NCBI RefSeq assembly: GCF_040938485.1
Contig: NW_027271528.1
Location: 1,488,001-1,552,000, forward strand
Source: Diadema antillarum
Lineage: Eukaryota
Reading direction: 5' to 3'
Length of the DNA stretch: 64,000 nucleotides
Shown here: piece by piece, positions 1 through 64,000 of the stretch
Numbering within the stretch: position 1 is the stretch's first letter
Layout of the letters: each line of letters begins with the position of its first letter
Notes under the pieces: model-generated
Told to the model about the DNA's origin: nothing
The model's database searches: none
Seen by the model: only the letters and a program-made list of their open reading frames with translations
Program-made: the position numbers and the translations under genes

Positions 1-1734
1 TTTCCCCCGGAATATTTTTTTTTTTTGGACTTCTGCCTTCTGTTCTGTCGGAGGACATGTTCATGTGTTCTGAGAGAAATGGAAAGCCGGGACAGGGAAA
101 CACTCAAACCCATCATACAGGAGTGGTGCCTGCCAGGCACTCACATAATTACGGATGGATGGGCTGGATCCAATCACCTCCACACATTGGATCATGGTGT
201 CTATCTCCATGACGTCGTCATCCACCAACATCAGTTTGTGGACCCCGTGCATCGGAATATCCATACCAATGGAATCGAAGGGCTTTGGATGCATGGAAGC
301 GAAAGCTTGGCAGACAATACGGCACATACAGGGAGATGTTCCAAGGCTACCTAGATGAATTCATGTTCCGGTGGAAGAGGAGAGGATCGGGGAGATGCGT
401 TCTGAGAGAAATGGAAAGCCGGGACAGGGAAACACTCAAACCCATCATACAGGAGTGGTGCCTGGCAGGCATTCACATAATTACGGATGGATGGGTAGGA
501 TCTAATCAGCTCAACACATTGGATCACAGCGTCTATCTAGACGACATTGTCATCCACCAACATCAGTTTGTGAACCCCGTGCATGGGAATATCCATACCA
601 ATGGAATTGAAGGGCTTTGGAGGCACGTGAAGCGAAAGCTCCGCAGACACATACAGGGAGCTGTTCCCAGGATACCTAGATGAATCTATGTTCTGGTGGA
701 ATCTGATTAGTTCCACACATTGGATCACGGTGTCTATCTCCACGAGGTTGTCATCCACCAACATCAGTTTGTGGACCCCATGCACCGGAATATCCATGCA
801 CGTGAAGCAAAAGCTCCGCAGACAATACGGCACATACAGGGAGATGTTCCAAGGCTACCTTGACGAATTCATGTTCCGTAGGAAGAGGAGAGGATTGGGG
901 GGATGCGTTCTGAGAGAAATGGGCAGGATCTAATCAGCTCCACACATTGGATCACGGCATCTATCTTCACGACGTCGTCATCCACCAACATCAGTTTGTG
1001 GACCCCATGCTTTGGAATATCCATACCAATGGAATCGAAGGGCTTTGGATGCACGTGACGCGAAAGCTTGGCAGACAATACGGCACATACAGGGAGATGT
1101 TCCAAGGCTACCTGGATGAATTCATGTTCCGGTGGAAGAGGAGAGGATTGGGGAGATGCGTTCTGAGAGAAATTGAAAGCCAGGACAGGGAAACACTAGA
1201 ACCCATCATACAGGAGTAGTGCCTGTCAGGCTCCCACATAATTACAGATGGATGGGCTGCATACAATCAGCTCCACACATTGGATCACGGCGTCTATCTC
1301 CATGACGATTCCAGAGAGGATCGGGGAGATGCATTCTGGGAGAAATGGAAAGCTGGGACAGGGAAACACACGAACCCATCATACAGGAGTGGTGCCTGGC
1401 AGGCATTCACATAATTACGAATGGATGGGCTGGATCCAATCAGCTCCACACATTGAATCACGGCGTCTATCTTCACGACGTCGTCACTCACCAACATCAG
1501 TTTGTGGACCTGTGTATCGGAATATCCATACCAATGGAATCGAGGGGCTTTGGATGCATGTGAAGCGAAAGCTCCGCAGACAATACAGCACATACAGGGA
1601 GCTGTTGCCAGGCTACCTGGATGAATTCATGTTCTGGTGGAACAGCAATGCCGACATGTTCGGTCATCTCCTCTGTGCTATTAGAGAGCAGTACTTCGTC
1701 TCTCCATCTCCCCCTTCCTCTTCCTCTTCCTCTC

Positions 1735-4200
1735 TCATGATGCTGAGGCATCCACATAATATGGATGGACGGGCTGCATACAATCAGCTCCATGCTTTGG
1801 ATCACGGCATCTATTTCCATGACGATTCAAAAGAGGATTGGAGAGATGCGTTCCGAGAGAAATGAAAAGCTGGGACAGGAAGACATTCAAACCCATAGTC
1901 CAGGAGTAGTGCCTGCCAGGCATCCACATAATTACAGATGGATGGGATGGATACAATCAGCTCTACACATTGGATCACAGCATCTATCTCCATGACATCG
2001 TCATTCACCAACATCAGTTTGTGGACCCTGTGCATCAGAATATCCATACCAATGGAATCGAGGGGCTTTGGATGCACGCAAAGCGAAAGCTCCGCAGACA
2101 ATACAGCACGTACGGGGAGTCCAGGAGTAGTGCCTGCCAGGCATCCACATAATTACAGATGGATGGGATGGATACAATGAGCTCCACACATTGGATCACG
2201 GCATCTATCTCCACGATGTCATCCACCAACATCAGTTTGTGGACCCTGTGCATTGGAATATCCATACCAATGGAATCGAGGGGCTTTGGATGTACGCGAA
2301 GCGAAAGCTCCGTAGACAATATGGCACATACAGGGAGCCGTTCCTAGGCTACCTGGATGAATTCATGTTTCGGTGGAACAGCAATCATGCCGACATGTTT
2401 GGTCATCTCCTCAGTGCTATCAGGGAGCAGTATCCTGCCTAAATTCCTCACTCCCTCTCCCCCTTCCTCTTCATCTGTCAGGATGTTAAGGCATCCACAT
2501 AATCACAGATGGATGGGCTGCATACAATCAGCTCCACACTTTGGATCACGGCATCTATCTCCACGACGACGTCATTCACCAACATCAGTTTGTGGACCCT
2601 GTGCATCAGAATATCCATACCAATGGAATCGAGGGGCTTTGGATGCACGCAAAGCGAAAGCTCCGGAGACAATACGGCACGTATGGGGAGCTGTTTCCAG
2701 GCTACCTGGATGAATCTATGTTCTGGTGGAACAGCAATGCCGACATGTTCGGTCATCTCCTCAGTGCTATTACAGAGCAGTACCCCGTCTAAATTCCTCT
2801 CTCCATCTCTCTCATGATGCTGAGGCATCCACATAACATGGATGGATGGGCTGCATACAATCAGCTCCATGCTTTGGATCACGGCATCTATTTCCATGAC
2901 GATTCAAAAGAGGATTGGAGAGATGCGTTCCGAGAGAAATGAAAAGCTGGGACAGGAAGACATTCAAACCCATAGTCCAGGAGTAGTGCCTGCCAGGCAT
3001 CCACATAATTACAGATGGATGGGATGGATACAATCAGCTCTACACATTGGATCACAGCATCTATCTCCATGACATCGTCATTCACCAACATCAGTTTGTG
3101 GACCCTGTGCATCAGAATATCCATACCAATGGAATCGAGGGGCTTTGGATGCACGCAAAGCGAAAGCTCCGCAGACAATACAGCACGTACGGGGAGTCCA
3201 GGAGTAGTGCCTGCCAGGCATCCACATAATTACAGATGGATGGGATGGATACAATGAGCTCCACACATTGGATCACGGCATCTATCTCCACGATGTCATC
3301 CACCAACATCAGTTTGTGGACCCTGTGCATTGGAATATCCATACCAATGGAATCGAGGGGCTTTGGATGTACGCGAAGCGAAAGCTCCGTAGACAATATG
3401 GCACATACAGGGAGCCGTTCCTAGGCTACCTGGATGAATTCATGTTTCGGTGGAACAGCAATCATGCCGACATGTTTGGTCATCTCCTCAGTGCTATCAG
3501 GGAGCAGTATCCTGCCTAAATTCCTCACTCCCTCTCCCCCTTCCTCTTCATCTGTCAGGATGTTAAGGCATCCACATAATCACAGATGGATGGGCTGCAT
3601 ACAATCAGCTCCACACTTTGGATCACGGCATCTATCTCCACGACGACGTCATTCACCAACATCAGTTTGTGGACCCTGTGCATCAGAATATCCATACCAA
3701 TGGAATCGAGGGGCTTTGGATGCACGCAAAGCGAAAGCTCCGGAGACAATACGGCACGTATGGGGAGCTGTTTCCAGGCTACCTGGATGAATCTATGTTC
3801 TGGTGGAACAGCAATGCCGACATGTTCGGTCATCTCCTCAGTGCTATTACAGAGCAGTACCCCGTCTAAATTCCTCTCTCCATCTCTCTCATGATGCTGA
3901 GGCATCCACATAACATGGATGGATGGGCTGCATACAATCAGCTCCATGCTTTGGATCACGGCATCTATTTCCATAACGATTCAAAAGAGGATTGGAGAGA
4001 TGTGTTCCGAGACAAATGAAAAGCTGGGACAGGAAGACATTCAAACCCATAGTCCTGGAGTAGTGCCTGCCAGGCATCCACATAATTACAGATGGATGGA
4101 ATGGATACAATCAGCTCCACACATTGGATCACGGCATCTATCTCCATGACATCGTCATTCACCAACATCAATTTGTGGACCCTGTGCATCGGAATATCCA
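1735..4200 (+). repeat. Higher-order repeat, 1077-bp period (two near-identical copies plus a partial third)
   Basis: Whole ORF sets recur at exact offsets: 1735/2812/3889, 1765/2842/3919, 2191/3268, 2541/3618. Copies 1 and 2 differ by only a few substitutions. Confidence 0.9.
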
Positions 4201-6592
4201 TACCAATGGAATCGAGGGGCTTTGGATGCATGTGAAGCGAAAGCTCCGCAGACAATATGGCACACACAGGGAGCTGTTCCTAGGCTACCTAGATGAATTC
4301 ATGTTTCGGTGGAACAGCAATCATGCCGACATGTTTGGTCATCTCCTCAGTGCTATCAGGGAGCAGTATCCTGCCTAAATTCCTCTCTCCCTCTCCCCCT
4401 TACTCTTCATCTGTCAGGATGCTGAGGCATCCACATAATACGGATGGATGGGCTGCATACAATCAGCTCCACACTTTGGATCACGGCATCTATTTCCATG
4501 AGGATTCAAAAGAGGATTGGAGAGATGCGTTCTGAGAGAAATGAAAAGCTGGGACAGGAAGACATTCAAACCCATAGTCCAGGAGTAGTGCCTGCCAGGC
4601 ATCCACATAATTACAGATGGATGGGATGGATACAATGAGCTCCACACATTGGATCACGGCATCTATCTCCACGACGTCGTCATTCACCAACATCAGTTTG
4701 TGGACCCCATGCATCGAAAAATATTCATACCAATGGAATCGAAGGGCTTTGGATGCACGTGAAGAGAAAACTTGGAAGACTATATGGCACATACAGGGAG
4801 CTGTTCCTAGGCTACCTAGATGAATTCATGTTCCGGTGGAACAGCAATCATGACGACATATTCGGTCATTTTCTCAGTGCTATCAGGGAGCTGTATCCTG
4901 CCTAAATTCCTCACTCCCTCTCCCCCTTCCTCTTCCTCTCTCATGATGCTGAGTTCTTGCCATTCAAACGCAATGATAGTCTTTTAAACGTATTTGGTTC
5001 ATTGTAACCTCAAGAATTATAATATGGTAGCTAGTATCCTAAAGTCTCACTTAATAGCACAAAAAATTACATAATTACAGATGGATGGGATGGATACAAT
5101 CAGCTCCACACATTGGATCACGGCATCTATCTCCACGACGTCGTCATTCACCAACATCAGTTTGTGGACCCCATGCATCGAAAAATATCCTTACCAATGG
5201 AATTGAGGGATTATGGATGTACGCGAAGCGAAAGCTCCGCAGACAATACAGCACATAGAGGGAGCTGTTGCCAGGCTACCTGGATGAATTCATGTTCCGG
5301 TGGAACAGCAATCATGACGACATATTCGGTCATTTTCTCAGTGCTATCAGGGAGCTGTATCCTGCCTAAATTCCTCACTCCCTCTCCCCCTTCCTCTTCC
5401 TCTCTCATGATGCTGAGTTCTTGCCATTCAAACGCAATGATAGTCTTTTAAACGTATTTGGTTCATTGTAACCTCAAGAATTATAATATGGTAGCTAGTA
5501 TCCTAAAGTCTCACTTAATAGCACAAAAAATTACATAATTACAGATGGATGGGATGGATACAATCAGCTCCACACATTGGATCACGGCATCTATCTCCAT
5601 GACGATTCGAAAGAGGATCAGGGATATGTGTTCTGAGAGAAATGGAAAGCCGGGACAGGGAAACAATCAAACCCATCATACAGGAGTGGTGCCTGCCAGG
5701 CACTCACATAATTACAGATGGATGGGATGGATACAATCAGCTCCACACATTGGATCACGGCATCTATCTCCACGACGTCGTCATTCACCAACATCAGTTT
5801 GTGGACCCTGTGCATCGGAATATCCATACCAATGGAATCGAGGGACTTTGGATGCACGTAAAGCGAAAGCTTGGCAGACAATATGGCACATAGGCCTACA
5901 GGAAGATGTTCCAAGGCTACCTCGATGAATTCATGTTCCGGTGGAAGTGAAGAGGATCGGGGAGATGCACTCTGAGAGAAATGGAAAGCTGGGACAGGGA
6001 AACACTTGAACCCATCATACAGGAGTGGTGCCTGCCAGGCATTCACATAATTACAGATGGATGGGCTGCATACAATCAGCTCCATATATTGGATTACAGC
6101 GTCCACTTCCACGTCAATTCGTAAGAGGATCGGAGAGATGCGTTCTGAGAGAAATGGAAAGCTGGGACAGGGAAACACTCGAACCCATCATACAGGAGTG
6201 GTGCCTGCCAGGCATTCACATAATTACGGATGGGTGGGCTGCATACAATCAGCTCCATACATTGGATTACAGCGTCCACTTCCACGTCGATTCGTAAGAG
6301 GATCGGAGAGATGCGTTCTGAGAGAAATGGAAAGCCGGGACAGGGAAACACTAGAACCCATCATACAGGAGTAGTGCCTGTCAGGCACCCATATAATTAC
6401 AGATGGATGGGCTGCATACAATCAGCTCCACACATTGGATCACGGCGTCTATCTCCATGACGATTCGAAAGAGGATCGGGGAGATGCGTTCAGAGAGAAA
6501 TGGAAAGCCGGGACAGGGAAACACTCAAACCCATTATACAGGACTGGTGCTTGCCAGGCATTCACATAATTACAGATGGATGGGCTGCATAC

Positions 6593-7198
6593 CCAGTGGG
6601 TAAAGGAACAATCTAAGAAAGTTCGTGATCATGTACCTTCCCGCCACGGGATACGCCACTGCTGGACGAAAATTACTCCCTGATCTCAAACGTCGGGGAA
6701 GTGCCCCATATCCCGACTTCAAACTGCAACGAAGACGTGGGAGAAACAAGTGGTACAGGAAATTCACTCAAACCAGCGCCTCTTCCAACTGGGCAGAAGC
6801 TGCCCAAACGGAAGGCCACGTTGTCGAAAATGGGCACCGACTCCGACACCGAGGACAAACTTTTGGAGGCCATCTCGACCTTGGATGCCCGTCTCTCTGC
6901 GGAAATAGCCGAATTTAGGGCGGAAGTGAAAGCTGTGGAGAATGCCGTCACTTCCTTGACAGAGCTCGTTGAGGGAAAGGGGGGATGATGCAAGAACTTA
7001 CGCGGAACATATTCAAGCTAGCTTCACCTTGGGAGTCAACCACCTGGCTTCATTGCTTGGGAAGCAAAAGAGAAAAATACATCAGGCGTCGTCTCTCCTA
7101 ACCGAACTGATTACTGATGACAGTGAATAACTTTCCCCAGGAATATTTCTTTTTCTTTTGGACTCTGAGTGCCTTCTGTTCTGTCGGAGGACATGTTC
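6593..7198 (+). pseudogene. Foreign ~600-bp module, copy 1: frameshifted 3' end of an unrelated ORF (acidic linker, coiled coil, helical C-terminus)
   Basis: ORF 6701-6988 reads SDTEDKLLEAISTLDARLSAEIAEFRAEVKAVENAVTSLTELVEG. A frameshift at the G-run continues as DDARTYAEHIQASFTLGVNHLASLLGKQKRKIHQASSLLTELITDDSE*. It is not Merlin-like and loosely resembles MADF/BESS-type accessory-protein C-termini. Confidence 0.45.
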
Positions 7199-7480
7199 GT
7201 GCGTTCTGAGAGAAATGGAAAGCCGGGACAGGGAAACACTAGAACCCATCATACAGGAGTGGTGCCTGCCAGGCACCCACATAATTACAGATGGATGGGC
7301 TGCATACAATCAGCTCCACACACTGGATCACGGCGTCTATCTCCATGACGATTCAAAAGAGGATCGAGGAGATGCGTTCTGAGGGAAATGGAAAGCCGGG
7401 ACAGGGAAACACTCAAACCCATTATACAGGACTGGTGCTTGCCAGGCATTCACATAATTACAGATGGATGGGCTGCATAC

Positions 7481-8086
7481 CCAGTGGGTAAAGGAACAAT
7501 CTAAGAAAGTTCGTGATCATGTACCTTCCCGCCACGGGATACGCTACTGCTGGACGAAAATCACTCCCCGATCTCAAACGTCGGAGAAGTGCCCCATATC
7601 CCGACTTCAAACTGCAACGAAGACGTGGGAGAAACGAGTGGTACAGGAAATTCACTCAAACCAGCGCCTCTTCCAATTGGGCAGAAGCTGCCCAAACGGA
7701 AGGCCACGTTGTCGAAAATGGGCACCGACTCCGACACCGAGGACAAACTTTTGGAGGCCATCTCGACCTTGGATGCCCGTCTCTCTGCGGAAATAGCCGA
7801 ATTTAGGGCGGAAGTGAAAGCTGTGGAGAATGCCGTCACTTCCTTGACAGAGCTCGTTGAGGGAAAGGGGGGATGATGCAAGAACTTACGCGGAACATAT
7901 TCAAGCTAGCTTCACCTTGGGAGTCAACCACCTGGCTTCATTGCTTGGGAAGCAAAAGAGAAAAATACATCAGGCGTCGTCTCTCCTAACCGAACTGATT
8001 ACTGATGACAGTGAATAACTTTCCTCAGGAATATTTCTTTTTCTTTTGGACTTTGAGTGCCTTCTGTTCTGTCGGAGGACACGTTC
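7481..8086 (+). pseudogene. Foreign ~600-bp module, copy 2 (tail of a further copy at window positions 1-64)
   Basis: Near-identical to 6593-7198. Bases 1-64 match its 3' end (tttccc..gaatattt..gccttctgttctgtcggaggacatgttc). Confidence 0.5.
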
Positions 8087-9213
8087 ATGCGTTCTGAGAG
8101 AAATGGAAAGCCGGGACAGGGAAACACTAGAACCCATCATACAGGAGTGGTGCCTACCAGGCACCCACATAATTACAGATGAATGGGCTGGATCCAATCA
8201 GCTCCACACATTGGATCAAGGCGTCTATCTCCATGAAGATTCGAAAGAGGATCGGGGAGATGCGTTCTGAGAGAAACTGAAAGCCGGGACACGGAGACAC
8301 TCAAACCCATAGTCCAGGAGTGGTGCCTGCCAGCAGGGAGGTGAGCTGCCAGGCACCCACATAATTACAGATGAATGGGCTGGATACAATCAGCTCCACA
8401 CACTGGATCACGGTGTCTATCTCCATGACGTCGTCATTCACCAACATCAGTTTGTGGACCCCGTGCATTGGAATATCCATACCAATGGAATCAAGGGGCT
8501 TTGGATGTACGCGAAGCGAAAGCTGCGCAGACAATATGGCACATACAGGGAGCTGTTCCTAGGCTACCTGGATGAATTTATGTTTCGGTGGAACAGCAAT
8601 CATGCCGACATGTTCAGTCATCTCCTCAGTGCTATCAGGGAGCAGTATCCTGCCTAAATTCCTCACTCCCCCTCCCCCTTCCTCTTCATCTGTCAGGATG
8701 CTGAGGCATCCACATAATATGGATGGATGGGCTGCATACAATCAGCTCCACACTTTGGATCACGGCATCTATTTCCATGACGATTCAAAAGAGGATTGGA
8801 GAGATGCGTTCCGAGAGAAATGAAAAGCTGGGACAGGAAGACATTCAAACCCATAGTCCAGGAGTAGTGCCTGCCAGGCATCCACATAATTACAGATGGA
8901 TGCGATGGATACAATCAGCTCCACACATTGGATCACAGCATCTATCTCCATGACGTCATCCACCAACATCAGTTTGTGGACCCTGTGCATCAAAATATCC
9001 ATACCAATGGAATCGAGGGGCTTTGGATTCACGCGAAGCGAAAGCTCCGCAGACAATATGGCACATACAGGGAGATGTTCCCAGGCTACCTGATGAATCT
9101 ATGTTCCGGTGGAACAGCAATCACGGCGACATGTTCGGTCATCTCTTCAGTGCTATCAGGGAGCAGTATCCCGTCTAAATTCCTCTCTCCCCCTCCCCTT
9201 TCCTCTCCATCTG

Positions 9214-9336
9214 TCATGATGCCGAGTTCTTGCCATTCAAATGCAATGAGAGTCTTTTAGATATTTTTGGTTCATTGAAACCTCAAGAATTATAAGGTTG
9301 CTACTACCCTAAAGTCTCACTTGATAGCACAAAAAT
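9214..9336 (+). repeat. AT-rich post-stop (3' UTR/flank) module of the Merlin-like element; further copies at ~4943-5067 and ~5407-5531
   Basis: catgatgc(t/c)gagttcttgccattcaaa..cctaaagtctcactt(a/g)atagcacaaaaa occurs three times after the YP(A/V)* stop module. The last copy runs into unique sequence. Confidence 0.75.
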
Positions 9337-9988
9337 CTTCACATTTGTTATATTACCTCTCAATTCATTTGCGGATTTATCAATAATGCCATGTAAAAAA
9401 GCATCATGTACACCAAAGCAGGGACTATGGAGTCCAGACTCAATGATACAGGCCTGCAAAGCAGTGACTGATGGCACACTTGGTCTCCGATTTCGTATTT
9501 TAAATTTCAGGAGCATAATTCCATGCAGAGTGTTTAAAGCATTTGATTTGTGATTTAGCATCATTATTGTTGCAGCCAATAGGTCAAAATTAATCTGTTA
9601 CATGGCAAATTGTTGGTTGAATTGGGACTCTCTAGGACTAATTAATTTGTAGATTGCATTTCAAACAACATGTAAACTTATGCACATGTATTCCAAGCAA
9701 TCTACAATCTTACATTGCTCTAATGAACAATTTCAGAATTTCTTGTAACATATATCATTTTTCTTGCATTTTTTAAAATCTTGAGCAACTTTCCAGTATT
9801 GCTCAAAAAGACAAACATTAATCACTTTACACAAATGTAAAAAGCTTATCACGTTATAACGCAAGTTTTGTATTTCACCGTTCTTGTGATTTTGTAGAGC
9901 TGCAAAGATGCAAGGAAAAGTGTGAATCATTTCACAAATATAAAAAGTTAATATCACGTTACAAAGCAAGTTTTGTATTTCACTAAAA

Positions 9989-10078
9989 CACACATGAGGC
10001 TTTGAAGAGCACTCACTGTAAGATGACTACGGCAATGAGAGAGCAGTGTCCTGACTCAAAATATTGTCTAGATACATG
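9989..10078 (+). repeat. Solo copy of the 84-bp minisatellite unit
   Basis: aggctttgaagagcactcactgtaagatgactac..gtcctgactcaaaatattgtcta at 9997 matches the units at 14311, 14395 and 14479. Confidence 0.9.
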
Positions 10079-10196
10079 TAGCCCAAGTGGCTATGAGCAC
10101 ATAAAATCAGCAACAGCACAGTAGTTTTTCCTAGTTGACCTGTGATGCAAAGTTGGACGCAATCTTCAGTTGGTTTTCACAAAATAGTATTCGAGG

Positions 10197-10781
10197 ATGG
10201 AGACAGAAGACACAGAAATGTCCATCCACGATATTAAGCTCTGGACGGTTGACGCACTGAAGGCGTTTCTTCGTCAGAGGAACTTGAAAGTGAGCAGCCA
10301 TAAGGAGGAACTCGTGGCTTCAGTGTTCGCTGCCAAAACAATGCCGGAGCTTTTGGCGCCAGGTACCTTAGCAGCTGTTGCAGACCTGCAGAAGAGACAG
10401 CATTGTGGATACCTTCTCAAGACGCCGTTTGGAAAGCTACCTGATCCCCAGGAATTACAAGACTGGGAGTCTGAATCAGACTCGATAACCAAGTGGCCAC
10501 CCACAATGACTTTCGAGATATGCAATTTTCTTCAGAGCATCGATGATATCCCGCTATGGAAAAGACTAATTTCAGACTACAAAGATCAGAAAGCATACAG
10601 CTATTTCGCATCTGGATGGATGAATGAAATTGAGTACCATGCCATTGCCCCTGACAGCAAATACTGTTTCCTAAGAGCAAAGTGCACACCTTCACAGCGC
10701 ATTCGTGGTATCCCTCATAGCATGTGGGATGCTGTAGAGAAAGAGAGCGGAGCAGATTACGCAGAGATATGTGATGAGTAA
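10197..10781 (+). pseudogene. Truncated transposon-associated ORF: SAP-like N-terminus and the region preceding a SWIM finger (YqaJ/lambda-exonuclease-associated type)
   Basis: WTVDALKAFLRQRNLKVSSHKEELVASV is SAP-like. KAYSYFASGW..YCFLRAKCTPSQR..PHSMW..VEKESG is typical of the segment directly before the A-x-C-x-C SWIM motif, but the ORF diverges and stops there. Confidence 0.6.
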
Positions 10782-12437
10782 GATGTTCAATTGTCTTCAG
10801 AAGAAAGAAAATTTGTTTGTAATCTAGTCTCTGTTTCAGACCTACAGGAAGGCAGGTCGTTGAATAAATATGCTGTTAACAGCATTGATATTATCCATGT
10901 AAATTTATCATTCTTCTGCATTCTATATTCGCTGTCGTGAATATTGGGTTCTTTTCTAACTTATGGAAATTTGTTGATGATTGGTGTTTATGTGATTACC
11001 TAACCCCTGACCAGTACAGAGAAAAGCTAACAGAACAGACCAATATTTATCCGCCTCTGTACATTATCGGTCACCTCTTGAGACAATTTGGGGTTGGGGG
11101 GGGGGGGGGGGTTAGACTGAACTCACAACCTTCGCGTTATCAGCACGATGCTCTCATATTTTTGTGTTAAGTGTAATATACTGTAACCACCCTATGGTAC
11201 AATAGGTTAGAGAGGGAGACTAGCTTCTCTTGGAATCTATTATGACGTAAATTTTACCTCCTTACATTTCCTTATTGTCTGCTTAACTGCTCATACTTAT
11301 ACTTATCTCCAACCTTACTACGTTTAGCTACTAGAGTGTATACGTCAGTGTCAAAGAATCTCAATTTGCTTTGGCGATCCAGCTATCTTTGTCCCTGTGG
11401 AAGCATAACACTACTTCAGACAAGGTTTAGTGGCATCTATTATTACAACAATAGATGACATTGATCGATTTATCATTATTATGTCATACTTGAAATATTC
11501 TCTGAAACTTAGCGATTATCGTTAGGTATCACTTACCAATGTTGACACTATAGTCAATGTATCCAGTAGTTGTCATTGATGATGAATAGACTTTTATAGG
11601 CTCCATTAGTTTCACGTTGATAACTTTGATAATTATTGTTATAGAGTTGGAAACTTCGTTGTGAGGTATTATCAGGAAATTCCCTTCATGATAAATCCAT
11701 GTGTTTAACGGTTTGACATTTCCTTAGAATAACGGAGCTGCTAGAAAAGTACGTGTTTCTCCTTCAGAAGTAACCTTGAAATGACAGAGTTTACGTAGTT
11801 TGTCGTTTACGCATTACACATTACGCGCGTCCTATAGCGGACAGTGCGCGTAGACTGTACAGTGCGGAGTTTTATGCATGAAAGCAGAGGTTGACCTGCC
11901 GTATCCAAAACCTAGAATATCAAAACTCATATTATTGTTTAAATTCAATCTTATACACTGAGGAAAGTATCTGGTTACCGACATAAATGATAATTCCACG
12001 GAAGTCTTTGATTGGATTAACGTACAAATATTTCAATTCTATGAATTAAGACATGTTATGACGGATCGGTTGTAAGCCCGTGTATAGCTATGTATTGGAG
12101 GCATGTATTGACGTGCATTATACGGTAGTGAGGTTCGGGGAAATTTCCTCGTTTTTGGCCGTACAGTTTGAATTTGAAGATTCTTTGGAATAATTATAGT
12201 AATAATCTGAGAAAGAATGTTTTTCTCTTCTCTTTGATGTATGTGTAGCATTATAGGCTATTCCAGTTTTTAATATTAAGGAAGTTTTGGTAGTCAAAGA
12301 AACACACTTTAGTTCGCACTGGCAATTCTACGTGTCGAACGTACGGACTCCGCGTCCGCGTAGGAGTGCTCTCTCCAACGTCCACATAAGGTGTATAAAT
12401 ACCGTAAAATTTTAGGCAGCTTGGGAGAGCGGGGGAG

Positions 12438-12726
12438 AGACGCCGGAACTAGAAGAACTCTCTAGAGACCTGGAAGACGAATACCAATGTACGCTCTTAG
12501 ATGACTAAGATGACTAAGATGGGAAACTATGGAAATAGCTAAGAGTTAACCCCCCCCCCCCCCCATACTTTGCCAGATGAATGGTCCCTAATAGAAGATA
12601 TTATAACTCCTCGGACTTAGACGCCGGAAAAATCCAAGAAGACGTGGTACTATAGGAACTTACAGATATTAGACGCCGGAATGCTCCGATGAATAGACGC
12701 CGGAATGCTACATGAGACGCCGGATA
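12438..12726 (+). repeat. Five dispersed copies of AGACGCCGGA(A) upstream of the Gypsy gag
   Basis: Motif at ~12438, ~12619, ~12671, ~12695 and ~12715, with a TATAAATA at ~12394. Confidence 0.7.
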
Positions 12727-13588
12727 AAATTCTGGAGTCCAGTCCATAAATATTAGATGCCATAACTTTCCCCCAATAGACACTTATAAAGATTTCGCCA
12801 TTTAGTGTATCCATTTACTTGGCTAAGTTCGGCTTCTCTTAGAAATTCTATCAAGTTTACTCAATAATTCCTCTGGGCTAATATTATATCAATTATAAAT
12901 TTCCGGGCTTATAAAAAGCTATAAGTTTGATTTGTAACAGTGGCGCATTACATATGTTGTACATTCTGTGAATAAAGTGTACATTTTTGTGTTTGTGTTG
13001 AAACTGAAATCTTAGTCACAGACCTTGAATGATTATGTGTTATGATTTTGTGTCCCATACTCAAGTTTGTTATTGGATTTATACTAATTCAACTCGAACT
13101 AGTATAAATCACATTCATTGAAGTATACTCAGATAACAGTCCACTTAATAAGTACTGAGTAGCCAAGTACCTCGATGCATCAAGATCATATATTTTGATC
13201 GAAACAAACTTATTCATTTGGTGGATAGTGCCCTCTGTCATATTACGAGAATTAGCTTCAAAGATTAGTTAAAGTCTTTCCGCTCGGGACTTAACAATCG
13301 TACACACGGCCTGATCAAACGATGAATCCTGACAAACGACAACACAAGACAGAACATGATACAACGCTGGCCAAAGATGGTATACTAGTAGGCTCCACTT
13401 CCGATCCTCCAATAACGATGAACGAGGAGAACAACAACGCTGATGACAAAGTAGAAGGTAGAGGGGGCCGCCACAATACATTAAATAAGTGCGCCTCTCA
13501 ACTGATATATGCAGGCTAAGTTCTTGCATCGTATTGTTGTTGTTGTTGTTGTTTATAGTCAGATATTTCGATTTAGTCCATATTCATT

Positions 13589-14905
13589 GTGGCAATGAGC
13601 AATATGGCAAACATGTGGGGCGACTGTACGGTGTATGTTAAGAATCTCCCAGAGAAATGTAGTGACAATAATCTGAATGATTTCTTTAATTTGGAAGAAG
13701 TGGAGATTTCCTTTGAGAAAGACTCTCTGATGGGTGAGATGACTGGGTCTGCACACTGCAACTTTAAAACTGCAGAGGATGCAACCAAGGCACTTGCCCA
13801 AAACGGCAAAGAACTTAAAGGAAGGAAAGTAGAAATTATGTGAGGTACCCTTTTCAGCCCTATTCTTAAAAGCAACATCCCAATCAATCCCCTAAAATGT
13901 CCTGTCCCTTAGTCCAAGCACTGCCCCCTTAATCCTCCAGAACAGTGCACGGCTACCAAATTTTTCGGGAGACAAGAGAAAGGGGAGGATTGGACGTCAC
14001 ATTTGAAATGTGAAGGTACGAGGTCGAGTGCCTCCAGAAGGACCAGGACAATATTTCCTTGGGGTTAATTGTGAGGAAATCATTACGTGGTGTGATGAAG
14101 CAGGTCAGATCGTCCTCCACATGGGACCTGATGCCTCGGTAGACGAGATTATAACAGAACTAGAGGGACTTTACGGGACTGTGGAATCAGGTGCTGTCCT
14201 CCTTCAGAAGCTATATGACTCAAAACAGGGAGAAGATTAGAACATTGCAAGCTTTTGTGCCCACTGGCAAATCTCGTTTGATAAGGGGGTTTGGGGTTTA
14301 GACACATATAAGGCTTTGAAGAGCACTCACTGTAAGATGACTACTGCAATGAGAGAGCAGTGTCCTGACTCAAAATATTGTGTAAACACATATGAGGCTT
14401 TGAAGAGCACTCACTGTAAGATGACTACTGCAATGAGAGAGCAGTGTCCTGATTCAAAATATTGTCTAAACACATATAAGGCTTTGAAGAGCACTCACTG
14501 TAAGATGACTACTGCAATGAGAGAGCAGTGTCCCGACTCAAAATATTGTCTAAACACAATTGTTGTTCTTCTAAATAAAAAGGCCAGTCATTTGAAGTCA
14601 ACAGGAGAGCTATACCCCACAACCAACCACACACCCCACTCAACCACAAAATCTAAACTGCTGGAGGTGTGGGCAATTTTGCCACTTCCGGTCCAACTGC
14701 CCCCAAAGCAACATACCCCACCAAGAGGACGTCATGAGTGGAAGGACGGACGCCCTTCATCAGGTCCGGAATTTAAACTGGGCAGGCCCGCGCCGGATGT
14801 AGGCGAGTGCGCGGGCAAATAGGACAACCCAATTAAACCCCGCCCCCCTCATCAAAGTTTCCCGATAATTGGCCCCACCAATACGGACAGGGTACTCATT
14901 ATACT
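13589..14905 (+). mobile_element. Decayed Gypsy/Metaviridae LTR retrotransposon gag (RRM + PNMA-like capsid + CCHC knuckle) and start of pol protease
   Basis: RRM: TVYVKNLPEKCS..TGSAHCNFKTAEDATKALAQNGKELKGRKVEI (13589-13843). Capsid-like: RLPNFSGDK..HMGPDASVDEIITELEGLYGTVESGAVLLQKLYDSKQGED (~13950-14240). Knuckle: NLNCWRCGQFCHFRSNCP (~14656-14705). PIIGPTNTDRVLI (~14862-14900) resembles the pre-protease segment. Stops and frameshifts are present. A candidate LTR end/PBS (TGTAACA-GTGGCGC) lies at ~12932-12946 (weak). Confidence 0.75.
14298..14558 (+). repeat. 84-bp minisatellite, three tandem copies, interrupting the gag relic
   Basis: Units start at 14311, 14395 and 14479. They create the repeat KSTHCKMTTAMREQCPDSKYC(V/L)NTY(E/K)AL in ORF 14316-14822. 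Confidence 0.9.
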
Positions 14906-14929
14906 CTAGCCACAAGGCGCATCGCCCAA

Positions 14930-15190
14930 AAATTATATGAGCCTTTGAACATGCTGTGGATTGATGAACATCCCAAAGCCAATGACAGGGCTGCGTTTAC
15001 AAAAAATGCTGTGACTGTTGGTGAGAAAGTGAGTGAATTGGCAACTGAAAGCATGAAAAATGCTGCAAATTTTGCTGTCAAAACAACAGGTTCTAAAGAC
15101 TTGACTGTAACAAGTGATGGAGCACGGTCACGCCATGGATTTGTATCCAACTTTGGTATAGTGGCCGCCATGTCAAAATGTACAGTGTAT
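14930..15190 (+). pseudogene. Mutator-like (MULE) transposase fragment
   Basis: PLNM..AFTKNAVTVGEKVSELATESMKNAA..LTVTSDGARSRHGFVSNFGIVAAMSKCT fits the A-x-ESM-x-x-AA..VS-x-DG-x-W-x-(K/R)RG(F)-x-S-x-x-G pattern around the first catalytic Asp. Confidence 0.6.
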
Positions 15191-15584
15191 ACAGTATATT
15201 TCATGATGAAAGACAAGCATATATCAATCCATGTCTTGAGTTGCATTGTCAATGACAATTAAATTTTAACTCCAGTACACATCTATACAGCCTCCCTTAC
15301 ACTAGCAAATTAAAGTATTAAAGCCTCAGCCTGGACGTTAACTGTAATTTCATGACAAAAATTCATGACATCAATTCAACGACCTATACATTGCTGAAAA
15401 CATATTTCATTGCGAAGGAAAAATCTTGCATTGTTCCCCCATTGAGTATGCATATCCTGTAAGTATTGTGACACAATTGTACGATGCACAGCCTCTCTAA
15501 AATGCCTAATAAAAATGATTTGTCAAATTCATGTCTGGCATTTTACTTACATCATCCATTATGAGTTCTATCTTTGGTATATAC

Positions 15585-15590
15585 TTTATT
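15585..15590 (-). terminator. Candidate polyadenylation signal of the phosphatidyltransferase gene
   Basis: AATAAA on the - strand about 265 nt downstream of the stop codon. Confidence 0.45.
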
Positions 15591-15853
15591 CCTTTGGTTC
15601 ATCACTGGGGAACACAGTTGAAAGGCATCCCAGCTTTCTTAGATTATTGCATTACATCATGCTGTGAAATCACTGTGCCAGAGGGAAAGTCCCCAAACTG
15701 GTCAAGAGTCATCTCTGGAGACCATGGCTGGACAACCGGGGAAGGATTGACACTTCTAGTACTGTGTGGATGGCTGGCATCCCAAAGTCCACTGACCATT
15801 TGACTGACCGCTGCTCCGATGCACAAATACACTATGGCTTCGCACTGCTCTAT

Positions 15854-18800
15854 TCACTTCTCATTCTCTTTGGCCAGACACATGATGTGGGCGTAGATGA
15901 AGAAAACCTGCCACAAAGATAGAAACCATGACATCCATTACAATGCATAAAATCAAACACCTCATGATAGAGATACTCTTTTGGGAAATACTTTGTGGTG
16001 TGGAAATTCTAACAACTTTCACACTCTACAAAACTATCATGGGAGGAACAATATACAAATAGTACAGAAGTTATTCATTACATCATGTAAAAAGAAAAAT
16101 CTCTTTTTCACATACACACCATGTATAAAGATATTCTATAGAATGGGAGGGTACAACTCGTACTTTCAAGTTTTAAATCCAAATGTTTCAGTCAAATAAT
16201 CACAGCTTTGTCTTTACTGTCATTCACATATTAACCACCAAGTTTTGAAAATCTAGAATGCATACAGTATGGGATCTCATGTCTAGCATCTTTACAACAG
16301 GTATTCAAAACTCCGTGCAGCAAGTAATGTCACCCTTCTGGGCCTTGTTTTATCAAAAGATATAATCGATTATAAATTTCCTCACCACACAGGCTGCACC
16401 CCGGCAATTATCCGCATTATTTGGGTTTGCGTTCATAAACTCCAAATCTGGTCCCGATGCTGCTATTATGCGGATAATAGAAGGGTAGAAAAAAGCATAT
16501 TATTCTTCCCCCGCTCCGATTTTACGACCAAATGATGCGGATATTATCCGCATTATTGAGTTTATGAAAGGGGTATAAGCCATGCAAGCCTTTCCACTCC
16601 ATGTATCCCTATACCAACAGGTCTTTAAAGGAAATCAAAACCTAAAGAGAAATGTGGATTGAGTGAAAGCAGCAATATTAGTAGAACACATATCTGTGAA
16701 AGTTTGAGGAAAATTGGACAATCGATGCAAAAGTTATGAATTTGTAAAGTTTTGGTGTTGGAACCACTGGATGAGGAGACTACTACAGGTTACGATGTCA
16801 AGTGTGGACAACAATATAAAGAAAATATAAAAGGAATTCCACACACAAATTCACTTTTCTAGCATAATGAAAGAGCACTTGACTAACAGCTTTCAGAAAG
16901 CAGGGGGAATTATTGCTACCCTCAACATATGTCAGTATCAAGTTGATGGAATGCGTAATTCTCATGAAAAATGAGTTTTTGTGGAGTTCTCTTTTGTATT
17001 TTCTTCATCACATTGCCCACATATAACATCATAACCTCTAATAGTCTCCTCATCCAGCGGATCCAACACCAAAACTTTAAAATTCATAACTTTTGTATCG
17101 ATTGTCCGATTTTCCTCTAACTTTCACAGATGTGTTTTACTAATATTGCTGCTTTCACTCAAATCCACATTTCTCTTTGGGTTTTGGATTCCTATAAACC
17201 ATCAAAAGCTGCTCTTTTGACAATTCTTGAGTAAACACGCCCATATAAGTTTTCTCCCTCATCATCTCCCATCTTCAAGTAAAATCAACCCACCTCAACT
17301 GAGAAGCACAGTGCCCTCCCAGCACTCAAGAAGCCTATCCCTGCATACTGTACAACCAGCGGCACATGGAGGGTCTTCCCTAGAACTCCGGTGTAGTGGG
17401 CGTAGAGCCAGAGGGGCAGCACAAACAGACCAAGGATTGCAAACGTCCCTGGTAATGTCTTAAAATCTGCAACACAAAAATAAAACGTGAGATGTTCTAT
17501 AAGGAAAACCAGCATTTAACATGGTCCAAACCCATGTGATTGATTTTTCAAACTCACCTCACATATAAGCAAAGGAGTTACTGGCCAAAAATAGACTGCA
17601 CATGTAGGATAAGAGTATTGGATTGAGGATCAGGGAAAAGATACAAATGTGATTGTACGGTTTATTACCTCCGCCAAGGGAGGAGGTTATGTTTTTATCG
17701 ACGTTTGTTTGTTTGTCTACTGGAAAATAACTAAAAAAAGTTGTGAACAAATTTCTATGAAACTTGCAGGAAAAGTTGATAATTAGGCAAGGAACAGATG
17801 ATTAAAGTTTGGCTGTGATTTGGGGATTTTTATGAATTTTTGAAGGATTTTTAATCTTTTGGCAGATATGTTCAATGAACTCGGGGAGTTCAAGCTGCTT
17901 GTATTTGAGGTTTGCATATGTGCACAACAGTGCATGCTCTGTTCAGAAGAGGCACCGCACAGCTGGATGCTGATGATGTAAACAAAAGGCTTCTATATTG
18001 GGAAATTGGGCGATTTTCAGCATGAGTGTATGGGTGGAAATGAGCTGCTTGGAAGAGGTCCACGCTCTCCGAAAGCTTTTCTAGTCTTTGGGTCAAATCA
18101 AAGTTGTGGATCTTGAAGTTTACTACAAGTCATGGGTCTTCAAAGAACTGGCCAGTACACCATATGGCTGGATAAAACAGAGTGAATCTAGTGATTTTAG
18201 CATAAACTTTTATTCTGATTCCATAGGAGAGATTTGTTATTACATACCACTGTAATACACAGAATATCACTACTATTTTTGTATTTGAAAGACAACAGTG
18301 AGTCTTATCATAGAAAGAAAAGAGGATCATCGGTGACACAAAATGACTGTACAAATATTTCCCGTTTCCACAACCCATGTTTCCAGTGGTGTCAAGTCTT
18401 GAAAAGAAAAGCAAGAAAAAACTAGAAATGTCGCTATGGCGACTGGTATGCCTCCGCCATAATGCATGGTTCTCCTAATAGGTCTATAGTACATGTGGAC
18501 AATGTGTGATTACATTTTCACAAAATTGGCAAAATATTAAAATGACATGTTTGTCACAAATGTATTGAATGTTTACCTTCCTTGACCTATGTTCAATTGG
18601 ATGAATAAGAGAGCATGTATTTGGGGATTTAAGAACTTTAACTTGACTTTGACCATTTCATAAGTTTATGCACTGAGTAATTTTCAAGGTATGGAGAAAA
18701 AGCGCAATTTCTGTATTGAACAGTAAATTGTTATCATTTTCATCTGGCCTTTGATTCATAAGAGAATCACTGTCAGGCAGAACATACATAAATTCAGCAT

Positions 18801-21800
18801 GTACTAAGTTTCAAGATAACTTGAGCCACTTCCGAGATATGGAGAAAGAAGTAAGTTCAGCACTTTCACTTGATCTTTGACCTTTTGACCTTTGACCTTC
18901 TTGGCAAAAAAAAAATCCCAGAGAATCTCTATTGGGTTATACATGCATACATCAAGTTTTAAAACAAACAATCCTGCTGGCATTGCATAAATATAAGGAA
19001 AATAATAAAATTTTGAAGTATTACCCTTGACCTTTGACCCCTGACCTTTGACCCCATGAACCCTAATTTCCCTAGATAACCACTGCCAGTCAGTAGATGC
19101 ATATATACTATGTTCCATGAAGATACATTGAACAATTTCCAAGATACAGAGAAAAAAGTGAAATTTTAACATTTTACTTGACCTTTTGACCTTTGACCTT
19201 TTGACCTCATGACCCCAAACTTTCACCAGAGAATCTTAATTGGGTAGTACATGTATACACTAAGTTTCAAGAAAATATCTTCCGGCATTGCATAGATATG
19301 GGGGAAATAGTAAAATTTTAAGCATTTGACCTTGACCTTTTGACCTTTGACCTTGAGCATGTGCACCCAAAAGTTGATAGGCACAACTTCACCCCCTAAT
19401 ACACATACATGCCAAGTTTCATTAGGATACCTCAAAAGGATTTGGTAGTTACAATGTCCACAAAATTCATTACGGACGGACGGAAGGACGGAAAGACGGA
19501 CGGACGGACGGACGGACGGACAACCCGAAAACATAATGCCTCCGGCACCACTTCGTGGCGGAGGCATAAAAATAATGCATCTGGCGACACTTCGTAGCGG
19601 ACGCATAAAAATACAATGTGACCTCGAAAAAAGCATATAATGACAGCTGATATTTTTTCTTCTTTTTTTTTGTCCAGATGTACAACAGTAAATGGACTTA
19701 AGGTTTGAGAAAATCAGGACTGTGCAGACAAAAATGAAAATTCATGTAAAATTTGACACCTAAATTACGCCACTTTAGCTTTAAACTATAATAAAATATT
19801 TGAATCTGAAATATCACAATGATTATTTTTATTTTGACATTGATAGGTAGTGTAGCTATGTAGAAGAAAACAGGAAAACAAAAGGGCAAATGAATTAAAG
19901 GACAATATTAAGTACGAGCTAAACCTCATAGCATTTGGAAGAAGATTTGAGAATACAAAACACTTCATGGTACAATATGAGAGAAGTAATGACCAGTACA
20001 GTGGCAATACAACTTAAGAAAGCCTTACTTTTTTCCATGACTTTCTGGACAAACCATGGCGCCTGGACTGTGGACGACTTCCACTGAGAACCCAGATTGT
20101 GTGTGCAGACAAAGACAAGCCACTCCAGCGCAGCGAAGAAGTAGCCCCACTGGTCCAAGCAGATTCAAATAAATATGAGACTGCACACTGGCATACAATC
20201 TCAGAGGATAGTAACAAAGTTACAAGATACACACATGGTATACTATCTGACAAAACAAACTCTTTTCATTACTCATAATGGAAAACATTCAGGTTCTCTT
20301 TTTTCATGTTTTTTTCTCTTTTTTTTTTTGGGGGGGGGGGGTTGTGAGGGGGCGGCTTCTGATATGATGCAAAAACTGATGGTAACAATATTTTCCCTTC
20401 TCCACAGATTATTTTATACCAGATTTACATTTGTTCTGTAAATCTGATATTTCAACAGTCACATATTTTCCCTACTTTTTCAACTTTGCTCAGTTTCTAC
20501 AGATTGGGATTTCTTTCTCATTTTGTCAAAAATGAAATTTGCTTTCATGCAAATACAATGTTCAGCAACAGTTACAATTTTCTCAATGTTTTCCTGGTTT
20601 TGTTCAACCCTACTGTAGCCCTCTTAACTTACAATAACTTCTTCATCAGATATTTACCTCCCCCCTTTTTTTTGGGGGGGGGGGGGGGGGGGAGGGGGGA
20701 CATGACATCAAGCAAATGATAAAAATGCGGTTTTGGGTAAACCAAGTGTATCTGTCTACATTTCCAATCTGTACCCAAAGCGGATATTAAAGCAAGTGCG
20801 GTGTCTCTCTTTAATGCTTAACCCTCGGCCTTCTCACTCACAATCTCATAACATCCTTGATTTTGTATTTTCTGTAAACAATACTTCGTAAATATTGAAA
20901 TATACGTAGTACATACTTTATATTTAAATAATCAGGTACACAATAAATCTACAACATTAGGAAAATCCTTTCAAAATTGAACAGGAAATCCGATATTTTC
21001 CGTGTACAATTAATTCTGCATCTGAACATCTAGATTTTTTTTTCTCTTTTTTTTTTTTCCTTTGTGTACAAAAGACCTTACATCTCCTAGCGTACCATAT
21101 TTCATTCAATATATGTATCCATGCACAAAAATTATTTCTCTTTGTTTTTGTTTGTGGAAAACGTTATTCAAAGACTTACCTGGTATAACCGACACCACAG
21201 CATACCCCTGCCCAGATTGTCAATGACCACATCAAACTGAAAAACAAATGCATAGGGACAGACAATGTTACACAGATTGTACAAATTGCTACTGAGAGCA
21301 GCGACAATAACCAGGTATGACATTAAATTGGTGCATCTTGACAGTTAAGCTTGAAGTTGCTTTGTGGTGAAGAGGGTACCTTACATTTAAAAACATGTGC
21401 GTGAAAGTCTCACATGTACAATGTATATGCCTGTAGGTAATATCTTTAAAAGCAAATAATTAGAATCCAGTGGACATTTTGAGCACACCCCTATATCTTA
21501 ATGACAAAAATTGAGATTATAGACACAGGAAAACTTATTTTAGGAATGAGGAATTCTGGAATACCATAATTAACCAGCTGGCAAAAGTTCAATACTAGTC
21601 CCGAGTTTACTCGGGCTGGTGTCTATGGGAAATATGTGTTAAATAACAAAATCACCTCATCCTCAACGGGTTAAACAGGAGGAGCCCCATTCACATTTCC
21701 TGACAGACGGAAAATGGGTTTTAGTAGCCAAGGACACACATACAGGCTTTGAGTATCCCTACTAGAGCTAATCCAGATGAACTTACCCATGCACCGAATG

Positions 21801-24800
21801 CAGATGTTTGCTTCAGTTTTCTTGCTACCGCCCCATCCACTCCTGTTGGGAAGAAACCCCAAAATATGAACAAAATAGTTGATAACAACATTCTGCTGAT
21901 AATCATGGTGATTATGATGACAATGATGATGGTAATAATACTAATAATGATACTGATGATTATGATAATAATGATAATAATTATACTAAGAAGAAGTAGA
22001 ATGCAATATTAGTAAAGTTCATCATAATCATCTGGATAGTGACAAAGTTTTGAACAAAATAGTATCATTCATTCATCTGTTTTCAGACAAATGTGATTTT
22101 GAATACTGCAAGCTGTCCAATTCTATCAAAAAAATGGATGAGTTTTATTGCAGAATACAATTTGTAACTCATAACAAATTGTAAGCAATAACTCCAACCT
22201 CTTACATACTATTTCACTTGCTAATTTGTCACAAATGATAAATAGATAGAAGTCACTTGCTTAAAAAAAAATAAGAAAGATAAACACAGACCTTCACTAA
22301 ATCATTCAGTTTGTCATTGGGATGTAATTGCAACCATATTTATTTTATCAAAATACACAATGCCTGGCAACTCTCACCCTTTTTAATAATGTCCTTCACA
22401 AGTTATGCTCCTGTAAAAACAGGAACATAAGAAGTAATGTACACACCATATATGTCATGAGTCTAAAGTTTTACGAATCGGGACTTCCCAACAATTTCGC
22501 GAGTGGTTAAATTCGCAATTGTGGAGTCCTATACTGAACGGGGAAATGTTAACGCATACGTCACATAAGTCATATGACATAAGAGTCAATATTTTTGCGT
22601 GTTTTCAATTTTGGAAATAGCAGCTGACTCGCAAAATTCGTGAAAATAAAAACCTCGCGAAATATTTGGCCTTTACAGTAACTCACCATCCAGTATGGTC
22701 TGGCACATATAGAGGGTAATGAAGAGGATGGCATTACTGGAGTAGAAGAAGCAGCTACTGAATACAAGCAACAGTCGGACATACCCTGTGTGGACAAAAG
22801 AGAATGCAACGTTCATCAGATCTCTAGAATCTGAATACTGTTTCCAATAATTCTATTGATATACGAGTGGCAAGTTCTAAACAAGGGACTTTTCCAGTTT
22901 ATACATCTACAGTAACCAGAGCAGAGCGGGCCCTGAAAAATTCGAACGAGACGTTAGTTTGACTTGACGCAGTACCGCGAGAATAAACATGTATTGTACG
23001 AAACCATTATTGCATGATTACTCAGACATGAGAGCACTTTGGGGCGAGTAAGTCTCACAGTGTTAGTTATATGAAAGGTACTTTTACCTGAAACACAAAC
23101 TAAGACAAGGAAATTCAGGGAAACTTTTGAGGTACCAAAACTTTAAATTATCTTTAAATATTCTTATCAGGCAGATAGACGTCCATACACTATAATACAG
23201 TTAGAGAAGTAGTCAATATATTAAATACAAGATAATAACAATGGAATTATTCTGTAAACATTTAATGACAATGACAAAGTAGGTGGTGATTAGGCTAACA
23301 GGGAAACGAGTGGCATACCAAACTTTTTGGAAAGAGTTCCTTATGTCGCCCTCCCCCACTAAATTTGCACAAAATATATAAATTACTTTTTTTTTTTTTA
23401 CTAATATTAACGTTAGTAATTTTATAGAAATAAACAAATAAGTTAAAGGATATGCTAAAACTCTAGGGTTTGTATGTCTCAAAAGGAAGTCTTCCCATAA
23501 ATGGCATATAACCTTTATTTAGTTTATTATTAGTAAAAAAAAAAAAAAGTAATTTAGTGGGGGGTGGGGGCATAAGGAGGCATACTCGTGAAATAGGCCC
23601 AACCACTGCGTGTCCGTACTAATACTCCGGCAGCTCGCCTATTTATACTTGTGAATTTAGCTCCACCGTGTGGCATTCATCAGTAGGTAAGCACGGCGGT
23701 GGGGCTTCCTTCCACAGTATCACTCATGAATGCGGTCCCACCAAACGGCGTTTACGCGAAATTGATGCAGCGGTGGGGCCGATTTCTTCTTCTTCTTCTG
23801 ATTAAGTCTGCCTCCTTCAATAGACTGAAGATACTTGCAGACTGGTGCTATTTACATTATAATACAATTTATTTACAGATATTTACAAGTGTGACTGCCT
23901 CCAGGACAACTCGCACCATGGAGGAGTTTCCACTGTTCATTCAAACAACCCTCCTTAGTTGTTATTCACAAGGTCAAATATGAAGCAAGGTGACATCCGG
24001 TTACCGTGACAAATACTTGTTTATTACGCTAACACACTGATGTTTCCAATATGAAATTCCAGTCAACTCTTCAGTTACGGACTTCCAGTTACTGAGCTTC
24101 ACTTTAGTTAACGACCTTCGGTTCATATGCACCTTCAGTTCATAATGGACCTTCAGTCATACGGACCTTCAGTTCATAACAGACCTTCAGATAACAATCT
24201 GAACTGTAATACACAAAATCAAAGTTTTAAACTTACGTTTGAAATATACATGAATGGCTTCATGAGACATTACATGATTTAACACCATTTTAGCTCATTT
24301 AAAGTCTAATAACATAATCTACCAATAATCTATATCACTAACTTAATGATACATATCATCGTTCACTTTACTCACCAATCATAAACCAAACTTATCCATA
24401 TTTTATGGTTTTCTGAATTAACTGTTATATAATCAACTAAATCCTCAACTATTTATATTATTTATTTACTTTATTAAAATCTAATTCCAATATTATCCAA
24501 AATCTAATTCACTTTTAAACTTTCATAACTTCAATCATATTTCAACTTATCATTAAAGTTATTATTACATAAATCAACACTGAAATTCTCAAACTTTTCC
24601 TTATGTATCACTGTCCATAACAGAGTACACAAAATAAACTTATTCTATGAACTCAAAATTATTAACTATTACTAATTACTGTATTAAAACCTTAATTATA
24701 ACTTCATAAAACTGTAACATAAAACCTAACAATTATAAACACTATACACCAGCTAACAACTTGTCAACTAATGTCAAAACTAATTTGATTACGTTAAGTT

Positions 24801-26705
24801 GTGATCTCAACTCATTATGAATGTGTGTCAATTTGTTTCTACTAAACATCCACTACTTTAACACAGAAATCATGTTACACAATCTAATGCTTGACAGTAT
24901 CAGTACATTGTTCTTCTGTACTTCTGTAACAACACTTGTGAGAATATAACTCATTAACCACAACTGCCTACAGCGACAGCAAAAAGGTATAATACACTGT
25001 ACATCCCTACCATTCCGCTATACATCCATTCCATACTTCTAAGGCACAAGCACATACTGCTTACAGAATGAGAGAGAAAGAGAGAGAGAGAGGAGAGGGA
25101 GAGGAAAGGGAGAAGAGAGAGGGGAGAGAAAGAGGAGAGAGAGAGAGAGACCAGTGTGCATGGGGCATCGCTGGCTTCTTCTTTGTCTACTCCCATTTGT
25201 CTACAGAGATTTGGCAAATCAAATCCTGCTCTGTAAATATTCCTTACAATCTACTCATTCACTAACATGATCACACACATCATCATAAGCTATAAAACAT
25301 TGTAAAGAAGTTAGTTTCTTACCAAATTCGGGCCTGTTGTTTTCCCACAAAACTTGAACAAACTTGTTAGACTGCTGCAACTTCGCAAGCTTTCACTGGA
25401 ACTCTGAATACTGTCACTAAACAGCTTGCCACTTCCACCCATAATACTGTATACATGTACAACACACAAAGCCCTATTGCTGTACGAAGTGAATGGTGGA
25501 TTGTTAATACTTTCTCTAAAAGTAAAACAAGGGGGTAATTGTTCAATGTTTACATTAGCCTCCTGGGGTAGGGGTCTTATCTTTCATTGAACACATGTAG
25601 TCTGCAAATTTAGACCTGTTTAACACTTACTAGTTTTCAATCCTAGACCCATTTTGTAGGACAAAATTATACCAAATTCTCACTGCACACTGCTGCAGTG
25701 ACAACAAGCACATAGAAAATTTGACGAAAATAACTAGCCACTGTGATCAACCGTTAGACGGTTTCGAAATGATCCCACAGATGGTGCTGAAACAATTTCT
25801 GACGACAGGGAATTCCAGTTCCTTACAGTTCTTGGGAAGAATGAATGGCGATGCGATTCAGTTCTCGAATATGGTACCCGATAGGACTAGGAGTGTGGTT
25901 GCGAGGCTCTCGTCAACTGAGTAGCCTGTTTGATAATATAGTCCTGTGCTGAAAGAGGAGTAAGATTATTGTGTATTTTGAACATCATAATGAGCCTGTC
26001 ATTTTTTCTGCGCTGTTCCAGAGTGGTCCAATCAAGTTCTTGTAGCATTTTGGTGACACTCATTTTGATTTCCACAACATAGCATCTTTCGTCCTCCCTT
26101 TCTTCTCGGAAGGACTCCCTAACGTCCCTCGACTAATTTAACGGCCAATTTAACCATAAATACAACCCTACCTAACCCTACCATAAACCTAACCCTATCC
26201 CTACGAACTACATGTACCCTTGTTTGCTATTATTAACGCACGGGTGCACGCGCACTGTAGTGGGGCCTACAATTTCACCATTTTGCCCATAATAAGGAAC
26301 TCTTTCCAAATTTTTAGTCAATCTTAAAATTAAGTTGGACTTCGTGAAACACCCCCACAGCCCAGGCCCAGGCCCCTCATCCCCAGCACCCCGCTTTGCC
26401 CTTGGTCTTTTTGGCTTTGGACATTTTACTTAGAGTGTAATAGGCCCTGTGCTGTAGGCTGTAATGTAAAATTTAATAGATGCTGAATAAGCCTAACGAC
26501 TAGACTACACGTTAAATTTACTTGCCTACTCTAACGCTACACTACACTACAGTACAGTTTGTCCATTTTTAACTGCGACAAGCCAGCTCAGCACTAAACT
26601 GGTAATTCTCTTTCTGGCTGGAACACTAAACATGAATTATGAATTACATCAACACGCGGAATACTCACCAATAATGTTTGGGACGTACAAGAAAACAGAT
26701 GTCAT
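15854..26705 (-). CDS. CDP-alcohol phosphatidyltransferase class I, phosphatidylinositol-synthase-like, 198 aa, 7 exons, complete
   Basis: Exons (-): 26669-26705, 22687-22785, 21787-21842, 21180-21236, 20029-20149, 17294-17466, 15854-15907. All introns are GT-AG, phases join, total 597 nt. Protein MTSVFLYVPNIIGYVRLLL..DGVDGAVARKLKQTSAFGAWFDVVIDNLGRG..EKNFKTLPGTFAILGLFVLPLWLY..KENEK* carries the full D-x2-DG-x2-AR-x8-G-x3-D-x3-D signature and a PIS-like VPN-x-IGY-x-R start. Confidence 0.92.
16629..17193. mobile_element. ~565-bp MITE with long TIRs, TTAA-type flanks (Kolobok-like non-autonomous family), copy 1
   Basis: TTAA|AGGAAATCAAAACC..GCAGCAATATTAGTAGAACACAT is mirrored at the right end. 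Same family as 30447-31013 and 54918-55476. Confidence 0.8.
17661..18087. mobile_element. HINE/DINE-like (Helentron-associated) non-autonomous element
   Basis: Begins ttattacctccgccaagggaggaggttatgtttt, contains a (GTTT)n tract, and ends ttggaagaggtccacgctctccgaaagcttttctagt. Confidence 0.55.
18418..19612 (+). mobile_element. Pearl/HINE-like modular element: subterminal inverted repeats, (TGACCTT)n cores, (GACG)n microsatellite, 3' hairpin
   Basis: 5' GTCGC-tatg-GCGAC hairpin, and ATGCCTCCGCC at ~18448 mirrored by GGCGGAGGCAT at ~19557. Internal ttgacctt arrays, (gacg)n at ~19470-19520, and a duplicated 3' hairpin. Confidence 0.7.
21570..21674. mobile_element. ~100-bp TTAA-flanked mini-element (piggyBac-like ends); second copy at 56801-56886 in opposite orientation
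   Basis: Shared core AACAC..ATTTCCCATAGA..GCCCGAGTA-ACTCGGGACT and a TCAACGGG|TTAA terminus in both copies. Confidence 0.6.
21893..22010. repeat. (ATR)n degenerate trinucleotide microsatellite
   Basis: gataataatgataataat.. tract in intron 2 of the - strand gene. Confidence 0.85.
25068..25150. repeat. (GA)-rich microsatellite
   Basis: Purine-only gagagaaagagagagagg.. tract. Confidence 0.9.
25734..26075 (-). mobile_element. 5'-truncated LINE (CR1/L2-group) ORF2 C-terminal remnant
   Basis: SVTKMLQELDWTTLEQRRKNDRLIMMFKIHNNL..*SYRVPYSRTESHRHSFFPRTVRNWNSLSSEIVSAPSVGSFRNRL is a typical post-RT C-terminus with an internal stop. Confidence 0.8.
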
Positions 26706-27484
26706 TTTTAACCCAACTGCCGCGTTATGATGATAATGATGTACACGCACATGTACTCTAGCTCTATGCACGTATACTGTATGGATCCCCGGATCCCCTA
26801 CTGTGTATGCACATACTGCTAGCTTCGTAAACAAACTTGCAGACTTTGTATACCGCCCTCATTCGATCGCTGCGCTTTACGCTTGTACGATCCACGATCC
26901 ACGATCATACCATAGGGCACGTCAAATCTCTCTGCGAAGAGGGCGACCGGTCGGGCCGGGGTTCGCTGGCACGGCACGGATATCCGGATGGCGTGTACTC
27001 TAGCCAGCTGCGCAGCTAGCAGTAGCGCCAGCGCAGCTTTGTACTGTACATTTATGTGTGATGATGTTTATTCCTGCGCTGATACACACAGCTAGCTGTC
27101 TGCTTCATTCAGCTCAGCCACGCTGGAAGTATCTACAAGCTCTGTAGACCAGCAACAGAAATAAGTTTCATAATTATTTACCGCTGTGATAATTTAAGTA
27201 AACTGAAAAGTGGGAACTGATTGCAATGCCTTTTGTCAAGGATCTCAGATTTGTGATTTCTATACCATTTTGCAACACATTTGGAATCAGCTCGGCTTCC
27301 TGGAATCTCGCCACGGCGCGGCACTGCTGCTAGTGCTAGTGGATGCTGTTGTAAGCACTCGTCAGTAACTTACCTTGTGTATACTATTGTGCAAAACCTT
27401 CGACGTGATTGCCAAAAAAATACCGAGCCACTAATGTGAATGTCTATTAAAATCTAACTAATTTTCGGAAAACATTGATTCTTC
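26706..27484. promoter_or_regulatory. Probable bidirectional promoter between head-to-head genes
   Basis: 779 bp separate the divergent ATGs (26705 on -, 27485 on +). CpG-rich patches at ~26850-27030 and ~27290-27420, and a perfect palindrome AGCTGCGCAGCT at 27006-27017. Confidence 0.65.
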
Positions 27485-30400
27485 ATGGTTATTCAATGCC
27501 TGTTCTTCATCATGGAGGAGAAAAATCTCCCTAAATTGGGTGTTTTTATCCTTTGTCTGGCTCACACCTCCATCGTGTCTTGCTCAGCGCTTTCGTTACC
27601 GGAACCATGGAAGAGCCTCCCCGGACTTTCGGGCGACGAAATGTCCTATGTTCGGTCCCGATTCGAACGCGCCTCGTCCTCAGCTGCTACAGATATTGAC
27701 ACGACTTACTACCATAGCTACGACGATCTCACTAATCTTTTAGGCAAGTATGCTGTAGATTATCCTGACATCACACGTCTTTCGAGCATCGGTCAGAGTG
27801 TTAGAGGGAAGGAACTCTGGGTTATGCAGATCACAGATAACCCTGATATTGTAGAAAGTGAGGAACCGTGGTTCAAATATGTTGGAAACATGCATGGAAA
27901 TGAAGTAATCGGACGACAAATCTTGATTTACCTGATTGAGTATCTTCTTCAAAATTACGGAAAGGACAAGCGGGTCACACGACTTGTGAACAACACAAAC
28001 ATCTTCATCATGCCAACTATGAATCCGGACGGATTCGCCACTGCCACTGTGGGAGACTGCAATGGGGTGCATGGCCGATCAAACGCAAATAATGTGGATC
28101 TCAATCGCAACTTCCCGGACCAGTTCCACACACGAACAGGAGACAAATGGAAGGGCCGCCAGCCGGAGACAGAACTGATGATGAGGTGGATTGAGGACAA
28201 CCCGTTTGTACTGTCTGCGAACCTGCACGGGGGGAGCCTGGTGGCTAGCTACCCCTTTGACGATTCCCGACCGGGCCGCGGCCGCACACAGGCAAAGTAC
28301 AGCAAGTCTCCAGACGACACCCTGTTCCAGGAACTGGCCAGAACGTACGCAAACAACCACCGTACAATGCATAGCACGACTGGTTGTCCCGGCTATGCCA
28401 ATGAAGCATTTCCTGGTGGGATCACCAATGGAGCAGCGTGGTATGATGTTCCAGGTAAAGGCAACATCCAGAGTTTTATATAGTCATCATAATATAGCAG
28501 ATAATGTGGGGTTTCCCATATGATGTAAGTTTTTCCAGATTTAACGATAAATTAAGTACACATCATAGTTCTAGATGCATTCAGTCTAAACCTCAGTGCT
28601 ATAAATGAAACTTCATGAGAGAACTTTGTTTTCTTTGAGATGAAATGGTTTGAAAGAAAGTGTACAAGGGATAAAGATTTCGTAAACTTTTAATCAGATG
28701 GACACGAAGCCTACTTATGAAGTACATGTACAGTATGTGTGGTTTGAATAGAGTTGAATTCTTGCAGGCCACTTTTTGCATATGAGTGGAAATCAATGTA
28801 AATTGAGTGAATGTAGACCTATGATAGCATCTATGACTCCTCATACAGCTGTATGATGTGCTCAATCAGGTGATGACATTTAGGGAATTCTTGGGTATAT
28901 CCCACCAAATGATACTCTACAAGATAAAATGTGAAGTGTTTCACTCTTGTTTCTGTGTCATTAACAAATTAAGGTAAGTATTGATAGAAATGATAGGCTT
29001 TGGAATATCCCATGTTTCTTGTCATTCATTCCATTATGTTCATTTTCCAGGAGGGATGCAGGACTTTAATTACCTCAACAGCAACTGTTTTGAAATCACA
29101 GTGGAGTTATCATGCTGCAAGTATCCCGTGGTTGCACAGCTTGCCCCAGAGTGGCGTAACAACAGGGAAGCCCTCATAGCATACATGGAAAAGGTGAGAA
29201 TTTTCCAGTCTCACATTAATTGAGGCAAATTAATAGACATCATGACTAAACACTTTCTTGGTTTTAAACTTCAATGTACAAAGCAGTCACTAAACTTTAA
29301 TGTGCCCTTTGATACACTTTTATAGATTTTCATTGAAACTTGCCAAGCTGTGAAAGTGGCATTTGCAGAATGATGTGTGCTACACCTTTACATGTTTTAT
29401 TGACCAACTTGATCATTGAGCTCAAATGAAATGCCTTTTGTTTTGTTTTGTTTTGTTTCTTGTTTATCATCATCATATAGTGTAATCTTCAACAAGACAA
29501 GGAAGATGTTGTGATACGTGTGTGCACAGTGTGTTCAAGGCAAGGGTAATATGTGCACTGGACATGCACCATTGCCCACATTCATGTTTTGATGCTTTTT
29601 CTACGTGAGCAACCTCGTCCGTGTTGTTGTGTACGATGGTTTCACCAGCTGCTGTGCCAGCTGATACTGAATGAGTTTCTTGATGACATATCCCCCTGTC
29701 TGGGCATCATGTGCTGTTTCTGACTGAATTATCAGCAAACCTCAACAGCCCCAAACTATCCTTCACTCAGTCATCAAAGGCAAAGCCTTCCAGACAGTGT
29801 CACGGCTAACAAACATTTAGGTTTTCAAAAGTTAAAGGATCGCAAAATCCCTCCCCCCCCCCCCCCCCCCCCCCATGCTATGACAATTGCTGATCACTGC
29901 CAGCCATGGAAGATAGGACACTGACAACTTGTCATGCTGAGTGGCCAATGATAAGAAGAAAAAAAAAAAGATACTGCCACTGATGATATCTATACTAAGG
30001 GAATACAGCATTTTATTGTTTTGCTAAGGACCAATCTGAACTGAGAAATTGATCAGGATGAGGAAATATATTTACCGTAATTGACACCTAATATTGCTAG
30101 GGCTTGAAGCTTTAATACAGTCTCGTATGACAGTGCATGACCATACTGGAATTATATACTCAAGCATCAATTCTGAACAGCACCGAAACAAGACTCTGTT
30201 ATACGTAATGTGCATCCTTTTTCAATGACACCATAAAGCCATGGTGCAGAAGCTTTTTCTTTGCAGATTTAACCCTCGGCCTCTGTATGCTTTGAGTGCA
30301 GATTAGCACAGAATACCCTATTCATTAAAACACACTCCCTAAAGTTCCTTGTACATAAATGGTTATGGCAGTGCCACTTCCTGGCTCATCATTTCCTGTC

Positions 30401-33400
30401 TTTTGTCCTTCCAGCTCTTCTTTCAGTCTTAAAGTTCCTACTTTAAGACAGGCTCACCTTCATAAACATAAGGATTGAGAAAATGCAGCAATATTAGTAG
30501 AACATATCAGTGAAAGTTTGAGGAAAATTGGACAATCGATGCAAAAGTTATGAATTTTTAAAATTGTTGTGTTGGAACCGCTGGATGAGGAGACTACTAC
30601 AGCTTGTGAGTCATATGCGTACAACAGAATAAAGAAAATGTAAAGAAAATTCAACATATTTTCATTTTTTTCGCATGATAAAAGACCTCTTGACTTGCCT
30701 CTTTCTAAAGGCAGGGGGAATAATATTACCCATAACATATGTCGGTAACGAGTCAAGGGAATGTGTACTTTTTTTCAAAAGATGAAATTTTGTGAAATTC
30801 TCTTTATATTTTCCTTATATTGTTGTACGCATGTGACATATACGTTATTCATACACTGCAGTAGTCTTCTCATCCAGCGGTTACTGCACAAAAACTTCAA
30901 AAAATCATAACTTTTGAACGGATTGTCCGATTTTCCTTAAACTTTCAATGATGTGTTCTACTAATATTGCTACATTCTCTCAATCCTTATGTTTATGAAG
31001 GTGAACTTGTCCTTTAAGGATGTCTTTACCATGGGCATCCTGGTTGCCTATATACTATCAGTGACTAAATATCAAGATGTTAGTTCTGAGAGAGTGAGTG
31101 AATACAAGTTTAGCTGGACAGGTTCACACGCGTGTGCACACACACACTGAACAGAAGTCTGTGGACAGGCTACAACAAAGTAACTTATAAATGTTAACTC
31201 CCCCTCCCCCTTCAAATTAGGAAAGCAGTCCTGTACACTAGTTTCATGGCATGTAAAGTTAATGTCAGTGTTAATGTTGATAACTTAATGTCTACTGTAC
31301 AGTGTTGGAATCATGGAGGCAGAGAAGTGAAGTAAATTCTCTACACTTTATGATGATAAAGAATAAAAAAAAAAGATATTGATTGTAAAGATGTTTAAAA
31401 TTTCTATTGAAATTTTACTGTTGTTGAGGTACAAATCCCAAGCAAGTCATGGAGGGATGTCTTGTAGACTGAAATGTGAAGGTAGTGACTTGGCAATCAT
31501 TCAAACAGAGTATAGATCAACAGGGTCAAGTTGACCATTTCCACCACACTTCCAATGAAGGCAAAGTTGATACAATCATATAAAATTGATTGTAGCTCTT
31601 CTCCCAAAGTGTTAAATAAATAAAATCAGATAAACCTGCCTCTTTGCATCATGTCCAAGGAAAACAATCCTACTTTGAAACTTAATGATATTTAAAATTT
31701 TTAAGTTATGATGTTATGGTCTATTTTGTTTGTCTTTAATTTCTTTCCAGCAAATTGAGAAGATTGCAAATCATTTGGTGTACATCACTACAATGTACAA
31801 ACTGTATCATAAAATGGAATTTGGCCATAATAACTGATCTGTAGTTAAATAGAGAAATACATGTGTATGTACCGTAGTTCACTATGAAGTACAACTTCCC
31901 ATTTATGATACATGGCAGCACTAATGCATTGGTTTTCTGAAATGAATAGGGTCTTCCTGTCAGGCAAAACCAAAGGAATCAAAGAAAATTAGTCCTGATG
32001 AAATTCCTTTTATTTCCCATTATGTTGCACATAATGTACTTGTGAATATACCAAACCTCCTCTTCATTAGGCGTTTTCACATCAGCCCGATAAAAATCCA
32101 AGCTCGGGATATTTTCCTATTTCCCAAGTCAGAAAATAGCGCACTATTTCGAAACATTGGGCTGATGTGAAAACGCCTATTGAGACAATGGAACAATATT
32201 TTTTGCCCATCTGTATTCTTGATGGTGTCATGAAAATGCAGTAAGTTAGATTGATCAAGACTGTGAGCATCCCTCTTGCTTTATGGTGCAAATGTCGTGT
32301 TTTTCTTCCAAGACAGAGAAAAAAAAATGTCACCTTCAAGTTTGCCAGTGTTGCAGTAAAACCAAGTTTTTATGCTGAGACTACACTTGGTGATGATGAT
32401 ATAGTTGTCATATCAAATTTGAATACATATTGTACAATCTATAAAAGTAACATACTGTAATTAACCTAAAACACTCCTGGCATGAAACTTTTGCAAAGTG
32501 CCGCTGGAATTCAGTACGATGTGAAGACAATCACTTGAGCAAATCTTGACTATGCACGAAATTTTGAATAAGTTTCATGCTTGTTAAAAATTCTGGTTTT
32601 ACAGTATTATATATGTTAATGTGTACAATTGTATAAAATGGATAATTTTTCCAACAACATACAGCATGTACAGTACTTCACAATTGTGTGATTAAAGTAC
32701 AATTTGCCTTCATTAAGGGTTTTCATTGTTTGGATAAAATAGTTCCTTCTTTTCCATCCTAAGTGCTACAGGAATTTTGCATTGATCCTGAGGATTCTTG
32801 AGACAAAGTCAATGTGTTTGACCTTTAAAAGATTGTTTGTAAGGCAGCCAGTTGCTTTGGGCTAATTCCTTTGTTTGCTCACATTATATACAGCTGTTCA
32901 TGCTGCTAATATTGCAAAATCATTGATAGTCTTCCTTTCAGATACAGTCACATTTTTTTCAACGTATGAATTTTACAAATTATGTTGAAATTTGAAGTAT
33001 TTGTACTTTCTTCAACTTTTATAAACCTTTATTTTGAATGAGGTGCAATTGTAGATGAGTGCAAAGTAAATTGGCTTTAAAATTTATCTTTGCTCCATTC
33101 TTTCAGAGCGGTGGAATCAGAATAGAGCCAGGGGGTGGCGGGGCATCCATGATGAAAGTACCATGCACCCTTGGTGCAGTAGAGGTTCTGATTGCATTGC
33201 TTTAATGTTAGGTAAAGAATGTTTAACTGTTATACTAACCTTTGTCATTTGAGTTAGACTCTTGTCCTGCCATCAGCAACTTTGTGTCATACACTGCATC
33301 AGATTTTACTGGTATTTTATAAAGGAGATGTTTAGGGTTAATTGCCGAAACTTCACTGAAGACACAAACCTGTGCATGGCTCTGCAGTCCCTCATCTTAT

Positions 33401-36400
33401 GTAAATGTCACCCACAATCTTGAATTTATTCTAACCTCAAGATGTTGACTAGGGCACAGCAGTTGTTTGCAAGTTGATATCAAATGTGGAGTCAATCGTT
33501 GAGAGTTCTGCATATATTGGCTGAAGGACTTCAGCACAAAAATACTCTCTGAAGTGTGATTCTCTTTGATTCTAGCTGGTACATTTTCCTTCGTCAAGCT
33601 CGTTTTTTGTATGCTTTTTGTTCAAAATAGTTGGAAAAGTGATTACTTTATTTCTTCACAGCATTTGCACTGCTGATTGACAATTACTTTGAGCAGATCA
33701 CAGCACACTAAGTGTGAGAGGGAATGTTGAGAAATGGCAATTTTACTGACATCTTTAAATTCTTATCGCAGCCAGTTTTCATGCTTCTTCAGAGGAAGTG
33801 ACCAGTTAGTCGTGATTAATGTTTCTCAAAATTAAAGTGTTTTGGAAAAAAAAAAACCGTGGGCTTTCGCAGATTTATTCCAAATCAGACAGTTTTTTTT
33901 AGTTTGTCTAAAGATTGACAGCATGAAAGCATTTCTCTCCTGCCCTGTAGAGATGTAGGATTTCATAGAGTACTCGAGACCAGACGTGCAAACCAAAGAT
34001 TACTGTACTTGGCAAAGATTGAAACTTTGACATCCAGTTGGAACACATATCACACGATATGATTGGTTTGGAGCTTGTTGCTGCAGATTAATGGAAGGAA
34101 GCACAAGTTCAGTGCCAGGGATGGATTATGTCTTCATAACATAATTCCATGATGATGAATCATTTTTTTCCATATAAATCAGACTTGGAATGTGTGCCTT
34201 ACTTCAGTTAAATGTAGTTTATCAAGACTGAATATAAACAGCTCAGTTCCCCCTTTTTGTCCAACTTTGATATCTTCATTAATTGATATTTTACCCTCGT
34301 TTTAAAATTGTAAATACTGTTTGTTAGTACTTCAAACTGAGATGCTCCTCTCCATCAACAATATACATGGAACTGAAATTCCTGGAGAATTTTCTTTTAT
34401 GCCAGCTGCTCATAAATTGGTGAGGATTCCTCTAAAGTCTTTATTGTGTTTTATCATGGTCTCATACATATTACATAAGTTTATATCAAGTATTCCTGTT
34501 TGGACTGGTGCTTTTGTGATTTCCTATTTCCAACCTTGTAATGAATGTTTCCCTCAATAGTTCACTGTTTGGAGGGAATGTTGTACTTTCTGTTTCATGA
34601 ATTATTTCATCATGGAATATTTGTTATCCGTCACAATATCACCATTTTTTTCATGGGATTTATGTGTCATAATTGTTTGAATTTGTAACATAATAAATAG
34701 GTATTTTCACAGCATTTTATCAATTTCTTACTGTGTCAAATACATGTGCTGTCAGTGAATGTTAAAGCAATAACAAAAGGTAATTAGAATTCCAATTGCA
34801 CATACTTTGGAATTTAGAGGATGATAATTGGTTAACCTTATTTATAAAGATATTAATTTGCTGGTAGCTGGATTTCCAGGGGAGCCACATGCTACCCTAT
34901 AATCTTGTGTGTTTAGAACTACTAGTGAACTATTGCAGTGTGCATTTCATGGCATAAGATCATTTAATTATCTTAAAAGTAGCACAATTAATGAGAACTC
35001 AATTACACCCAAAACGAGACACAAGGATAATGTCATCAGCTTCGGGGACGGGATGCCACAGTCGCTCAGTCGACTGCAAATGAGCTGATTAGCGCTGCCT
35101 CGTCAGAAGACGACAAGGGGGAAAATATCATGGAGATTCTTATCTGTCATCTGCTTCCTATTTGAGATGGCAATCGACTCGTCACGGCCGCTGACAGCGC
35201 CTCTCGGCTAAGTAGCAGGTGTGACTTCTGCAGTGTAGTGTGAAAGTTTGGGGGGGGGGGGGGAACAACCAATCACACAGCCATACATTGTACAATTTCC
35301 TTAGAAACCTTGAATCATCAAGGTCTAATGCTCATACATTTCTAGATTGTGATACTCTGTAGCATTTTTGACGGTTCAGAATCTCATCCATTGACTTGTG
35401 TGAATGAAATTGTGAATTTTGCCACTTTAATCACAGAAAAGTGTTGATTTACTTTTCTTTTCTTCTGTTTTATTTTGTTTGTACAAGTGAGAAAGGCTGC
35501 TGCTTCTGTTACAAATCTCATGACATTCTTGGCAATGCATTTTCCTACATTTATTTATTACCTAAGATTGAATGTGACAGGCCATTCAATAGACATTGAA
35601 CAGCAACAAATTTTATGCTCAGGTGAGATGGACCAGCAATGATGTTGACAAATATCTATAAAATTCAATGTAGATCATTGCGTAAACCCATTCATGTTCA
35701 CCGAGAAATATTAGGCTTCATGAGTATATTATGATGATATAGTAATACTAATGCTTATAAAACATTTCTTGAGAGCGTGGTTGTGTAGAAATGATAAAAA
35801 ACTTATTATCATGGAGGATGGGGGTCAAATCCATTTCTTCCTGAAGGTATGTGAAATCCAACAACGGATCTCTGCATTTTTTTTTTAAGGGGGGTGGGGG
35901 AGGAGATATGGAAGGGTGTGGTTTTCCCAACCATGAGGAGGTGAGAAAAGGAGAAAGGGGTAGCCTCCAGAATATTTGACAAAGTCTGAAAAATAGTTAA
36001 ACTACATATTAAGGAGCAGTCCATTTTCTTTTCTTCTTTTTTATGTCAGAGTGCAATATGTAAGGAAGCCAGGTAGTAAGATACCACTGGTTTACAACAG
36101 TCCGTATGGTCAGACAAATGTGGCCTGTTGAATTGCTCATTTAAAAAAAGAAAAATGGTATTTGTAATTTAGACCACACTATTTGTTTACCTGATGTATT
36201 TTGAGTGATACAATGGCTTACTCATTTCTCATCACAATGGATAATTTACAAAGTGGTTGTTGAAAGATTTATTGGCTTTGTGTTATGCAACAATGATTGA
36301 AGTATTGTGGGGAAGTTACCGGTAGTGCTCAGTATATTGCACCAGTGGTTTTCTGTACCTAAAGCTTTATGATTTTTGTATACGTGTACATTTTGAAGCA

Positions 36401-51400: not shown

Positions 51401-54400
51401 TTATGTGTATATTCAAATTGCTAAAATGTTTATTAAATGTTCATACATAGATCTATTTCTGTTATATTTCTATGGCTCTCCCCCCCCCCCCCCCATAACA
51501 AAAACAAAAAAAAGATACATACTAATTACTATGAAGTACAATTGTATTGGTCAAAAACCAAAGAACAACATGATATGTGATTTTATCTATGAATTTGTTT
51601 TTCAAAAGAGATCTTGGGGGTGAGTACCTCTTTAATGTTTGAGTCTGTGGCAAGCGTAGTAACCAGCCAAAAAGCTCTACCTCCATTGACAGGGCATTAG
51701 GAGGGTCAACTTTTGTCCCTACATGATTTGCTTTGGTCCCCTTTTAGCTAGGGGGGAGCATGGATTACTAAAAACACTTTAACTCCAGTCACAGTCCTTT
51801 CAGAACAGCAATTATTCATTTGTGAACGTGTTTTGGAAACATTTTCTTCGTGTTCATGGAGTAAGTTTGTTATACAATGTCTGAAGACGAGTTTAAATCA
51901 CAGTTCTCCTGAACATGTTTCTCAAATCATTTAAAGCCAGTTTTGGCATAGAGGTTTCTCCTGATCATATTTTGTTTGAATCTGGCAGCACATTTATAAA
52001 TCGTAATCATTTGTGTGACCTCTATTAACATGTTTGAGGAGGTGGAACTTAGCGTGACCACCTTCGACTTCTGCCAATACGTTGCAAGATCTTTGGATGT
52101 ATGTGTCTCGTTTCTCCATGTTTGTCCATACAATTGCAAGCATTAATGTGTATTGGAAGTTGCATGTCTGATTGACAGGTCGCATTGCATGCAACACAGC
52201 TGTTGTTGTATGGAATTTCGTTTGGAGGTTTGTGGTAGGGGAGGAGACTAATTACATTGTCTGAACACACCGCAACTTTAAATGCACTTTCAAAAGTGTG
52301 ATACAGAAGCGTGTTTGCGTAGGGAAATTTCTGAAGTCTGAAATGGGGCACAGACACTTAACTAGATTTCCCCTGCCCAGCTGCCTGGAGATGTGTCCGT
52401 ACTGACACACTTGCGTCACCCTGTCACGATGAATAGATACTGTGTATAAGCATTGTGCATAGAGCATTAGTCATTGTAAAGGCAAGCTTTAATAGGGAGA
52501 TCTGAGCAAATACAAAGGTTCATGATAGGCACTCCTCCCTGTAACTTTGGCATGGTGACAACTAGGGAAAATTCCTGAAATGGTGGCATTGTAAAATGTA
52601 TTTCCTAAGAACAAACCTTGCATACTAGACAATAAACTTTATGGCAATAAACAACCTCTGCTATTGTCTGGGTGCATGAAGGGTGATGTGGTGTGTACGT
52701 GCAACTTCACTCTAGAGTTAATCACTGAAGAAGCCTTCAAATTCTGGTTTTGGTTCAGCTGACATTATAGCCAAACTTTTCTTTCATACCAGTCAGCACC
52801 TGTTAATGTAGCTACTAGAAATCAACCCCCCCCCACGGATTTTAACCCATTCCCTGCGGGAACCTGGCGGACTGTGTATTAAATCTATGGGGATTTCAGA
52901 ATTCAGCATGGAACGGTAGTAAAAGACATTGCTTGTAGTAGCAACCTGAGTGATCCTCACAGCTCAACAATATGAAAATACCATCATCATTGTACATGAG
53001 CATATTACCAAGGGACTGAATGGGTTACTGGGGCCAGCGACCACCTGACTTTACTGTGGCGGTCACCATTCCATGAAGTGGCTGCACACTTTGGCCCGAA
53101 TTCATGAAGGTGGTACAGTCTTGTCCATGGTTTAAACCATGGACAAAGACCGTAGTTTTTTATGAGGTGCCAAGTGTGGCATGGCCTATTTCGTTTTCGA
53201 AATCAGTCATTTCGTCGACGAAATGACCATTTCGTTGATGAAATGTTCATTTTGTTACGAAAGGTTGTCATTTCGTTACAAAGAGTGGTCATTTCGTTGA
53301 TGAAAGGACTGATTTCGTAACGAAATAGGCCATGCGACACTTGGCGCCCCATGGTCTTTGTCCATGGTTTAAACCATGGACAAGATCGTACCACCTTCAT
53401 GAATTCGGGCCTTTAGGTTGAGCCCATTCTGATTGTGAAACTTGCTAAGTTGTTAGGAAGTCCCTATTTGTGAAAAGTTAGACTTGCTAATTTTATGGCT
53501 TGCACTGTAATCTACATGAGGAAAACCTTAAATCATTTTTTTTTTAATGTTGATTTGTATGTATTCAACTTTTAATGTTACTTTTCCCAGGTATACGAGC
53601 CAAACACGTGAGGTGGAAGTGAGCGAGCATGGCGCCGTGAGGAAAAACTTCCGACTCCGACCTCTGACAAGTAAGAAATACTGTAGAACCAGAACTGTGT
53701 GCGTGCATTTTCATTGTGCGATTTTTGCAAGAGCCAAGATTCACCAAATTGAAATTCACACTAAAGTTCTTGTTTACACAATATGCATGAATGACAGAGG
53801 CAATTCACAAACATTTCATGCTGTGAAAAAGGCCGTCGTCTCCAATTTGCAAAAATTTCATGCCGTGAAAGTATCTTGCATTACAGCAGTAGCATTTTCT
53901 AAATGAACAAACGTATACTGTCATATCTCGAGTGGAGGGACCAAGTCAGCATGATTTATTTTGCAAACAAAAGTGCAATGTATTGAATGGATGTCAAATG
54001 TTTTGCCCCTCGATTTTCTAGTGAACGTTTTTGCAAGTATGTGCGAGGGGTCATATTGAAGTACCTCCTGGACATTTTTCCCATCTTAGTTTGGTATTTG
54101 ATCAAACAAGATGCCCAAACATTGAAAATAAATTTCCACACAGTTATATTTCCACATAACCAGTGCTAATTTGTCACAAGAAACACATTTTTATGAAGAA
54201 GTTTGCCTGGTATTAAATAACCATGCACTTAATAGTGATCCTCAATGTCATGGATATGTTTTGATTGATCACGTCTTATCAAAGCAAGCACATGTGGCAG
54301 TTATCTGATTTTGATTAGGCAACATGGATCCAGGTATTATTTAATGTTTGATCCATGGTATGATGTCAATCAGAAATGCATCATTACTCTGAGCTGTTGT

Positions 54401-57400
54401 AAAGAGAGAGAAGGTCTTTCAAATGAAAGGTACTGCTTCATTGAATGTTATTCTTGGATTGATGAGAACAATCTCAGTCTTAGTGATAAGGTCTTGTAGA
54501 GCCATGATTTGTAGAGCCGTACTTTGTATCGGTTTGTATAATAATGCTGTGCATTCACACTAGGTCCCCTCTTCCCCATCCTGTCCCTGTGAAGTCAAGA
54601 TGGGTCCAGGGACAAAATTTGGAAGAAAGAGTGATCTTGGGCTGTAATTGATAGCACCCAGCTGTATAAATCAAATGTGCGCATGTGCTAAGTCTGGTGT
54701 CGAGCGGCAGGGTTCGTCCTGAGCCCCGATTGCCCCTGTCCCAAGCCCTGATTGCCCCTGCCCCGCAGTTTAAGGAAAGCAGTGTGGACAGTCAGTCATA
54801 AAAAAGATAAGATCTCTACTGAATGTCCCCGCGATGCAGCGTCTAGTGACAGGGACAGTCCCCATGTTCACATTGGACCTCACGTCATGGAGACAGTCAC
54901 AAGAGATCTTACATTAAAGGACAAGTCCACCTTCATATACATAAGGATTGAGAAAATGCAGCAATATTAGTAGAACACATCAGTGAAAGTTTGAGGAAAA
55001 TTGGACAATCCATTCAAAAGTTATGAAAATTGTAAGTATCTGCGCAGTCACTGCTGGAAGAGAAGACTACTACAGTGTATGATGTCACATGCGTACAACT
55101 ATATAAGGAAAATAAAAAGAGAATTTCACAAAACTTTACTTTTTGAATAAAGTGCACATTTCTTCGACTTGCTACTGACATATGTTAAGTGTAATATTAT
55201 TCCCCCTGCCTTCTGAAAGAGAGAAGTCAAGTGTTCTTTTGTTGTGCGAGAAAAATGGAAATATGTTGAATTTTCTTTATTCTTTCTTTATATCGTTGTA
55301 CTCATGTGACATCACAAGCTATAGTAGTCTTTTCATCCAGCCGTGACTGAGCAGAAACTTCAAAAATTCATAACTTTTGAACGGATTGTCCGATTTTGCT
55401 CAAACTCTCAATGATGTGTTCTACTAATATTGCTGCATTCACTCAACCCACATGTCCATGAAGGTGAACTTGTCCTTTAATTGTATCTTTTTTATGACTG
55501 AGCGTCCACACTGCTATCTCAACTGTCCCTGAGCTGCAGGGGCAATTGGGGTTTGGGGCAAGCCCTGCAACTTTACACCAGACTTTACGCATTTGCACAT
55601 TTGATGAATACAGCTGGGGGCTAAAATTACTGCCCAAGGTCACTCTCCCCTCTCAGTTCTTTCCCCAGGACTGGACTTGCTTCGCGGGGATGAGGGGACA
55701 AGTCCCAGAGAGCATTCACATTGTAGTTTTTGAGGAGAAAGTCCCACAGTCCGGGACTGTCCCCATGTTGCAGGGACTAATGAGAACGCGGGAAATATCA
55801 CCTTGACCTGTTGGTCCCTCACCAACCCTTACTCTTTGTTCCCCTTCCTGCCCCGGCAGCTTTCATCGAGCCATCCCCGATCCAGCATCACAGCCAGGAG
55901 ACCACGGTCGTCTTCCTTCAGGACCTGACGGCCCGCTACCCCAACATCAGCCGTGTCTACTCCATCGGCGCGTCAGTCCAGGACCGGCAACTGATGGCCA
56001 TCGAGATCAGCGACAATCCGGGAGGCCATGAACCAGGTAGGCCACCTGGGGTGGGGGTTTGTTTTCTTTTCCTTCTGTTTATTGTCTCCTTGTATTCTCA
56101 GTATGTAGGCATATAGGCTGCGTTTGTCTAACTTGAGAGAGAAAATCACGTTTCAAAACGCGTTTGAATTGGTGTTTGCGAACGTAGTTTGAAACGCTTT
56201 TCTGGGGGTGCCACGTTTAACTAACCATCATACAATCGAGTGTTGTCACTGTGTAGCTACTTTGCGCCGTTCGACCTGGGAAGTAAAGGTCAACTGCGAA
56301 CCAGCAAACATGCCTTGATCATCAGTCACACACAAATAATGGGTAGGTAGAGAGCACAACCGGAAACAGCTGGGTTTGACCTTGAGATATAAACACGTTT
56401 CAAAATGGCATTGCGTTTATCTACTCACAGAATGGCGATCGTGGTCTCAAACGCGTTTCAAAAAGCCCTTTGAAAGGCATTTCAAAACACCGTTTAAAAC
56501 GCATTTGAAAACACGGTTGCGTTTATCTAACCCATGAAATGCTTCAAACGCATTTTTTATCGTGATTCTGCCTTAGAAAATTTTTAGATAAACGCAGCCG
56601 TAGTGTCAAAATAAGGTGAAGTGAAAGATAGCGGGTGAGTCAGATAGGATCCAGATATCCTCGTGTCCACTCCCCCTTTGATCCCCACCTGAAGAGGAAT
56701 AATAGGTAAGGTAAGGGAGGGGACTGGTTAGGCCCCAAAAGTCAAATTCTTCTATCCTGACCTCTTCCCCTCCTAGGCATCCCCAATCTGCAACTTCACA
56801 TTAACCTCGGGCTGATTTTGCTACAACACGCATTTCCCATAGAGACCTTGCCCGAGTATACTCGGGACTCGTCGTCAACGGGTTAAAAGATGGGGTAAGG
56901 TACGGTATGGATTAATTGGGATACAGGTTGAGGTTTATCTTGACTCATCCCTTTCCAATCCCAAGCTCACTAACCCTTTGTGTACACTCTGTACCTCAAG
57001 TGTTGGTTGGCACAGAAAACCCCTTAGCATGGTACACACTGTCTATAGTCCCTAGCGTAGAAATGGTTAAAGGGAAGCAGTCCAGAGATTTTCACTGTAC
57101 TGATAATTAAGAAGAGTAAAAAATATAACCTTTCACCAATTTATATGCGTGGACATCAAAAATTGTCTCCGTACGCGATTTTTAAAAAATAATTCCTGCA
57201 AGCGATCCGTGTAAGAGCCTGCCAAAAGGTGCAACGTCATTGATGCCCTACTCTCAAGTTGACAGCCGTGCCTCAGAAAACCAATTTAAGTGTTCAAAAT
57301 GATCATATCTGATTTTTTCATAAAATGTGACAATATGTGGTTTTATTATTTCAAACAAAATATTTCAAGCTTATTTATATATACAATTAATATGAAAATA

Positions 57401-60400
57401 AATAGTAAACATGTATTTATAAATAACTAGGGATGACGAGCAGAACACCGCTGGAAAGAGTTGTGCATCGATTACGTATGACTCTCCGCCAAGACTTGCT
57501 CATTTGCAGAGTCACACTTTTTTAACCGAAATGTACAAGCTTATTTGGTGATTTGAAAGTTTGTTTTTGATGAAAGTAGTTCATTGGAGGTACCAACAAC
57601 AACATATTTTTTTAAATTTCGTGAGGACTGCGTCCCTTTAAGAGTAAGGCAAGGTGCACAGTAGGGTGAGATGAGGTATGGCTCAACTCTCATCCCTCAC
57701 TGTAGAGGACAGTGAAGTCAGTTATGCAGAAAAGTATGGGTTACGTAGGGCGTGGAGTTCCCCTTCATCTCCCTTTCATCTCTCATTGGTAGAGAAAATT
57801 AAGGTAAGGTCTCATATCGTCACTGGGGCGACAAAACCTCGTATCTACAAAATTTCAAATGTTCAGGAGAGCCAAAAAACATGGCGGCCAAAGCACTATG
57901 GCGAATGGGATAGCCTTTCCTTTGACATGCCGTGGGGCTTCATTTTTGGAGTAAGACAGTTGGGATTTGGACAGGACATCACTTAACCCATTATGTGACC
58001 ATTAATCCAAAAAAGTCATTTTCACCAAAATTGCAGATACAAGGTCTTGTCACCCCAGCGACGATATGAGGTTCTTAATCTTCCTCAACATAGCCATTAG
58101 AACATCTTTCATGATGAAGGACTCTAACTCCTTGCTTGCTGTGTCTTACGAAGACAATTAAACAAAAAAAATTCCACACATTGCAATATGTGGATGCATC
58201 TTCTCCACTTACAATACATGCAACTATTTTTCCCAAGTAGTATATTTTGTAAATCGTACCATATATATTCCATTATTCCTATCTGAAATTCAATTTGTGT
58301 AGTATTGTTTGATGTATACGTGTCAGTTCTTCTCTTGGTCTATTGAGAGTTGAATTTATTGTCTTAGCAAAAGGAAAAAAAGATGTAAATATGTTAATGG
58401 ACGACTAATACAAATATACTGTGCGTGCTTTGTGTATTGCAGCTGAACAGAAAGGAGAGATGGCATGTTTAATGTGTGCTTTCTTTCCGAACAAACAAAG
58501 CAAAAGCTGAATGTGTTTTGCTTTTTCGGCACAGACCGTTTGTGAATGTGCACTTGATTTTTGCTTTGGTTGAGTGATTGCAGAAGTGTTTGACTTTCAG
58601 TCTGTACTGCTTTGTTACAAGATGTGCAACGGTGAATTGTGCGAGGTGCTCCTGTGTACCAGTGTAGTATCCGGTGTTAGAGAAAAAGTGAACAATAAGC
58701 TGAATGCTGCTTCCCTTGCTTTATGCTTGGTTATGCTTTGTAATTTGTGATGGTGTTATACACTGAAATATTTGTACACCAGTGTGATGTAATGTGTTCC
58801 ACTCTGTACCGCATTTAACACTCATATCATCACAGTGTTACACTGTCTATGGCAAGTTATGTTAAACATTGCTGTACTAGTATGTGTGATAACACCTTCA
58901 TTCTGTGTAGTGACTTGCAGAACACCTTAAGACTACTTTGTGGCAGACTATAGCATAGTAGTTCATGTTGTACACTGCTTAATCACCGTTGGTTCTGTCC
59001 ATGCATTGCTACCATCATCAGCTTCCCTGCCGCGCTTTTCTGTTGTGCTAATGAAGTCTTGCATCCCTCAAGCAGTGTTTAGAAAGTGTAGCAATGTGTA
59101 GAAGATGTGTTAAGATTTCATGTACTTCAGTGTCTTTCTTTGTACACCAAGGACAGGTTTGTCCTGAGGTTATATTCCTCTTGCATCCATCTGTCTCATC
59201 CCCTTCCCTTCCCCTCCCCCATCCCTCCCTCCATCTCCAGGAGAACCAGAGATGAAGTATGTCGGTGGTATCCACGGCAACGAGGTGGTGGGCGGAGAGA
59301 TGCTGCTCCTCCTCGCCCAGTTCCTGTGCGAGAACTATGAGAGCTCAGACCGGGTACGCTGGCTGGTGGACAACACCGGGATCCACATCGTGCCCAGCAT
59401 GAATCCAGACGGCAAGGCGGCGGCCCATGAGGGTGAGTCAGTTCAGGACAGTCACCGCCCCCCCCCCCCCCCCCCCGACAATAAAAAGAAGGAGAAAATG
59501 AATGGAGTGTTGATTATGTTGGGCAGACTGATGACGCGTACACAGAAGATGATCCCATTGATACCATGAATGATAACGTGGCTGATAAAGATGACTGCTG
59601 ACAATGATGTTGATGATGTTGCAGTCATCAATATTTGTGCTGAAGATGATAACACCAAAGCTGTTGATTTGGTGACCATAGAGTGATGTGGATGGTGAAG
59701 ATGTAGAAATGATAACAGGAGAGGTAGCTACAATAATGGTAAAATGTTAGTTATGATCGTGTTAGTATGTCTTTAATGAGGTAGAGGAAAACAAAAACAA
59801 CACCCAGTTGATAAGATCATGATAATAATTGAAGGTTATGATGGAGTTGACAATGATAATGATTGAAGCTCTTTAGAGATATGTAAAGTTACTGGCAGGA
59901 AGTTGGAACATCCATCTGTTCACCATAATAAAGTTATCAGGTTCATGTATTAACCCACCTCTGACACTCTTTTCCACCATGCATGTAAAAAAAAAACCCA
60001 AACCCCCAAAACAAGGTGACGTTGATGGCATAGTTGGTCGCAGCAACCACCGCAACATCGACCTCAACCGCAACTTTCCGGACCGGTTTGGCCGCAGCAC
60101 AGGCCCGATCCAGCCAGAGACCCAGGCCATCATGAACTGGACCAAGAAACACCCGTTTGTCATCTCTGCTGGACTCCACGGGGGCTCCATCGTCGCCAAT
60201 TACCCCTATGATGGGAACAAGGACCAGAGCACGCACTACACGCCTGCACCGGACGACGACACCTTCCAACAGCTGGCACTTGCATTCTCAACCGTAAGAT
60301 ACAATTAAAGGCAGAGGTTGATATGACATGTGAAGATTATTTGTCATACATTCAACGACAACATCAACAACAAAAACTTAAGCCATTTTTGGATGAGAGT

Positions 60401-61246
60401 GCCAAACTTTCAGTTACATGAATACATAAAAATCCTCAAATGTTGCAAAGCTGCGCNNNNNNNNNNNNNNNNNNNNNNNNNNNNNNNNNNNNNNNNNNNN
60501 NNNNNNNNNNNNNNNNNNNNNNNNNNNNNNNNNNNNNNNNNNNNNNNNNNNNNNNNNNNNNNNNNNNNNNNNNNNNNNNNNNNNNNNNNNNNNNNNNNNN
60601 NNNNNNNNNNNNNNNNNNNNNNNNNNNNNNNNNNNNNNNNNNNNNNNNNNNNNNNNATAAGAGAGACTGTTTTCCATGCACGCCCTGTATTGTTCATGCA
60701 TTGCATAACTATTGTCCAGTTTTCTCACCCTATGATGAAAAATTGTTATGATGTTCTGTATCCTATAGCACCTTCTCTTCTAGAAGAAAAATGAAAATGA
60801 CACTTTGTCGCCCATCACACAAGATATTTTTTGTGGGTTTATAGCACCTTGAATTTGTCAATTTTCACTGTGCCACATTAAACTAATCAGCTGGATTTAT
60901 TAGTGTGGAAAGTAGTCATTTTTAGCAAATATATTGAAAAAGGCTGCAACTACTTAGGATTGGACCACAGCACTGACCTACCTCCCAAACCTAGAGAAAT
61001 CTTGAGAATACGAGAACTTCAAAGACTAAAACCAAGCCAAGCACGATTTTATTCCACTAGAATGAGACAATGTTGAGATATATCATCCAACCTCTGTGGG
61101 CACTTATCGTGAATCTGGTAATTCCCTCCCATCTGTGTGATAGGCACATGGTGTGATGTACAGCGGTTTCCCGTGTCCATTGGGCTATCCGGACGAGAAG
61201 TTCCCCGACGGGATTACCAATGGGGCAGATTGGTACCTCGTCTATG
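27485..61246 (+). CDS. CPD: Carboxypeptidase D (M14B), first 8 exons; gene continues beyond the window
   Basis: Exons (+): 27485 (or 27512)-28454, 29051-29193, 49958-50127, 53591-53670, 55860-56036, 59241-59432, 60016-60293, 61144-61246. All introns are GT-AG and phases join. Signal-peptide-like N-terminus. Domain I has [26 protein letters not shown] and [13 protein letters not shown]. The beta-sandwich reads [17 protein letters not shown]. Domain II has GGIHGNE, NRNFP, GLHGG and GITNGADWY. Tandem M14B domains distinguish CPD from CPE/CPN/CPM. Confidence 0.93.
30447..31013. mobile_element. Kolobok-like TTAA MITE, copy 2
   Basis: TTAA..CACCTTCATAAACATAAGGATTGAGA at the left end; TTATGTTTATGAAGGTGAACTTGTCCT|TTAA at the right end. 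Confidence 0.8.
32070..32177. mobile_element. 108-bp PIF/Harbinger-like MITE
   Basis: TIR GGCGTTTTCACATCAGCCC / GGGCTGATGTGAAAACGCC; flanks TTA / TAT. Confidence 0.7.
38253..38792. mobile_element. 540-bp PIF/Harbinger-like MITE
   Basis: TIR GGCCCGGTTGCATAAAAG / CTTTTTATACAACGGGGCC with a CTG/CTG 3-bp TSD. Confidence 0.75.
41001..41160. repeat. (GTA)n-rich microsatellite, left half; right half at ~45266-45490
   Basis: The same degenerate agtagt tract lies on both sides of the 4.1-kb TIR element. Confidence 0.85.
41166..45262. mobile_element. 4,097-bp TIR element (PIF/Harbinger-like termini) with no recognisable transposase
   Basis: Left GGCCAAGTAAAAAAAGAAACCAGTTTCTCGTCC; right end reverse-complements to GGCCAAGTAAAAAAAGAAAGTAGTTTCTCGTCC (31/33). 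TTA/TTA TSD; inserted in a GTA microsatellite. Confidence 0.85.
42662..43059. mobile_element. ~400-bp MITE nested in the 4.1-kb element
   Basis: Perfect 16-bp TIR AGTTCCATGTGTACCG / CGGTACACATGGAACT. Confidence 0.7.
46481..47130 (-). mobile_element. 5'-truncated LINE (L2/Crack-like) 3' end with UTR and (AAAT)n tail
   Basis: [82 protein letters not shown]; tttatttattt tail at ~46481-46500. Confidence 0.8.
47612..47822. mobile_element. ~210-bp TA-flanked Tc1/mariner-pogo-like MITE; second copy 53679-53886
   Basis: TACTGTAAAAC..GTTTTACAGT termini; the internal caatttgc(g/a)aaaattt core is shared by both copies. Confidence 0.65.
50851..50985 (+). mobile_element. Degenerate tRNA-derived SINE
   Basis: A-box-like TGGTATAGTG and B-box-like GGTTTTGATAC, followed by a cccaggtgt..aatgggta core seen in deuterostome SINE2 families. 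Confidence 0.4.
53093..53411. mobile_element. 319-bp palindromic PIF/Harbinger-like MITE
   Basis: TIR GGCCCGAATTCATGAAGGTGGTAC; each arm contains the self-palindrome TGTCCATGGTTTAAACCATGGACA; TTT/TTT flanks. Confidence 0.85.
54560..55710. repeat. Diverged foldback element (~250-bp inverted arms) enclosing a younger MITE
   Basis: GCAGTGTGGACAGTCAGTCATAAAAAAGATA pairs with TATCTTTTTTATGACTGAGCGTCCACACTGC; CAGCTGTATAAATCAAATGTGC pairs with GCACATTTGATGAATACAGCTG. Confidence 0.7.
54918..55476. mobile_element. Kolobok-like TTAA MITE, copy 3 (perfect TSD)
   Basis: TTAA|AGGACAAGTCCACCTTCAT ... ATGAAGGTGAACTTGTCCT|TTAA. Confidence 0.85.
56116..56599. mobile_element. 484-bp PIF/Harbinger-like MITE
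   Basis: TIR GGCTGCGTTTGTCTAA / TTAGATAAACGCAGCC; internal aaacgc(g/a)ttt repeats. Confidence 0.7.
57071..57637. mobile_element. 567-bp TTAA-flanked element (second Kolobok-like family)
   Basis: TTAA|AGGGAAGCAGTCC ... GGACTGCGTCCCT|TTAA. Confidence 0.7.
57799..58078. mobile_element. ~280-bp TTAA-flanked MITE
   Basis: ~40-bp inverted repeat CTCATATCGTCACTGGGGCGACAAAACCTCGTATCT / AGATACAAGGTCTTGTCACCCCAGCGACGATATGAG. Confidence 0.7.
60457..60656. other. Assembly gap (200 N) inside CPD intron 7
   Basis: Run of N. Exons 7 and 8 join in phase across it, so no coding exon appears to be missing. Confidence 0.98.
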
Positions 61247-63692
61247 GTGAGTGGAGCAAGAGTTAAGTCAGGCGGCAGTGCTGCTTACGCATAAGAATGC
61301 TTCTTAACCCTTTGGCTACAGTGCAGGAATTACCTGTGGCTGAGTTCTGTGAGAATGTAATTTGTGTTACCCAAGTGTGGGGCAATCATTATTAGTCCAT
61401 GGGCCAAGACCAGATTTTTACGATATTGGTACCACTTAAAGGGACAAATTCTGCTTATGCATTTTGAAATGGTATGTATCTGTAGATGATATTTTGCTAT
61501 GATAGCAATTCCAGAGAAGTAGCTTAGTCTCAGTATCAGCCGTTAACCCTCATAACTCCAAATACCTTTTTTATGCTTGGTAAACCATGGAGGGCACAAT
61601 CTGCTCCCTCTATCATTTCAATATTTTTCTATCAATTGCTCTGAAATGTGGCACAAATGTAACTCAAGACGTACTCTACAAAATGGCACCATCAAAACTT
61701 TTCTTGGAAACCACAAAGAGGGAGCAATTTGTCAAAATACAAAGAAAACAAAGAGAATTCCATTAAATAATATTAGATTAACTAATTTTAAGACATACGT
61801 CGGGCAGTCAAGGCGAAATTGCGAATAGTTTTTGCTGTTGATTTCTATCTAGACATATAAAGACACATTTGAACTTCATTTTAACCTTTTCGGAGCATTT
61901 ACAGGTCCAAATCTTAAGAAAATGGTGTTTACCACAGAAAAAAATCAAGACAAAACACAAGAGGGCGCTGTAGTTTTTTCAAACATAATTGAATACTTCC
62001 TTTAAAAGTAGAAAATTTTATTATTTTATCTTGTGAATACATAAGATAATAAGTAACAAAATAAGGGTCAAAATGTGAAACGGAACTTGCTTATGTTTAT
62101 TTGTTGCCATGGTAACCAAAATACGTTAACACTAAACATATCTTATACAACGTATATGCGTAATAAGTTTCGGGAAACGACATCAAATTTGGAGGTGATC
62201 AGACAATATATCAAACTTATAGTGAGCAAAATTTAAAATTTTCAGTATCAACGGAGCACCTCTCTCTCCAAATTTTTGCTATTTTGGAGATAATAACAAT
62301 TCATCCACTGTCACTTAAACAAATGCGAGGGAATCCCCATTCCACATACGCGAGCTGTTGCATTCTTCGTGTTCTTAGAGTTGTTATTCAACTATGCGAT
62401 CAACACTTTGGAGAATATTTAGGGGGAAAGAGTGAAAAAACACGGCATTTCAAAGGACACTATCAATGGCGAAATTGTGTCTGTCACCTTTTGTCAAAAT
62501 CATGATTACTATATTCGTAATCAAATAATTCTGTACCACTCCAAATAACCAACATTTCGATATCATTTTGACATATGCACCTCAACAAACAACTCCCAGG
62601 TACCAAAACGTCAATAGCGAGATATCTACATATTCAGCAAAATTAAGAGCGCAACGAGAGATAGCAAAACATCCTTCTTAATACTAAAGGTCTTATAATT
62701 CTGCAAAACGGGTGAGTTAATGTTACTAAATATACGAAACACTCTTCAGAATAAATTTACTTCGACACCTAATGGAAAGGATAAAGTGACAGGAAATAGG
62801 ATAGATAGTGCCATGATAATCATACCAAAAGATATACGAAAAACGAACATTAATTCTAATTCAAACAAACTAATGAGCAAACACAAAATAGGCACGCAGA
62901 TGTATATTATGGACGTTAATCGAAAAGAGAGAGTTTTGGGGCGGCTTTGTTCTACTGTCTTGTTTTTATATACGATTTTCGATATACTGGGGAGTAGCAA
63001 ATCTCCGCAAATGCAAATAGAGCTATGTCGACGGAGCAAATTAGTGCTTGTTGCAGAGTATTGTCAGAATTTTCAGAGCAATTGCATTTTGGTAAAGTTT
63101 CATAAGTCTGGAACAGGGAAGAATTATTATAATGATCCCCTCTGACACAAGGTATAAAAAAATTCCAAGTAGATATCAAGAAACAAATAGAATTGCGGTG
63201 AAAAGTCGAAATTACTTTGCTCCTTGCCATGCGTCATGCTAGAATAACCAAGTTGCGAGAAGCACAATTAACAACCTCCCCCCCCAAAAAAAGGATGATT
63301 TCTTCAATTGTTGAATGGCTTACTCAATATCTGATAAATCATTTGAAAATGTGATGTATAATTACATGTAAAAAAAAAAGTCTGGTTTGGGGTTAAAAGT
63401 CTAGGAATGGGAATGGACAAAACCCTCCAATTCCCTTGCTGTATACAACCCATATGGGGTACGACCGCGGTCATTTTCTGGTATCACGATCTGCAAATAC
63501 CTTGTTTGAGGCTGTTATCTAACTTTATATATAATGGAATTTACATCAGTACTCCGCTCTTCCGCTCTGTATAATCTCATCATTTTGAACTGCCATCTTT
63601 ATTGTGATTACTCCATAATTCCAATTTTCATTGTTCTTCCAAACAGGAAATTTATTATCACTTATCTTATTATAATAATATGTAAGCCTTGA

Positions 63693-64000
63693 TTAACCCT
63701 AACTAGGCCGGGGGGGGGGGGGGGGGGGGGGGGGCCTCCGAGGCCCCCCCCCCTCGACGTTCCGCACGATGTATCGCAGTCGCAAAAAGCTATCACCGCG
63801 ACATTTCATGACTTTTTTCTTTCGAGTCTCCCGCATCTTTTGACACCAAATTTGCGACGCCCGGGCTTGCGGTTCCGAAGTTACGCATAAATATGTACAT
63901 GCATGTCAGACCAAAAATTGCTCAAAAATGTGAATTCGTGTACAATTTCAATGCAAACTGTGCTTACAGGCAAATTTCATAAAAGCATGATTATTTTGGT
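63693..64000. mobile_element. Left end of a TTAA-CCCT (piggyBac-like terminus) repeat running off the window
   Basis: TTAA|CCCTAACTAGGCC followed by a G-run/C-run hairpin (gggggcctccgaggccccc) and a CpG-rich body unlike the flanking intron. Confidence 0.45.

What the first reader, a model, noticed from the sequence alone, without database searches (positions are those of the whole stretch)
1..15900. All transposon relics over 15 kb lie on one strand, directly downstream of an antisense-pointing gene: possible uni-strand piRNA-cluster-like locus
Seen: the Merlin array, the foreign ORF module, the SAP/SWIM-type ORF, the Gypsy gag and the Mutator fragment are all + strand. The phosphatidyltransferase gene is transcribed on the - strand and ends at ~15.6-15.85 kb, pointing into them. 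Established: uni-strand piRNA clusters such as Drosophila flamenco hold TE fragments co-oriented antisense to transcription. Inference: read-through or a local - strand promoter would give a long antisense RNA against several TE families. Caveat: five independent fragments share an orientation by chance about 1 time in 16.
Basis: inference. Interest (0 to 1): 0.7.

Follow-up and report, generated by a model that had tools for sequence, protein, structure and literature searches.

The report
Antisense transposon archive behind urchin gene
Just behind an ordinary sea-urchin lipid-enzyme gene lie broken pieces of seven different jumping genes that all face against that gene, a layout repeated behind other genes in the same genome, and it likely serves as a read-through source of transposon-silencing small RNAs (piRNAs), which is untested because no RNA data could be examined.

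Summary
Observation confirmed and extended. Between the end of a minus-strand CDP-alcohol phosphatidyltransferase gene (stop 15,854; AATAAA 15,585) and about 1.5 kb left of the window lie relics of seven elements: Merlin, four Gypsy, SAP-YqaJ type, Mutator-like. All are + strand (7 of 7 antisense, 1/128 by chance). About 58% of the 15.9 kb is one tandemly amplified Merlin-Gypsy chimera, 10.8 kb here and 4.3 kb on the other haplotype. The bias is local and ends before the next gene. The stronger evidence is genome-wide. Nine other loci are dense, one-strand mixes of transposon coding fragments: families not used to pick them are co-oriented 27 to 5, and 8 of 9 have a host gene pointing in antisense. 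Random DNA has 0.9% such cover, against 36-67% here. The closest known systems are mammalian piC-DoGs and mosquito read-through clusters, not flamenco. Against: no RNA or piRNA data; the lack of poly(A) signals here is not shared by the other loci; two loci also have a sense-pointing gene. The scan noted this layout before in other sea-urchin genomes (e1-8152612, e1-8152618). Verdict: likely a read-through piRNA source (about 0.6), a new member of a known kind.

The parts
1..9335 (+). Tandem array of C-terminal Merlin-type (DDE_Tnp_IS1595) transposase fragments; begins about 1.5 kb left of the window; 10.8 kb here, 4.3 kb on haplotype C365
6592..7130 (+). Copy of the 3' ORF region of Gypsy element A (full-length copy on C247), co-amplified with the array
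7480..8020 (+). Second copy of the Gypsy A 3' ORF module
9986..10077 (.). One copy of an 84-bp unit of unknown source, same orientation as the three copies at 14296-14558
10188..10781 (+). Truncated SAP-domain ORF of a DNA transposon whose intact relatives carry YqaJ and a convergent DDE_Tnp_4 transposase (ISL2EU-like; label recalled)
10763..11181 (+). 5' part of RRM-gag Gypsy element B
11182..13475 (+). Solo LTR (TG...CA, ATAC on both sides) of Gypsy element C, nested in element B; about 94% identical to LTRs of intact copies; orientation set by gag-pol in C790, C111, C926
13480..14288 (+). Broken RRM-gag of Gypsy element B
14296..14558 (.). Three tandem copies of the 84-bp unit
14615..14901 (+). 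gag-protease junction fragment of Gypsy element D, 94% identical to a copy on C807
14837..15259 (+). Reading frame holding a Mutator-like (PF20700) transposase fragment
   Evidence: (allele, E=3e-7)
15585..15590 (-). AATAAA, the likely poly(A) signal of the host gene; the next minus-strand AATAAA is 18 kb on, at -2,451
15854..26705 (-). CDP-alcohol phosphatidyltransferase-family host gene (198 aa, 7 coding exons); predicted donor of the read-through transcript

Best explanation
The stretch is a 17-kb pile of truncated pieces from seven transposons, all facing against the gene just before it, and it is likely a read-through piRNA source locus. Shown: the fragments, their common strand, the minus-strand host gene ending 0.3-0.6 kb away, haplotype-variable tandem amplification of a Merlin-Gypsy chimera, and the same layout at other loci of this genome. 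Inferred: (1) RNA polymerase II from the host gene sometimes passes the AATAAA at 15,585 and runs about 18 kb, possibly to the AATAAA at -2,451; (2) the extension is antisense to all seven elements and is cut into Piwi-bound piRNAs; (3) antisense insertions are kept because they yield silencing guides, sense insertions are lost, and tandem duplication would raise the dose against Merlin and Gypsy A.
For: 7 of 7 element-level relics are +, with no - hit between -11,000 and 15,600 at E<=1. Transposon-coding cover is 67% (36% without the array) against 0.93% in 8 random 50-kb blocks, which gave 9 hits, all LINE, with 5 of 8 blocks empty. Nine other loci are one-strand mixes: C733 20 of 20 hits, C713 19 of 22, C736 13 of 13, C183 14 of 15, C181 13 of 13, C41 29 of 29, C15 9 of 12, C1139 11 of 11, C816 10 of 10. 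With the families used to pick each locus left out, 27 are co-oriented and 5 opposite (P=1e-4). Among 617 genome-wide hit positions, cross-family neighbours within 30 kb are co-oriented in 12 of 12 pairs, about 6 loci once alleles are merged. An antisense-pointing host gene was found at 8 of the 9 loci: RRM gene C41, TAM41 C733, AP4E C713, SURF1 C816, POLG2 C736, IPPK C181, XPG-domain ORF C183, PDCD2L C1139. Minus-strand AATAAA: 0 against 4.5 expected in 9300-15260. The relics lost CpG faster than their sources in 4 of 5 elements compared. Precedent: PMC11615739 and 10.1101/2022.08.22.504762. Sea urchins have Piwi and clustered 28-nt piRNA-like RNAs that match transposons (PMC13666137).
Against: No transcript or small RNA was seen, so every functional step is inferred. 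AATAAA is not depleted on the predicted transcript strand of the nine other loci (163 against 145 expected), so its absence here may be luck. Two of the three loci with both flanks identified (C816, C736) also have a gene pointing in in sense, so the prior for an in-pointing gene may exceed 0.5. No gene was found behind C15. The other loci were picked because they held repeated same-strand hits; C41, C816 and C375 are mostly or only Mutator/SAP and may reflect local duplication. Cross-family neighbours are even at 30-60 kb (4 to 4) and 3 to 6 at 60-150 kb. Gypsy B shows no CpG asymmetry, and the array counts are not independent. In mouse, transposon content behind a gene did not by itself predict read-through (PMC11615739).
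Confidence: 0.6

Rival explanations
1. Transcribed, but not a defence locus: the region lies in an extended 3' end of the phosphatidyltransferase gene, or in a long 5' intron of the minus-strand GH63 gene. Sense insertions were removed only because their splice and poly(A) signals disturb the host transcript.
For: Both flanking genes are on -. There is no minus-strand AATAAA across the pile. An antisense bias of intronic LTR elements is known (recalled).
Against: This does not explain the roughly 40-fold enrichment of coding fragments over random DNA, the same bias in short DNA-transposon coding pieces, or the tandem amplification. At C816 and C736 the far gene is convergent, so the 5'-intron version cannot apply there.
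Confidence: 0.17
2. A stand-alone, flamenco-like unit: an antisense piRNA precursor driven by its own promoter near 15.3-15.6 kb or by antisense activity of the solo LTR, not by read-through.
For: The host gene has a canonical AATAAA. The solo LTR is the most CpG-rich part of the pile (o/e 0.82-1.04).
Against: Only about 0.3 kb separates the poly(A) signal from the first relic. The intact LTR copies carry similar CpG numbers, so the richness is inherited. The recurring in-pointing host gene (8 of 9) is not needed by this model.
Confidence: 0.1
3. A neutral transposon nest whose common strand is chance, inflated by nesting and tandem duplication.
For: Only 7 events (1/64 on either strand) in a 1.75-Gb assembly. 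58% of the span is one array, one element is nested in another, and the array differs 2.5-fold between haplotypes.
Against: Held-out 27 to 5 and neighbour 12 of 12 co-orientation. Such piles are absent from 400 kb of random DNA.
Confidence: 0.08
4. One composite mobile element (Helitron- or pack-type capture) or a reverse-transcribed concatemer of transposon mRNAs, inserted as a block.
For: Most pieces lack their own termini and abut directly. Captured fragments tend to share a strand (recalled).
Against: The block occurs only here and on the allele; each piece has separate source loci. The pieces differ in age (about 94% to 50% identity to their closest copies), and the LTR has its own target duplication.
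Confidence: 0.05

Closest known systems
piC-DoGs, piRNA clusters downstream of genes in mouse, human and hamster (PMC11615739; 12 passages read)
   Same: Densely packed, antisense-biased transposon fragments directly behind a host gene's poly(A) site, over tens of kb.
   Different: There defined by RNA and piRNA data and made of LINE/ERV pieces. Here an echinoderm locus rich in DNA-transposon pieces and amplified chimeras, with no RNA evidence.
Read-through core piRNA clusters of mosquitoes (bioRxiv 10.1101/2022.08.22.504762; 12 passages read)
   Same: One-directional clusters starting right after an expressed upstream gene, with trapped sequence in antisense.
   Different: Those are enriched for non-retroviral viral elements; none was looked for or seen here. 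Dependence on the upstream gene was shown by knockdown there and is untested here.
Drosophila flamenco and flam-like uni-strand clusters (PMC10643416; 12 passages read)
   Same: Transposon relics on one strand, including several Gypsy elements.
   Different: Those were found with 100-kb windows (one is about 560 kb), are canonical transcription units, and their bias is driven only by Gypsy. This locus is 17 kb and the bias covers DNA transposons too.

Membership tests
Read-through piRNA cluster (piC-DoG / mosquito core cluster) | Starts directly behind a host gene that points into it | tested here: met
   Stop 15,854, AATAAA 15,585, first relic frame ends 15,259
Read-through piRNA cluster (piC-DoG / mosquito core cluster) | Densely packed transposon fragments | tested here: met
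   36-67% coding-hit cover against 0.93% in 400 kb of random DNA
Read-through piRNA cluster (piC-DoG / mosquito core cluster) | Fragments antisense to the host gene's direction | tested here: met
   7 of 7 elements; no opposite hit at E<=1
Read-through piRNA cluster (piC-DoG / mosquito core cluster) | Transcript continuous from host exons across the cluster | not testable with these tools
   No reads could be laid. The indirect sign (no AATAAA on -) holds here but not at the other loci
Read-through piRNA cluster (piC-DoG / mosquito core cluster) | Yields 24-32-nt, 1U-biased, one-strand Piwi-bound RNAs | not testable with these tools
flamenco-like uni-strand cluster | Large (100-kb scale) LTR-rich block | tested here: not met
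   About 17 kb (21 kb with the outlier), bounded by the GH63 gene at -10,936
flamenco-like uni-strand cluster | Strand bias driven by Gypsy elements alone | tested here: not met
   Merlin, SAP-type and Mutator-like pieces share the bias
flamenco-like uni-strand cluster | Own promoter | not testable with these tools
   Needs capped-end or chromatin data
Composite capture element (Helitron/pack type) | Whole block repeated at non-allelic sites | tested here: not met
   Only the allele C365 carries the pieces together; the searches score the best candidates only

The most novel reading that the evidence does not exclude
Sea urchins keep a dispersed set of ten or more small read-through piRNA loci behind housekeeping genes (TAM41, SURF1, POLG2, IPPK, AP4E, PDCD2L, this phosphatidyltransferase). 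These loci archive terminus-less coding scraps of DNA transposons as well as retroelements, and tune guide dose by tandem amplification of chimeric units. Merlin-Gypsy chimeric arrays occur at three separate loci (window, C713, C733), and the array here differs 2.5-fold between the two haplotypes of one animal.
Probability: 0.35. Interest if true: 0.72.

Novelty: new member of a known kind. Interest (0 to 1): 0.52.

Why it matters
[quoted passage not shown] If confirmed, read-through clusters would extend from mammals and mosquitoes to a non-vertebrate deuterostome. They could be called from sequence alone, and this report gives ten named loci to test with one small-RNA library. The haplotype-variable arrays would allow a direct test of whether cluster copy number sets silencing strength. 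If refuted, one-strand piles need another cause, which matters for anyone predicting clusters from strand bias.

Tried and rejected
No RNA holder was listed for window 9200-18000; no reads were laid, and this is no evidence either way. A possible HTH-psq/pogo N-terminus at 9386-9505 (my reading by eye) had no Pfam or NCBIfam hit, no library hit and only its allele in the genome, so it was not counted. KolobokP as the source of the SAP ORF: the paper's text has no SAP, SWIM or YqaJ (PMC9587614, 4 passages); dropped. No SWIM domain was reported by Pfam in the SAP ORF. Poly(A)-signal depletion as a class feature failed (163 against 145). Regional CpG o/e does not separate the pile from gene bodies or random blocks, and 1-kb bins did not locate the GH63 promoter. 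The 386-bp insertion private to C365 is a palindromic, widespread repeat with no strand. Pfam on 135 frames of 62 aa or more from the 30 kb upstream (124 sent) gave only an integrase C-terminus as a transposon hit. Pfam on long frames in the other loci was insensitive, hence the tblastn library. No host gene was found in about 40 kb right of the C15 pile. Earlier notes near this place or on this protein: none. Not-in-print searches (listings and abstract starts only) showed no paper on uni-strand or read-through piRNA clusters in echinoderms, but the library lacks most subscription papers. Wei et al. 2012 (cited in PMC13666137) was not read and may place clusters. No supplements were opened.

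Full report
Setting. The window is G000:C640:1488001-1552000 of a 1.75-Gb assembly that holds both haplotypes: C365 is the allele. Two proteins identical to genes here are labelled Diadema antillarum by their source, so this is a sea urchin. Negative coordinates below count left of window base 1.

The host genes. The gene right of the finding encodes a 198-aa CDP-alcohol phosphatidyltransferase-family protein (PF01066) in 7 coding exons on the minus strand, from 26,705 to the stop at 15,854-15,856. An AATAAA on the minus strand lies at 15,585-15,590. Left of the finding a GH63/MGH1-like glycosidase gene, also minus strand, starts at -10,936 and points away. All relics lie in this 26.5-kb gap.

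The relics. A library of 170 transposon proteins from this genome was run on 264 kb around the window. Their strand was set by Pfam hits or by lying on the strand of such a hit within the element. It gave 50 + and 7 - hits; 49 of the + hits and none of the - hits fall between -5,600 and 15,259, and no - hit appears there even at E<=1. They reduce to seven elements. (1) Merlin-type transposase fragments (PF12762; the name Merlin is recalled), about 33 pieces of the C-terminal part plus an N-terminal outlier at -5.6 kb. (2) Gypsy A: integrase end and 3' ORF at -1,090 to about 50, 88% identical to a full-length copy on C247. (3) A SAP ORF whose intact relatives sit with YqaJ opposite a DDE_Tnp_4 gene (ISL2EU-like, recalled); this element has ORFs on both strands. 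(4) RRM-gag Gypsy B. (5) A solo LTR of Gypsy C at 11,182-13,475 inside B, + by the gag-pol of intact copies and by their flanks. (6) A gag-protease junction of Gypsy D, 14,615-14,901. (7) A Mutator-like fragment, confirmed on the allele. Seven of seven antisense is 1/128. The array is 10.8 kb here and 4.3 kb on C365, which also lacks 12,831-13,665. Beyond -52 kb the elements are mixed, 3 on - and 1 on +, so the bias is confined to the gap.

Is it more than chance? One locus cannot say, so I looked for a class. Family searches showed fragmentary hits piling up at a few places. I fetched nine such loci (C375 and C477 were treated as alleles of C816 and C736 and not counted twice) and eight 50-kb blocks at arbitrary positions. 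Hits on the majority strand: C733 20 of 20, C713 19 of 22, C41 29 of 29, C736 13 of 13, C183 14 of 15, C181 13 of 13, C15 9 of 12, C1139 11 of 11, C816 10 of 10. Because the loci were picked on same-strand hits, I dropped the picking families: 27 co-oriented and 5 opposite, P=1e-4, with all fetched flanks included. Four of the five opposites are LINE pieces about 8 and 22 kb outside the packed zones, and one is a long open RT frame. Some rows on both sides are two parts of one element, and some library proteins came from these loci. The random blocks gave 9 hits, all LINE, 0.93% cover, against 67% in the window pile (36% without the array). A test free of my picking used 617 typed hit positions, with repeated hits in one array thinned and the window, its allele and same-element SAP-DDE pairs excluded. 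Cross-family neighbours within 30 kb were co-oriented in 12 of 12 pairs, about 6 loci after merging alleles and duplicates (P about 0.03), 4 to 4 at 30-60 kb and 3 to 6 at 60-150 kb. Four of those 6 loci are among the nine, so the two tests overlap.

Direction. If these piles are read antisense from a neighbour, a host gene should point into each from the proper side. It does at 8 of 9: RRM exons at C41 (RBM19-like, recalled), TAM41 at C733 and AP4 epsilon at C713, SURF1 at C816, POLG2 at C736, IPPK and an intronless, duplicated XPG-domain ORF at C181 and C183, and PDCD2L at C1139. None was found at C15. The gaps from the last exon I identified to the first relic are about 1 to 18 kb, with later exons unmapped in several. 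At a prior of 0.5 this is 1/256. However, C816 and C736 also have a gene pointing in from the other side, the far flank is unknown for the rest, and tail-to-tail gaps may tolerate insertions best, so the true prior is probably higher.

Indirect signs of transcription. The minus strand has no AATAAA from 15,585 to -2,451 (0 against 4.0 expected in the pile, 0 against 4.5 in 9,300-15,260). The nine other loci show no such depletion (163 against 145). Source CpG sites read TpG/CpA in the relic more often than other C/G sites: Merlin 136 of 691 against 230 of 2,539 (reverse direction 27 of 393; tandem copies are not independent), Gypsy A 17 of 106 against 28 of 398, solo LTR 13 of 174 against 25 of 688, Gypsy D 3 of 32 against 5 of 130. 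Gypsy B shows no asymmetry (8 of 46, reverse 7 of 30). This suggests germline methylation, which in most invertebrates marks transcribed genes and in some species transposons (PMC11292947, abstract start only), so it does not decide. RNA itself was not examined.

Mechanism. Shown: anatomy, strand, flanking genes, haplotype variation and recurrence. Inferred: read-through past the host poly(A) site gives an 18-kb RNA antisense to seven transposon families, which is cut into piRNAs; selection keeps antisense pieces; duplication raises the dose. Sea urchins have the Piwi protein Seawi and clustered 28-nt piRNA-like RNAs matching DNA transposons and retrotransposons (PMC13666137, 12 passages; PMC10742642, 4 passages). 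I put this reading at 0.6, with strand bias from host-transcript constraint alone at 0.17, an own promoter at 0.10, chance at 0.08 and a composite element at 0.05.

Comparison and novelty. It is laid out like mammalian piC-DoGs (PMC11615739) and mosquito read-through clusters (10.1101/2022.08.22.504762): the three sequence-level features are met, and the two RNA-level defining features could not be tested, so it is a candidate and not a proven member. It fails two features of flamenco-like clusters, size and Gypsy-only bias (PMC10643416). Four literature searches listed no description of such loci in echinoderms; most subscription papers and all supplements were unseen. Earlier notes of this scan describe the same layout in other sea-urchin genomes and in other animals. 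They are unchecked AI notes, read after my own class tests had begun, and are not counted as support. Verdict: a real feature, a new member of a known kind if confirmed, interest 0.52.

Noticed in passing
G000:C713:2315800-2333300 (L202-L203) and G000:C733:1079900-1086800 (L039, L055): Two more tandem arrays of chimeric Merlin + Gypsy pol fragments, built from different Merlin and Gypsy pieces than the window's, each on one strand and antisense to a nearby host gene (AP4E, TAM41).
   Followed up: partly
G000:C41:3250000-3356000 (L096, L097, L069, L070, L098, L099): A one-strand pile of about 105 kb of Mutator-like and SAP-type fragments with a roughly 6.2-kb tandem repeat, starting about 3 kb behind an RRM gene; the largest candidate seen. 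Its middle 60 kb was not fetched.
   Followed up: partly
window 26705-27500: The phosphatidyltransferase gene (-) and a zinc carboxypeptidase gene (+, Peptidase_M14) start head to head about 0.8 kb apart in a CpG-rich patch (o/e 0.88-0.92): a likely bidirectional promoter.
   Followed up: no
window 13295-13475; L024, L026, L040: In Gypsy C the gag reading frame opens inside the 2.3-kb LTR, about 57 codons before its end; intact copies carry a third ORF after pol, and several occur as tandem LTR-internal-LTR chains (C926, C1225).
   Followed up: partly
window 13577-13840; L030: Gypsy B gag begins with an RRM domain followed by PNMA-like and zinc-knuckle regions; the family has many copies at about 84% identity.
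   Followed up: no
L001-L004 (window -10,936 to -36,198): A 15-exon GH63/MGH1-like glycosidase whose listed homologues are mostly from metagenomes and bacteria, with a few echinoderm, hemichordate and crustacean ones.
   Followed up: no
window 9986-10077 and 14296-14558: An 84-bp unit flanks the SAP-Gypsy block on both sides in the same orientation; no source was found among the fetched loci.
   Followed up: partly
window 25737-26132 and 46774-47250: Minus-strand frames that read like LINE 3' ends (recalled; no Pfam or library hit) in introns of the two host genes, one sense and one antisense to its host.
   Followed up: no
G000:C183:780281-782467 and 802390-804486 (L269, L271): Two intronless 700-aa XPG-domain (asteroid-like, label recalled) ORFs in tandem beside a one-strand pile that also holds DNA-polymerase-B fragments.
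   Followed up: no
window 60457-60656: A 200-base run of N inside the carboxypeptidase region; not examined.
   Followed up: no

What the first reader, a model, noticed from the sequence alone, without database searches (positions are those of the whole stretch)
1..9336. A >9-kb satellite built from the catalytic C-terminal half of a Merlin/ISXO2 transposase
Seen: almost every base derives from one ~400-bp stretch of transposase CDS plus its 3' flank, reiterated about 17-30 times depending on the sub-module, all in one orientation. No TIRs, TSDs or N-terminal half are visible; only the second Asp (TDGW) and the Glu (GIEG) of the DDE triad are present. Established: TE-derived satellites usually come from TIRs, UTRs or MITE cores, and amplification of the catalytic CDS is less typical. 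Inference: this may be a new satellite family, a silencing (small-RNA) template against Merlin elements, or a scar of repeated abortive transposition or rolling repair.
Basis: partly seen in the sequence, partly recalled or inferred. Interest (0 to 1): 0.78.

Follow-up and report, generated by a model that had tools for sequence, protein, structure and literature searches.

The report
Local tandem array of dead Merlin transposase pieces
A 9.3-kb stretch of this sea-urchin genome is a decayed jumping-gene fragment copied head-to-tail about 30 times at one spot by repeated local duplication. It is a clear but ordinary example of how dead transposons turn into tandem repeats.

Summary
Window 1-9336 consists of 32 same-strand fragments of one 561-bp master, which covers Merlin/IS1595 transposase aa ~194-325, about 50 bp of 3' UTR and 115 bp of unique flank.

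Copy depth is 29 over the second catalytic Asp, 17 over the Glu and 10 at the C-terminus. Pfam PF12762 matches at E 1e-10 to 1e-11.

It is not a satellite family. The monomer occurs only here and in a collinear, much shorter copy on contig C365, most likely the other haplotype of a two-haplotype Diadema antillarum assembly.

About 35 junctions reduce to 9 founder junctions with 0-4 bp microhomology. These were propagated by nested higher-order duplications of 173, 464, 888 and 1077 bp, at 90 to 99.9% identity. Some duplications include unique flank and the gypsy piece, so host-side duplication built the array, not transposition. The copies decay near-neutrally.

An intact 325-aa relative at 77-80% nt identity exists elsewhere. 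A silencing role is untested. The same Merlin lineage formed a second coding-fragment array (C733/C1033), and another Merlin lineage a third cluster (C713/C1102). A piggyBac control showed none.

The parts
1..62 (+). 3' end of the first Ty3/gypsy-derived piece L; the rest lies upstream of the window at C640:1487014-1488000
63..1828 (+). Oldest, most diverged block: 9 Merlin fragments (master 18-337, 4-334, 128-337, 4-33, 114-337, 4-169, 4-446, 92-169) at 75-94% identity to the master
1829..3982 (+). Two copies of a 1077-bp higher-order unit (four fragments each), 1076/1077 identical: the youngest duplication
3983..4507 (+). Fragments master 1-446 and 92-167
4508..5068 (+). Longest uninterrupted copy, used as master: transposase aa ~194-325, stop at 4903-4905, ~50 bp C/T-rich 3' UTR, 115 bp unique flank
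5069..5604 (+). 464-bp duplicate of master 98-561 (95.3%) plus a 72-bp restart; this duplication includes the unique flank
5610..5946 (+). Fragment master 2-334
5950..6592 (+). 3.7 copies of the 173-bp unit (aa ~194-251, holds the TDGW Asp), 90-95% identical to each other
6594..7200 (+). Piece L copy 2: end of a Ty3/gypsy integrase plus a downstream coiled-coil ORF, with a ~450-bp internal deletion relative to the upstream copy and to C247
7201..7480 (+). Fragments master 20-169 and 1-126; together with the L piece they form an 888-bp higher-order unit (6468-7354 vs 7355-8243, 97.5%)
7482..8086 (+). Piece L copy 3 (98.5% to copy 2)
8087..9336 (+). Terminal block: master 18-167, 2-446, 92-169, 1-558; runs into unique DNA at 9336. 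The same end architecture is present on C365

Best explanation
This is a single-locus, non-coding tandem-duplication complex that grew out of one dead Merlin (IS1595-like) transposon copy.

**How it formed.** A copy of a now-extinct subfamily decayed in place. It was interrupted by other repeats and joined to a fragment of a Ty3/gypsy element. A handful of illegitimate joins with 0-4 bp microhomology, of the replication-slippage, template-switch or end-joining type, created short direct duplications of its C-terminal coding part. Once direct repeats existed, unequal exchange or slippage between them re-duplicated ever larger composite units. This gave nested higher-order repeats of different ages and an array whose length differs between the two haplotypes.

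**Function.** The array encodes nothing and most likely has no function.

**Shown here.** Single origin, junction re-use, nested duplication ages, near-neutral decay, restriction to one locus, and a length difference between the two copies.

**Inferred.** The molecular mechanism of the joins and the allelic status of C365.
For: **Orientation and tiling.** All 35 segments are on one strand and tile 98.8% of 1-9336.

**Junction re-use.** About 35 junctions fall into 9 sequence-identical classes. One example is master 169 joined to master 1, which occurs 12 times at the same base. Independent events would not hit the same base repeatedly.

**Nested units of graded age.** 1077 bp at 99.9%, 888 bp at 97.5%, 464 bp at 95.3%, 173 bp at 90-95%, and older fragments at 75-88%.

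**Non-Merlin DNA inside the duplications.** They include unique flank (master 447-561, three copies; the flank occurs nowhere else in the genome). They also include a gypsy-derived piece (Integrase_p58_C, E 3.7e-10 in the C247 paralogue).

**Microhomology at founder joins.** TGCG at the L-to-Merlin join and AG at two others.

**Single origin.** All copies form one clade separate from the intact relative. Monomer subtypes are shared with C365, and each locus also has private identical duplicates.

**Relation to C365.** C365 is collinear with C640 over more than 75 kb at 92-98% identity, but its main Merlin block is only ~2.7 kb. The assembly statistics match a published 1.73-Gb, 2,964-scaffold D. 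antillarum assembly with 84.4% duplicated BUSCOs and a 703-Mb haploid estimate.

**Decay.** Differences fixed between the array and the intact relative are 7/7/32 by codon position, so the founder came from a once-functional subfamily. Within-array variants are 58/43/74, near-neutral, and every frame is broken by stops and frameshifts.

**Distribution.** The monomer occurs nowhere else in the 1.75-Gb assembly at 80% identity or more.
Against: - No read-level evidence: the published HiFi reads average 6.8 kb at about 11x, so no single read spans the array and its exact length is unverified.
- Within-array variants still show a mild third-position excess (p=0.013).
- Three independent Merlin coding-fragment arrays against none among 116 scored piggyBac matches hints at something Merlin-specific that plain host-side duplication does not explain.
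- A small-RNA or chromatin role cannot be excluded with sequence alone.
Confidence: 0.75

Rival explanations
1. The first duplications were made by the transposon's own biology: template switching or slippage during gap repair after Merlin excision, or rolling-circle copying of an excised circle. This would make Merlin relics in this genome unusually prone to become coding-fragment arrays. Later growth by unequal exchange would be the same as in the best explanation.
For: - Same-strand arrays of Merlin coding fragments occur at three independent loci. C640/C365 carries aa 194-325. C733/C1033 carries aa 60-184 of the same lineage, with units of 394 bp (98.5%), 993/1361 bp (~95.5%) and 2354 bp (99.8%). 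C713/C1102 carries another Merlin lineage with 454-bp spacing.
- C733 and C640 share only coding homology at 75-83% identity and no flanks, so they arose independently.
- About half of all PF12762 matches in the genome lie in such arrays.
- A control family, piggyBac, shows no such cluster among 116 scored matches.
- Founder joins have short microhomology.
Against: - Duplications include unique host flank and a gypsy fragment, which a transposon-internal process does not predict.
- No TIRs or TSDs are present to show that the relic was ever excised here.
- Three loci against zero is a weak statistic, and 47 piggyBac candidates were not scored.
- Earlier notes of this scan report satellites inside many other transposon types in this genome, so tandem amplification may simply be general (unchecked).
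Confidence: 0.15
2. The array is, or is part of, a uni-strand small-RNA (piRNA-type) source locus that silences Merlin elements.
For: - All Merlin relics over ~15 kb lie on one strand.
- No intact element of the founder's own subfamily survives in the assembly.
Against: - One-strandedness is an automatic result of tandem duplication from one founder.
- The array is only 77-80% identical to the intact relatives.
- CpG depletion and composition are the same as in the surrounding DNA.
- There is no small-RNA, expression or methylation evidence.
Confidence: 0.07
3. The array length is an assembly artefact: dispersed or fewer copies were strung together or over-expanded.
For: - Coverage is low (~11x) and HiFi reads are short (mean 6.8 kb) in the published assembly.
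- One 1077-bp unit is duplicated with a single mismatch.
Against: - Most units differ by 3-25%, enough for HiFi reads to place them.
- An independently assembled contig (C365) shows the same junction classes and the same unique end.
- There are no other copies in the genome from which a chimaera could be built.
- The only N run in the window is 51 kb away.
Confidence: 0.05

Closest known systems
Tandem repeats or satellites derived from internal parts of transposable elements (review PMC12628747)
   Same: The review states that tandem repeats can arise from central segments of DNA transposons and from gag/pol of retrotransposons, through microhomology-mediated duplication followed by expansion. 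The array here is such a case: direct repeats, nested higher-order units and decay.
   Different: This array stays at a single locus. It has no homogeneous monomer and only ~30 fragments, so it is at most a proto-satellite. Its source is the catalytic coding region, not TIRs, UTRs or a MITE core.
Internal tandem repeats of Merlin elements (PMC8101967)
   Same: The paper reports tandem repeats inside several Merlin families and proposes Merlin as a carrier of proto-satellites. The intact relatives here also sit next to a 213-bp tandem repeat.
   Different: The published cases are non-coding 5' or 3' repeats carried by mobile copies. Here the repeat is the transposase coding sequence of an immobile relic, and the 213-bp repeat is unrelated to it.
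Tandem arrays of truncated Helitrons (Xiong et al., as summarised in PMC12628747)
   Same: Head-to-tail arrays of truncated copies of one transposon, with over-representation of one part of the element.
   Different: The Helitron arrays are explained by rolling-circle transposition and are inserted as arrays at new sites. Merlin is a cut-and-paste DDE element, and this array includes host flank and sits at a single site.
Bari1 heterochromatic cluster of Drosophila melanogaster, and satellite birth from double insertions (from my own knowledge, not checked here)
   Same: A DNA transposon sequence, including transposase coding sequence, organised as a tandem array at a single locus.
   Different: Those arrays consist of full-length end-to-end elements. 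Here the units are internal fragments with illegitimate junctions.

Membership tests
Merlin / IS1595 (ISXO2-like) transposon-derived sequence | Match to the DDE_Tnp_IS1595 domain (PF12762) above the curated cut-off | tested here: met
   Five open pieces score 33-44 bits against a cut-off of 27, at E 5e-8 to 2e-11. A sixth piece scores 24.8 bits, below the cut-off. The intact relative scores 72 bits.
Merlin / IS1595 (ISXO2-like) transposon-derived sequence | Complete DDE triad | tested here: not met
   Array units start at aa ~194 and hold only the second Asp (TDGW) and the Glu (GIEG). The first-Asp region survives only in relics upstream of the window. The intact 325-aa relative has all three.
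Merlin / IS1595 (ISXO2-like) transposon-derived sequence | Terminal inverted repeats starting with GG, and 8-9-bp target duplications | tested here: not met
   No inverted repeat bounds the complex. The ends of the intact relatives could not be found in the DNA fetched.
Satellite DNA family | One monomer repeated head-to-tail with high homogeneity | tested here: not met
   Fragments run from 30 to 561 bp with 9 junction classes, and identity to the master is 75-100%. Only a 3.7-copy run of 173 bp is monomeric.
Satellite DNA family | High copy number, usually long arrays at several loci | tested here: not met
   The monomer is found only at C640 and its collinear counterpart C365. All 13 first-look candidates were scored.
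Locus-specific higher-order tandem duplication (proto-satellite) | Re-use of identical junctions and nested units of graded age | tested here: met
piRNA cluster | Dense strand-biased 24-31-nt small RNAs mapping to the locus | not testable with these tools
   No small-RNA data are available. Only the one-strand arrangement is seen.

The most novel reading that the evidence does not exclude
Merlin relics in Diadema antillarum are converted, by a process tied to the element itself, into same-strand arrays of transposase coding fragments. Candidate processes are template switching during repair of excision gaps, or rolling-circle copying of excised DNA. This would explain three independent loci for Merlin and none seen for piggyBac, and such arrays might then serve as uni-strand small-RNA sources against the family.
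Probability: 0.12. Interest if true: 0.55.

Novelty: new member of a known kind. Interest (0 to 1): 0.3.

Why it matters
The locus preserves the steps by which a dead transposon becomes a tandem repeat. These are a few illegitimate joins, then nested re-duplication of composite units, with the two haplotypes differing more than three-fold in the length of the Merlin-derived block. It is also a practical warning for annotation. About half of the Pfam Merlin-transposase matches in this assembly are array fragments, not elements, so copy counts from domain hits overstate Merlin abundance. It does not change what is known about transposons or satellites, unless the recurrence at three Merlin loci turns out to be element-specific.

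Tried and rejected
- **Genome-wide satellite.** Rejected. DNA searches with the monomer, the L piece and the 3' flank find the monomer and flank only on C640 and C365. The L piece has dispersed gypsy-type relatives.
- **Coding or domesticated gene, or exon array.** Rejected. Every frame is broken, within-array variation is near-neutral, and the intact relative is intronless.
- **Known RNA family.** None found in window 1-12000.
- **Relation to the 213-bp repeat next to the intact relatives.** None.
- **TIR search.** Nothing usable in the intact relatives or around the array. The only inverted pair (67 bp, 76%) bounds a separate 3.7-kb stretch upstream.
- **Special CpG or methylation signature.** None. 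CpG observed/expected is 0.57 inside the array and 0.57 outside.
- **mariner control (PF01359).** It gave no matches anywhere, so it is uninformative.
- **More DNA from C365, C1033 and C713.** Those arrays are therefore known only from match coordinates, except the 10 kb of C733 that I held.
- **Exact-protein look-up of a neighbouring gene to name the organism.** Nothing found.
- **Large protein database searches.** Not used, because Pfam settled the family.
Full report
**Where the window lies.** The window is C640:1488001-1552000 of a 1.75-Gb assembly in 2963 contigs. Earlier notes of this scan name the animal as the sea urchin Diadema antillarum (unchecked AI notes). I checked this indirectly. 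A preprint describes a D. antillarum assembly of 1.73 Gbp in 2,964 scaffolds, with a stated length beginning 1,754,675 and 38.5% GC. It reports 84.4% duplicated BUSCOs, a k-mer haploid estimate of 703 Mb, 2.52% heterozygosity, and HiFi reads averaging 6.8 kb at about 11x. The size and scaffold number fit G000. The one-scaffold difference of about 15.7 kb is the size of the mitochondrial genome (inference). The assembly therefore very probably holds both haplotypes.

**The observation.** Reading window 1-9336 shows the same coding phrases over and over. I took the longest uninterrupted copy (window 4508-5068, 561 bp) as master M and window 6594-7200 as a second master L, and tiled the region greedily with BLAST.
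- 9221 of 9336 bases are assigned, to 32 M segments and 3 L segments, all on the + strand.
- About 7.2 kb derives from coding sequence, 0.4 kb from a C/T-rich 3' UTR, 0.34 kb from unique flank and 1.27 kb from L.
- Copy depth along M is 16-20 at the start, 29 over the TDGW region, 17 over the GIEG region, 10 at the C-terminus and 3 in the flank.
- Two motif searches give 24 and 15 + strand hits against 0 expected.
- Open pieces hit Pfam PF12762 at E 2e-11 to 4e-10, over profile positions about 46-153 only.

- 14% of the stretch is not Merlin.
- The structure continues upstream of the window.
- The far end of the '3' flank' is unique host DNA.

**The parent.** The genome holds an intronless 325-aa Merlin transposase with all three catalytic regions, at C165:1407835-1408809 and C2120:51968-52942. 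A frameshifted copy lies on C1132.
- The array is 77-80% identical to these copies in DNA, and its units correspond to aa ~194-325.
- Differences fixed between the array and the intact copy fall 7/7/32 on codon positions 1/2/3. The founder therefore belonged to a separate subfamily that was once under selection.
- Variants within the array fall 58/43/74, close to neutral, and all frames are broken.
- All array copies form one clade apart from the intact copy, which indicates a single origin.
- No intact element of the founder's own subfamily was found.

**The non-Merlin piece L.** L has dispersed relatives on C247, C1139, C1348 and other contigs. The C247 copy shows that L is the end of a Ty3/gypsy integrase (Integrase_p58_C, E 3.7e-10) followed by a small coiled-coil ORF. 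The join of L to Merlin lies at a shared TGCG. A fuller L copy, with ~450 bp that the two internal copies lack, sits just upstream of the window and ends at window base 62.

**Upstream of the window.** Same-strand Merlin relics of aa 50-167 and 166-223 lie at C640:1482272-1482791, and relics of aa 196-229 and 167-242 at about 1486558-1486916. They are separated by 3.7 kb bounded by a 67-bp inverted pair, probably a nested element. The whole complex therefore spans about 15 kb, and it does contain the first-Asp region outside the reiterated part.

**How the array grew.** The roughly 35 junctions fall into 9 classes whose sequences are the same at every occurrence.
- M169 to M1, 12 times; this makes the 173-bp unit.
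- M337 to M4, 4 times.
- M446/415 to M90, 7 times.
- M291 to M69, M561 to M98 and M126 to L1, twice each.
- L605 to M18, 3 times.
- Two junctions that occur once.

Microhomology at the founders is 0-4 bp (TGCG, AG, AG and others).

Composite units were then re-duplicated.

| Unit | Identity between copies |
|---|---|
| 1077 bp | 1076/1077 |
| 888 bp (contains L) | 97.5% |
| 464 bp (contains unique flank) | 95.3% |
| 173 bp | 90-95% |
| Left-hand block | 75-88% to the master |

Monomer subtypes follow their position in the higher-order unit, not their neighbourhood. This is the signature of a few illegitimate joins followed by unequal exchange or slippage between the resulting direct repeats. 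Because unique flank and a gypsy fragment are carried along, the growth is host-side duplication and not repeated transposition.

**Only one locus, in two versions.** The monomer and its flank occur only on C640 and on C365:405.5-410.8 kb.
- C365 is collinear with C640 on both sides over more than 75 kb at 92-98% identity, with insertion differences.
- It carries the same junction classes and the same unique end, but its main Merlin block is only ~2.7 kb, arranged as two 1.7-kb units.
- Subtypes are shared between the two loci, and each has private identical duplicates.
- Given the duplicated assembly, C365 is most likely the other haplotype.

Under that reading the array predates the haplotype split and has kept changing since. 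This independent contig also argues against a gross mis-assembly, although no read-level check was possible.

**Recurrence.** The protein search shows a second array of the same lineage made of aa 60-184, at C1033:652-659 kb and C733:1079.8-1086.8 kb. In the 10 kb of C733 that I held, it has the same nested design, with units of 394 bp (98.5%), 993/1361 bp (~95.5%) and 2354 bp (99.8%), all direct. It shares only coding homology with C640.

A third same-strand cluster from another Merlin lineage lies at C713:2316-2330 kb and C1102:96-109 kb, with three hits 454 bp apart. A piggyBac control shows no such cluster among 116 scored matches. This is suggestive of a Merlin bias but statistically thin. 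Earlier notes report satellites inside many other transposons of this genome (unchecked).

**Comparison with what is known.** A recent review lists central segments of DNA transposons and gag/pol of retroelements among the sources of tandem repeats, and describes microhomology-based expansion. A survey of Merlin reports internal tandem repeats in several families and proposes them as proto-satellites. The present array is a new example of that kind. It is unusual only in using the catalytic coding part, and in showing its history so clearly. It fails the tests for a satellite family (no single monomer, one locus). It passes the tests for Merlin derivation (domain match) but not for a Merlin element (no triad, no ends).

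**Function.** Nothing in the sequence suggests a function.
- No Rfam match.
- CpG depletion equal to the surroundings.
- No intact ORF.

A small-RNA role cannot be tested here. One-strandedness follows from the mode of growth and is not evidence for it.

**Verdict.** Confidence in the local-duplication reading is about 0.75. Interest is low to moderate.

Noticed in passing
G000 C165:1407835-1408809 and C2120:51968-52942 (L035:5835-6809 minus strand; L033:5965-6942 minus strand): Two intact 325-aa Merlin transposase ORFs that share several kb of flanks. Between them pS is 0.109 and pN 0.018 (pN/pS 0.17), so the ORF is under purifying selection. It is either an active family or a domesticated gene. 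A 213-bp tandem repeat lies upstream of all three copies.
   Followed up: partly
G000 C1033:652312-659355 and C733:1079877-1086789 (part in L036): A second same-strand array, made of aa 60-184 of the same Merlin lineage. It has nested units of 394, 993/1361 and 2354 bp (the last at 99.8% identity), and many of the ~125-aa matches have no stop codon.
   Followed up: partly
G000 C713:2316474-2329553 and C1102:96491-109291: A cluster of at least 8 same-strand fragments of another Merlin lineage, three of them spaced 454 bp apart. Known only from match coordinates.
   Followed up: no
window 57068-57642: A ~575-bp element 98-99% identical to more than 40 copies across the genome and absent from the collinear C365 sequence: a young, probably still mobile short element with an insertion difference between the two copies.
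   Followed up: no
window 26068-26290: A ~220-bp dispersed repeat with dozens of copies at 79-88% identity.
   Followed up: no
G000 C640:1482779-1486489 (L038:2779-6489): A 3.7-kb stretch between Merlin relics, bounded by a 67-bp inverted pair (76%) and with a ~510-bp palindromic core. A related piece lies downstream of the intact Merlin ORF on C165. Probably a nested non-autonomous element.
   Followed up: no
window 10197-10781: A 194-aa open frame starting with a SAP domain (PF02037, E 1.5e-5), directly downstream of the array on the same strand. Whether it is a gene or a transposon part is not resolved.
   Followed up: partly
window 14302-14558 and 9990-10075: An 84-bp tandem repeat (3.1 copies, 96%) with a solo copy 4 kb upstream, near the end of the array.
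   Followed up: no
window 27485-28483: A 332-aa open frame that looks like the N-terminal part of an M14 metallocarboxypeptidase. This is from reading the translation and was not tested. It is a useful anchor for finding the orthologous locus in other urchins.
   Followed up: no
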